Of a stretch of 38,962 nt of DNA, positions 1 through 38,962 are shown piece after piece. A program made the translations under genes and the position numbers. Position 1 is the stretch's first letter. Each line of letters starts with the position of its first letter. Location: positions 1-38,962 of the forward strand of contig DNWZ01000159.1 of the NCBI GenBank assembly GCA_003506095.1. Reading direction: 5' to 3'. The DNA comes from Planctomycetaceae bacterium. GTDB lineage: Bacteria; Planctomycetota; Planctomycetia; Pirellulales; Pirellulaceae. The notes under the pieces are model-generated. The model made no database searches and was not told where the DNA came from. It saw only the letters and a list, made by a program, of their open reading frames with translations.

Positions 1-2
1 TA

Positions 3-272
3 ACGCAACTGCTCGAACGTCGCACAGCCGAGCTTTCACAACTCGAACGTCACTATCAAAACGCGACGACCAGCGACAGGCGATCAATTCGGCCATTGAA
101 AGAAAATGCTGAACAATCCTTAACCCAACTCCGCTCGGTCTTGCAAAAGCTCCAGCAACTCAACGTCCTTCACTCCGCCGTTGCCGCCACCGCTCATTTA
201 CAACTCACTCTCACAACCCAATGGCCAGACGGCCCTCAAACCATTCTAGAAATCCCCCTGCCAGATAAGTGA
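3..272 (+). CDS. 3' end of a gene truncated by the left window edge (89 codons plus TGA); Q/L/E-rich, coiled-coil-like tail of unknown function
   Basis: Frame 3 is open from base 3 to TGA at 270-272 (TQLLERRTAELSQLERHYQN...TILEIPLPDK*). Frame 1 opens on a stop and frame 2 closes at about nt 108. There is no start codon in the window, so it is missing from the ORF track. Confidence 0.4.
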   Translation, partial: TQLLERRTAELSQLERHYQNATTSDRRSIRPLKENAEQSLTQLRSVLQKLQQLNVLHSAVAATAHLQLTLTTQWPDGPQTILEIPLPDK

Positions 273-303
273 CCCAAATGAGTAGGAACTTGGAGAGTGC
301 CTG

Positions 304-1722
304 CTACTTTTCGCCCATAAAGTATCGATTCAAATACGATTGGCGACTTCCTTCTTCCCGCGCAAGGCCTACCATCGCATACAAACGTTGTTGATCCCGT
401 AACTTTTTCGCTGCCAAAACGCGATCATCTAGAAATCTTGCATCGATCTCACGCAACAATTCAAAACATTCCGGTGGCCTAGGGCCCGCAACTACGCCAT
501 AACGATCCAGTATCGCGATCGCCGTCGCTAATCGATGATCATGCCGACTGACCTTTTGCAATTGATCATTCAGCCATTCCAGCCCGAAAGCTTGGCACTG
601 CTCACCCCGTTCACTTAAATGATGATACAGCCGTCCATAGTAATCAGCGTCTGGATTACGCCACTCAATGAATTGCATCTGAGTCATTAAGTCAGCCTGG
701 TCATAAAGCCAACGACAAATCGACGGCTTGCCATCGCGACCGGCGCGACCGATTTCCTGATAATACGATTCGACCGAGCCGGGCGTCTCCGCATGCAGGA
801 TCACTCGAATGTCTTCTTTGTCGATTCCCATCCCAAACGCATTGGTCGCCAACACCAATCGTTGGCGTCCGTTCATGAATGCATTTTGAATCTTGCGCCG
901 ATACTGGCGAGGCAAATCGCCGTGATAACAGACATGATCGATCGATTCGTTCCGTAATCGTTCGCTGAACGCATCCAACGTTTTGATCAACGAGAAATAG
1001 ATGATCGCGCTGCCGCTGGCATAGGCCTCTTCGGCCAGTGTTTTCTCGATCCACTGAACTTTGTCCGAATCGCCCCAAACCTCTTGAACATCGATCACCA
1101 GGTTCGGCCGGTCGATCCCCTCATGAAAGATCGTTACTTCGCTCTCTGAAAGACCGAACTGCTTGATGATGTCCAATTGACAATCGCGTGTCGCGGTCGC
1201 AGTCAACCCGAGTGTTGGCGGATTGCCAAGCTGCTGACGAATATCCGCCAGACGCGTGTAGTCGGGGCGAAAGTCGTGCCCCCACTCGCTGACACAATGC
1301 GCCTCATCGACGGCCAAAAGGGTTACGTTTCGCCGACCGATCACTTCCAGAAACTCTGGCTTGCGAAACCGTTCCGGAGTGACGTACACGAGTCGGTGCT
1401 TCCCTTGGCCAATCTCCTGATATCGCAAAAGGCGATCTTCTGCCGACAATGACGAATTGACGAAACAGGCTTCGATCCCACGCTTCAACAACGAATCGAC
1501 CTGGTCTTGCATCAGCGCGATCAGCGGCGACAGCACCAAAACGAGATCGCTGGGCCGTTGGGTCGCCAATGCCGGAATCTGAAAGCAGAGCGATTTGCCA
1601 CTGCCGGTCGGCGCGATCAACAGCGCATGATGGCCCGTCGTCACGCGATCAATCACTTCCGCCTGACTGCCACGAAACGATTCGTAGCCGAAATATCGAT
1701 TCAACAGCGATAAAAAATGCAT
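304..1722 (-). CDS. recQ: RecQ-family ATP-dependent DNA helicase (short form, about 473 aa)
   Basis: Motifs read directly: N-terminal 'FGYESFRGSQAEVI', Walker A 'APTGSGKS', DEAH box 'VDEAHCVSEWGHDFRPDY', 'LTATA', and 'QEIGRAGRDG'. The track ORF starts at 1869. The ATG at 1722 (MHFLSLLNRYFGYESF) gives the canonical N-terminus and removes the overlap with the divergent gene. Confidence 0.9.
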   Translation of the reverse strand: MHFLSLLNRYFGYESFRGSQAEVIDRVTTGHHALLIAPTGSGKSLCFQIPALATQRPSDLVLVLSPLIALMQDQVDSLLKRGIEACFVNSSLSAEDRLLRYQEIGQGKHRLVYVTPERFRKPEFLEVIGRRNVTLLAVDEAHCVSEWGHDFRPDYTRLADIRQQLGNPPTLGLTATATRDCQLDIIKQFGLSESEVTIFHEGIDRPNLVIDVQEVWGDSDKVQWIEKTLAEEAYASGSAIIYFSLIKTLDAFSERLRNESIDHVCYHGDLPRQYRRKIQNAFMNGRQRLVLATNAFGMGIDKEDIRVILHAETPGSVESYYQEIGRAGRDGKPSICRWLYDQADLMTQMQFIEWRNPDADYYGRLYHHLSERGEQCQAFGLEWLNDQLQKVSRHDHRLATAIAILDRYGVVAGPRPPECFELLREIDARFLDDRVLAAKKLRDQQRLYAMVGLAREEGSRQSYLNRYFMGEK

Positions 1723-1741
1723 CGTCTCTGGTTCTGGATGG

Positions 1742-3394
1742 ATGTCGCTTGCCAACGACCGACAACCTAGCGTTTGCTCAGTTGTTGTTCCATCGGTACC
1801 ATCCGGATGCTGCGCCATGCTGGCCAGTACTCCACTTACCCGATTGACTGCCGTGAACGACCCGTACATCGACCTCGCATCCCTGCTTGGCCCAGCTGTC
1901 GACCCCGCTGCCGCTGGAATAACGCTGCGTCAAGTCGGCGCTGCGGATAGCGCAAAAGCACCGCAACTGCTGGCCGATTTACTCGACCAGATCGATTCGG
2001 TTCCGAGCTCCGATCCCGCGATCCTGGCGGCGCTGCTGCGCGGGTTGCACATCCTGTTTCTCAAAGGTGACCCCGCCGCGATCGCAGCCTTAGACCCGAT
2101 CGGATTAGCGGCATTAGACGAAGCCTTGCCGCTGGAATGCCCCAATCGGCACTTGGTCGTCCATTTGATGATGTTGATCAAGTCCGATGCGGCACTGCGA
2201 ACCGCAGTCAGCCGGCTGACCGCTTTACCGCCCAAAGATTCAGCCGCCGCGGGCCAGATCCTCAGCCCACTGATGCAGCACAACGACTGGTCGATCGATG
2301 CGGTGTTCCCCCACCTGCTCGGTGCGATCGAGCATCGCACGTTGGCCTCGCCGATTCTGGACATCGCCAATTACTTGGTGCGATCGGGCCGCCTCGACAC
2401 GCACCCCGCCGCCGACCGTGCCGCGTGGTTGACCACATTGCTGGCCGCCGTGACGGGCCACTTGGAGAAGTTTGAATCCGATCCTCGCTCGCTGGGCGAC
2501 GACATCGCCACTGTGCAGATGCGGTTGGCAGAAGCCGTTTCGTTGGCAGTGTCGCTGTGCGATGCGATCGCGCTTGTCGGTTGGACCCCAGCAATTCCAA
2601 GATTGACCGAAGCGATGCATTTGAAACACCGTCGTGTCCAAACCGAAGCGGCTGGATCACTAGCACGACTAGGTGACGAGCTCGGGACGGAGCATTTGAT
2701 CGCACTGGTGGAAGAACCGTCGGCGCGATTGCGAGTCATCGCGTATGCCGACGAACTCGGATTGAGCGACAAAATCGACGATCGTTTCCGTTCGGTGGAA
2801 TCGACTGCCGAAGCGGAGATGGCGCTTTGGCTTTCCCAGCCTTCACAAATGGGTGTGCCACCAACGCTGGTTGAAACGATCGACCAGCGACATCAATTCT
2901 GGCCCGGTTATGAGCAACCGCTCAATTGCTTGCTGGTCCGATTTCATTATGACATGGGGGCGAAAACTTACAGCAACATCGGCATCACTGGGCCAGTCAC
3001 GTTCGCCCTCGCTAACAATGTCGCCGACTTACCAGTTGATGACATCTATGCCATTTATGCCGGCTGGCATGCGGAACACGATGATATCTTTGCGATCGCG
3101 GCACAGCATATCAATCCGACTCAGCGACGATTGGTCAATGATTTAGCCACTCACGTCGATCGATGTGGCTATGAATCGCCAGCAGTCGAACTATTTGGTG
3201 TTTTCCTGGATGAACACGCTGCGGTTTTTCGTGCTCGTCGCGATGACAAACCCTGCTTGGTCATCACCGACGGACTCGAAACCATTCACCAAAGGATTAC
3301 CGGCATGGTTCGTGAACTCGCAGCGGCCGATTTGTGGAATCTCTACAAAGGCCGGAAAATGTTACGTTCATTCAATCCTGTCGACTTTTCGTGA
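1742..3394 (+). CDS. Hypothetical protein, A/L-rich helical, with one HEAT/PBS-lyase-like repeat segment
   Basis: 550-codon ORF with an ATG at 1742 and an alternative ATG at 1817. The segment 'EAAGSLARLGDELGTEHLIALVEEPSARLRVIAYADELG' resembles HEAT repeats. No catalytic motif was recognised. Confidence 0.6.
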   Translation: MSLANDRQPSVCSVVVPSVPSGCCAMLASTPLTRLTAVNDPYIDLASLLGPAVDPAAAGITLRQVGAADSAKAPQLLADLLDQIDSVPSSDPAILAALLRGLHILFLKGDPAAIAALDPIGLAALDEALPLECPNRHLVVHLMMLIKSDAALRTAVSRLTALPPKDSAAAGQILSPLMQHNDWSIDAVFPHLLGAIEHRTLASPILDIANYLVRSGRLDTHPAADRAAWLTTLLAAVTGHLEKFESDPRSLGDDIATVQMRLAEAVSLAVSLCDAIALVGWTPAIPRLTEAMHLKHRRVQTEAAGSLARLGDELGTEHLIALVEEPSARLRVIAYADELGLSDKIDDRFRSVESTAEAEMALWLSQPSQMGVPPTLVETIDQRHQFWPGYEQPLNCLLVRFHYDMGAKTYSNIGITGPVTFALANNVADLPVDDIYAIYAGWHAEHDDIFAIAAQHINPTQRRLVNDLATHVDRCGYESPAVELFGVFLDEHAAVFRARRDDKPCLVITDGLETIHQRITGMVRELAAADLWNLYKGRKMLRSFNPVDFS

Positions 3395-3458
3395 TCATCG
3401 CCTTGGCTTGTGCCACCAGGCAGTTGTTCGATAAAGTTCCGTTTGAAACGACGGAATA

Positions 3459-6074
3459 TTATTCCAACGAAGCCAGTCCCCCGCGTTCTACAATCTTAAG
3501 CAGTTCTTGTCCGCTCATGCGATGTGCCGCGTCGTGTGGGCATGCGTAAACGCAGCGGGGCTTGCCGTCAATGCTGCGGCAGAGGTCACAAGTTGTCGCC
3601 TTTTGTTGAATGACGGGTATCTTGCGTCCATTGCGTTCTTCAAAAACTGCCTTTCTTTTACCAGTCTTCGGATCAGCTTCTATCTTTGGAAATCCGTGCA
3701 TATTGATGTTTCCATAAGGGCAGTTTTGTGCGCAAAGCCCACAACCGATGCAATAATCCTCGATCTTGATCTCCAGTGAATTGCCATCTCGGTGAATGGC
3801 GTCAACAGGGCAACCGACTAGGCAATACGGGTCCATGCAGGAGCGACAACTGCTGGCGACCAGAAATTTATCAAAACGCAAACCGTCTCTCACAAGTCGT
3901 GTCACGCCGCCATGCGTGTCTGCGCAGGCTTTGGTGCATTCATCACACCGCGTGCATTTTTCTAAATCAAGAACCAGCAGGCTTTGCCCTAAAAACAAGC
4001 CTTGATCAATAAAGTCGTCTGTGCCGATCGCGTCTAACTGCTTTCGAATCGCGTAATCGCGTGCCAAGATCTCGTCGGCGACTTTCAGCATCGGTTCGAC
4101 AAGTGCAGGCAACTTTCTCAGCAATTCATGAAAGTCAGCCGCCTTGATTCGAATCAATTCGACATGGTCCAACGCCGCACAGGATGCTGTACGACGTCCG
4201 TCCGGGATCTTGTTGCGTCCAGGCACTTGGTCCGAATTGACCAGTTTTGTCAGTAGTCCGATTTCGCCAAAATAGCTACCCGGCGAAACATAGCCCATCA
4301 CGCGATCCGAAACGCCATACTTCTGGGTCACTTTGATGAAACCGAGCCGATTGATGTAAATCGCATCAGCGATCTCGCCTTGACGATAAATCGTTTGGCC
4401 AGGCTCAACGGTCAGCAACTCGACTCGATTGTTTAAAAAGTCGGCTGCTTCCTGACGCTGGTCCTCGGACAATCCTTGAAAGATTGGCAAAGATGTCAGT
4501 TGTCCGCGCAAGGTTCGCTTGCGATAAACCTGGTCCAAGAACTCGCGACTGATCGCATTTCTTTGAATCATATAAAGCACGTTGCGGCGGATCTCCACAA
4601 CCACCGAGTTTTCCTTGGCCACCACCGTTGCAGATCGCGGATATCGGTTCAAACAGGTCATTTCACCGATGATTACGTCTTCCGGGGTGATTTCAATCAC
4701 CGTGTCGTCTGACAATTCTGCGCCGTGCATGTCGCTCAATCGGGCCACGGTGGAATGTTTGGTTGCTCCACCCCCACCACCAAGCCAACGTAAAAGACCG
4801 AATCCTAATGGTTTTTTTGGTTTACCACGCTTGGATTGCAAAGTGACCGTGAAACGACCACTGACAATGACAAACGCCGTCGAACCGTACTCACCTTCGC
4901 GACACAAAACCTCTCCGGCTTTGAGTTGTCGAACCACAAAGGCGCCTTGATTGAACTGCACAAACTTTGGTGGCAATCCGGCAAACAATGGAATTGCTAA
5001 AATCTCACGCACATTCGTCGGCTTGTCGTGGCCTTCGGCCACCGCGGTTGATGCCAAGTATGACGGACGAAATTCGAGTGCACCGGTCGGACAGGAAATC
5101 ACACATTCGCCGCAGGAAACGCACGAACTTTTGCCCATGGGGTCATCAAGATCGAATCCGATATGGCTTTGGTAGCCCTTGCCAAAACGACCGATTACAT
5201 GATTCTCTTTCACATAGTTGCAGCCCCGTGAACACCGTCCACAAAGGATGCATTCTTCCAGATTGACAACAACCATTCGACTTGATTTATCAATCTGTGG
5301 CGGTGGCGGCGATTCAATCAGCCCGCTCAGATTCTTGGCCAGCATTGTCTTGGAGAATCGATTGGTCGATAGATTCAATCGCGATGCCAACGCGGCCAAC
5401 TCATTGCCATCCTCCGCCAACCGGGGCGACATCCGCCCCGTCGCGTTTATCGCCACCATTTCACTGCTACGTTGGGCCGGCAAATGATCGGCAACCAAAA
5501 GCTCCGTCAATAAACTGCATGCCTTCTTCACCCGCTGCGCAGCCGCAGGATCCGCCTTGCTGTTGATCGTATGGACTGCCATGCCATCGGAAACATGCTG
5601 AACGCACGAAGGGACAAGTTTGCTGCGGACGCCACGGCGAGTCTGCTCGACAGCCTCAACCATACAGACGCGACAGACGCCAACTGGTGGAAGGTGTTCG
5701 CGATGGCAAAGCGTTGGGATCGGATGGGCGTCACCAGCCTGCTGCACAAAAGCTTGGGTTGCAGCATCATAGATGGTGGTCGCGCGCGGAATCGCATTCC
5801 CCTCGGAGTCTCGTTGAATCGAGCCTTGAGAATCTCGCAGCGGTACCGCCTTTTTAACGACGACCTGGCGACCATCAATTGTTAAGCATACGTCGGTATC
5901 AAAGTCATCCGCAGTCGCTCGGCGAACCCGAATTAGGCGTCCATCAACGCTACGCGCAAACAGTCCCTCGTCGTCGTATGCCTTGCTTGTCTCGTCGCGA
6001 TCTGCAACCGCTGCGGCAAAGTTAATCGTTTGAGTCGCTAGGAGACGCTGGTCGCTAAAGTCTTTATTTTCCAT
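3459..6074 (-). CDS. Multidomain Fe-S protein: NuoG/HoxU-like N-terminal 2Fe-2S plus 4Fe-4S region, two tandem cyclic-nucleotide-binding (CNB) domains, and a C-terminal DmsB/HybA-like multi-4Fe-4S ferredoxin domain
   Basis: 2Fe-2S-like 'LCHREHLPPVGVCRVCMVE...PSCVQHV'. 4Fe-4S sites 'CILCGRCSRGC' and 'CVSCGECVISCP'. CNB1 phosphate-binding cassette 'IGEMTCLNRYPRSATVVA'; CNB2 'FGEIGLL...RRTASCAAL'. C-terminal sites 'CTRCDECTKAC', 'CRSCMDPYCLVGCP', 'CIGCGLCAQNCP' and 'CDLC...CVYACP'. I prefer the ATG at 6074 (MENKDF), preceded by GGGAGA, over the track start at 6116. It overlaps the upstream stop by 11 nt. Confidence 0.85.
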   Translation of the reverse strand: MENKDFSDQRLLATQTINFAAAVADRDETSKAYDDEGLFARSVDGRLIRVRRATADDFDTDVCLTIDGRQVVVKKAVPLRDSQGSIQRDSEGNAIPRATTIYDAATQAFVQQAGDAHPIPTLCHREHLPPVGVCRVCMVEAVEQTRRGVRSKLVPSCVQHVSDGMAVHTINSKADPAAAQRVKKACSLLTELLVADHLPAQRSSEMVAINATGRMSPRLAEDGNELAALASRLNLSTNRFSKTMLAKNLSGLIESPPPPQIDKSSRMVVVNLEECILCGRCSRGCNYVKENHVIGRFGKGYQSHIGFDLDDPMGKSSCVSCGECVISCPTGALEFRPSYLASTAVAEGHDKPTNVREILAIPLFAGLPPKFVQFNQGAFVVRQLKAGEVLCREGEYGSTAFVIVSGRFTVTLQSKRGKPKKPLGFGLLRWLGGGGGATKHSTVARLSDMHGAELSDDTVIEITPEDVIIGEMTCLNRYPRSATVVAKENSVVVEIRRNVLYMIQRNAISREFLDQVYRKRTLRGQLTSLPIFQGLSEDQRQEAADFLNNRVELLTVEPGQTIYRQGEIADAIYINRLGFIKVTQKYGVSDRVMGYVSPGSYFGEIGLLTKLVNSDQVPGRNKIPDGRRTASCAALDHVELIRIKAADFHELLRKLPALVEPMLKVADEILARDYAIRKQLDAIGTDDFIDQGLFLGQSLLVLDLEKCTRCDECTKACADTHGGVTRLVRDGLRFDKFLVASSCRSCMDPYCLVGCPVDAIHRDGNSLEIKIEDYCIGCGLCAQNCPYGNINMHGFPKIEADPKTGKRKAVFEERNGRKIPVIQQKATTCDLCRSIDGKPRCVYACPHDAAHRMSGQELLKIVERGGLASLE

Positions 6075-7884
6075 CGTATTCTCCCTGCGGTTGATTGCCC
6101 GATGATTGCGGACCATTGTTCGGACACTTCGACGCGACTAAGTGCGGAAAAAATCGAAACAACGATCGCACCGGATTGCTCGCCACCTGTCCCAATCCAC
6201 AAATGCTGGTCGCTTCCATCACTTCACTGAGTTCACGGACAGTGCTGCTGAAGATCGGAAGCTCGCTCAGTGCAACTCGCCCGGCGTCGATCCCGGTTGC
6301 CATCGCCGTGATTTTTTCGGATCCGATTCGACAAGGGACGCACTTGCCACACGATTCGTTACGGAAGAAACGACTGCAAGCTAATGCTTCGCTGACCAAA
6401 TCGGCTTGGTCGTTGTAGACCACGATTCCCGCCCCCAACATATAGCCCATCGTGCGCGACACGTTGATATCCATTGGCAAGTCGCGAATGTCGATTGTGG
6501 TCGTGCCTTCTGGGACAAACCGTTTTGCAAAGGATTGATTAAGCTCGGATACCGGGATTTTTGCGGGCCACAGACCGCCTGACGGCCCCGAAAGGGCCAC
6601 TGCCGCAATCAAACCGCCACGCATACCACCTGCGTATTCGTCGATCAGTTCTCCTAAAGTGATTCCGGTCGGAACCTCATACACACCCGGGCAAACGACA
6701 TCGCCACTGATCGAAAACAAGCGGCGACCTCGGGCTAAGTCTTTCTGGCCAGCGAGATCGAAAGGGCCAGTCTTTTGCCCCTCATCGCGGTACCATTTTC
6801 CGCTGTCACGATCAAGAATGGCTGGCACCCATGCAAACGTCTCAACATTGTTTAGCAGGGTCGGCTGATTCTGATATCCGTTTGTCATCAATTCGGGAGG
6901 TCGGTTTCTCGGCTCAGCCCTTTTGTCTTCCATCGCCTCGATCAATGCCGTCTGCTCACCACAGATGTAACCGCCCGGGCTCACAAAAACTTCTAAAAAG
7001 AACTTCTCCCCAGATCCAAGAATATTTTGACCCAGGATGCCCAGGTCATTCGCACGGTTAATCTCTGCTTGAAGGCGTTTAATCTGCTCGGGATACTCGT
7101 GACGAACATAAATCCAACCGCGTTGGGCACCGACCACCAAGCCGCCCAGGATCATCCCCTCGATCACGAGGTGGGGGAATCGCAGCAAAATCTCTCGATC
7201 TTTAAACGTTCCCGGTTCACTCTCGTCCGCATTGCAAACCAAGTATTTCGCCTTTCCCTCGGCCGCTAGAACATCGCCCCACTTAAGATACGTTCTGCCA
7301 CCGGCACCGCCCATTCCAAGCAAGCCAGCAGTCTCTAATGCCTTCAGCACACCCGCAGGATCGGGCGCTTTGAGATAGTTGCGAACTAATCGATAGTCGG
7401 GTGAGACCTGGGACGATCGATCGTAGATCTCCATTTGCCACTTCTCGGTTCCCTTGACGGTTCCCCTGGCATCGGAATCGGCCGATGGCCGGAGGCCACT
7501 GGTCGACTGGTCGATTGCCAAACGGAGCTCTTCTTCGGATCGCCCAGCAAATAATCTTTCATTGATCATTGCTGCAGGCGCACGATCACAGCGTCCCAGG
7601 CAGGATACCCCGCAAACTTCAACAGCCTCGCCGTAACGTTGTTTAGCATACTTTTCGATTCGTTCCGTCATCGTAACCGCGCCACCCCGATGACAGCTCA
7701 TGTCGCGACAGATGTGTACCGTAACTTTTGGCGGTGGCGTCGTTCGAAAATGAGGAAAGAATGAAACCAAAGATTGCACGCGATGCAGTGGTACATTCAA
7801 TACTTCAGCAACCTTCGTGAGGTCTTCACGAGTCAAATAGCCGCCGCGATTCTTCTGAAAACGATACAGCGTAGGAATAATCAT
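6064..7884 (-). CDS. NuoE-NuoF fusion (NAD(P)H-binding flavoprotein of complex I / HoxF / FdhB type: thioredoxin-like 2Fe-2S domain plus FMN/NADH/4Fe-4S domain)
   Basis: NuoE-like 'HICRDMSCH...CGVSCLGRCDRAP'. NuoF motifs 'GLLGMGGAGGRTYLKW', 'YLVCNADESEPGTFKDREIL', 'GGYICGEQTALIEAMEDKRAEPRNRPP' and the N3 cluster 'ESCGKCVPCRIG'. The ATG at 7884 lies 6 nt after the upstream stop. Confidence 0.9.
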   Translation of the reverse strand: MIIPTLYRFQKNRGGYLTREDLTKVAEVLNVPLHRVQSLVSFFPHFRTTPPPKVTVHICRDMSCHRGGAVTMTERIEKYAKQRYGEAVEVCGVSCLGRCDRAPAAMINERLFAGRSEEELRLAIDQSTSGLRPSADSDARGTVKGTEKWQMEIYDRSSQVSPDYRLVRNYLKAPDPAGVLKALETAGLLGMGGAGGRTYLKWGDVLAAEGKAKYLVCNADESEPGTFKDREILLRFPHLVIEGMILGGLVVGAQRGWIYVRHEYPEQIKRLQAEINRANDLGILGQNILGSGEKFFLEVFVSPGGYICGEQTALIEAMEDKRAEPRNRPPELMTNGYQNQPTLLNNVETFAWVPAILDRDSGKWYRDEGQKTGPFDLAGQKDLARGRRLFSISGDVVCPGVYEVPTGITLGELIDEYAGGMRGGLIAAVALSGPSGGLWPAKIPVSELNQSFAKRFVPEGTTTIDIRDLPMDINVSRTMGYMLGAGIVVYNDQADLVSEALACSRFFRNESCGKCVPCRIGSEKITAMATGIDAGRVALSELPIFSSTVRELSEVMEATSICGLGQVASNPVRSLFRFFPHLVASKCPNNGPQSSGNQPQGEYDGK

Positions 7885-7890
7885 GGTGCT

Positions 7891-10800
7891 TTAATTCGAC
7901 TCCACGGATTCGGATAACCGCTTGGTTAACTCGCGAAACTTAGCTATGTCAATGAATTCCGGGCTGTCGATGACCCATTCGCCAATCCGATCTTGGACGC
8001 GACGAAACTCAATCGCTTCGGCCATTTTGCCGAGGTAGGCTGCAACCTCATGTCGGTCGCTCGGAACTCTTCGGTCTCGAATCAATGCATGCGAACGGAG
8101 GTACCAATGTGACGCCTGATACCACGCACCGGTGATCGATGAATTGACACCCAACGGCGCAGCTGCTGGGGAATGGAAACGCGCCAATGATTTCATTTCG
8201 ACTTGCAGTGGACGCGGATCGGCCAGACGCGACAAGTATCTGCCGATGATCTCTTCGATACTAACAGTGGCTGGTTTTATTTGTTTGATATCCACAGCAC
8301 GCAGTCGTATCGTGTCCAGTGCTTTATTCATTGCAACGACATCCGACGGCCCTAAATATGCAAGCCCGTGCTCAATAAACTCAGCCAAAAGCGAGGGATG
8401 GGGCAACGGGTGTCCGTAGCTAGGGCGAACCGCAAAATTGGTGATCTTCAAATGATGATGGCATGCAAAGCAATCAAAGTCTGCAAGCTCCGGCCAAACA
8501 CTCGCCGTTAAAGAGGCGTCCGGCGATTCCAGCTGGGAATCGATTCGCCGCTGCGCCGTCAGCTGAATCGCGGCACGAATCGCAATCGCCTGAGCCGCCA
8601 AGAAACGTCGCAATTCAGACTCGTCCTCTAGCGACGGCAAACCATCTTGCGAACGATCCTCCACTGCATGCCGTGGCAGGCGACGCAAGGCAGACCAACC
8701 TTCAAATCGGAGTGCTGGGTGCCCCGCAGCAATCATGTCATGATTCATATCGCGAACCATTCCATCAGCGACCCGTGATCCCACGTGACAACGGACGCAG
8801 CCATCGATTCGTTTAACAAAATTTCGTGTTTCCCTCATCGAGCCCGAAACGGTCCAATCGTCACGAAGATGCGACTGAACCCAATTGCTTGCTGGTCCAT
8901 GGCACGCTTCGCACGAGACGCCTGCAAGGGCTTGGTGAGTCACTGTTTCGTTGTCCGTGCTGGCATTTTTTTCGTCGCTGGGCACGGCGAGTTCGGCCTG
9001 CATGGCGCCCTGAGCATCGATTGGGGAATGACAACTGTTACAGCGAGATCGCAGCACCTGTTCGAAGCGATCGGGTGAATCTCTAGCCCCGGGGTCCAGC
9101 GTCCAAACAATGCGTTTGCTCAATTGGCCTGAAAGGGTTAGCCCGGCGCGCGCGTGTGGGTCGAATGCTTCAAAAACGCTTTGACTGCTGGTCCAATCGG
9201 GATGGCTTCCGATAGCGCCGCTATGGCAGGTGCTGGTTCCACACGAGTCACTGCCGATCCACCGACCAGCAGATGACGTTAAACTCGAATGGCTTGAAGT
9301 CGCCGGTGGTTGTTTAGTGCCTGGCGACTGTGCTGATTGAGTGTTGACCAGGGATATGTCATGAATGCCGCCTTTGTCGTCCTGAGATTCAGAATCTAAC
9401 AGGCTTGCTTGCACCGGCGTTTGGATTGGCGATGTAGATCCATAAGAATGATAATCATGGCATGTTGTGCATCGGTCTGGCGCGTGATCGGATAAGCCGC
9501 CAAAGAGAGCTGCATGCGACTGGTTATTCGTAGAATTGGCTTCTTGCTGCGAGGCACGATGGCAGGGAGTGCATGAGGCGATCCCGAGTATCATTTTAAG
9601 ATCGCCTGGATTGAGCGTGATCAGTGGGTCCGGTGCAGGCTCGGTCGATGTAAAGTCTGTTTGCGCAGATTGCCCGGCTCCCGTGGTTTTTGCCAGCCAG
9701 CTTCGCAGCGCAACTCGTTCGGGGTCGGAGATCGACTGGGCATTCGGATCGGCTTGCGGATGACAGGCGATGCAAGTAACGCCGCGGTGCGCGCTATGAT
9801 CAAATCGTCCGGCACGCAGTCGAGGCTGAGGAATCCTCGGAACTGGCGCCGCTATTTCAACGTCTGTATTGATGTGACAAACACGACACTGTTGTGCAAC
9901 GCGGCTCAGCAGTAGTTCGGTGCGCTGGGCCCGCCCGTTTTCTTCTAGCGATTGGTCGTTTAAAGGTTGACGACTGCTAGGCGGGCTTGCATTAGAGCCT
10001 GGGACGCGGATCGGAAAACCGTCCGATTTCCAAAGCTGATCGCCCGTCAATTGACTAGCAGCCAACTGGCCCGAAATTGAATCTCGCATTGACGGCACCG
10101 CGACGCCGTGGGGGACGGCCCACTGGCCTTGGCGCTGGCCAGGAAGGGTTAAAGGATGGCAAGCAGCACAATGTTGGGTGTACTTAACCGGTGATGAACT
10201 TCGTCCCCATGCGTACTCACCCGACCGCTGAAGCCCCAATGATGACGATTGGAACTCATGGCAATCTGCGCATTGCAGTTGGACTGCTGCATCCAACGAT
10301 TGTCCGGGCCTTTGGTATTTTTCAACAAACTCTTTGGGCAATCGATCCAGTCGCATAGCACCTCGCTGGCCGGGCATGACCTGCCCCGGATTCATATGCA
10401 GGGCATGGTCAAACTCAATTCGTGGTGCATCCGCATTCTCTGGGTTAAGCTTTTGCAGTGAAGCAAAATCGCTGTGATCGGCCAGTGAAAACTGAGATAC
10501 ATTTACCGGCGGCTGCGAATCCGATTTTGTCGCACAAAACGCGGAAGTCTTTTCGTGGCACGAGACGCAAGCGTGGTTGAACGTGGGGATCAATTGACGA
10601 TCCCGTCCCAAGTGCTCGTCATGACAAACCGCACATCGTTGGTCTGCCAGCTTGCCAGCATCATTTAAAGCTGCGACATGAGGACCAACATTCTGATGAC
10701 AACTCTGGCATTTACTCGCTGTCGACCTGACCGCAGTGGAAGGTTCGATATGCCACGCGTCCGCAGCGATCGGCACGAAGTCAACATGACAGGCAGAGCA

Positions 10801-11031
10801 TTTTTGCTCAATCGACATGTGTGCAGTTGAAATGGGGCCAGTGCTCAAGTGTGATTGGCCAGCTGGGGCTAAGCCAACCCACGCTAAATAACAACCAGCG
10901 ATCACAATTGCAGCGGCTGTTGCGAGCCAACGCCAATAATAAGTCGAACTACGATACTTGTGGTAATCCAGTCGGATTCGCTGGGCGCGTGTCTTGCCGG
11001 TGTACTCGGCGGGGTCGATCTGGTTTGACAT
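7891..11031 (-). CDS. Membrane-anchored multihaem cytochrome c (14 CxxCH plus 1 CxxxxCH, 15 predicted haem sites)
   Basis: N-terminal anchor 'YYWRWLATAAAIVIAGCYLAWVGLAP'. Haem motifs in order: CSACH, CQSCH, CAVCH, CVSCH, CADCH, CAACH, CRVCH, CIACH, CTPCH, CTTCH, CGTSTCH (9223-9243), CNSCH, CEACH, CVRCH, CFACH. The C-terminal roughly 450 aa is paralogous to the two cytochromes at 14.5-18.2 kb. Confidence 0.9.
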   Translation of the reverse strand: MSNQIDPAEYTGKTRAQRIRLDYHKYRSSTYYWRWLATAAAIVIAGCYLAWVGLAPAGQSHLSTGPISTAHMSIEQKCSACHVDFVPIAADAWHIEPSTAVRSTASKCQSCHQNVGPHVAALNDAGKLADQRCAVCHDEHLGRDRQLIPTFNHACVSCHEKTSAFCATKSDSQPPVNVSQFSLADHSDFASLQKLNPENADAPRIEFDHALHMNPGQVMPGQRGAMRLDRLPKEFVEKYQRPGQSLDAAVQLQCADCHEFQSSSLGLQRSGEYAWGRSSSPVKYTQHCAACHPLTLPGQRQGQWAVPHGVAVPSMRDSISGQLAASQLTGDQLWKSDGFPIRVPGSNASPPSSRQPLNDQSLEENGRAQRTELLLSRVAQQCRVCHINTDVEIAAPVPRIPQPRLRAGRFDHSAHRGVTCIACHPQADPNAQSISDPERVALRSWLAKTTGAGQSAQTDFTSTEPAPDPLITLNPGDLKMILGIASCTPCHRASQQEANSTNNQSHAALFGGLSDHAPDRCTTCHDYHSYGSTSPIQTPVQASLLDSESQDDKGGIHDISLVNTQSAQSPGTKQPPATSSHSSLTSSAGRWIGSDSCGTSTCHSGAIGSHPDWTSSQSVFEAFDPHARAGLTLSGQLSKRIVWTLDPGARDSPDRFEQVLRSRCNSCHSPIDAQGAMQAELAVPSDEKNASTDNETVTHQALAGVSCEACHGPASNWVQSHLRDDWTVSGSMRETRNFVKRIDGCVRCHVGSRVADGMVRDMNHDMIAAGHPALRFEGWSALRRLPRHAVEDRSQDGLPSLEDESELRRFLAAQAIAIRAAIQLTAQRRIDSQLESPDASLTASVWPELADFDCFACHHHLKITNFAVRPSYGHPLPHPSLLAEFIEHGLAYLGPSDVVAMNKALDTIRLRAVDIKQIKPATVSIEEIIGRYLSRLADPRPLQVEMKSLARFHSPAAAPLGVNSSITGAWYQASHWYLRSHALIRDRRVPSDRHEVAAYLGKMAEAIEFRRVQDRIGEWVIDSPEFIDIAKFRELTKRLSESVESN

Positions 11032-11061
11032 TGTAACGAATCACCGACAACCGAAAGGCAA

Positions 11062-12063
11062 CTACCAATAACGAAGCGCAAATACAATGTGCGCGAGAAG
11101 AAGCACGCACAGTCCGACGGAAAGACCGATGTGATACGGCAGCCACATGTGCAGCCAGTGGTGGAGGCGTTTTTGTAAACTGAATTGCCGCCTCTGGTCG
11201 GTCAATCTTTCCAACGGGCCGATCACACGCTCGGCATCAGCCGAACAGGCCTGTCGCAACATCCCGAACCAGCCCGAAGCACGAATCGGGTCGCCGAATA
11301 CCCGGCCGGATGTTACACCATCCAGCAGGAACGGCTTCAATTCATCATAGGCATTCCATAACGAACGCGAGTCGTCTTGTTCGGCGGTGGCAGCCCTGCT
11401 TTCCTGATAACCCTCCCGTCGTCGTCCAGCTTCCCGGGGTGCGCCAATAACAATCATTCGTGTCATTTGCACTTCGGGGTCGCTGCCAAGTAATTCACGG
11501 AATCGCGTCATTTCGCCAATGCCTAATTGCTGCGTCATCACCGCATCGCGAGTGCCACAGGTTGCATTGAGCAACTGATCCGCTTCCAGGACAATCGATC
11601 GAGAAATATTTTCGATCTCACCATAAATCGTTTCACCTGGGACCTGTTTCAGCAACATTCGTGGGATCATGTTCTGTAACGCTAGGCCGATCGCCCCGCT
11701 GGCCACCGTCAACACCAAGGCCAAAATCAAAAGTGTCGACAACCATCCGCCCCAGTGGAATCCGGAATGAACAATCGCAATCGGCAAGCAGACGATTCCG
11801 AACCAAATGTGAGCGGAAAGCCAATACTTGACGCGAACCAATCTCATTCGCCGCAGTGCTTTGCGTGGCCACAGCCCCATCTCGAAGAAGATGATCATTG
11901 CCGCTACCGACCCGAGAACCAATCCTGGCAGACTGCCACCACCTAGCAATCTACCTGCGAGCCAAGATTCCGCGAGGTACCAAGCAGTTAGGCCCAAAAA
12001 AAGTATCATCGCTAGCGTTATCGCAACGGCATGCATTCGCCAACTAGATCGATCAATCAACAT
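11062..12063 (-). CDS. Integral membrane protein with about 5 TM helices and His-rich helices; possible b-haem or other electron-transfer membrane subunit
   Basis: Hydrophobic segments 'AVAITLAMILFLGLTAWYLA', 'GLVLGSVAAMIIFFEMGLW', 'WLSAHIWFGIVCLPIAIVHSGFHW', 'LSTLLILALVLTVASGAIGLAL' and a C-terminal 'HHWLHMWLPYHIGLSVGLCVLLLAHIVFAL'. The ATG is at 12063, and a 30-nt spacer separates it from the cytochrome gene. Confidence 0.7.
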   Translation of the reverse strand: MLIDRSSWRMHAVAITLAMILFLGLTAWYLAESWLAGRLLGGGSLPGLVLGSVAAMIIFFEMGLWPRKALRRMRLVRVKYWLSAHIWFGIVCLPIAIVHSGFHWGGWLSTLLILALVLTVASGAIGLALQNMIPRMLLKQVPGETIYGEIENISRSIVLEADQLLNATCGTRDAVMTQQLGIGEMTRFRELLGSDPEVQMTRMIVIGAPREAGRRREGYQESRAATAEQDDSRSLWNAYDELKPFLLDGVTSGRVFGDPIRASGWFGMLRQACSADAERVIGPLERLTDQRRQFSLQKRLHHWLHMWLPYHIGLSVGLCVLLLAHIVFALRYW

Positions 12064-12206
12064 GCGGTTTGCAACTAAGAAAAAGGCTTCGTGTCACCGC
12101 TTGGCCAGTGATGAGCTCGGTCTAACAATTAGCTTATCATCTCGCAGGTTCCCAATTCAACAGAATCATTACAAGATTACTGTTTTCCCTCTAAGAACCT
12201 CTCCGG

Positions 12207-12258
12207 AAAGGGGGCTGACCCTTTGAAGGCAACTCGCCGGAGAGGGTCAGCCCCCTTT
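12207..12258 (-). terminator. GC-rich perfect 16-bp inverted repeat (AAAGGGGGCTGACCCT / AGGGTCAGCCCCCTTT) with a 20-nt loop; possible terminator or attenuator between the cyclase gene and the downstream operon
   Basis: The arms at 12207-12222 and 12243-12258 were read directly. The right arm contains the last codons and the TGA (12247-12249) of the cyclase gene. Only a short T-run follows on either strand. Confidence 0.35.
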
Positions 12259-14241
12259 TCGAATAGGCTCTAAATCCCAAATCGTATCCGTCTGGCTGGA
12301 AGGATCCGTTAGCGCCCTGGCCGACTCAACCAACAGACGCGCACTGGGGCGATCATCCTTATAGTTTTGAACTAATCGCCCTAATCGATGAACCGATTCA
12401 CCTGGCCTGCCTGCCTCATAGTCAGCCAATGCAGATTCATATTCATCTTTCAGCAGCAACCATTGTGGGGTTGCAATTGAAACACATTGATAGACCTCGA
12501 CAGGTTGCCGGATTCCACCAAGTCGAATCCTTGACAGCCGGCGAAGGTTTTCGCGTGTTGACAAGCTTCCCACCGTTGCTGCGGACACGATACATTGCAC
12601 TCCCATTTGCTTACAGGCCCCCTGCAAGCGACTTCCGATGTTCACCGTGTTTCCCAGGACTCCGTATTTGAACTTCAGCCTGCTTCCAACATTACCGACC
12701 CGTGCCGGGCCGCTATTGATCCCGATGCCTATATCCAGTTCAATCCCCAACTGTTCACGCCATTTGTCTCTAAGGTCATCAGTAACAACCAGCATTTGTC
12801 GTGCTGCTGCGATCGCGCGTGCGGCATGGTCAGCCTGCGCTTCAGGCGCTCCCCACATCGCAAAAAGCTCGTCGCCAACATAGTCGACCAATACACCATC
12901 CTCGTCGACCACACATTGGCTTAAGTCGGAAAGGACATCGTTGATCAGTGCGATTGTCCGTTCCGGACTAAACATCTCGGAAATGGCACTGAACCCGCGC
13001 ACATCACAAAATAAAACCGAAACATCTGTATCCCGACCGACCAGCATTTCAGGACGTTTGGCCAACATCGAGGCGACACGAGGTGAGAAGAATTCGGATA
13101 GGTTGGCATGCGATCGCTCAGCCGCTTGCCGTGCCATCCCTACTGCGACCGCCGCAGCCAGTGTTTCAGCCAATAGACCTTCCAGCTCGGTGACTCGGTG
13201 GTCTCGCCCTGCACGCTGAACCCATCGCTCACCATATAAAACCGCAGCAATGCGGCCGTGTCGGTCGATCACTGGCGCAGCGACCACACTGTGGGATGGC
13301 CCAAACGCTTGATCGGGAGCTTCGCGTCCAAGGTCAAAAATTTGCGTTGTCGTCAATTCGAGAACCCGATTGAGAACCGTTGAATTGACTGTTGGCCTTT
13401 GTTTTTGCGAGACCGGTTGGGAAAGTTGCTCACCGCGCGAGACCCATTTGACCCGTCGTCCGCTTAACGTCCCCGGGACTCCTCGAATCTCGGACAGGCC
13501 GCCACTTGGATCAGACAGCCCCGTTGGCAAATCGGCAATCTCAAAGACAAGTGAACTCAATACCGACTGACTGTTAGCAGTATTGGAAGGCATTGCGCTG
13601 GATTGCTGAGGAACCATCAATACAGCACGATCTAAGTAGTCGTCCGATCCAGCCGCTTCGGTGACGGCCCGCAACGCCTTCCTCAGCAGGCGAACCACGT
13701 TCAAATGATCCAGCGGCCCTTGCCCCCCGTCTAGAGGGCGAATCAACAGTGCCATGCTCGACTGAATATCAAGCTCACCCAACGTGTCGCGACGCGAAAC
13801 CGCACTGTCCCCTCGCGGCAGCGTGTCTCTGCGAGCATAAATGCCATTGGGTTGATCGTTGTCCCATTGTGGGGGTGAGCCCGACGTTTCCGGAACAATT
13901 CTTAAACAATGGCTTCGATACAGAAGGATTTCAGTTGCGGCAGTCAATTTCAACGACTTGGAACCACCGGGCGGCACGCGACACTCCGGATCGGCAACGC
14001 AAACGTCACGAGTCCGATGGATATTGTCGATTCGAACCGTATCGACATCTAAAGCGTGAATCACAAACCAACGTCGAGGAATCGTCGTTATATCTGTCGA
14101 CGCGATTAGAAATCGATTCGCCTCCCCCTCCCGTGGTTCGCCTGCCTGCTGGCGACCGATTTCTAAGTGAGAAATCAATTCGACCCGGCTAAGCTCTGTA
14201 ATGTCTTGAAACAACTGAACTAGAATGCCCAAACCTTCCAC
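12247..14241 (-). CDS. Class III adenylate/guanylate cyclase with N-terminal FHA-like and central GAF-like regions
   Basis: Cyclase homology domain (about 12472-13029): 'VSVLFCDVRGFSAISEMF', 'LVDYVGDELFAMWGAP', 'IGIGINSGPARVGNVGS', 'KYGVLGNTVNIGSRLQG'. The GAF-like stretch is 'VVAAPVIDRHGRIAAVLYGERW'. The start codon at 14241 is GTG, so the exact start is uncertain. Confidence 0.88.
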   Translation of the reverse strand: MEGLGILVQLFQDITELSRVELISHLEIGRQQAGEPREGEANRFLIASTDITTIPRRWFVIHALDVDTVRIDNIHRTRDVCVADPECRVPPGGSKSLKLTAATEILLYRSHCLRIVPETSGSPPQWDNDQPNGIYARRDTLPRGDSAVSRRDTLGELDIQSSMALLIRPLDGGQGPLDHLNVVRLLRKALRAVTEAAGSDDYLDRAVLMVPQQSSAMPSNTANSQSVLSSLVFEIADLPTGLSDPSGGLSEIRGVPGTLSGRRVKWVSRGEQLSQPVSQKQRPTVNSTVLNRVLELTTTQIFDLGREAPDQAFGPSHSVVAAPVIDRHGRIAAVLYGERWVQRAGRDHRVTELEGLLAETLAAAVAVGMARQAAERSHANLSEFFSPRVASMLAKRPEMLVGRDTDVSVLFCDVRGFSAISEMFSPERTIALINDVLSDLSQCVVDEDGVLVDYVGDELFAMWGAPEAQADHAARAIAAARQMLVVTDDLRDKWREQLGIELDIGIGINSGPARVGNVGSRLKFKYGVLGNTVNIGSRLQGACKQMGVQCIVSAATVGSLSTRENLRRLSRIRLGGIRQPVEVYQCVSIATPQWLLLKDEYESALADYEAGRPGESVHRLGRLVQNYKDDRPSARLLVESARALTDPSSQTDTIWDLEPIRKGG

Positions 14242-14582
14242 CCTCTTCGAAGAATCACCACGCTAAACCGACAGAATCAGAAAAAACGCTTCGTTTTAGC
14301 AATAATTTCGTTGATCATCGATGTTCAGTTTGAATGCTTCTCCTAGCTTAACTAAACTGAGTTGTCGGATCCGCCATGCCACATTAGTAATGCGCCATTT
14401 TTATTCGATTTGTTTTTTTGTCAGATAAAGCCCGATTCGACGGGCGTTTGCTCCAAACCATTCTTGGGATATCGAATAATTAAAGCGTCTATCATCCGTT
14501 GTGCATCGCCCGTCTGTTTTGAGTGTCATTTCGTCAAGTTGTTTCGACAGGTTGTTGGGTCTATCAATTGCAAGCGTATAGC

Positions 14583-16367
14583 ATGAGCCAGTGCAACCAA
14601 GAATCGACCAACTGCTCGATTGACTCAATCCTATCTTGTTTTTTGCTAGAACCGTGGGCAGAGCTAACTCGATTGAGGTCGACAGATCGATTGTGCCGCC
14701 CGAGGGTCGTGATCGCTTGCTTGCTGATGCCTCTGTTTTTGTTGTTCGCTGAATCGGTCGCTCACGGCCAGAATCCGCACAGCTCTACTGTAGCATCTTC
14801 GGTGGTGGCGCTTTATCGAGTCGATCTTGAGCCGCTTGCCGCAACCAGTTGTTCGGCTTCGGCATGCCATGGAGGTCCCCGGCCAGGGATCGTCCAGCCG
14901 TCTTCCGCTGGTCAGTCCGCTTATGGACTGTGGCTTGAACGCGACCCGCACGCTCGTTCTTGGCAAACCATTTGCAGCTCTGAAAGCGTTGCAATGATGA
15001 CACGCTTGGGCATCTTACGTGGTGAACAAATTGTTGACCAAGCTGGTTTTGACAATTGCATGGCTTGCCACAACAGCCATCGCAGTGAGTCCGGGCCTGC
15101 GGCCACCACGACTGATCAGCGCGGCTTATCGATAAGCGATAATCGTCGAGCCCCGTCGTCTTCAGAGTTTCGATTTCCTCGGCATACGGAAGGAGTCGGG
15201 TGTGCAGGCTGCCACGGTCCGGCAGAACAGTGGGTGAACGAGCACTATTTGGCATCTTGGCGACCTCAAGACGCGATTGAGCAGGGCTTCGTTCCCAATG
15301 ATGATTTGTTAACACGAGCGAGAATGTGTGCATCTTGCCATGTTGGTGATCACGATCGTGATATGAATCACGACATCATTGCCGCTGGTCACCCCGCACT
15401 GCGATTCGAGATGGCATCCCACCACAGCCGATTGCCGAAACATTGGCGCGATGATCAAGCCGGTGACCTTGCTGGCTTTGAGGCTAAGCTTTGGGCCGCC
15501 GGGGCTGTGGCGTCCGCCGATGCCTGGCTAGCGTTGCAACAAGGTCGCGCTGGCGGAAAGACGGCGGTCAGCACATGGCCCGAATTCGCCGCCAATGATT
15601 GTTCATCATGCCACCAGTCGCTGCGTCTCAACAGCGATCGCGATCCGCTATCGGATCCCCATCGCCGCGGTGCCGCTAAGATCGCTCGTTGGGACGTGGG
15701 CGCGTTGCAGTTGTGGGCCAGGGCGAGTCACGATCAATCCGACGATGACTATCGCGTCACCCCATCCATGCTGCTGCACCAACTCGATTTGGTACAGGCG
15801 ACCATTGAGGTGATGCACTCACCCGATCGCGCGGCATTCGGTCGGGTGTCAATGGATTTGAGACAATCGTTACCCAAGCGGTTTCAATCGCAAGCTTTTG
15901 CTCCCAACACGCGTGGCAATCCCAGTCTCGGTTCTTACAGCACGCGGCCGCCAGATCCGATTTTTGCTCCGCAGTTGAGCGATTTACTCATGCGATCGGC
16001 CGGTTCGGATATCGCAACAGAAACCTGGGAAGCCGCAGGCCAGGTTTACCTTTTGATCGCAGCATCTCGCTACGAGTGGACAAAGTCCAATGGAAGCCAA
16101 TTGCATTCGCTCGCCGGATCCATTCGTCGCGGATTGTCGCTGCCACCGGAAATCGATTCTCCTCGCTATTCGCTCTCATCTCCGTTGGGCTCGGAACTGA
16201 CACGCGAACAGATTCGCCAACTGGTTGAACAAGTTCTTCGTACGTTAGACTCGACGAAGCCATCACGTCCTCATTCGGTCGAATCATTGCTCAATCACCT
16301 CACGCCTGCCGCTGTCGATAGGCGACCGGCTTTAATCAAGGATGCGTCGCATGCCAGCGTCCGCTAA
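14583..16367 (+). CDS. Secreted pentahaem cytochrome c, paralogue of the C-terminal module of the 15-haem protein
   Basis: Signal-like 'RPRVVIACLLMPLFLLFAESVAHG'. Haem sites CSASACH (CxxxxCH, 14850-14870), CMACH, CAGCH, CASCH, CSSCH. Family motif 'CHVGDHDRDMNHDIIAAGHPALRFE'. The track start at 14523 is GTG; the first ATG is at 14583. Confidence 0.85.
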   Translation: MSQCNQESTNCSIDSILSCFLLEPWAELTRLRSTDRLCRPRVVIACLLMPLFLLFAESVAHGQNPHSSTVASSVVALYRVDLEPLAATSCSASACHGGPRPGIVQPSSAGQSAYGLWLERDPHARSWQTICSSESVAMMTRLGILRGEQIVDQAGFDNCMACHNSHRSESGPAATTTDQRGLSISDNRRAPSSSEFRFPRHTEGVGCAGCHGPAEQWVNEHYLASWRPQDAIEQGFVPNDDLLTRARMCASCHVGDHDRDMNHDIIAAGHPALRFEMASHHSRLPKHWRDDQAGDLAGFEAKLWAAGAVASADAWLALQQGRAGGKTAVSTWPEFAANDCSSCHQSLRLNSDRDPLSDPHRRGAAKIARWDVGALQLWARASHDQSDDDYRVTPSMLLHQLDLVQATIEVMHSPDRAAFGRVSMDLRQSLPKRFQSQAFAPNTRGNPSLGSYSTRPPDPIFAPQLSDLLMRSAGSDIATETWEAAGQVYLLIAASRYEWTKSNGSQLHSLAGSIRRGLSLPPEIDSPRYSLSSPLGSELTREQIRQLVEQVLRTLDSTKPSRPHSVESLLNHLTPAAVDRRPALIKDASHASVR

Positions 16368-18180
16368 TCAGTTTCGATGGGGTCTTATGGCTGTCATCGC
16401 ATGCCCAGTGCGAGATTCAATCGTTTTGGGACTTACTCTGATTGCACTCCTTGCGATGAATGTCGCTCAAACATCAGCGCAAGTAATCGACGATGATCCG
16501 GTTTCCGAAGCATGGCGTGGCTTTCCTGAAACGTTTGCATGCCAGTCATGTCACGCAAATGCTGAGCCGATCGCTATCACCAGTTTTGCCGACCCACGAC
16601 AGCGTCTGCGCGGCGACGTTTCGCAACAAAACGAAATGTTTCGTTGGGTTCGTGATGACAAGCACGCCATCGCACGCCTACGCGTCGAACCGCTGCGTCC
16701 AGTGGAAGTCCAAGCCGAACGGCAGAAGGTTGCTGATACATTTCGCTTCACCGATCCCAGTGGGCCCGATAAATGGGTTGGTCAAAGCAACGTGCTCAGT
16801 CGTCGGATCTGCGACGCGCTGGGCTTCGATGTGGATCGTCCAGATGGCTACCAGAAGTTTGCTGAGTCCTGCTTGACCTGTCATGGCGGTTATGATCCAT
16901 CAGCAGGGCCTCAGCCAGCATTCGCAAAATCGGCTGACTTGAAAGAGTTGCAACCGGGAATCAGTTGCCTCGCTTGTCACCAGGAAACTGGTGGTGTGTC
17001 CGGTGGAATTGCAAAAGATGCATGGGTCTTAACGCATGCCTCGTTGACGGATCAAAAAAAGGGCTGGCGACTCTTGCCCCCAGAGGCGAAATCAGCGCAG
17101 GGAATGCGTGACCTTACAACAACTTCCAAGCAAGTGGATCTGTGTATCGACTGTCACGTCGGAAATGTTTCTAAGGGGATGTTCGTCAACCATGCGATGT
17201 ATGCCGCTGGCCACCCGCCATTGCCAAACTTTGAGATGGAAACTTTTTGTCGCTCAATGCCCCGGCATTGGCGTACGGAGTCTGAGCAATTGCAGGCATT
17301 TGAAGAAGCGAATTACCCCGGCAAAGAAGCTTACTTTGCGGTCAACTTTCCTGAGTTCACCACTCGCCTCACAGCCTCAGGCAGTTCACTTTCCGATGTC
17401 CCATGGGACACGCGTCGATCGCTTGTCGGGGCGGTCGCGGTCAGGCGTCGGATCGCTGAAATGCTCGTCCAGGCTGCAAGCTCGGATAATCTTTGGGGCG
17501 ATTACTCATTCTACGATTGCGGTGCATGCCACCATGAGTTGCGACGACCAAGTCTTCGTCAATTGCGAGGTTTTCCCGGTGCGCCGGGACGCCCTCGATT
17601 ACACGAGTGGCCAGATATCATCTTGGAAACCGTTGCACCCTCAAGCACCCCAGCGGCTGCCCAAAAGAAGTTGCTGCAATTAGTATCCGCAGTGCCGTTT
17701 GGGGATAAGCTCGCTTGCGGCAAAGCAGCTGACGAACTGTTCTCGTCAATGAACGAACCCGTGAAGAGAATTGAATCCGAGTTCGGAACCCGGCGGCAGC
17801 ACGCTTGGACGCTGATCGAACGTTTAAGTCGTGTTGGTCAAGCAGAGCTCCTCGACTACGCCACCGGTCGACAAGTGATGTGGTCGATCTTGGTTGCAGT
17901 CGATGAATTGAGCAGGGCAAAAGATCTGCCAGCAGAAGATGCCCCGAAGCTCCAGGCAATTACTGCGGTTACTGACGCTTGGCGAGTCCCCAGCACCAAC
18001 CAAGGCCGATTGGTATCTACTACGTCCGTTGGCATTGCAACTGAATTGCCAGCCGGTCGCGGAATGTTTATCTTCCGAGAGAATCTTTATGAGGAACTGG
18101 AGCGTCGGGCAAACTACGAGCCTACTGCTCTGTATGAATCACTGCAGCGAATTCATCGAGCATTCATCCCGTCGCCCTAA
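16342..18180 (+). CDS. Secreted pentahaem cytochrome c, second paralogue
   Basis: Signal-like 'IVLGLTLIALLAMNVAQTSAQV'. Haem sites CQSCH, CLTCH, CLACH, CIDCH, CGACH. Family motif 'CHVGNVSKGMFVNHAMYAAGHPPLPNFE'. Possible ATGs are at 16342, 16351 and 16387; the first two overlap the upstream stop (16365-16367). Confidence 0.85.
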   Translation: MRRMPASANQFRWGLMAVIACPVRDSIVLGLTLIALLAMNVAQTSAQVIDDDPVSEAWRGFPETFACQSCHANAEPIAITSFADPRQRLRGDVSQQNEMFRWVRDDKHAIARLRVEPLRPVEVQAERQKVADTFRFTDPSGPDKWVGQSNVLSRRICDALGFDVDRPDGYQKFAESCLTCHGGYDPSAGPQPAFAKSADLKELQPGISCLACHQETGGVSGGIAKDAWVLTHASLTDQKKGWRLLPPEAKSAQGMRDLTTTSKQVDLCIDCHVGNVSKGMFVNHAMYAAGHPPLPNFEMETFCRSMPRHWRTESEQLQAFEEANYPGKEAYFAVNFPEFTTRLTASGSSLSDVPWDTRRSLVGAVAVRRRIAEMLVQAASSDNLWGDYSFYDCGACHHELRRPSLRQLRGFPGAPGRPRLHEWPDIILETVAPSSTPAAAQKKLLQLVSAVPFGDKLACGKAADELFSSMNEPVKRIESEFGTRRQHAWTLIERLSRVGQAELLDYATGRQVMWSILVAVDELSRAKDLPAEDAPKLQAITAVTDAWRVPSTNQGRLVSTTSVGIATELPAGRGMFIFRENLYEELERRANYEPTALYESLQRIHRAFIPSP

Positions 18181-18206
18181 CGGACGACGAATCGTGATTG
18201 CCAGCG

Positions 18207-19970
18207 TTACCTGAGATAATTCAACTGCAGAATCGCTTCGAAATTGAATTGCCGATTTGTCCCCGTGGTTAAGGGGATCGACATGCCAGGGGTCACGACA
18301 ACGTTGTCGCCGAGCACCCAGTGACTGCTGAACGTCGCATTGACCACATCGAATCGTTCGGCCAAGTCAGTTACTGTTAAGCCATTGCCCCGCACAACAC
18401 CCGCGTTCTCTAAAGATCCGGTGTAATGCAATTCAGCGTTCCCAATCACCTCGCGAATCGTTTCCCTGCGTGATTGTCGAAGCAATGTATGGTGATAAGA
18501 CGCATCAATGTGCATCAGCGTCGAATCTCTTAATCGCCCCAGTACTGGCAACGGGCCACCGGTAAGATCGCCGCTGATTTCGTTCCCATTAACGTCAACG
18601 TCAACCTGAGTATAAAGTTGGACCGCGATGTCTTCGTTCAGACGTTTTAAGACAGCGGCGAAAGGCATCAGATTAACAGCTTCGTTGCGGATTCGAAGCA
18701 ACGTCTGATTGCCTTGCATCAATCGCGAATCATCTGCCAAAGGCGCTGTGACGCCGATCCCCGCGGTCCAAATCGAACGTTCGTCACGCAACATCACCAC
18801 CTTGGCGATCGTGGTCAAATTACCCAATTCATAATTCCGCTGCCCCGGCGAATTAATATCTTGGCGACTGCCAAGCGTCGTGGCCATCGGCAAACGGAAC
18901 TCGACGGAAACCATATCGTCGACCAAAATCTTTTCTAAACCTAAAACCCAACGATTGACATCGCCCAAACCACCAAACGTATTGTTGAAGTAGCTGTAGT
19001 TCATATAGGCGCGGTCACGAACCTCGGGACTAAAGTTCTCGGCTATCTTGACCCGCCGTGTCGCGACATCGGGACCGGCCAAAATCACGGGCTCGTTGAT
19101 TAATCCACCGATACTTCGCGCATAGCTGTACTGAACATCCCAACTGTCGCCATCAACAAATGCCCCAGGTCCTAAGAAAACGGCTGTCCCTCCTTCAAAG
19201 ACAAATCCAGGCCCCGGTGATGTTGTCGCATTGGACGGTGGTACCGGTTCAAGTATTGCAAACTCATTGATAAAGGTGTTGGCGGTCGTATCCGTCCCCA
19301 ATCCAGTCGTGAAAATATCCGACGGCGGGCCTCCGACTCCGAATCCAAGAAGTGCACTCGCTGAGCCGCTGGGTTGACCATTGAGAATAAAGCCCTGAAG
19401 AGTCTCTCCGAATACGACTCGCTGCGTTCCAAATACCTGTGACACACCTCCACCAAAAAGGTCACCCGTCATGGTAGGGGCAGCCGAAAAACTTCCGCTT
19501 TGAATGCCAGCACTGGCAAGGCTTGCGCCCAATCCGAACGCCGCTGCATCTAGGTTGCCGAAATCAATCGTGTCGCTGCCAGTGCCAACATCGGTCGGTT
19601 GTGCCGTGTCAGCGACTGCGTCATCCCCGAGTGCCGAATCTGGCGTCGGAGCTTCGCCGGTCCGCTGGTCCGGTGGAACTGGAACCGGCCGAACCGGCTC
19701 CGCAGGAGGATGGTTCGGGCCAATGCTAGGGGGTGTTTTCACCGGTGCCCATCCCGGCGCATCGCAAGGCAGCGAATCGCAATCAGTAACCTGAGCCCGA
19801 TTGCCGAGCAACCTAAGCTGGAGCCTTTCCTGGCCCCAAGAAGAAGGGGTTGCCGTGGCTGCGGCAATCAAAATTAGCCCTGCACAGAGTCGCCTGCGGC
19901 GCTCGCTTCGAAATGCCTCGCGCCGACTTGGCGTCGCTGAAACTCTCGAAACGATTCGTGCATTAGTCAT
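18207..19970 (-). CDS. Secreted protein, putative planctomycete-type outer-membrane beta-barrel
   Basis: ATG at 19970. Signal-like 'RRRRLCAGLILIAAATATPSSWGQ', then Pro-rich and Gly-rich linkers. An amphipathic beta-rich C-terminal half follows, with 'RVKIAENFSPEVRDRAYMNYSYFNN' and the terminal strand 'FNFEAILQLNYLR'. Family assignment is from memory of similar planctomycete proteins and was not searched. Confidence 0.55.
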   Translation of the reverse strand: MTNARIVSRVSATPSRREAFRSERRRRLCAGLILIAAATATPSSWGQERLQLRLLGNRAQVTDCDSLPCDAPGWAPVKTPPSIGPNHPPAEPVRPVPVPPDQRTGEAPTPDSALGDDAVADTAQPTDVGTGSDTIDFGNLDAAAFGLGASLASAGIQSGSFSAAPTMTGDLFGGGVSQVFGTQRVVFGETLQGFILNGQPSGSASALLGFGVGGPPSDIFTTGLGTDTTANTFINEFAILEPVPPSNATTSPGPGFVFEGGTAVFLGPGAFVDGDSWDVQYSYARSIGGLINEPVILAGPDVATRRVKIAENFSPEVRDRAYMNYSYFNNTFGGLGDVNRWVLGLEKILVDDMVSVEFRLPMATTLGSRQDINSPGQRNYELGNLTTIAKVVMLRDERSIWTAGIGVTAPLADDSRLMQGNQTLLRIRNEAVNLMPFAAVLKRLNEDIAVQLYTQVDVDVNGNEISGDLTGGPLPVLGRLRDSTLMHIDASYHHTLLRQSRRETIREVIGNAELHYTGSLENAGVVRGNGLTVTDLAERFDVVNATFSSHWVLGDNVVVTPGMSIPLTTGTNRQFNFEAILQLNYLR

Positions 19971-20101
19971 AATCCCTACCCCCGTAAGAAACCGATTCCC
20001 GGGTTTAATCGGTGCAGTTGTTACAGTGGGATGATGAAAATCGAGTAGTTTTGCAGTCTAACGCTCCATCTAGGTGCGACTTGCGAATTATATGTCTGGT
20101 T

Positions 20102-23100
20102 TCAACGGCTTTCGGGTTTCGCAATCGTAGCGGTCAATGGAATGTGGATCGACTGCATTAGGTCCATTGGGCCAGCTGTTGGACGCTGGATGAACCCATC
20201 GCGACGCGAGTCCTCCTCAAGCGATTTACGTATAAACTCGTACGTTTCATTTAGTGAAACGACACCATCACGATTGCCTGCCAAATCGGCCTCGCCATCA
20301 ATCGCTTCAATCAAACGTGCCGTAAATCTACCCAGACCAGCATTCTTTTGTTCAGCAGCCTCTTCATGTCCCTCCGATGCGGTCAATGTAAGGATTCGAT
20401 CCTCCTGCAACCAACGCAGCGCTGATTTTAAATCACCGGTCTGCATGACTGGCTGAACCGCCCCGCTGTGACACGAGTCAAGGATGGCTAACTTCCTGCA
20501 AGGAAGTGACGACAGCGCGGCCAGATCTTCAAACGCCAAGCAATCGGAATAACGATCATTCATCAAATCGGAGTGCCTGGCATCGGCGGTCACAAAGTAC
20601 CATCGCCCAGTCGATCGGTCTCGTAGCCCGTGGCCGCATAAATACATCACGACCAAATCATCGGCTTGCACTTCGCTTGCCAGTCGCCTCATCGCCTCCT
20701 GGGAATACGCGTTCCACAGTGGCCGAACTACATCTTGGTCAAGCAATTTGACGCCATCAAACTGATAGAGCGGACTCGTTCGCTTTGATAAGGTTTGATA
20801 GATCTCAGTGGCTCCCCGCACGGCAAAGTCGAGTGACTGAATTTGCGGATCGCGATACTGGCCGACTCCGACTGCCAACAGATGCAAACGTGGCTTTCGA
20901 ATCGGAAGGTTCGGATCAATCACACGTCGAACCGTTCGCGTTGCATGGTCCCAAGATCCTGCTTCGGTCGCAGCGAGAATTTCCAGTAGGATCTCCGATC
21001 GGCTAACCAAAGGAACCGTCCAGCGATACGTTTCAATTCGCTCGTTAGCGATTGCCTCGCTTTTCAAAACCACCCCAGCAGAAGCAGCAACGCCATCCGC
21101 ATAAACTTTAGGTTTTGCGAGTGTAGCTCCCAGCGGCAATCGGATTTTTGCTTCAATCACCAAACGATCGCTATCGACTTGGGTGCCCGACTCCGGCGAC
21201 AACCACTCGATGTGCGGACTCGCCCGCAACTGATTGACAATTGCGGATTCACCTACCGGCGCCACTGCCCCATCGTTGGCTGCCAGCGCCGACGCAAGGC
21301 TACCACGATCTAATAGTCGTTTGAGCACATCAGGACGCTCGAGTCTTTGACGAAATTGATCCGCGCGGAAGAAATCGGGTAATCGTTCCACTCCACGGTT
21401 TACCTGCCAGCCGAAACGTTGGTGGCCATTGACCGACGCGTCATAGATCCCTGCAGGTGTCCAAATCGCCCACTCGCGATCGCGGTCAACGAATAATTGA
21501 GCAAGCGGTTGCCATGCCGGAAAACTTTGGAAGCCAGGCAATCTTTCCCCTCGGCGTTCCCATTCAAATACTACCAAAGTATCGAAGGCTGTCTCTGCAA
21601 GAGCCTTTCGCATTGCCTCTGGATCATCAAACGTATTGATGTTCCCTTTTACCGCTTTATCAGGCCAGCGAATTCGTACCAGACGATCGCCTTCACGAAC
21701 ACCGCGAAAAAAAAGAGGTCCATCTTGTCGGATTTGCGCGACCTCAAGTCCGCCTGGGTTCACGTCCAGATCGATCCCCCAACGGTTGGCTATGCCATCC
21801 GACTGGAAGATATCGCTCAGCGGCCACAAACCCACAGTCGCATCATCCGATCCGCTCGCCAAGTAGCGACCATCCGCCGATACCGACAGCGACGAAACCG
21901 ACCCGGTGTGGCCACGAAATTGTCGTAACAATCTTGGTGATTCATCGGACTTTTGCGACGGCATTTCATAGATATAGATATTGCCACGCGAGGTCGAACC
22001 GACCGCCAAGGCGCCAATATTCAAGTCATTAGATTCGTTCGCCACTGGATCATCCGTCTTTTTAATTTCGGCGATCGCGGTTGGCACACCATGCGTTTGC
22101 GGCTCCAGCGGTAATAGCGCACGCGGTTGATCACCCAGAAACAATCGATAGCGTTGGCCCAGCGGCGTCATTTCTGGTCGAACGCTCCACGCTTCGCTTC
22201 CCGTTTGGGCCGCGCGAAATCGATTGGCATCTATCGCTGCGTCACGACCAATCTGAATGGTCGTGACATTAAAGGTATCATCCCAAGATTCGCCATAACC
22301 GAGTGCCAATTCATAACCATCGCTTACCTTGGCAAACGCGACTCGCTTGACCGGGCGGACCGAAGTATTCAATCGTTGTGTCGCAACAGCACTTAGCTTG
22401 CCATCGCGATCAACCCCATGAACGTGAACTTCGGACCCGATCGCGATCAAGACTTCGCTGACACCATCATTGCCTGTTGCATTTGCAAAGTCACATGCCA
22501 GTACACTCCCTTGCATCTTCAGTTGCCCTGTGCGAGTCGGGGCTGCGCCATTAACGTCGGTTTGCCAAACTTCGATCCCACCGCCGTCGGGTGTTGAGTA
22601 ACCGATCAGGATGCGTTGTCCTGAGGCATCCATCCCAATGTCAAGTGGTTGGCCATCAGTGCTGGCTCGTTTGAGTTCGCCGACACGTACGACGGCATCA
22701 GGCGAAAGCGTCCAAATCCGAACACGTCCCGTTTCATCTGCCGATGCGATGCGACGGCCATCCCGCGACCCAGCCATGGTAACCACTAGGCCTAAATGTT
22801 CTGATTCTCCGATCGTCGACTTACTGCTGCCGTCAATCGCCAATCGTTCCAATCGCCAAATCGCCTGAGGTGGCTTTGGGGGTTGCTGTGACACACCACC
22901 AAAGCGAGGCACAATAAGGTGTTGGGGACCGGCAAAGGCGAACGACACGAACATTCGCAACGGTTCGAGTTTTTTGCCTAAGTCAGCTCCATAAGTCTTG
23001 ATATCCTCATTAACCAATACGCGACCGGCCCATAATCCCGACGCCGCATCGGCGCGCCATACCAACATTTTTCCTTGTACATCCGCAGATGCCAAAACAG

Positions 23101-23995
23101 CGTCATCACCTGGTGCCCAAGCTAATTGAGCAACGGTTTGCAGATGCCCGTTGTCACCATCGACCAGTGCCCGTTGCAATTCGCCCGAAGTGATATCAAC
23201 GATCCAGATCTCGCCAAGCCCGCCTAGTGCACCATGGCCTGCTAAGGCAGCATACTTTCCACGAACAGCGACTCGATAGATCCTGCCCCGTGGCCCTCGC
23301 TCGACTTGCCATCGAATCGCCCGGCGATGAATCCAACCGCGTTCCATTGTCCGTTGCCAAACATGCAACACTTTGTCTTCGCCACCTGATACTGCCCACT
23401 GGCCGTCTTCCGAAACCGATAGAGCCCGAATCCGCTCGGTGTGTCCGAAGTAATTCAGACGCAACCAGGGGCGCGTCTCACCGGGGGAAACGTCTGAATC
23501 CGCTACATCGCCCCCCTGCTTTCCGCCAACACCACCTTGTGTGTCGTCTGCTGCAGTCTCTTGTGCCACAACAAGGTTATTAATTTTGTCCGTTGCTAAA
23601 ACAGTCTCGCCAGGCAACTGGATCGTTGGCATCTTTTGGGCGGAGTTAGTTTTCGCCGCCGAATCTGGCAACAGCGGCATCGCTGATGCCAAGACAGATT
23701 CACTGGGCAGTTGTAAATCGGACGGTCGCTGTCTTTCTTTGGCCACCTCGGTGACGGCTTGTTCGTCCAGCGGCGTCACTAAGGGCATCTTAGTGCCACC
23801 CGATCGGTAACTGTTTGGCAGTATCGATTCATCCGGCAGTGTGCCGTCGATGCGCTGCAAGGCTTCGTCAAGCGGCCGCGCAATCGAATCTTGCGATTTC
23901 ACAGATAAACCGCTCATTGAAAACGTCAACGCAAAACTAGAAAGGCACAGCCGTACAGACGTATTCGTCATCCAAGTCTTCAATTTGATGGCCAT
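20102..23995 (-). CDS. Secreted WD40-repeat / PDZ-like / caspase-like (peptidase C14, orthocaspase) protein
   Basis: Caspase domain at about 20105-20900, with His in 'YLCGHG' (20630-20632) and Cys in 'LDSCHSG' (20471-20473). WD40 repeats, e.g. 'FRGHTGSVSSLSVSADGRYLASGSDDATVGLW' and 'LSVSEDGQWAVSGGEDKVLHVW'. PDZ-like 'GGLEVAQIRQDGPLFFRGVREGDRLVRI'. The track start at 24040 is TTG. ATGs at 23995 and 23971 precede the signal-like 'VRLCLSSFALTFSMSGLSV'. Confidence 0.88.
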   Translation of the reverse strand: MAIKLKTWMTNTSVRLCLSSFALTFSMSGLSVKSQDSIARPLDEALQRIDGTLPDESILPNSYRSGGTKMPLVTPLDEQAVTEVAKERQRPSDLQLPSESVLASAMPLLPDSAAKTNSAQKMPTIQLPGETVLATDKINNLVVAQETAADDTQGGVGGKQGGDVADSDVSPGETRPWLRLNYFGHTERIRALSVSEDGQWAVSGGEDKVLHVWQRTMERGWIHRRAIRWQVERGPRGRIYRVAVRGKYAALAGHGALGGLGEIWIVDITSGELQRALVDGDNGHLQTVAQLAWAPGDDAVLASADVQGKMLVWRADAASGLWAGRVLVNEDIKTYGADLGKKLEPLRMFVSFAFAGPQHLIVPRFGGVSQQPPKPPQAIWRLERLAIDGSSKSTIGESEHLGLVVTMAGSRDGRRIASADETGRVRIWTLSPDAVVRVGELKRASTDGQPLDIGMDASGQRILIGYSTPDGGGIEVWQTDVNGAAPTRTGQLKMQGSVLACDFANATGNDGVSEVLIAIGSEVHVHGVDRDGKLSAVATQRLNTSVRPVKRVAFAKVSDGYELALGYGESWDDTFNVTTIQIGRDAAIDANRFRAAQTGSEAWSVRPEMTPLGQRYRLFLGDQPRALLPLEPQTHGVPTAIAEIKKTDDPVANESNDLNIGALAVGSTSRGNIYIYEMPSQKSDESPRLLRQFRGHTGSVSSLSVSADGRYLASGSDDATVGLWPLSDIFQSDGIANRWGIDLDVNPGGLEVAQIRQDGPLFFRGVREGDRLVRIRWPDKAVKGNINTFDDPEAMRKALAETAFDTLVVFEWERRGERLPGFQSFPAWQPLAQLFVDRDREWAIWTPAGIYDASVNGHQRFGWQVNRGVERLPDFFRADQFRQRLERPDVLKRLLDRGSLASALAANDGAVAPVGESAIVNQLRASPHIEWLSPESGTQVDSDRLVIEAKIRLPLGATLAKPKVYADGVAASAGVVLKSEAIANERIETYRWTVPLVSRSEILLEILAATEAGSWDHATRTVRRVIDPNLPIRKPRLHLLAVGVGQYRDPQIQSLDFAVRGATEIYQTLSKRTSPLYQFDGVKLLDQDVVRPLWNAYSQEAMRRLASEVQADDLVVMYLCGHGLRDRSTGRWYFVTADARHSDLMNDRYSDCLAFEDLAALSSLPCRKLAILDSCHSGAVQPVMQTGDLKSALRWLQEDRILTLTASEGHEEAAEQKNAGLGRFTARLIEAIDGEADLAGNRDGVVSLNETYEFIRKSLEEDSRRDGFIQRPTAGPMDLMQSIHIPLTATIAKPESR

Positions 23996-24153
23996 CAGTG
24001 TCTCGCCTGCAGAAAGATCGATCGGAACCGTGTCATGCAACGGCTATGTCGGGTATCATGAAAAGGCGTGACGTATGAATTATTGAACGTCACCCATCAC
24101 TCATGCGCATCATGCTCTCGTCCAACCGCATCATAATGTCCGACGGTGTTATT

Positions 24154-26307
24154 ATGTTGAACTCTCGGAAAATCTTATTTCGGCATTTCGTTTCGCACAC
24201 AAATTACGTGCTTTGCAGCGTGCTGATTTTGATGGCGATTTCTAATCCTGTGGCTGCACAGGTACCGTTGACCGAAACCGCAGTTGAACCAGCTTCTCTC
24301 GGTAACGGCCCCGGTGGCGGTGATTTTAAAGCTGGTGTCCAAGCCCCATCGCCGCCAGTCTCTTCTGCTTTGCGATCGATTTTTTCTGCCTCTGCAGCAC
24401 CGGAAAGAAAAACGATGGGTCTGCTTCAGCGGAGCTTTGTCGAAGTCGCACAGCAAACCGAGGATAATCTTGAAATCGCCCTGGTGATCGACGGAACCGA
24501 CAGTATGGCTGACGAGATCGAGGGGGTAAAACAGTCTGTCGATTTAATGATGGAGGATCTCCGTCGTGGCCGCATTGGCAAGGTAAGTGTTGCAATCATC
24601 GTTTATCGCGACAGCGGTTCGCCCTCAGGTGTCATTGAAGTTCTGCAAGACCGATTCACCGATGACATGAACTCAATCAGAATGTCGCTTCAGCGTTTGA
24701 CCGCTGCCAGCGGTGCTCCGTTTTTTCACGAAATGCCTGACGCTGGTGTTCATGCCGCGCTGGAGCAATTGCCGTGGTCCGCCGATGGCCGTACCACACA
24801 GTGGGTCTTTTTGTTTGGTGATGCGCCACCCTACGCCGAAAACTTTGCTTCTGCTGAAGTTCCTAAAGCCAGTCGTGCATATGCCACCGATCTGTTGATC
24901 GCGCTGGCATCCCGAAAGCAGATCCAAATCCATTGCGTGCTTTGCACCAGTTCCAAGGAACTCGATCCGATCTATCGCCAAGCATTGCCCGAAACTCGCC
25001 AATTCATGAATGCACTGGCGTCGGGAACAGGTGGAATGATGCTCGATCTTTCTTACCCTGACATTCGCAACGCAATCACCCAAGCCGGACGCCAACCTCG
25101 ATTCCAATACCAGCAGATTGAACCGATCACGCAAGATGACTTAGTTGAAGCAAGGGCAGCAGAGGCGGCCGCCAATGGCCCACCCGACCCCAAGACCGCA
25201 GAAGTCCGCATTGCCATCCTGCCGCACCTGCCGATTCGTGAGGTCAGCTTTGATGCTCGTAACCCTGCCGTTCAAGTAGCCGCCGGACTGCGTCATAAGC
25301 TTGAGGGTCTACCGCGTGTGCGTGTGGCTAGCCCTTATGATGTGAAGCGTCAAATGGATCGGCTCAAGGCTGGCGGACTGAGTGAATCGATACTGATACG
25401 CGAACTCGCGGCGCGACTTGGCGTGGATTACATTGTTTGGGGAACACTCGATCAAACCGGGACGCCGATCGTTTCCAATGTCTTTGAAAGACGTAGTGGT
25501 GAACTCGTCGCCAAAGTATCTCATGCGGGTGAAGTCACTCAGTTGGCAAGTGTGATCTTGAACTCGCCAATGGACGACAAGCGATTTGGCAGCCTTAAAG
25601 ATTCACAACGTTTGGTTCCTACTGAAACCATTACCCAACAACTCCAAAAGCCGCTTGCGAAAGATGAAGCGACCACGCGCGAACTGCTCACAGCTCTTGA
25701 ATCGTTGCAACAGGTGATCGGATTGTTGGTCGATGATCCACAATCGCAGCCTTTACTTGCCACTGCTCAGGCCGCTGCCGAAGCCGCTTTGGTCAGCGAG
25801 CCCGATAATGGACTGGCCTATTGGTTGCTGGCCAATATTCATTTCAATCGCGGCTCCCGGGCACTCGCAGACGGTAATAGCGAAGCCGCTCAGGCGGCAA
25901 TGGCAGAAATGAAACGCGAGCTTTCTCGGGCCTTTCGGTTTGTTAAAACAATCGACTCGCTCTCGCTTGCCAACGAAATCATGTCCGACCATTGTTTTTT
26001 GGTCGATCGAAATCTCCCGCTAGCGATCAAACGCTATGAAGCCCTTTCTGCTAACCCGTCTGTTTGTCCGAGCGTGCGAAGACGCGCCCACTGGATTCTG
26101 ACGGGTATTTATTGCGGCGACTGGGGCGTTGAGCCAAATTTCGTAAACCCCCAAGCGGCACGCAAACATGCGATCGCGATCATGGCAAACTGGGAAACTA
26201 GTCCCGAAGCAAATCTGCTCCGCAAATGGCTCGGCTGGGATCCAAAAACAAACCGCACCGAGCATCCCCATTTGCCGTTATCCCATAGCGACCTCGCGAA
26301 GCTCTAG
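24154..26307 (+). CDS. Secreted vWA (MIDAS) domain protein with a central LpoB/CsgG-like region and C-terminal TPR-like helices
   Basis: vWA 'LEIALVIDGTDSMADEIEGVKQSV...WVFLFGDAPPY' (MIDAS DxTxS). Signal-like 'YVLCSVLILMAISNPVAAQ'. C-terminal helical repeats 'GLAYWLLANIHFNRGSRALADGN'. The ORF opens at ATG 24103; the ATG at 24154 fits the signal peptide best. Confidence 0.8.
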   Translation: MLNSRKILFRHFVSHTNYVLCSVLILMAISNPVAAQVPLTETAVEPASLGNGPGGGDFKAGVQAPSPPVSSALRSIFSASAAPERKTMGLLQRSFVEVAQQTEDNLEIALVIDGTDSMADEIEGVKQSVDLMMEDLRRGRIGKVSVAIIVYRDSGSPSGVIEVLQDRFTDDMNSIRMSLQRLTAASGAPFFHEMPDAGVHAALEQLPWSADGRTTQWVFLFGDAPPYAENFASAEVPKASRAYATDLLIALASRKQIQIHCVLCTSSKELDPIYRQALPETRQFMNALASGTGGMMLDLSYPDIRNAITQAGRQPRFQYQQIEPITQDDLVEARAAEAAANGPPDPKTAEVRIAILPHLPIREVSFDARNPAVQVAAGLRHKLEGLPRVRVASPYDVKRQMDRLKAGGLSESILIRELAARLGVDYIVWGTLDQTGTPIVSNVFERRSGELVAKVSHAGEVTQLASVILNSPMDDKRFGSLKDSQRLVPTETITQQLQKPLAKDEATTRELLTALESLQQVIGLLVDDPQSQPLLATAQAAAEAALVSEPDNGLAYWLLANIHFNRGSRALADGNSEAAQAAMAEMKRELSRAFRFVKTIDSLSLANEIMSDHCFLVDRNLPLAIKRYEALSANPSVCPSVRRRAHWILTGIYCGDWGVEPNFVNPQAARKHAIAIMANWETSPEANLLRKWLGWDPKTNRTEHPHLPLSHSDLAKL

Positions 26308-26329
26308 TCGCTTAGCCTGATGTGGTCGC

Positions 26330-29300
26330 TTAGAACAACATCGCCTCGGCCATGACTTGGTCAATAGCAGAAATTCGGTTGTCGTCATCGTCCATGACTG
26401 CCGTAGCCAGCAACAACGCTTGCTGGTCGCTGGCAATTCGATTCAAGATCAGCAATGCATCCAGCGGTGTGACGACTCCATCACCGTTGACATCGAACTT
26501 ATAACGCGGGCCTACTCTGCGAACCGTTTCGCCTTCTCCGATGCCGCTATTTGGCCCGCCAATCTCATTCAGAACCAGCAGCGCATCCAATGGTGCAATG
26601 GCCCCATCTCGATTGATGTCGTGTCGGAACTCTGACGGCGTCAATCGCGGCAAGGGAGTCGAGCCAAATTGCATGAATCCGAAGTCGGCCGTTGTCCTTT
26701 GCGTCTGTGACAACATCACCTCCCGCTCCGTCACCGTAAGCCCAAGAATCGTAACCGTGCTTGGAAGACGGTAAGGATTACTCGTCGAAAAGAGATTCGT
26801 TACGGCAATATCGAGTATCGGATCACTATCAAACCGTCCGATCGCCAGCGCCCCAGGGGTTACGACACCGCTAATGGTTCGGTTTTGCATAAATGGCCTG
26901 TCGGCTTGGCCAATGAAGATTTCGATTGTCTCCGCCCTCGGATTGACTGTTACCAAATCTAATCGCCCATCGCCATTGATATCTTCCGCGGCAACCGCCG
27001 TAACTCCCGCTCCAACCATTAAGGATGTCATCTGTTGGAGCGCCCCGGTCACTGGATCGACCTTAAAGATTTCGATCGTTCCGCTGAAATTGGCAATTAC
27101 CAATTGATCGCTACCAGAACCGTCAAAGTCGCCGACCACCACGTCAATCGCTTCGCCACGCGAGATCGAGCCGCGCAGCGGAGAGAACCCACCCTCGCCA
27201 TCTCCTAGCAAGATGATCACTTCGCTGCCGCTGTCACCCCTGAAACCAGTCGTCACAACAACAAGGTCGAGGTGAGAATCTCCGTTGATGTCGGCCTTGG
27301 AAATGGACCTCGGTACGAGCCCCTGGGCGATCTCGATCGGTTCATCAACACCGCTCAGGCGTGCTAAGATTTTACCGTCGCGGAATGAAGCCGTAATAAA
27401 ATCAGGCTGACCGTCACCATTGAAATCATCGACCACAACAGCAATCGGGCCGTCACCGGCAGAAAACTCGCGCACACCCGAATCATCGATTACATACAAT
27501 AGTCCAGGGTCCGCCGCGCCCGTGCCGATTGCCGCAACGGCAATGGTTGGCAATTGACCACTGGGTTGGTAAACCGAGAGTGCATAGGGACGTTTGCCAA
27601 GCGAAGTTGTGGAACTGATGCTAAACGTCGACGCAATGCCCCCAATCTCAAACGCAGGACCGCCTCCGACGCCAATACCTCCGCCTGATCCCGCTTGGCG
27701 TAATCTGACAAGGTCATTCCCCAACTCATTGATTACCAACAATTCATCCAACCCTGTTTGCGGGTTAAAGATGGTCGCAATATCCCGAGAAAGCATTCCG
27801 GTCGTCAACGAAGAGCGAGTGACACCAATTTCCGGAACATTCGGGAAGCATCCCGGTGGATTGACAACCACCACGTTTGCGCGCTGGCCAGGCGGCAGAT
27901 TGTCAAAGAATATCGAGTAATTGCCTTGTAGGTCCGCGAACGCGTGAGGCTCTCCCAGTACAGAATCAAAAATGCGATTTTCATTAAGGTCTACAAACAC
28001 CAAAGCACCCGCTGCCGCTTCCCCAAGGTCTTCGATGCCATTGCCATTGATGTCACAGAAAACGTGTCCAGTCAGATCGCCTGAAACCGCTGGCGGAAGC
28101 AGCGAATCGGGCCTCGTGCCGAAGATGGTATCGGTTAAATAGACAATGCTTTGGCCGGGGGATAGCGTGAATGCGTTTCGCAGTGCGGCTGCCGAATCAT
28201 AGCCTTGTCCAGAATCGACAAAACCATCGGCGTTGATGTCACCACTGACAGCGTTACGAAGCGAAGTTGCGACTGTTGGGTCGAAGAGACGGCTTTCCAA
28301 TAAAGACTCTCGATCAATATCAAACCGATCGCTCGTTAGTGAGTCGCCACCGGAGGTTGTCATCGCCACGAAAGGCGTATTGGTTGACGCGGTACCGTCG
28401 TTGTCGGTAATGAACGCGATCAACCTGCCATTTGAGTCGATTAATACACCGCCACCATCAGCCCCGAAGGAGCTTTCAAAAATCAGATCGGCATCCAAGA
28501 AACGTGCTAAATCGAAACTCAGTGGCCCATTGGATGCATTGAATACTGTGTAGACTTGTCTCAGTTGGGCCCCGGCCCGGCTGCCGTCTGGGTGGAATGT
28601 TGCCGCGACGGATTGATCGAGCGCGACGCTTAGCTCACCTACGGTAAAAGCACTCGTGGCACTTGCCAGAGTTCCGTCAATCTGTTGTGTGATGACCACT
28701 CCGGGCGCGTTTCGGACTAACGGAGAAAACTCTAGACGACCCTGAGGGCGAAACCCAAGGATTGATCTGGCTACAACATCCATTGATCCTAAAGGCCCTA
28801 CAGGATCGAAGTCAGCGAGAGGAATAGGGTCGGCGCCACTAAAAGCTGCGGTTCCGAAAATTCCGAAGGCATCGACATCGATCTGGATGTCACCGTCTTC
28901 GTTGCCAGTTGACAGAGTGTGCAATTCTACCCCCAAGCTCGATGCGATCGTAACGGTGTCGGTGGACAAGTTATTCAACAAGTTGGGATCGATCTCGGAC
29001 GAAGAGGCGTTCGAAGTCGTTACCAATACCCCTTGCGAACCGGCCGTCGCGCCCAGCGTATAGGAGAAGGTCGTCAAGGGCGGGATGGAGGGTAACGTCC
29101 AGGTTGCTGTATTCGAAAACGAGTCAATAACAACCGTACCCATCGACGCAGAAAAGCCATCGATAAATGCTAAACTGCCTATCGTTGTTACGACAACCAC
29201 ATTCGTTGCGGTCGCAAGCGACAAATTGTCGACAAAGATCGTATAGGAAAACAAGTCATTAACAGCGACTTGGGCTTGGTTACGCAATGTCGAAGTTGCT

Positions 29301-32300
29301 AAATCCGCTTCTAAAAGTGAGTTGTCGACCACGTTGACTTGCAGTGTCGCATTCGTGATGCCGAAACCATCAGCGATGACATATTCAACGGTATCAATCC
29401 CTGAAAACCCAACCGGCGATGTATAGGTGATTTGCTGACCCACAAGCGTGACACTGCCGCCTTGTCCCGTCGTTGGCGTCACGCTTGCAATCGATACAAT
29501 TCCCGTTGGGCTTTGTGCACCGGCGATATCATTCGCCGTCAGCGTTGCACCATCGATTACTTCCGCTACGCCGGGTTCAGCAATCCTTTGGCTGTCCGGC
29601 TTGAATCGAAGCACTGGATCAATCGTTATGTCAAAAACCTGATCGATGAACAAGCCGCCACTATCCGTTGATCGAACACGAATTCGATACGAGCTTTGGG
29701 TCTCGAAGTCGAAAACGGAGACGGCGAGAAGCGAATCCCCAACAATGCTGAAGTCCGAATTGTCATCATCGTCAACGCCCGCAACTAACGTATAAGTATG
29801 CGTATCGCCGATATCCGGATCGGTCGTCGTGAATGTCCCAACCGCAGTTCCGGTTGGGGAATCCGAGGGGATCGAAATGTCAGTCAGCGAGATCGCGGTG
29901 GGTGTTCGATTTATCTCATCCACCGTAACCGTGACCAACGCAGTCTGGTTTGGTGTGTCGGTACCGAGGGGACTATTGGTAATCGTATACGTAAATAGGT
30001 CGATTCCGGTAAATGTATCGTTCGCGACATATAAGATCTGATTGCCACTAATGCTTACCGATCCATTGGTCGGTTGGAAAACCGATACGATTCGCAGGGG
30101 TGGGTTATTTGTTGTGTCATTTTCGAGCACAGCGATCAATACCGCTTGTCCCACACCAACCGTCGCAGTGTCGTCATTTGCCTCGATCGTTAACGTCGAG
30201 GCTTCGAACGCACCGATGTCGTTTCTATCTTCACCGTCAGCATTTCCGTCCTGAAGACGAGGAAAACCCCGCGCATCGGTAGGGAATGGGAACGTGTCGC
30301 TGGCATCAATCGCGGGGCTACCGGGTAACAGCGCGTGGGTCTGAACGGGTCCACCGTTGTCGGCCAGCGGACCAATTCGTGGGTCGACATTGCTTTGATC
30401 GCCTAGTAAATTGAGGCCACCTGATCCGTCGCTGTCGAGATTAAAAAACGCCGAAACGACGCTTCCCGGCCCGGCAAGAAAGTTAGTTCCCGAAGCGTTA
30501 ACACCGATCGGGTCGGCGATCAAACTATAGAGGAAAGAAACAGGCAACGCATTGGATGCCACATTGCTTCCCGCCCCAGACAGCGTGCTGTTCGATGCGA
30601 TGGTGGTAAAACCGATCACGCCTTCAAGTGTGTCATTGATGTTGCTGTAAGCCAGTCCGCCACCAACACCGTCCGCTGCGTTGTTGCTGATGGTGACGTT
30701 GTTTGTTTGCAGGCCCGCATTGACGGCCGCGATGCCACCACCATCGGCTCCAGCCGTGTTCCTCGCGATCGTTGAATCCTCGATTGTCAAGGACGGCGAA
30801 TTATTGCTGCCAATGATGCCGATCCCACCACCTCGCCCACCGGCGATGTTTGATGCAACCGTTGTCCGCCGGATGGATGCATCCGCATCCGCGACGCCAA
30901 TCCCACCAGCATCCACTGCGCTGATGTTGTCTCGGATCACACTGTCAGTGACCGTTAGCCTCACGCGTGGCAGGCTGCCCAAGGTATCATCTTGCGCGAA
31001 TCCTATGCCGCCACCACCCCCAAAGTTGTTTGTTGCGTTATTCCTAGCGATCGTGGAATCGGTGATGGTCAAGTTGGCATTCGCTGATCCGATTCCACCA
31101 CCGAGCGGCGCACGGTTGTCAACAATGGACGTCCGCACGATCGAAACGGTGGGGAAAAAACCTGCGTCTTGCGCGATCGAAATCCCACCGCCACCCTCGT
31201 CGAACGCGAACGCTACAGTAGTAACGACGTTGTTTTGGAATAACGAATCTTCAATCGCGGTGTCCGTTAAGATCGCGACTCCGCCGCCACCGCCGCCATT
31301 GGCGATATTCCCATCAAAGACTGTTTGAGAGATCAATGCCGCCCCGGCATCCAAGAGGTAAAGCCCACCGCCCGCCTCATCGGTCGTATTTCTTAAGAAT
31401 CGACTGTCGGTAATGTCAACCGGACCGACCAGGTATAAATAGGCACCTCCACCCGCCTGTACCGCGATATTTTGATCAAACGTAACGTCTTCAAGAATAA
31501 CCGGCGCACCGAAATCTCCCAAAGCATCCAATCCACCACCAACATTTGAAGCCGAGTTATTGGCAAAGATTGTTCGCGAGATCGTCAACGAGTCGGTTGC
31601 CGATCCGTTAAAGGAAACACCACCACCCGATCCAGCGGCGACTGAATTATTGCGAAACTCGGAATCTTCGATCAGTAACTCATGGTTCGAGCGAATCGCG
31701 CCGCCGCTGCTCGAACTCGATCCCAGGGAGTTTCGTAAGAAATCAGCCCCGCGAATCTCCATTCTGACACCACGATCCGCAAAAATTGCTCCGCCGTCAC
31801 CGATAAAAGCCGTGCTCAATCTCGCTCGATTGTCTCGAAACGAAGTGCCAGTGATGGTTACTAATGAGTTACTTGTGATTGCTTGTTCGGGCAAGAGGTT
31901 GATTCCGCCACCCCCGCCACCTGCATCATTCAAGGTAAACTCGCCATCCGTAATGGTGACAAACCGCATCCCCTCGATGTGAGCTCCTCCACCTTTATCG
32001 GACGCAGTGTTTTGATCAAAAACGACGCTGTCCAATACAGCGCGCGCACCGTTTGGGTCTGTGCCCTCAATAAAAAGTCCGCCTCCAACCTGGCCGCTGT
32101 TTCCTTCAAAGCGAGTGTCAACGATCACGATGGAACCACCGCCCGCCGTCTGGTTTGATGTGACGTACCCAATTCGCGAATAAAATGCGACGCCGCCACC
32201 AACGCCGCTGTCGGAAACACTGTTGTTTCGGATTACAGCCCGATCAAGAAGCAGTGATGCATCATCAGCAAAAATTGCTCCACCAGCAAACGCAAAGCTC

Positions 32301-32944
32301 GGATCCAACACACGATTGTTTTGCAACACGCTATTGACGACTTCTAGGTTAGCAAACGAAGCTCGAACACCTCCACCCTCTTCGATAGTCAAGCCATTTT
32401 GAATTGTCAGCGATTCAAGACGAACATCAACGATAAAGACTCCGTTACCCTGAACGTTAAAGACACTGTCAAGGTTTTGTCCATCGATGATGACATCACT
32501 CGGCACGCCGGTCATTCCGATGATCGACACAGGGTCCAGGATGTCGAGCGAGCCTTCGGTTTGGTCGGCTAAGATATCATTGGCAATCGTAAGGTTATAG
32601 GTTCCGGCAGGTACCCGGATGATGTCGGCGTTTGGGTTGTTATTAGCCGCGATGATTGCAGACCTTAAGGAACACCCAATGTTTCCAATACCGTCGATTC
32701 CACATATGCCACTGGCCGTATCGGCTGTCGTGTCAACGATGTAAGTCGCCAATACTCGCCGCGACTCAAGTACTTCCATTGCCAAACGATGACGATGCAG
32801 ACGCGATCGCTTGGCTTTCGATCCACTCGCACTGGTTCGACGCAATTTTCGCATCCATCGCCCGATGACTGCTGCGGTAACCTGATGCGCGGAATTGCCG
32901 GCTGGCGGAGCGGATGAGCGTCGCATAGCGTGCTGCCAAGACAA
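26330..32944 (-). CDS. Giant secreted surface protein (up to 2204 aa): right-handed beta-helix (PMP-like / choice-of-anchor-Q-like) repeats, cadherin/Ig-like domains, DUF11-like repeat, FG-GAP/VCBS propeller, two C-terminal dockerin-type repeats
   Basis: N-terminal 'RLAMEVLESRRVLA' followed by 'CSLRSAIIAANNNPNADIIRVPAGTYNL'. Many 'GGG(I/V/L)...N(N/T)' turns. 'DPRIGPLADNGGPVQTHALLPGSPAIDA'. Cadherin-like 'FDFETQSSYRIRVRSTDSGG'. FG-GAP 'DDFNGDGQPDF', 'DINGDSHLDLVV', 'DINGDGRLDLV'. Dockerin 'DINRDGAIAPLDALLVLNEI' and 'DVNGDGVVTPLDALLILNRI' (26435-26623). The start is uncertain: TTG at 32944, ATG at 32926, ATG at 32854. Confidence 0.9.
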   Translation of the reverse strand: MSWQHAMRRSSAPPAGNSAHQVTAAVIGRWMRKLRRTSASGSKAKRSRLHRHRLAMEVLESRRVLATYIVDTTADTASGICGIDGIGNIGCSLRSAIIAANNNPNADIIRVPAGTYNLTIANDILADQTEGSLDILDPVSIIGMTGVPSDVIIDGQNLDSVFNVQGNGVFIVDVRLESLTIQNGLTIEEGGGVRASFANLEVVNSVLQNNRVLDPSFAFAGGAIFADDASLLLDRAVIRNNSVSDSGVGGGVAFYSRIGYVTSNQTAGGGSIVIVDTRFEGNSGQVGGGLFIEGTDPNGARAVLDSVVFDQNTASDKGGGAHIEGMRFVTITDGEFTLNDAGGGGGGINLLPEQAITSNSLVTITGTSFRDNRARLSTAFIGDGGAIFADRGVRMEIRGADFLRNSLGSSSSSGGAIRSNHELLIEDSEFRNNSVAAGSGGGVSFNGSATDSLTISRTIFANNSASNVGGGLDALGDFGAPVILEDVTFDQNIAVQAGGGAYLYLVGPVDITDSRFLRNTTDEAGGGLYLLDAGAALISQTVFDGNIANGGGGGGVAILTDTAIEDSLFQNNVVTTVAFAFDEGGGGISIAQDAGFFPTVSIVRTSIVDNRAPLGGGIGSANANLTITDSTIARNNATNNFGGGGGIGFAQDDTLGSLPRVRLTVTDSVIRDNISAVDAGGIGVADADASIRRTTVASNIAGGRGGGIGIIGSNNSPSLTIEDSTIARNTAGADGGGIAAVNAGLQTNNVTISNNAADGVGGGLAYSNINDTLEGVIGFTTIASNSTLSGAGSNVASNALPVSFLYSLIADPIGVNASGTNFLAGPGSVVSAFFNLDSDGSGGLNLLGDQSNVDPRIGPLADNGGPVQTHALLPGSPAIDASDTFPFPTDARGFPRLQDGNADGEDRNDIGAFEASTLTIEANDDTATVGVGQAVLIAVLENDTTNNPPLRIVSVFQPTNGSVSISGNQILYVANDTFTGIDLFTYTITNSPLGTDTPNQTALVTVTVDEINRTPTAISLTDISIPSDSPTGTAVGTFTTTDPDIGDTHTYTLVAGVDDDDNSDFSIVGDSLLAVSVFDFETQSSYRIRVRSTDSGGLFIDQVFDITIDPVLRFKPDSQRIAEPGVAEVIDGATLTANDIAGAQSPTGIVSIASVTPTTGQGGSVTLVGQQITYTSPVGFSGIDTVEYVIADGFGITNATLQVNVVDNSLLEADLATSTLRNQAQVAVNDLFSYTIFVDNLSLATATNVVVVTTIGSLAFIDGFSASMGTVVIDSFSNTATWTLPSIPPLTTFSYTLGATAGSQGVLVTTSNASSSEIDPNLLNNLSTDTVTIASSLGVELHTLSTGNEDGDIQIDVDAFGIFGTAAFSGADPIPLADFDPVGPLGSMDVVARSILGFRPQGRLEFSPLVRNAPGVVITQQIDGTLASATSAFTVGELSVALDQSVAATFHPDGSRAGAQLRQVYTVFNASNGPLSFDLARFLDADLIFESSFGADGGGVLIDSNGRLIAFITDNDGTASTNTPFVAMTTSGGDSLTSDRFDIDRESLLESRLFDPTVATSLRNAVSGDINADGFVDSGQGYDSAAALRNAFTLSPGQSIVYLTDTIFGTRPDSLLPPAVSGDLTGHVFCDINGNGIEDLGEAAAGALVFVDLNENRIFDSVLGEPHAFADLQGNYSIFFDNLPPGQRANVVVVNPPGCFPNVPEIGVTRSSLTTGMLSRDIATIFNPQTGLDELLVINELGNDLVRLRQAGSGGGIGVGGGPAFEIGGIASTFSISSTTSLGKRPYALSVYQPSGQLPTIAVAAIGTGAADPGLLYVIDDSGVREFSAGDGPIAVVVDDFNGDGQPDFITASFRDGKILARLSGVDEPIEIAQGLVPRSISKADINGDSHLDLVVVTTGFRGDSGSEVIILLGDGEGGFSPLRGSISRGEAIDVVVGDFDGSGSDQLVIANFSGTIEIFKVDPVTGALQQMTSLMVGAGVTAVAAEDINGDGRLDLVTVNPRAETIEIFIGQADRPFMQNRTISGVVTPGALAIGRFDSDPILDIAVTNLFSTSNPYRLPSTVTILGLTVTEREVMLSQTQRTTADFGFMQFGSTPLPRLTPSEFRHDINRDGAIAPLDALLVLNEIGGPNSGIGEGETVRRVGPRYKFDVNGDGVVTPLDALLILNRIASDQQALLLATAVMDDDDNRISAIDQVMAEAMLF
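30200..32749 (-). repeat. Tandem degenerate beta-helix coil repeats (about 25 aa per coil) inside the giant protein gene
   Basis: The pattern 'GGG(G)(I/V/L)...(I/L/V)xDSxFxxN' recurs about 20 or more times between aa 66 and 915. Its GGx-rich codons create the Pro-rich antisense shadow ORF at 30681-31328. Confidence 0.6.
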
Positions 32945-33213
32945 AGAGAGGTGGGAGGCTTCCGCGTAGTCGAAAAGTCTCGAGACTTGCGAGCCCGAAG
33001 AGGAAAGACCGCGATGTTAGTTGCGATTCGATACAGGTGCAACAACTTCCCCAACAGGACTAGTCGCTCGGTCACCAGAACCAATAATCGACCGAACATC
33101 GCTTATTATGGGTGGATGATGAGTACCACCAAAAAACCCATACGCTTTATTGCGCACTTGTCAGTAAGTCGACCTGGCAGGATTCTTGGATTAGCAGTGA
33201 ATCACGTTTAAAT

Positions 33214-33741
33214 TTACTGCGTATCACTCTCTGCCGCCGCTTGTAAGGTTTTGACCATGGGTGGTTCATAAGCGACAAGAATCAGACGTTTTATCGTGGG
33301 GCATTGTGGAAGAGTGCTATGGATCGTTCGCACAGCAATCGCGGCTGCCTGTTCAGGTGGATAAGCATAGATCCCGCAACTGATCGCCGGAAACGCGATC
33401 GATTTCAGGTTGTGCGACTGGGCCAACAGCATCGATTCACGATAGCACGACGCTAACAATTTCGCTTCGCCACCACCGCCACCCCGCCAAATCGGACCGA
33501 CGGTGTGAATCACAAACCGCGATGGCAATCGAAACGCTGGCGTGATTCGCGACTCGCCTGTCGGGCATCGCACACCGGGCCTAAGCTCGTCCATCGCTCG
33601 ACATGCCTCCAGCAGTTCGGGACCAGCGGCACGATGGATCGCCCCATCGACCCCACCGCCGCCGAGCATCCGTTCGTTAGCCGCGTTGACAATCACGTCG
33701 ACTTGCAACTTTGTAATGTCGCCGCTGATGACTTCAATCAA
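33214..33741 (-). CDS. MacroD/YmdB-type macrodomain protein (ADP-ribose / O-acetyl-ADP-ribose hydrolase)
   Basis: 'GDITKLQVDVIVNAANERMLGGGGVDGAIHRAAGPELLEAC', 'VIHTVGPIW', 'SIAFPAISCGIYAYP'. The start is TTG at 33741, 4 nt after the PARP stop, with GAGG 9 nt upstream. Confidence 0.9.
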   Translation of the reverse strand: MIEVISGDITKLQVDVIVNAANERMLGGGGVDGAIHRAAGPELLEACRAMDELRPGVRCPTGESRITPAFRLPSRFVIHTVGPIWRGGGGGEAKLLASCYRESMLLAQSHNLKSIAFPAISCGIYAYPPEQAAAIAVRTIHSTLPQCPTIKRLILVAYEPPMVKTLQAAAESDTQ

Positions 33742-33745
33742 TTTT

Positions 33746-35341
33746 CTAAACCTCGAACTCGACTAGATATCGCATCTCTTGTTGGTTCGTATCGAACACG
33801 ATGTACTCATTGTTTTGAACCCCACTGACACCCGCTTTTCCAAAAATCGAGTGGTGTTCTTTCGGTGGTGCGGTGAATCCATGAGCCTGATCGGCGACGT
33901 GAGGAACCCCAAGACAGACATCCATGGCAAACATAAATGCCCCACGACGCGCCACCGCACCACTGCCTCGGCTCCAGTAACTGTTGTTCAAACTTGTATA
34001 GCCAGCCGATTTTTTCCAATCGTCAGCAAAGTACAACCCCGGCCCGAACATCGCGCCGGTGATCACCACTCCAACCAACTCCTTCGGCAATCGCAACGAT
34101 TCTTTCATGATCCCCCGCACATTCACGCTACGCGTACCATGAAACAATAATGCGGTGTTGGAGGCGGTGTACTGTTTTCGTGCAGTCGGGGTAAGATCGA
34201 ATCGCGTTTTGGGTTGATGCAACGCCCGTTCGCTTATCTTGGTTTTCTGTTTTATGACTTTGGCCTGAGCCTTATCAAGTTTCCCAGAATCTGCTTTCCG
34301 CGTGACCCGCCAAAGATTGCGGATCTTCATGTCACCGATATAGCTGTGCCGATTTGCCGTCGCAGCCGGCCACCAAGGATAAAGTTTTTTGCCCAAGGTC
34401 GAATCCGGGGGAATGTATTCCATGTCGATGTTCAGCTCTGACAAGGGATCGACTTGAGTGACCGGGTCAATGTCGATCGCGTCGAGTGCACTCTCGAACG
34501 CGTCCAAGTCGTTTTGCCAAACCAGAATGTTGTCTTTCGTCAACAGCCATTCTTCGGGTTGGGCACGCAACGCCTTGCGTCGTGGAATGCGTCCATACAT
34601 CAAGTTGGTCATCGCGATCAACTCTTTATCCTTGACCTGTTTTTTAACGTCGTCACCCACCTTAGTCAGCCGTTTTTGAGCTTCTGCGAGGATCGTCCTT
34701 GCTTCTTCAATCGCAGCCTGCGTCGGCAAGCTTTCATCAGCCATGCTGCCGCGGGTGTAAGCGATCGTCGCCACGGAAAGATCGGTCAGCAACTGAAGTG
34801 TGTGGGCGTCGACCTTCTTTCCTTTTTTTACCGCTGCTTTCTTCTTGCCCGTTTCAACCTCAGCCACTGGTTTCGGCTTCGCACCGTCGTTGATTTTGAT
34901 GCTGCGGGCGTCGGGCAATCCCGTGCTGCGGGTCGCCATCGGCCGCACCAAATAACAGTCTTTGCCGGCGCAGGCCTGCAGCGTTCTTAGTCCCGCAACG
35001 GTCACCCACTGGCCACGTCGATCATTCTTGGAATGCAACTGCGACGCGAACTCGCGTTGGGCATCCTGTTCATCCCGACAGGCAACGAATTGAAAGCTCG
35101 GTCGCGCCGCTCCCGTTCGCCCCCATTCGAAATAGGCGTACCAATCCTTCTTGGATTTATGCTGAACGACGGCACCATGGTAATACTTGTTGGTGTCCTT
35201 GCCGTCTTGAGTAAAGCAACCGAGGTCTGCGATCTTTACGGTTTGAAAATCGCCATCCACAGTCGCTGGCGGGCCGAAACAATCGAAATCACCTGCTGTT
35301 GATCCATCCGGAAACGTGTCCTTGGCTAGCTTCGACCCCAT
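33746..35341 (-). CDS. Poly/mono(ADP-ribose) polymerase homologue with eukaryote-like WGR, helical regulatory (HD) and catalytic domains
   Basis: WGR 'KYYHGAVVQHKSKKDWYAYFEWGRTGA'. HD 'SLPTQAAIEEARTILAEAQ...LIAMTNLMYGRIPRR'. Catalytic 'LLFHGTRSVNVRGI' (His 34139-34141), 'GAMFGPGLYFADDWKKSAGY' (Tyr 34031-34033) and 'NNEYIVFD' (Glu 33806-33808). The ATG at 35341 has GGGAG 7 nt upstream. Confidence 0.9.
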   Translation of the reverse strand: MGSKLAKDTFPDGSTAGDFDCFGPPATVDGDFQTVKIADLGCFTQDGKDTNKYYHGAVVQHKSKKDWYAYFEWGRTGAARPSFQFVACRDEQDAQREFASQLHSKNDRRGQWVTVAGLRTLQACAGKDCYLVRPMATRSTGLPDARSIKINDGAKPKPVAEVETGKKKAAVKKGKKVDAHTLQLLTDLSVATIAYTRGSMADESLPTQAAIEEARTILAEAQKRLTKVGDDVKKQVKDKELIAMTNLMYGRIPRRKALRAQPEEWLLTKDNILVWQNDLDAFESALDAIDIDPVTQVDPLSELNIDMEYIPPDSTLGKKLYPWWPAATANRHSYIGDMKIRNLWRVTRKADSGKLDKAQAKVIKQKTKISERALHQPKTRFDLTPTARKQYTASNTALLFHGTRSVNVRGIMKESLRLPKELVGVVITGAMFGPGLYFADDWKKSAGYTSLNNSYWSRGSGAVARRGAFMFAMDVCLGVPHVADQAHGFTAPPKEHHSIFGKAGVSGVQNNEYIVFDTNQQEMRYLVEFEV

Positions 35342-35379
35342 TGAGTTGCTCCCTAAGGCATAAGTCTTTCAGATAAGTC

Positions 35380-37341
35380 CTAGCTTCTAACCTGGCTCAA
35401 TTGCTTTTTCATCTCGCGAGCCAACGCGGGGCGAGTGGCCGCTACATAAGCAATCATGCCACTCATATAAGCGCGAAAATTGGGATGATGATGTTTGTTT
35501 TGTGAATCGAGCCCCTCGGTTGCCGCATGATGCAGGATCGATCGCAAACGCCGCAGCTCCTTTCGCGTTACACTGACCCGGTCGTTGACGATCAATCCTG
35601 TCACGACCTGAGCTTGATGCCTTCGCTGAACCCGTGTCTTCTTTTCGTTGATCGCGAACCCTTCATCGGCTGTGATGTGACGCAGTCGTGCCATCACATA
35701 TCCCAAACGTCGGCCGAGTTCGTCGCCACCAGAAAGTGTGATGTCGTCAGCATAGCGTGTGTATCGGATGTCAAATTTGGTGGCCAATCCGGACAACCGT
35801 CGATCCAATCGCATCGCGACTAGATTGGATAACGCCGGCGAGGTGCAGGCCCCTTGAGGCAATCCACGCGGGCCGGTCGCGACATAGTAGGTTTGGCCAT
35901 CGTAAACGACTTCACGGCGTGGACATTCGGTACAGATCAAGGCGAGGATCGTCGCCACCGCCGGTGAATAACCTAAACAACGAAAGACCTTGCGGATTCG
36001 TGTCCAGTGGATCGACGGAAAAAAGTTCTCTAAGTCGGCATTGATCAAGACCGCTTGCCCAACATGCAGTTTGGCACTGGTAACAATCGATCGCTCAGGA
36101 ACAAATCCGTGCGCTGCGTCATGAACCTTCACCCCACGCAGTATTGAACTGTAAATCCAACGTTGCGCCGCGGCTAAGCGGACGTGAGGTGCCGATAACT
36201 TACGAACCCCGCCGGAACGTTTGGCGATCTCGAACGAAACATAATGAGTGCGAGTGGCGACGTCGGCATGGAATGCCAGCCAACGCAAGTTGGAAACCGT
36301 TGTTCCCATCACTGCGGCTAGTTCGGCAGGTGTCGAAGCGAGCGGCAATTCGAGTTTTTCTAGTTTGGCCAAATCGCTCGTTCGATCAGCCAACCCTTGG
36401 GAAACGCCACGTCCCAAAAACAGGATGTCGTTAGCCCGGCGATGTTCGATTTCAGCACGCCGTTTCGCTTTGCGTTCGGCTGCTTCCGCTTTCTTTTTTG
36501 CCTTGGCTTCGGCCCGCGCCTGGCGATCGGCATCGACGGCGGCTTGACCCGCGAGAGCCCCCTCGCTGCGGATTCGAGTCACTTCACCAGAATGCTTGGC
36601 ATACAGATCACCGATCCGATGCATTTCGGCCAGCTCTTCGGCTGACAACATTCCAGCGGATAACATGCCGCGATCGATCAACAGGGTGCGCGGATCATTC
36701 ACGGGAGGAATCATGTCGCGTCGTCCAAACCAGATGTTGGACCACAAACTGAGCCCGCTGGCTTGACGAATCAAGTCGTCACGTTGAATCGGCAAAAATG
36801 CAGATGCGGTTAGATTGAGAACCTTTCGTATCGTACCGGTCGTTTTTGGATTATCAGGATTCGCCGGGGATGGAGTTTTTGAACCCGAATGCGTTGCATC
36901 GTCGGTGGTCGGGTTGCCAGCATCGCTTGTCGTTCCGCCACCCAAAAAGTTCCAAACACGTCGGATCAAACCGCCACTTCGTCCGCTGGTGCTGCCTTGC
37001 CCAACAGCAGGCGGCGTGGCTTGGCCGGGTCTGTTTGCCGGTGGTGACACGGGCGCTGCACCGCTGGCGGTTGAACGATAGGTTGTAAGATCGGCGTCGA
37101 ACCTGTGATAAACGAAAGGTCGCGCACCACCGCCTAAGTCGAGCACAGTACGTCGATAGTCGGCCCCCATCGATCCGTTTTGAAATAAAGCTTGCACCAA
37201 GTCGCGAGCTTCACCGTGTCGGATAAACGCACCCTGGCTTCTGGCTTCGGTGGTGATGTCGAATGCCGAAAACGACTCGCCAGCCGCGGCGCGTCGCCGA
37301 GTGATATCAGTAACGATTTTTTGGGCGTTTGAATCAGCCAT
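35380..37341 (-). CDS. Reverse transcriptase, retron/retron-like clade, with a roughly 330-aa N-terminal extension
   Basis: RT core at about 35569-36351: 'YVSFEIAKRSGGVRKLSAP', 'LINADLENFFPSI', 'GLPQGACTSPALSNL', 'RYADDITLSG' (YADD at 35743-35754) and 'QVVTGLIVND'. The track start at 37368 is TTG. The ATG at 37341 (MADSNAQ) lies 2 nt after the SWIM gene stop. Confidence 0.9.
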   Translation of the reverse strand: MADSNAQKIVTDITRRRAAAGESFSAFDITTEARSQGAFIRHGEARDLVQALFQNGSMGADYRRTVLDLGGGARPFVYHRFDADLTTYRSTASGAAPVSPPANRPGQATPPAVGQGSTSGRSGGLIRRVWNFLGGGTTSDAGNPTTDDATHSGSKTPSPANPDNPKTTGTIRKVLNLTASAFLPIQRDDLIRQASGLSLWSNIWFGRRDMIPPVNDPRTLLIDRGMLSAGMLSAEELAEMHRIGDLYAKHSGEVTRIRSEGALAGQAAVDADRQARAEAKAKKKAEAAERKAKRRAEIEHRRANDILFLGRGVSQGLADRTSDLAKLEKLELPLASTPAELAAVMGTTVSNLRWLAFHADVATRTHYVSFEIAKRSGGVRKLSAPHVRLAAAQRWIYSSILRGVKVHDAAHGFVPERSIVTSAKLHVGQAVLINADLENFFPSIHWTRIRKVFRCLGYSPAVATILALICTECPRREVVYDGQTYYVATGPRGLPQGACTSPALSNLVAMRLDRRLSGLATKFDIRYTRYADDITLSGGDELGRRLGYVMARLRHITADEGFAINEKKTRVQRRHQAQVVTGLIVNDRVSVTRKELRRLRSILHHAATEGLDSQNKHHHPNFRAYMSGMIAYVAATRPALAREMKKQLSQVRS

Positions 37342-37343
37342 CG

Positions 37344-38962
37344 TCAATTCCAATACTGCTGGTACCAACGTTCCAGCGTCGCCGGTTGAGTCGAGGTGGA
37401 GATCACTTTGTTACGCAAGGCTTGCAGGTGTCGACATGGTCCCTTTCGCAATCCGTACTTAAAGTGATGCGAACAAGAACACTTCGCTTTCAAGATTCGC
37501 CCATCGCCATCGAGTAAAATTTCCAACCCATCACGATCAGCCTTCCCTTCAATCAGGCGCAGGCCGCTGGGCAGGGTTTCATCGCGAGTCGCTTTGGCGC
37601 GTCCCGATTTTTCGATCTCGTGTGCTGCTGCGGTTTCCGGATCCTCGGGGCCAAACTGCTCGCTCGTTACCGGTTCGGGCATGACTTGCCGCCACCGATA
37701 AGTCTGCGCTGGCAGGTCATGAATGACTTGGCCCAAATGCGCCAGCGTGTTCAGCCCGGCGGCAATCTTGGGACGCGGCATCGACAGACCGCCCGCAAGC
37801 CGCTCAAACGTCATCGATGCATCAGCACGAAACGCAGCCGCAATCTCGACGAGTTCGTTTTCCGCAACATGCATCGGCGGCATTAATTGCGAGATCGCAG
37901 AAGAACCTGACCAATCGTTGGTCGTCCACCCAGACAATCCCAACACCAATTGCAGGTCGCCCATATGAGCAACCCAAAAGCTTGGCATGCCGGTTCCAAT
38001 CAAATAAACATCGACATAATCGATCAGCGGCAACAAACGCCTAAGCACCTGCAATCGGTCGCGTCCCCAAATGCGAATCACATCCGCAATTCCCTCATAA
38101 GCGACGGTGCCGGTTGAGATAACTTGTTCCCAAGGCTCCAGCACCATCTGTGGAACCTTTCCAGGTTCCATCTGAAAGCGAATCGCGCGAGGGCTTTTCT
38201 TCGCCCGGGAGCGCGTTAGAAAAGCTAATAGGTTGTAGACGCCACTGCGATCGATCCGCACGCGTTTCATCGGCATCACCATCGCCGATTGCAGTTGCAT
38301 GAATCCGCGCAACCAAGTCGAAGGCAAGTCGATCTTTTCTTCGCGATGTTGTCCGCCAAACGCTTGGTAGGCCGAGTTTTCTAAAGGAGCATCCAGCAGT
38401 GTTTCGTTGGTCGCCACTTCGAACCCGGTCGGATCGAGTTGAAATCGCGTTTGTCGATAGCTGCGCAGCCCTTGAAAATGGTCGTACAGATTCCATGAAT
38501 AATCAACGTTCGTCGTACCGGGGGCAACGTCGGTGACATCATCAAAAAGATCACGGCTGGCCGTTAAACAACCATAAGAACTTTCATCGGCGCTGAAGCA
38601 TTCAAACAACAGCGAGTCTTCCGCGACCGTGATCACCGGATCACAAGGCATCAGCTTGCGCCAAAGGCTTTGGTCGTTTCGTATCAGATGATCAGAATAT
38701 CGTTGTCGAGCTCGCCAGTACTTGTCGCGCGCGATTCGATGTTCGGCTTCGAGCCCCTCGGGCATCGGATCGAGCGATTCGGCTCGCAACTCCTCGCGTC
38801 TTGCGGTCGCAGCCCCTTGGCGAATCGCGGTCTCGCGCTGCGCGATCCGCTTCTGATGCTCTTCAAGGGCCGATTTATCCTTTGGCACATATCGCAAATC
38901 GGAGATGACGATATCGTGCAGCGCGCTGATCGCTTCGCGAAACGGCAGCGGGTCTTTTAATC
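37344..38962 (-). CDS. Winged-helix-like plus SWIM zinc-finger protein, 5'-truncated by the right window edge
   Basis: SWIM 'CSCSHHFKYGLRKGPCRHLQAL' (CxC...CxH, 37428-37481), preceded by the wHTH-like 'MTFERLAGGLSMPRPKIAAGLNTLAHLGQVIHDLPAQTYRWRQV'. The track start at 38897 is a TTG. The frame stays open upstream to the window end (...KDPLPFREAISALHDIVISDLRYVPKD...), so the true start is probably outside the window. Confidence 0.8.
   Translation of the reverse strand, partial: LKDPLPFREAISALHDIVISDLRYVPKDKSALEEHQKRIAQRETAIRQGAATARREELRAESLDPMPEGLEAEHRIARDKYWRARQRYSDHLIRNDQSLWRKLMPCDPVITVAEDSLLFECFSADESSYGCLTASRDLFDDVTDVAPGTTNVDYSWNLYDHFQGLRSYRQTRFQLDPTGFEVATNETLLDAPLENSAYQAFGGQHREEKIDLPSTWLRGFMQLQSAMVMPMKRVRIDRSGVYNLLAFLTRSRAKKSPRAIRFQMEPGKVPQMVLEPWEQVISTGTVAYEGIADVIRIWGRDRLQVLRRLLPLIDYVDVYLIGTGMPSFWVAHMGDLQLVLGLSGWTTNDWSGSSAISQLMPPMHVAENELVEIAAAFRADASMTFERLAGGLSMPRPKIAAGLNTLAHLGQVIHDLPAQTYRWRQVMPEPVTSEQFGPEDPETAAAHEIEKSGRAKATRDETLPSGLRLIEGKADRDGLEILLDGDGRILKAKCSCSHHFKYGLRKGPCRHLQALRNKVISTSTQPATLERWYQQYWN

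Follow-up and report, generated by a model that had tools for sequence, protein, structure and literature searches.

Gene organisation of the locus

The window, i.e. the whole stretch of 38,962 nt analysed here (Planctomycetaceae bacterium, GCA_003506095.1 DNWZ01000159.1:1-38962), carries on its minus strand a gene (3459..6074) for an 871-aa protein in which Fe-S modules flank a tandem of cyclic-nucleotide-binding (CNB) domains, as judged from the ORF, its translation, Pfam and NCBIfam matches, homologues and start context. An ORF scan of the window places the gene in a minus-strand ORF at 3459..6116. Its start is the ATG at 6074, which is preceded by GGGAG; from this start the gene shares 11 nt with the end of the gene upstream of it, which encodes a NuoE-NuoF fusion, and the two are translationally coupled. 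The nearest homologue, P0001, likewise has 871 aa, and 119 full-length homologues with 53–94% identity were found in many assemblies, with domain order and length unchanged. Residue conservation was read from an alignment of 120 closely related sequences (A1) and from 150 representatives of the wide family that are pairwise at most 50% identical. At the 79 best matching genome loci nearly the whole protein is covered, mostly residues ~34–862.

The Fe-S/CNB protein is real and widely conserved in planctomycetes. The earlier note had named a chimeric ORF, due to assembly or a frameshift, as an outcome that would refute its reading. Such a chimera would join an Fe-S gene to a CNB gene, and in some lineages the two parts are indeed separate genes; however, the order and length shared by 119 independent full-length homologues and the coverage at 79 loci leave this explanation practically no chance, and it was discarded. 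The splits at the related loci L080 and L083 are bounded by other-frame stop codons and are therefore genuine alternative gene structures rather than errors.

The NuoE-NuoF fusion (6064..7884, minus strand, 606 aa) has an NADH/FMN site, a [2Fe-2S] and a [4Fe-4S] site according to Pfam and NCBIfam, and full-length PDB matches to MeFDH1 beta (7e5z_B) and HoxF (5xf9_A). Its gene lies immediately upstream of the Fe-S/CNB gene at 66/67 related loci. Next on the minus strand is a gene (7891..11031) for a membrane-anchored multihaem cytochrome c of 1046 aa with 14 CxxCH motifs, one CxxxxCH motif and an N-terminal TM helix. A homologue is present at 33/36 long related loci, and the N-terminus resembles the decahaem protein of the ptd-like locus L084 (see below). 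Beyond it lies a gene for a five-TM membrane protein (11062..12063, minus strand, 333 aa), present at 34/36 long related loci and predicted from a TM scan and its His pairs to be a di-haem cytochrome b. The genes for this protein and for the large cytochrome belong to the same operon as the Fe-S/CNB gene. In each of the pairs, H85/H99 and H311/H325, 13 residues separate one His from the other, and the four His are invariant in 46 homologues; across its members the family gives weak DUF4405, Ni_hydr_CYTB and Ferric_reduct matches. We infer both the haem b ligation and the membrane topology of this protein from its sequence. Divergently transcribed on the plus strand (14523..18180) are two multihaem cytochrome c genes encoding proteins of 614 aa (4+1 haem motifs) and 612 aa (5 motifs), which neighbour the cluster in most related loci and are similar to the small cytochrome of L084. 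A 587-aa secreted protein encoded at 18207..19970 gave zero family matches.

A class III nucleotide cyclase of 664 aa (12247..14241, minus strand; catalytic domain at residues 405–585, Pfam Guanylate_cyc 4.4e-20; the N-terminal ~400 aa carry no domain assignment) is encoded on the same strand as the operon, 183 nt upstream of it. Related cyclases adjoin the cluster at 15/79 loci, often as the very next gene. A cyclase near the cluster is found at only ~20–28% of loci, and most loci have none within 10 kb. Full-length orthologues of the L080 cyclase were found at 9 loci at least, with 34–46% identity and at differing positions around the cluster. In addition, a class II cNMP phosphodiesterase is present in L080 and lies directly downstream in L048. 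This co-localisation of cyclase and phosphodiesterase genes, seen in other Planctomycetota too, lends independent support to a putative link with cyclic nucleotides.

Domain architecture of the Fe-S/CNB protein

Based on Pfam, NCBIfam and the Cys motifs, the order along the polypeptide is one [2Fe-2S] cluster, two [4Fe-4S] clusters, the tandem CNB domains and a four-cluster ferredoxin. The three-part architecture claimed in the earlier note, including the domain order that it proposed to confirm by profile searches, is thus real, and it is conserved in the 119 homologues. The protein contains 28 cluster Cys in total, all conserved across A1 together with both phosphate-binding cassettes, and conservation extends to the 150 representatives with the counts given below. 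An AF2 model was obtained with a mean pLDDT of 76.9 and a pTM of 0.69. Comparisons with NCBIfam, the PDB and Foldseek returned no characterised family or solved structure with the same architecture. In this respect the presumed novelty holds for characterised families, but a CNB protein with 4Fe-4S clusters, PtdE, is already on record in a preprint.

The [2Fe-2S] domain (5550..5894, minus strand, residues 61–175) matches Pfam Fer2_4 at residues 117–171. Its ligands C123, C134, C137 and C157 are 4/4 invariant in A1, and the domain can be aligned with the N-termini of FdsA, HydA and NuoG. A helical linker follows (5289..5549, minus strand, residues 176–262), which has a single Cys (C186) and the vestige of a His-ligated cluster site, 'ELLVADH'. 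H197 of this motif is invariant in A1 and the Cys ligands are missing there; with zero Cys between 186 and 275, the His-ligated [4Fe-4S] motif HxxxCxxCxxxxxC (N5 / FS4C) is absent. The aligned segment of M. extorquens FDH1 alpha reads 'ELLVADQ'. The 2x[4Fe-4S] ferredoxin domain (5067..5288, minus strand, residues 263–336; ~268–336 by Pfam) has CxxCxxCxxxC motifs at 275 and 318, giving the ligand sets C275/278/281/285 and C318/321/324/328, and matches the PDB entries 7vw6_A, 7t2r_A and 7q4v_A with E-values of 1e-18 to 1e-21.

By Foldseek, the N-terminal module superimposes on the N-termini of FdsA and HydA with an rmsd of 3–5 Å. Its best partial NCBIfam matches are the [FeFe]-hydrogenase A6 N-terminus (1e-33) and HoxU (1e-27), and the equivalog cut-offs of NCBIfam were missed (HoxU 97.1 bits vs 333, NuoG 49.1 vs 470). 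On this evidence the module is a relative of HoxU/NuoG and not an orthologue. The NuoG/HoxU-like N-terminus described earlier holds for the [2Fe-2S] and 2x[4Fe-4S] parts; it is not a complete NuoG/HoxU module, however, as the His-ligated [4Fe-4S] cluster has been lost. Of the region assigned to it (about 5472-5894 and following), 5472–5894 holds only the [2Fe-2S] domain and the vestigial His site; the two [4Fe-4S] clusters lie at nt 5067–5288.

CNB1 with its B/C helix occupies 4491..5012 (minus strand, residues 355–528) and CNB2 with a long C-helix 4029..4490 (minus strand, residues 529–682), both delimited by Pfam, AF2 and Foldseek. With 95.3 bits (E 2.2e-27), the cNMP_binding profile PF00027 clears its curated cut-off of 27.5; its 3 matching stretches span the two domains, the best stretch in CNB2 being 555–653. 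In the AF2 model of the pair, a beta-barrel is seen with helical N- and C-terminal elements, among them the CNB2 helices 645–654 and 656–682. The top Foldseek matches of the pair are the PKA-R and PKG tandems (probability 1.00, E ~1e-15, ~320 columns), which bears out the CNB fold. No CRP/FNR-type HTH was found after the CNB pair among the Pfam matches; the ferredoxin follows there.

In CNB domains that bind ligand, the standard signature is Gly-Glu ... Arg-Ser/Thr-Ala. The phosphate-binding cassette of CNB1, GEMTCLNRYPRSAT (4626..4667, minus strand, residues 470–483), fits this signature as GEMxxLxxxPRSAT; G470, E471, R480, S481, A482 and T483 are invariant in A1, and among the 150 representatives G is found in 116/117, E in 114/117 and R in 115/122. 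The cassette of CNB2 (4182..4271, minus strand, residues 602–631) reads FGEIGLL, an insertion and GRRTAS. Here F602 and G603 are invariant in A1 and E604, R628, T629 and A630 are conserved in at least 90%, with G in 147/150, E in 133/150 and R in 110/150 (73%) representatives. The cassette Glu and Arg, which the earlier note saw kept in both domains, are also retained among the close homologues. The CNB2 insertion is also present, but measures ~15 aa and not ~17, since the G-to-R spacing is 24 as compared to 9–11 in cassettes without it. Because of this insertion and the Arg present in 110/150 representatives, CNB2 may not bind ligand in every member. The Gly-rich insertion described in CNB1 ('LLRWLGGGGGATKH') proved to be part of a variable segment of the beta-barrel (4746..4841, minus strand, residues 412–443) with a pLDDT below 50 at 417–441. 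Across the family this loop spans 22 to 124 aa, and here it is ~35–40 aa longer than in the shortest relatives.

The C-terminus is a four-cluster [4Fe-4S] ferredoxin of the HycB/HydN/DmsB type (3516..3986, minus strand, residues 697–853) with 16 Cys in four motifs, in agreement with the original description. Pfam places the Fer4 clusters at 699–860. The first three motifs begin at C707, C743 and C775 and are found in 146–148/150 representatives; the fourth (C829/832/841/845) is found in 122–126/150. The PDB matches are HycB3 (7qv7_A) and HycB (7z0s_B), over ~165 residues. HydN and DmsB are the best partial NCBIfam matches, both below the cut-off (52.9 bits vs 260 and 48.2 vs 214, respectively). 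Neither a Mo/W/Ni catalytic subunit nor an NrfD/DmsC-type anchor was found in the window or in related loci.

Fusion variants and relation to Ptd

The picture of one electron wire interrupted by CNB domains applies to the window protein, but is not the feature that is conserved. In L080 and L083, one polypeptide carries the HoxU-like part and another the CNB-CNB-ferredoxin part, and the fusion states encountered are [EF][U][CNB-Fd], [EFU][CNB-Fd], [EF][U-CNB-Fd] and [EFU-CNB-Fd]. These varied states tie NuoEF, HoxU and the CNB-ferredoxin together as one functional unit. Since the two parts are separate elsewhere, and the CNB-ferredoxin stands alone in L084, it is more apt to regard the CNB pair as an N-terminal regulatory module belonging to the polyferredoxin, which is here fused to a diaphorase subunit. 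These variants mark the CNB-CNB-ferredoxin half as an independent evolutionary unit.

According to a preprint (bioRxiv 10.1101/2023.11.21.568154), PtdE is a CNB protein with 4Fe-4S clusters, to which two such clusters are assigned, encoded in the multihaem-cytochrome operon ptdABCDEFG. Its neighbours are the ferric-reductase-like PtdF and tetra- and deca-haem cytochromes (PtdD, PtdG), it is reported in Planctomycetes MAGs too, and the function of the family is termed 'completely unknown' (bioRxiv 10.1101/2023.11.21.568154). In the locus L084, called ptd-like solely by gene order and domain content, the CNB-ferredoxin gene lies beside genes for a decahaem cytochrome and for a membrane protein resembling ferric reductases. 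Its stand-alone product, P0235, is a CNB-CNB-ferredoxin of 506 aa that is 34% identical over the C-terminal 532 aa of the window protein (E 2e-95). Residues 355–853 of the window protein consist, as in PtdE, of CNB domains followed by a 4Fe-4S ferredoxin, and the membrane protein of 333 aa has a homologue in the ferric-reductase-like protein encoded at L084 (E 1e-16, four His aligned). Homology extends to the cytochromes of the two loci. By way of this ptd-like locus, the CNB-CNB-ferredoxin half is judged to be homologous to PtdE.

There are differences as well. Compared to PtdE, the window protein has an extra N-terminal HoxU-like module with [2Fe-2S] and 2x[4Fe-4S] clusters, and four Cys motifs are found in the sequences analysed here as opposed to the two 4Fe-4S clusters of the preprint. 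With regard to the ptd operon, the PtdB porin was not identified in the window and the large cytochrome has ~15 haems, not 10. No NuoEF or HoxU gene is annotated within the stretch of L084 that was read, and in the window cluster NuoEF and the HoxU-like module appear to take the input role.

Proposed mechanism and alternative explanations

The reading that we favour, with confidence that goes about half way, is that the Fe-S/CNB protein is the cytoplasmic Fe-S subunit of a Ptd-like, quinone-independent conduit from NADH to periplasmic cytochromes, which is controlled by cyclic nucleotides at the cluster junction. NADH would give up its electrons to the FMN of the fused NuoE-NuoF protein, and these would travel via the HoxU-like [2Fe-2S] and two [4Fe-4S] clusters to the C-terminal polyferredoxin with its four [4Fe-4S] clusters. 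From there, they would pass to the di-haem b membrane protein, the ~15-haem membrane-anchored periplasmic cytochrome c and further multihaem cytochromes. The PKA-R-like CNB tandem would sit at the junction of the NADH-side and the membrane-side cluster chains and bind the cyclic nucleotide made by the co-localised class III cyclase, and a conformational or docking change of the tandem would decide whether the two chains are coupled. We infer the direction of electron flow, cyclic-nucleotide binding and, above all, gating from sequence data. Several points speak against this reading: the two Fe-S modules may be in contact whatever the state of the CNB domains, CNB2 may not bind ligand in every member, a cyclase is close by at a minority of loci, and the split-gene variants show that covalent insertion in one chain is not required.

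The most specific version, in which ligand binding moves the four-cluster ferredoxin into or out of tunnelling distance of the NADH-side clusters and thereby switches a respiratory-type wire, is more tentative, and we lean somewhat against it. If true, such a switch would turn an electron outlet from NADH to the periplasm on or off in milliseconds, with no need for transcription. It would be the first case of an Fe-S chain gated by a second messenger, and the Ptd-like multihaem systems of several phyla would have this type of control in common.

An unlikely alternative is that electrons flow constitutively and that the CNB pair is a scaffold or docking module unresponsive to nucleotides, joining the Fe-S modules or docking onto the membrane cytochrome. 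The large disordered insertion in CNB1, the cassette insertion in CNB2, the CNB2 Arg conserved in just 73% of the wide family and the lack of a cyclase within 10 kb at most loci are consistent with this. However, near-invariant phosphate-contact residues in CNB1 are hard to explain without ligand binding, and orthologous cyclases and phosphodiesterases recur beside the cluster.

The signal might also run in reverse, which we regard as rather improbable. The redox state of the flanking Fe-S clusters would then alter how tightly the CNB domains hold cNMP, or their conformation, and the cNMP network would thereby be informed about NADH/NAD+ or the status of the respiratory chain, for example by cNMP buffering or by action on a neighbouring cyclase, phosphodiesterase or kinase. 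The position of the CNB domains between redox centres would suit such a role, as would the invariant C391 and C474 (cassette helix) of CNB1, the near-invariant C632 of CNB2, and the cyclase, phosphodiesterase and Ser/Thr kinase (L083) found as neighbours. On the other hand, the Fe-S/CNB protein has no output domain, C391 may be merely a structural residue of the barrel, and its tight linkage, within the operon, with all parts of an electron path points to electron transfer. Moreover, we know of no precedent for a CNB domain acting as a redox-state reporter.

A Pycsar-like anti-phage pair of cyclase and Fe-S/CNB protein, with an effector that collapses redox metabolism upon infection, is very improbable and disfavoured. 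In PADLOC, the cyclase weakly matches PycC (7.8e-16), the CNB1 cassette region weakly matches PycTIR effectors (4.4e-13), and a retron type XIII system is reported elsewhere in the window. The two weak matches are limited, however, to the generic class III cyclase fold and a generic cassette, and the protein has neither a TIR domain nor a pore-forming TM effector domain. At almost every related locus examined, the gene is a core member of a conserved respiratory operon with NuoEF and the membrane and multihaem cytochromes; the cyclase is absent from most of these loci, and the cluster does not show the patchy, island-like spread of defence systems.

Comparison with known systems

The [2Fe-2S] and 2x[4Fe-4S] motifs are like those of the diaphorase modules HoxFU (NAD-reducing hydrogenases), MeFDH1 (Fdh1B and the N-terminus of Fdh1A; 7vw6, 7e5z) and NuoEFG (complex I), but the window protein has lost the His-ligated [4Fe-4S] cluster (N5 / FS4C) and, in place of a catalytic hydrogenase or molybdopterin domain, has the CNB tandem. 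The interleaved 16-Cys pattern of four motifs is shared with HycB, HydN, DmsB and HybA. In contrast to these, the window ferredoxin is preceded by a CNB tandem, stays below every NCBIfam cut-off and has as partners NuoEF, a five-TM predicted di-haem b protein and multihaem cytochromes.

In the Hmc and Tmc complexes of sulfate reducers, an Fe-S protein on the cytoplasmic side is combined with cytochrome b in the membrane and multihaem cytochrome c in the periplasm, and systems of the NOX or ferric-reductase type export electrons from NAD(P)H to the outside. The cluster is alike in parts, namely the cytoplasmic input, the bis-His di-haem bundle and the extracytoplasmic haem acceptors, whereas its subunits come from different families. 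To our knowledge, neither type of system has a cyclic-nucleotide sensor.

With PKA-R and PKG, the window protein shares a tandem of CNB domains with a long B/C helix, and the sequences match too. It differs in the insertions in both CNB domains, in an identity of only 16–21% and in lacking a dimerisation/docking domain, an inhibitor sequence and a partner kinase. The PKA-R tandem changes between an extended and a compact form upon cAMP binding, and a movement of this type could couple or uncouple the two flanking modules.

Gene and domain organization

In the window, the Fe-S/CNB protein is encoded by an ORF on the minus strand (3459..6116). The start of the gene is likely the ATG at 6074, since it is preceded by a GGGAG motif, gives an 11-nt overlap with the upstream stop codon and yields 871 aa, the length of P0001, the closest homologue among the matches listed (94% identity, 871 aa). 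Pfam assigned a Fer2_4 [2Fe-2S] domain (residues 117-171), a 2x[4Fe-4S] ferredoxin region (residues ~268-336), cNMP_binding (E 2.2e-27) in three stretches representing two domains, CNB1 and CNB2, and a further Fer4 region (residues 699-860), all on the minus strand. The domain order claimed in the earlier note is thereby reproduced. A CRP/FNR-type regulator was ruled out, as Pfam found no HTH.

The cysteine pattern corresponds to one [2Fe-2S] cluster, with C123, C134, C137 and C157 as ligands, and six [4Fe-4S] clusters, whose motifs begin at Cys 275, 318, 707, 743, 775 and 829. The N-terminus had been called NuoG/HoxU-like, which holds for its [2Fe-2S] and two [4Fe-4S] clusters, but the His-ligated [4Fe-4S] cluster of NuoG, HoxU and HydA is absent from the protein, with no Cys between residues 186 and 275. 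All sub-feature coordinates were verified against the translated sequence. A vestige of this site is found in the motif 'ELLVADH', of which H197 is invariant in the homologue alignment; the aligned segment in M. extorquens FDH1 alpha, the closest solved relative of this N-terminal module, reads 'ELLVADQ'. NCBIfam gave partial, sub-threshold matches to the [FeFe]-hydrogenase A6 N-terminus, HoxU, NuoG, HydN and DmsB. A genuine HoxU or NuoG orthologue was ruled out by these scores together with the lost His cluster.

Predicted structure and conservation

An AlphaFold2 model based on a 120-sequence alignment (mean pLDDT 76.9, pTM 0.69) shows two beta-barrel CNB domains with a 22-residue connecting helix (507-528); a second helix, of 27 residues (656-682), runs on to the C-terminal ferredoxin. 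In a Foldseek search of the PDB, PKA regulatory subunits and PKG aligned with the CNB pair through their tandem CNB-A/B (E ~1e-15, ~320 columns), which supports a CNB fold for the CNB-like regions. The N-terminal module matched the N-terminal parts of HydA hydrogenase subunits and of NAD-dependent formate dehydrogenases (rmsd 3-5 A, ~280 columns). PDB sequence and fold searches returned per-domain matches only, and no solved chain with the whole architecture. Both insertions described earlier are present. That in the CNB2 phosphate-binding cassette measures ~15 aa rather than ~17, and the Gly-rich one in CNB1 proved to be a piece of a variable loop, ~35-40 aa longer than that of the shortest relatives, which AlphaFold2 predicts with low confidence.

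A search of 5.8 billion proteins yielded at least 119 full-length homologues among the matches listed (808-904 aa, 53-94% identity), from Rubripirellula, Novipirellula, Rhodopirellula, Roseiconus, Aureliella and many uncultured Planctomycetaceae and Pirellulaceae. Most of those listed have all four domain kinds, Fer2_4 being absent from some precomputed Pfam lists. Carriers in culture include Rubripirellula lacrimiformis, Roseiconus nitratireducens JC645, Rhodopirellula sallentina SM41 and Tautonia sociabilis GM2012. Among species-representative genomes, 567 stretches coding for a relative were detected. In the best 79 of these 567 loci almost the whole protein is covered, and every one belongs to the Planctomycetota (Pirellulales, Isosphaeraceae/Tautonia and Gemmatales). 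The survey proposed in the earlier note shows the architecture to be carried by many Planctomycetota.

In the alignment of listed homologues, conservation is complete or reaches at least 90% at every one of the 28 cluster cysteines, and likewise at G470, E471, R480, S481, A482 and T483 of the CNB1 cassette. The same applies to F602 and G603 of CNB2, with E604, R628, T629 and A630 at least 90% conserved. Across 150 representatives sharing at most 50% identity, the CNB1 cassette retains G in 116/117, E in 114/117 and R in 115/122 sequences; the CNB2 cassette is less conserved (G 147/150, E 133/150, R 110/150). We consider it probable that CNB1 binds a cyclic nucleotide. That the CNB pair is instead a scaffold blind to the nucleotide seems unlikely, given the near-invariance of the ligand-contact residues.

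Three further conserved cysteines are found in or beside the CNB domains: C391 (4902-4904, minus) in a strand and C474 (4653-4655, minus) in the cassette helix 'GEMTCL' of CNB1, and C632 (4179-4181, minus) directly after the CNB2 cassette. All three are fully or almost fully conserved in close homologues and frequent in more distant relatives, and a redox role is possible. They bear on a reversed signal, in which the redox state would tune cNMP binding. Such a signal is without precedent and we regard it as improbable, but the conservation of C391 and C474 (both invariant) and of C632 (nearly so) calls for an explanation.

Operon and related loci

A tight operon on the minus strand ends with the Fe-S/CNB gene. 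The first gene encodes a 333-aa membrane protein (11062..12063), followed after 30 nt by that of a 1046-aa cytochrome c (7891..11031) with 14 CxxCH motifs, one CxxxxCH motif and an N-terminal TM anchor. After another 6 nt comes the gene of a 606-aa NuoE-NuoF fusion (6064..7884), which overlaps the Fe-S/CNB gene by 11 nt; this fusion matches the M. extorquens FDH1 beta subunit and HoxF over its full length. Apart from partial NuoE and NuoF matches, no NCBIfam equivalogs were found for the operon members. A promoter/terminator scan gave fewer sites than in shuffled sequence and was therefore uninformative on the operon boundaries.

Five TM helices are predicted for the 333-aa membrane protein. 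Its histidines H85/H99 and H311/H325 form two pairs, the partners of each separated by 13 residues, and all four are invariant among 46 homologues. Members of the family show weak matches to DUF4405 and Ni_hydr_CYTB and, in one case, to Ferric_reduct (3.4e-6), all of which we take to be di-haem b membrane families. Based on the His spacing, the weak Pfam matches and homology to a Ferric_reduct-matching relative, the protein is predicted to be a transmembrane di-haem cytochrome b; a PDB profile search with it returned noise only. According to the positive-inside rule, its 170-aa loop would lie on the cytoplasmic side, where the polyferredoxin could dock.

At 183 nt upstream of the operon, on the same strand, lies the gene of a 664-aa class III nucleotide cyclase (12247..14241, minus; Guanylate_cyc 4.4e-20). 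Its N-terminal ~400 aa have no family match, and its substrate-specifying residues, read by eye, seem to follow neither the typical ATP pattern nor the typical GTP one. Two multihaem cytochrome genes (14523..18180) are divergent from the operon. A 587-aa protein (18207-19970, minus) with a signal-like N-terminal segment and no Pfam or NCBIfam match might be a candidate outer-membrane or porin-like component of the system; its homologues are near the cluster in a few loci (L018, L021, L059 and L060).

Of the 67 related loci with sufficient upstream sequence, 66 have NuoEF immediately upstream. The membrane protein is present in 34, and the large cytochrome in 33, of the 36 loci that span 20 kb or more, either upstream or convergent downstream. 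The Fe-S/CNB protein is very probably a genuine subunit of the electron conduit proposed below. To read it as a Pycsar-like defence effector would rely on PADLOC matches, which are generic only, and is contradicted by the conservation of the core operon, making it highly improbable.

Within the best 79 of 567 loci, a cyclase homologue occurs in the flanks of 15, and directly follows the Fe-S/CNB gene in L018, L026, L036, L039, L052, L054 and L058. The cyclase of L080 has full-length orthologues (34-46% identity) at varying positions in L018, L031, L036, L039, L040, L058, L065, L069 and L071. A class II cNMP phosphodiesterase is found within the L080 cluster and immediately downstream in L048. 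Therefore, enzymes that make and degrade cNMP recur with the cluster, which supports a cNMP link, short of proof. In L080 (2669-6009; 18933-19703), besides the class II phosphodiesterase, an NAD kinase lies between the cyclase and NuoEF, and in L083 (11635-13818) a Ser/Thr protein kinase immediately follows the CNB-ferredoxin gene.

Elsewhere in the window, a 662-aa reverse transcriptase (PADLOC RT_XIII, E 3.6e-154) and an adjoining 517-aa protein (SWIM_XIII, E 4.5e-150) are encoded at 35380-38897 (minus) and together resemble a retron-like defence pair of type XIII. Immediately downstream (33214-35341, minus), a 531-aa protein with WGR and PARP catalytic domains and a 175-aa Macro-domain protein, for neither of which PADLOC gave a match, form an ADP-ribosylation writer/eraser pair adjoining the defence system. 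Large surface- or scaffold-type proteins are encoded at 20102-32944. One carries FG-GAP, Big_9, DUF11, cadherin and dockerin domains and is 2204 aa long; the others are a WD40 protein (1312 aa) and a VWA protein (734 aa).

The CNB-CNB-ferredoxin half as a separate unit

Residues 340-871 were searched against 1.84 billion representatives (E <=1e-30), resulting in 680 clusters. The window has the structure [NuoEF][HoxU-CNB-CNB-Fd], with Fd for the four-cluster ferredoxin; L080 has [NuoEF][HoxU][CNB-CNB-Fd] and L083 has [NuoE-F-HoxU][CNB-CNB-Fd]. Both splits are bounded by stop codons in the other frame, so these are genuine gene structures, and each break lies exactly where the HoxU ferredoxin domain has ended, ahead of the first CNB1 helix. 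P0207 (1483 aa), found on a single contig only, combines NuoE, NuoF, HoxU-like, CNB and ferredoxin parts in one protein, P0142 (1058 aa) adds a C-terminal NUDIX domain to the Fe-S/CNB protein, and CNB-CNB-Fd occurs alone among the representatives. The CNB-CNB-ferredoxin half is an evolutionary unit of its own. That the ORF is an assembly or frameshift chimera, a concern of the earlier note, is practically negligible in view of the full-length homologues, their alignment, the best 79 loci and the stop-bounded splits in L080 and L083.

One stand-alone form, P0235 in L084, is 34% identical end to end to the C-terminal half of the window protein (E 2e-95) and keeps both cassettes, the second without the insertion. 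Its gene lies between those of a ferric-reductase-like membrane protein and two cytochromes, a small c-type one and a decahaem one, and these neighbours are homologous to the membrane protein and cytochromes of the window. This gene order is consistent with the ptdABCDEFG operon (bioRxiv 10.1101/2023.11.21.568154), which was reported in Alpha- and Gammaproteobacteria, Nitrospirales and Planctomycetes and described as having a 'completely unknown' function. For a CNB and 4Fe-4S protein with NuoF, polyferredoxin or Planctomycetes, this preprint was the only published mention found.

Proposed mechanism and comparison with known systems

The conserved gene set holds a full series of cofactor-binding motifs, from an NADH/FMN site through the seven Fe-S clusters of the Fe-S/CNB protein to a predicted di-haem membrane protein and periplasmic multihaem cytochromes. 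Electrons derived from NADH would leave the cytoplasm via NuoEF, the Fe-S/CNB protein, the membrane protein and periplasmic cytochromes, bypassing quinone. The CNB tandem is placed where electrons would leave the diaphorase-side clusters and enter the polyferredoxin, a location taken by the catalytic domain in the enzymes homologous to the N-terminal module. In PKA regulatory subunits, tandem CNB domains go from extended to compact on ligand binding. A similar movement here would join or part the two cluster chains, and in the split forms ligand-dependent docking would do the coupling or uncoupling. Whether cyclic-nucleotide binding controls electron flow, as the earlier note suggested, is a tentative proposal to which we give an even chance or slightly less.

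All domains of the Fe-S/CNB protein belong to known families. No characterised family matched the whole protein, in agreement with the earlier note, but the CNB-polyferredoxin part is already in print once, within an uncharacterised operon. No description was found in the literature of a HoxU-like fusion fed by NuoEF, of an operon near-universal among the Planctomycetota examined or of recurring cyclase and phosphodiesterase neighbours, nor any proposal of a second messenger acting at a defined Fe-S chain junction.

With three soluble domains of well-understood types and standard ligand-contact residues, the family is a compact test case. The gating hypothesis is sharp and directly testable, the spectroscopic read-out being the clusters reducible by NADH with and without cNMP. 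The family also gives a first means of approaching the function of two poorly understood kinds of gene cluster, the multihaem cytochrome clusters that are very abundant in Planctomycetota and the 'Ptd' operons of marine oxygen-deficient-zone bacteria, and suggests that both are regulated NADH-to-periplasm electron outlets around the quinone pool. To our knowledge, the regulation of electron-transport chains works mainly through transcription, supercomplex assembly or covalent modification, and no Fe-S electron wire is known in which a second messenger sets the continuity allosterically.

Follow-up and report, generated by a model that had tools for sequence, protein, structure and literature searches.

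The four co-oriented genes described here are interpreted, with somewhat better than even confidence, as encoding a transmembrane NAD(P)H:multihaem-cytochrome-c oxidoreductase, which would export cytoplasmic electrons to the periplasm without the need of the quinone pool. This conduit is probably gated by a cyclic nucleotide; neither the oxidoreductase nor its gating is backed by experimental evidence. The cofactor sites and the topology were read from the sequence, and their linkage into one wire was inferred. As a NuoEF-fed variant, the locus belongs to a widespread, barely described, and experimentally untested type of transmembrane electron conduit. The DNA was derived from Planctomycetaceae bacterium (GCA_003506095.1, contig DNWZ01000159.1, positions 1–38,962, forward strand). 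This whole stretch of 38,962 nucleotides is referred to as the window, and the interval 3459–14241 was studied. The five minus-strand open reading frames claimed in an earlier note were all found at the coordinates given there, and the spacers of 30 nt and 6 nt and the 11-nt overlap in the four-gene part were as claimed. The genes and flanking elements are as follows.

3459–6074, minus strand: Fe-S/CNB protein, 871 aa from the second ATG
6064–7884, minus strand: NuoE-NuoF fusion, 606 aa
7891–11031, minus strand: multihaem cytochrome, 1046 aa
11062–12063, minus strand: membrane protein, 333 aa
12064–12125, minus strand: putative promoter or 5' leader for the four genes, approximately 60 nt abutting the membrane-protein start codon
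12207–12258, minus strand: stem-loop with a 16-bp stem, spanning the cyclase stop codon
12247–14241, minus strand: class III nucleotidyl cyclase, 664 aa, GTG start
14523–16367, plus strand: MHCu1, divergent pentahaem cytochrome with weak Pfam cytochrome matches and haem motifs
16342–18180, plus strand: MHCu2, second divergent pentahaem cytochrome with a signal peptide and 5 CxxCH

The longest open reading frame of the Fe-S/CNB protein begins at 6116, and the 871-aa start is also the one called in a relative with 85% identity. The block at 12064–12125 is shared in alignment by the window and loci L166 and L167, and no matching Rfam family was found for it. The absence of any other complex I subunit, hydrogenase, or formate-dehydrogenase catalytic subunit was confirmed for the whole window. 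The locus has no gene for a terminal acceptor or an outer-membrane porin, nor for a catalytic haem.

In the synteny check, the order of membrane protein, cytochrome(s), NuoEF, and Fe-S/CNB was kept in 52 of the 58 Planctomycetota loci that were long enough. As the same four-gene order recurred in these related loci, the arrangement is far beyond chance. Only these four families were conserved neighbours at the Planctomycetota loci. NuoEF, Fe-S/CNB, membrane protein, and decahaem are also linked in Verrucomicrobiae and Acidobacteriota in another gene order. Moreover, the core of CNB-polyferredoxin, membrane protein, and anchored decahaem was found in Sphingomonadales, Gammaproteobacteria, Verrucomicrobiae, Acidobacteriota, and others. 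Between the variants of this core, only the NAD(P)H-oxidising flavoprotein differs, being NuoEF with a HoxU-like domain here and a fused pyridine-nucleotide oxidoreductase in Sphingobium.

The identity of the NuoE-NuoF fusion was borne out by its 2Fe-2S_thioredx, Complex1_51K, and NADH_4Fe-4S domains (Pfam, NCBIfam), and the protein is predicted, without experimental evidence, to be an NAD(P)H-oxidising FMN flavoprotein. Its cofactor motifs, with C59, C64, C95, and C99 as [2Fe-2S] ligands and C512, C515, C518, and C562 as [4Fe-4S] ligands, were conserved in 54 orthologues. The nearest solved structures were HydB, Nqo1, HoxF, and FdsB, all at approximately 240–260 bits. The same databases confirmed the Fe-S/CNB protein, with Fer2_4, 4Fe-4S, two cNMP_binding, and a HydN/HycB-like four-cluster domain. 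Cys and motif conservation in this protein was assessed in 48 sequences, and its modules are as follows.

5025–5777, minus strand: HoxU/NuoG-N-terminal-like module, predicted to hold one [2Fe-2S] and two [4Fe-4S]
4035–4967, minus strand: tandem CNB1 and CNB2 between the two Fe-S segments (Pfam cNMP_binding, E = 2.4e-27)
3459–3977, minus strand: C-terminal HydN/HycB-like polyferredoxin, with 16 conserved Cys for four putative [4Fe-4S]

The ligands of the HoxU-like module are C123, C134, C137, and C157 for the [2Fe-2S], and C275–C285 and C318–C328 for the [4Fe-4S], while no His-ligated N5-type cluster was found in it. Partial NCBIfam matches were obtained with HoxU, FeFe_hydrog_A6, and NuoG, and PDB matches with formate dehydrogenase alpha and HydA N-terminal domains. 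The polyferredoxin gave partial NCBIfam matches with HydN, PadI, and FDH3-beta and PDB matches with HycB3 and HycB. In other phyla, stand-alone proteins of 511 aa shared 42% identity with the CNB and polyferredoxin parts taken together (BLASTP against L243, E = 4e-135). The CNB tandem resembles that of PKA/PKG regulatory subunits; its phosphate-binding cassettes, GEMTCLNRYPRSAT and FGEIGLL...RRTAS, are conserved, C391 and C474 of CNB1 are invariant, and the CNB domains are a constant part of the family. Neither NuoEF nor Fe-S/CNB has a TM segment, and no signal or Tat motif was seen when the N-termini were inspected by eye. As in HoxEFU, FdsBG, and HydBC, a NuoE-like [2Fe-2S], a NuoF-like FMN/[4Fe-4S], and a NuoG-N-terminal-like Fe-S part make up an NAD(H) input/output unit. 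Unlike those enzymes, the window lacks a hydrogenase or molybdopterin catalytic subunit, and two CNB domains and a HycB-like polyferredoxin lengthen its Fe-S chain, which is linked to a predicted membrane cytochrome b.

The membrane protein was regarded in the earlier note as the weak point of the topology, as it would have to carry electrons across. This objection was answered by a four-His, two-haem signature. The protein has five TM helices, and its positively charged loops and a helical domain of approximately 170 aa between TM4 and TM5 are placed on the cytoplasmic side. Four His are invariant in 33 homologues, also across phyla, namely, H85 and H99 on TM3 and H311 and H325 on TM5, with each pair 14 residues apart. 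The label "His-rich" was overstated, as only 9 His occur in 333 aa and it is the four invariant ones that matter. The predicted ligands, His85/His311 towards the cytoplasm and His99/His325 towards the periplasm, fit stacked bis-His haems b. The protein is predicted to be a two-haem transmembrane cytochrome b, haem binding being inferred from the His pattern alone. No Pfam threshold was reached by the membrane protein, and its homologues gave sub-threshold matches, in a consistent pattern, to families of two-haem cytochromes b, namely, DUF4405 (25/33), Ferric_reduct (10/33), and Ni_hydr_CYTB (5/33). The AF2 model was all-helical (pLDDT 84) and had no fold match in the PDB. The family comprises 4242 clusters in a library of 1.84 billion proteins.

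NADPH oxidase and other ferric-reductase-domain systems, including E. coli MsrQ with Fre, pass electrons from cytoplasmic NAD(P)H through a flavin and two bis-His haems b to an outside acceptor, and their His pairs lie 13–14 residues apart on two helices. The path proposed for the window resembles them in its flavin-fed two bis-His haems b and in this spacing. However, these systems have no Fe-S wire, NuoF-type flavoprotein, multihaem cytochrome c, or CNB, and the five-TM protein of the window shows merely sub-threshold similarity to ferric-reductase/MsrQ-type proteins. DUF4405 was shown experimentally to bind haem b, and MsrQ and DUF4405 were compared in the same work (PMC11334425).

Alternatively, the membrane protein could be a quinone-reactive cytochrome b (like FdnI, NarI, and CbcL), with NuoEF and Fe-S/CNB as a non-pumping NADH:quinone reductase and the cytochromes reduced by quinol via the membrane protein instead of by direct haem-to-haem transfer through the membrane. 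This is judged unlikely, though it is the least weak of the alternatives. A precedent is provided by known systems such as Fdn-N, in which a four-cluster ferredoxin paired with a two-haem cytochrome b leads to a quinone site, and Ni_hydr_CYTB, to which the membrane protein is weakly matched, is a quinone-reactive family. The inner-membrane steps known in extracellular electron transfer are also carried out by quinol oxidases (PMC6295460). However, no quinone-binding motif could be identified in the membrane protein, and its nearest families, albeit weakly, are DUF4405 and Ferric_reduct, whose members send electrons straight across the membrane. A direct wire is also simpler, given that a cytoplasmic donor and a periplasmic acceptor are coupled around one small membrane protein. 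A quinone site on this protein cannot be excluded.

On the periplasmic side, the 15 haem motifs previously counted in the cytochrome were confirmed as 14 CxxCH and one CxxxxCH. All were invariant in 18 homologues and follow the only TM anchor, which is N-terminal; across the whole 1046-aa protein, another 16 invariant His are available as distal ligands. The cytochrome consists of two halves.

9442–11031, minus strand: decahaem N-terminal half, with the tail RIRLDYHKYR, a TM anchor at residues 35–58, and 10 CxxCH
7891–9264, minus strand: pentahaem C-terminal half, with CxxxxCH, 4 CxxCH, and a helical non-haem domain

The tail RIRLDYHKYR is a conserved cytoplasmic tail. As judged with hhalign, the N-terminal half is homologous to stand-alone membrane-anchored decahaem cytochromes, a 421-aa Wallbacteria decahaem being matched over residues 8–520 (probability 99.9%, E = 7e-34). 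The pentahaem module carries the motif RDMNHDxIAAGHPALRF and has a gene of its own in most other Planctomycetota, with splits of 557 + 478 aa (L001) and 500 + 518 aa (L002). It is paralogous to the two upstream cytochromes, and MHCu1 cross-matches the pentahaem region in many loci. MHCu1 lies outside the interval covered by the earlier note, yet is part of the conserved locus. Its divergent position beside the membrane-protein gene is conserved in many loci, MHCu2 is conserved together with it, and the true start of MHCu1 is likely Met69 at approximately 14727, followed by a signal peptide.

Taken as one wire, electrons from NAD(P)H would enter the FMN of the NuoE-NuoF fusion and pass from the NuoF [4Fe-4S] to the HoxU-like [2Fe-2S] and two [4Fe-4S] of the Fe-S/CNB protein, and then to its C-terminal four-cluster polyferredoxin. 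The polyferredoxin is predicted to dock on the membrane cytochrome b at its cytoplasmic face, from where electrons would cross the membrane via the haem near the cytoplasm (His85/His311) and the haem near the periplasm (His99/His325). Outside, they would reach the 15-haem cytochrome with its membrane anchor, in which decahaem and pentahaem are fused, and then, probably through the two divergent pentahaem cytochromes, an unidentified periplasmic or extracellular acceptor. The tandem CNB between the Fe-S segments would most likely make this flow dependent on a cyclic nucleotide, which in the lineage of the window would be supplied by the adjacent class III cyclase. Redox potential and membrane potential would power the outward flow, which would not be energy-conserving; no ion-pumping subunit is present. 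Gene linkage and a single fusion are the sole grounds for the inferred subunit contact, and the ligand and the direction in which electrons flow are likewise inferences.

With regard to direction, in Desulfovibrio Hmc and Tmc electrons cross the membrane, usually inward, through the joint action of a periplasmic multihaem cytochrome c (HmcA, 16 haems), a membrane cytochrome b, and a cytoplasmic Fe-S protein. Their cytoplasmic subunit is HdrD-like (CCG domains), and Hmc has an NrfD-like subunit. The window shares the three kinds of component, but Hmc and Tmc have no NuoEF and no CNB, and neither HdrD-like (CCG) nor NrfD-like subunits were found in the window (Pfam, NCBIfam). By analogy, a low-potential periplasmic or extracellular donor could reduce NAD(P)+ through the multihaem cytochromes. 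Hmc and Tmc of sulfate reducers are the precedent for such inward transfer, and NuoEF-type modules work in both directions in hydrogenases and formate dehydrogenases that reduce NAD+. Nevertheless, this is improbable; inward transfer opposes the membrane potential and requires a donor potential of less than about −320 mV, the locus encodes no periplasmic hydrogenase or formate dehydrogenase, and aerobic heterotrophs, for example Sphingobium, Rhodopirellula, and Novipirellula, predominate among the hosts.

It is similarly doubtful that the genes are merely co-regulated, with NuoEF and Fe-S/CNB as a soluble redox- and cNMP-sensing diaphorase that signals or reduces ferredoxin-like partners, and the membrane protein and cytochromes as a separate periplasmic redox system. 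Some genomes do carry the membrane protein and cytochrome with neither NuoEF nor Fe-S/CNB in the vicinity (Tundrisphaera L073 and L079, L083, and L004), and in L137 a different CNB-ferredoxin stands beside a glutamate-synthase-domain protein and a cyclase; therefore, CNB-polyferredoxins can serve other partners. However, among membrane-protein-anchored loci across phyla, CNB-polyferredoxin was present in 77/81 and decahaem in 78/81, and the linkage of CNB-polyferredoxin and membrane protein spans at least six phyla despite gene-order changes. Minimal three-gene units of CNB-polyferredoxin, membrane protein, and decahaem, with short gaps or overlaps, are hard to explain without direct functional interaction. 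The proposal of the earlier note that an NADH-dehydrogenase module is wired to a multihaem cytochrome is supported computationally by synteny, topology, and a Sphingobium fusion, and all parts of that interpretation within reach of computation turned out in its favour.

This fusion belongs to an uncharacterised locus of Sphingobium herbicidovorans (pMSHV, B6S01_RS18455-18445), where three core homologues are adjacent and co-oriented. An 825-aa protein combining Pyr_redox (FAD/NAD(P)), two CNB domains, and a four-cluster ferredoxin is followed by the membrane protein and then the decahaem. Its CNB-polyferredoxin part was 33–34% identical over 89–91% of the query, and the membrane protein was matched with an hhalign probability of 99.1% and has the same four His. 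The role of NAD(P)H as the electron source gains independent support from this fusion of the CNB-polyferredoxin with a pyridine-nucleotide oxidoreductase domain. The locus differs in its flavoprotein, a Pyr_redox_2/3 domain at the N-terminus of the CNB protein, and in a nearby 1329-aa LVIVD multihaem protein; its decahaem shares the TM anchor but has a cytoplasmic FHA domain.

The closest publication concerns the ptdABCDEFG operon, a penta-, tetra-, and decahaem cluster that has been named and described only bioinformatically; the preprint reports its occurrence in Planctomycetes among other phyla and describes its function as "completely unknown" (bioRxiv 10.1101/2023.11.21.568154). Similarity was seen in PtdE (CNB and 4Fe-4S), PtdF (ferric-reductase-like TM), decahaem PtdG, pentahaem PtdA, and PtdC, a cytoplasmic NAD(P)-binding flavoprotein, and the PtdE-F-G order equals that of CNB-polyferredoxin, membrane protein, and decahaem in related loci across phyla. 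This likeness rests on domain content and gene order, without direct sequence comparison with Ptd accessions. In contrast to the FAD/NAD(P) oxidoreductase of ptd, the window uses NuoE-NuoF and a CNB-fused HoxU-like Fe-S domain. It also lacks a recognised porin (PtdB) or tetrahaem (PtdD) and has a decahaem-pentahaem fusion, a rearranged gene order, and an adjacent cyclase.

The cyclase (Pfam Guanylate_cyc, E = 4.4e-20) begins with an FHA-like region, followed by a GAF-like middle for which support is poor, the catalytic domain at approximately residues 400–590, and a TPR-like tail. The GAF domain claimed for it was undetectable in the window protein, with a weak match (E = 0.011) in just 2/10 homologues; FHA was weakly matched in 3/10. 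The catalytic residues, the metal-binding D413 and D457 with N534 and R538, were invariant in the homologue alignment. The substrate pair is Asp453/Gly527, compared with Lys/Asp or Lys/Thr in adenylyl cyclases, and in the best solved relative, Cya2 (2W01), D453 aligns with Glu and G527 with Gly. The hairpin reported after this gene was present (−45.7 kcal/mol, z = −3.46, as stable in 0/200 shuffles by RNA folding). It has no U-tract, was missed by the terminator scan, and is not conserved in the 85%-identical relative L166; it may act as a terminator or stabilise the RNA. Separate transcription of the cyclase is suggested by this hairpin together with the 183-nt spacer.

With regard to the second-messenger loop put forward earlier for cyclase and CNB, the CNB domains are constant and their cassettes conserved, whereas the cyclase was not part of the conserved operon. 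The cyclase was found within 10 kb of the module at only approximately 11% of loci (absent from approximately 89%), the module adjoined the cyclase in 11 of approximately 52 cyclase-anchored Planctomycetota loci, and the best-scoring cyclase homologues are located elsewhere in the genome, away from the module. The cyclase is thus a facultative neighbour, yet its association with the module is seen repeatedly, in several phyla. Within the clade of the window, the neighbouring cyclase is of the same family, and ordinary Lys/Thr-type cyclases lie within 10 kb of the module in Gammaproteobacteria, Verrucomicrobiae, Acidobacteriota, and Sphingomonas.

Five open reading frames were found on the minus strand between 3459 and 14241, exactly where the earlier note had placed them, and the domains it had named were borne out by Pfam and NCBIfam, save a GAF domain in the cyclase. 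Two pentahaem cytochrome genes, MHCu1 and MHCu2, lie beside them on the other strand.

12247–14241, minus strand: class III cyclase, 664 aa
11062–12063, minus strand: membrane protein, 333 aa
7891–11031, minus strand: 15-haem cytochrome, 1046 aa
6064–7884, minus strand: NuoE–NuoF fusion (NuoEF), 606 aa
3459–6074, minus strand: Fe-S protein with cyclic-nucleotide-binding domains (Fe-S/CNB protein), 871 aa counted from the second ATG
14523–16367, plus strand: MHCu1, pentahaem cytochrome divergent from the cyclase
16342–18180, plus strand: MHCu2, pentahaem cytochrome divergent from the cyclase

In gene order from the cyclase, the first three junctions are spacers of 183 nt, 30 nt and 6 nt, and the last two genes overlap by 11 nt. 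A stem-loop lies across the cyclase stop codon (16-bp stem, −45.7 kcal/mol, z = −3.5, without a U-tract); as it was missing from an 85%-identical relative, it was rejected as a conserved regulatory element. Approximately 60 nt upstream of the membrane-protein start were conserved in that relative. Rfam and tRNA scans of the window gave no match.

The NADH-oxidising N-module of complex I (NuoE, NuoF and the N-terminal part of NuoG) was present, the NuoE and NuoF matches in Pfam and TIGR being under the equivalog cut-offs. The Fe-S/CNB protein consists of three parts, namely, a HoxU/NuoG-N-terminal-like segment recognised by profile matches, two cNMP_binding domains (E = 2.4e-27) and a HydN/HycB-like four-cluster ferredoxin, hereafter the polyferredoxin. 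The cysteines for the NuoE [2Fe-2S] and NuoF [4Fe-4S] clusters, the FMN/NADH motifs, the HoxU-like cysteines for one [2Fe-2S] and two [4Fe-4S] clusters and the 16 polyferredoxin cysteines were all conserved in the orthologues. The same was true of both phosphate-binding cassettes (GEM...PRSAT in the first domain, CNB1, and FGE...RTAS in the second, CNB2), which were kept in 48 orthologues.

Membership in several known complexes was considered. Complex I was rejected because only its N-module is present: neither the Q-module (NuoB, C, D, I) nor NuoH, L, M or N was found in window ORFs of at least 180 aa, and no Q-module or membrane subunit occurred among the conserved neighbours in 82 loci. A diaphorase of a Hox/Hnd/Hyd/Fds-type hydrogenase or formate dehydrogenase was likewise rejected for want of a catalytic subunit. 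The NCBIfam matches to FeFe_hydrog_A6, HoxU and NuoG cover the N-terminal Fe-S part only and fall far under the cut-off (116 versus 765 bits), while no [NiFe] large subunit, H-cluster or Mo/W-bisPGD domain was detected in the 39-kb window. These domain searches agree with the earlier observation that no other complex I gene and no hydrogenase or formate-dehydrogenase catalytic gene accompanies the module. Since hydrogenase and reductase catalytic subunits are absent, the database names "NADP-reducing hydrogenase subunit HndC", "ferredoxin" and "nitrate/TMAO reductase-like tetraheme cytochrome" were not accepted as function calls. An Hmc/Tmc complex was dismissed as well, as no HdrD-like (CCG-domain) subunit and no NrfD-like membrane subunit (Hmc) was found in the five proteins.

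The weak point recognised in the earlier note was topology, as the membrane protein would have to carry electrons from cytoplasmic NuoEF and Fe-S proteins to a periplasmic cytochrome. This point was answered by four invariant His residues, with haem binding being predicted only. In an alignment of 33 homologues, H85/H99 on TM3 and H311/H325 on TM5 were invariant, each pair being spaced by 14 residues, and their equivalents were invariant in 12 sequences from several phyla. The N-terminus, the strongly basic TM2–TM3 loop (WPRKALRRMRLVRVK) and a 170-aa TM4–TM5 domain are on the same membrane side, which we take as the cytoplasm by the positive-inside rule; therefore, H85/H311 can bind a cytoplasm-near haem and H99/H325 a periplasm-near haem. 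The protein matched no Pfam family above threshold. Its AF2 model was confident (pLDDT 84), and neither a Foldseek comparison of the model with the PDB (E ≤ 0.001) nor PDB profiles gave a match. The sub-threshold Pfam matches of its homologues, namely, DUF4405 (25 of 33), Ferric_reduct (10 of 33) and Ni_hydr_CYTB (5 of 33), are all two-haem cytochrome b families, with best E-values of 0.0025–0.037 under the gathering scores; none of these three families was matched significantly in Pfam, Foldseek PDB or PDB profile searches. The two-pair His criterion of the two-haem cytochrome b superfamily (13–14 spacing, two TM helices) was satisfied. Haem b binding was recently shown for DUF4405, with a comparison to MsrQ (PMC11334425). 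The family comprises 4242 sequence clusters in a 1.84-billion-protein library, and the best 150 matches of a representative-library search did not connect it to established DUF4405 or ferric-reductase proteins. Long-insert variants (500–860 aa) showed few, weak sub-threshold matches to unrelated families and, lacking a fused redox domain, were dropped as Rosetta-stone evidence. The assignment of the membrane protein as a transmembrane two-haem electron conduit is thus an inference from sequence, and haem binding has not been shown.

The 15 haem motifs attributed to the cytochrome were recovered as 14 CxxCH and one CxxxxCH. All 15, together with 16 further His, were invariant in 18 homologues, a pattern more in keeping with a bis-His electron wire than with a catalytic haem enzyme. 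The N-terminal half contains 10 CxxCH and matches stand-alone decahaems (residues 8–520, E = 7e-34); elsewhere in Planctomycetota, separate decahaem and pentahaem genes mostly take the place of the single 15-haem gene. MHCu1 and MHCu2 are paralogues of the C-terminal half of the 15-haem protein, and the locus has three pentahaem modules. An AF2 model from the 18-sequence alignment was too poor for a fold search (mean pLDDT 42.9) and was not used. The cytoplasmic tail before the TM anchor (residues ~8–34, window 10930–11010) carries the motif R-[IL]-x-L-D-Y-[YHF]-K, also seen in no fewer than four stand-alone decahaems, the sources of which are Acidobacteriota, Wallbacteria and a Planctomycetota MAG; this motif may serve as a docking peptide, with the membrane protein or the polyferredoxin as its partner.

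A pattern search derived from the membrane-protein alignment gave at least 573 confirmed loci in species-representative genomes. The best 80 of these were all from Planctomycetota, except two lake MAGs with records named Candidatus Kuenenia. Among loci with at least 8 kb downstream, the HoxU–CNB–HydN protein followed NuoEF with strand and order preserved in 52 of 58, and the proposed module passed this synteny check. Neighbour clustering yielded only four conserved families, namely, the cytochromes (82 loci), the membrane protein (76), NuoEF (65) and the Fe-S/CNB protein (61); the next commonest, a giant LVIVD protein and the cyclase, were at 11 loci each. At four loci (L073 and L079 from Tundrisphaera, L083 and L004), the membrane protein and a cytochrome occurred with neither NuoEF nor the Fe-S/CNB protein within 10 kb, and the next gene in L073 encodes a DUF1570/peptidase-MA-like protein.

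The core of the module was also found outside this phylum. When plasmids were searched by tblastn with the CNB2–polyferredoxin part, matches were obtained on Sphingobium megaplasmids. In S. herbicidovorans pMSHV, three adjacent genes encode an 825-aa protein combining Pyr_redox_2/3 (FAD/NAD(P)), two CNB domains and a four-cluster ferredoxin; a 296-aa membrane-protein homologue (hhalign probability 99.1%, E = 9.5e-19) with His102/116 and His274/288, again at 14-residue spacing; and a 599-aa protein with a cytoplasmic FHA domain, one TM helix and 10 CxxCH. A search anchored on this membrane protein gave 80 loci, including Sphingomonadales, Gammaproteobacteria, Verrucomicrobiae, Acidobacteriota, Binatia and Wallbacteria. 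With the Sphingobium plasmid locus added, a CNB-polyferredoxin was present at 77 of 81 loci, a decahaem cytochrome at 78 and, at 62, a Pyr_redox domain, which in Sphingobium is the NAD(P)H domain joined to the CNB protein. Six of the 81, from Verrucomicrobiae and Acidobacteriota, were of the NuoEF and HoxU type, in the order NuoEF, Fe-S/CNB protein, membrane protein and decahaem. Several loci had the three-gene core alone with a 510-aa CNB-polyferredoxin, and residues 356–871 of the Fe-S/CNB protein were 42% identical to a stand-alone CNB-polyferredoxin (E = 4e-135). From this cross-phylum comparison, the CNB-polyferredoxin, the four-His membrane protein and the TM-anchored decahaem form the constant part, and the NAD(P)H-oxidising flavoprotein is what can be exchanged. 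Among the computational evidence, this swap of the input module and the fusion in Sphingobium give the strongest support for NAD(P)H as the source of the electrons and for a joint function of the parts.

Giant LVIVD beta-propeller multihaem proteins (~1240–1430 aa) were observed near the module, for example, in the pMSHV locus (L169, 15623–19612, minus strand) and in two other loci (L001, 1500–5798; L002, 18391–21008). They occurred at 45 of 81 non-Planctomycetota and 11 of 82 Planctomycetota loci, with 8 CxxCH in both Acidobacteriota/Wallbacteria examples counted, and may form the outermost step of the electron route. The window has no such protein.

In the proposed route, electrons from NAD(P)H would pass through the FMN and [4Fe-4S] cluster of NuoF and the HoxU-like clusters to the polyferredoxin, then to the cytoplasm-side and periplasm-side haem b, and finally through the decahaem and pentahaem modules to an unidentified acceptor. 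Whereas the cofactor sites and topology were read from the sequence, their joining into one wire was inferred from linkage, fusion and analogy. In Fdn-N, a four-cluster protein docks on a two-haem cytochrome b, and in NOX and MsrQ, electrons are transferred from flavin to two haems. As a pumping subunit is absent, the route should dissipate rather than conserve energy, which fits the reduction of external or periplasmic substrates or redox balancing. Overall, a transmembrane NAD(P)H-to-cytochrome conduit, its electron transfer being inferred, is considered somewhat probable. The interpretation in the earlier note was supported by comparative genomics, the cyclase link and the GAF claim being its weakest parts.

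Full-text searches of the literature gave no description of the NuoEF-linked cluster, and a 2025 review of the phylum mentions neither cytochromes, NADH nor cyclic nucleotides. The only related description found is a preprint naming the operon ptdABCDEFG, the function of which "remains completely unknown" (bioRxiv 10.1101/2023.11.21.568154; Ptd accessions, e.g., MBT5131319-25, in its Table S7). PtdC, PtdE, PtdF and PtdG match the set of Pyr_redox, CNB-4Fe-4S, ferric-reductase-like and decahaem proteins found here. Like PtdE, the Fe-S/CNB protein combines two cNMP_binding domains and a four-cluster ferredoxin, and the decahaem half and three pentahaem modules resemble PtdG and PtdA in haem content, with homology to PtdA not being established. 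The adjacent membrane protein, a possible counterpart of the ferric-reductase-like transmembrane protein PtdF, has four invariant His and sub-threshold Ferric_reduct/DUF4405 matches. Unlike in ptd, NuoEF takes the flavoprotein role, and the window showed no recognisable Pyr_redox, porin or tetrahaem protein. For the Ptd proteins, agreement in architecture and gene order was the sole ground for inferring homology. The description that suits the window best is that of a variant, fed by NuoEF and associated with a cyclase, of this barely described ptd-type system, and the comparison ties the Planctomycetota genes to an uncharacterised operon for which Sphingobium is a tractable host.

The known routes by which respiratory electrons reach the periplasm or cell surface begin at the quinone pool. 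The module appears to start at NAD(P)H, bypassing quinones via a small two-haem membrane protein of an unannotated family. Since its core is also present in aerobes commonly found in soil, freshwater and the sea, Sphingobium and Sphingomonas among them, it could be a widespread, overlooked way to reduce extracellular or periplasmic substrates, including iron, manganese, humics and oxidants.

The cyclase matched Guanylate_cyc in Pfam (E = 4.4e-20), and its catalytic residues, the metal-binding D413 and D457 and the transition-state N534 and R538, were intact and invariant. Adenylyl cyclases have an adenine-specifying Lys and Asp/Thr pair, and guanylyl cyclases a Glu and Cys/Gly pair. Here, the substrate-specifying positions are occupied by Asp453 and Gly527, the counterparts of Glu and Gly in an alignment with the guanylyl cyclase Cya2 (2W01). 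This Asp/Gly pair occurred in 54 Planctomycetota cyclases, whereas near-module cyclases of other phyla have the adenylyl-type Lys/Thr or Lys/Ser; consequently, the product of the Planctomycetota cyclase cannot be predicted. The GAF domain previously assigned to it was undetectable, a weak match being found in only 2 of 10 homologues (FHA in 3 of 10). The position directly upstream of the module held for the window and its own clade (L006, L007, L047 and L166–L168); the cyclase was within 10 kb in only 9 of 80 Planctomycetota loci. A single-sequence query with the cyclase gave no loci, and an alignment query was used instead; module genes adjoined the cyclase in 11 of approximately 52 Planctomycetota loci. 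The best-scoring homologues were not beside the module, some being in genomes with the module on another contig. Outside Planctomycetota, a class III cyclase was within 10 kb at 10 of 81 loci in four lineages, which is above chance placement for one gene family (by our own estimate, ~20 kb of 5–9 Mb, or <0.5% per gene copy). On these counts, the cyclase appears to be a recurrent but facultative partner.

As the CNB tandem sits between two Fe-S segments, ligand binding was proposed to gate electron flow, and a CNB sensor inside an Fe-S subunit suggests a second messenger acting directly on an electron-transfer protein and not on transcription. Direct gating of the conduit by cyclic nucleotides, the binding of which is itself inferred, remains doubtful. 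Equally tentative is the notion of a ligand-operated switch, in which binding of a cyclic nucleotide would change how the HoxU-like segment is placed with respect to the polyferredoxin and turn the export of NAD(P)H electrons on or off in milliseconds. For Planctomycetota, cGMP is a candidate ligand, as is any other product that the unusual Asp/Gly cyclase may form. If true, direct gating of a respiratory-type electron-transfer chain by a second messenger would be seen here for the first time, and it would be conserved from Planctomycetota to Proteobacteria, Acidobacteriota and Verrucomicrobiota.

Other possible regulatory features were noted. An FHA domain is present in the cytoplasmic tail of the Sphingobium decahaem (pMSHV locus, 11877–13676), the cyclase family of Planctomycetota gives weak FHA signals at its N-terminus (window ~13900–14241), and L001 has a gene for a Ser/Thr kinase close to the module; these hint at phospho-threonine-dependent regulation. 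In another locus, L137, a different 953-aa CNB + 4Fe-4S protein (11054–15519, minus strand) is beside a glutamate-synthase-domain (FMN) protein and a same-family cyclase (10001–11038), an arrangement suggesting that, in Planctomycetota, polyferredoxins that bind cNMP work with more than a single flavoenzyme.

Elsewhere in the window, a 1312-aa WD40 protein (20102–24040, minus strand) and a 2204-aa surface-type giant protein with FG-GAP, Big_9, DUF11, cadherin and dockerin domains (26330–32944, minus strand) were found, neither with haem motifs. A type XIII retron-like anti-phage pair (35380–38897, minus strand) consists of a 662-aa reverse transcriptase (PADLOC RT_XIII, E = 3.6e-154) and, upstream of it, a 517-aa protein (SWIM_XIII, E = 4.5e-150). 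Directly downstream of the pair, a 531-aa protein with WGR and PARP catalytic domains (33746–35341, minus strand) had no PADLOC match and may be an effector or an unrelated ADP-ribosyltransferase.
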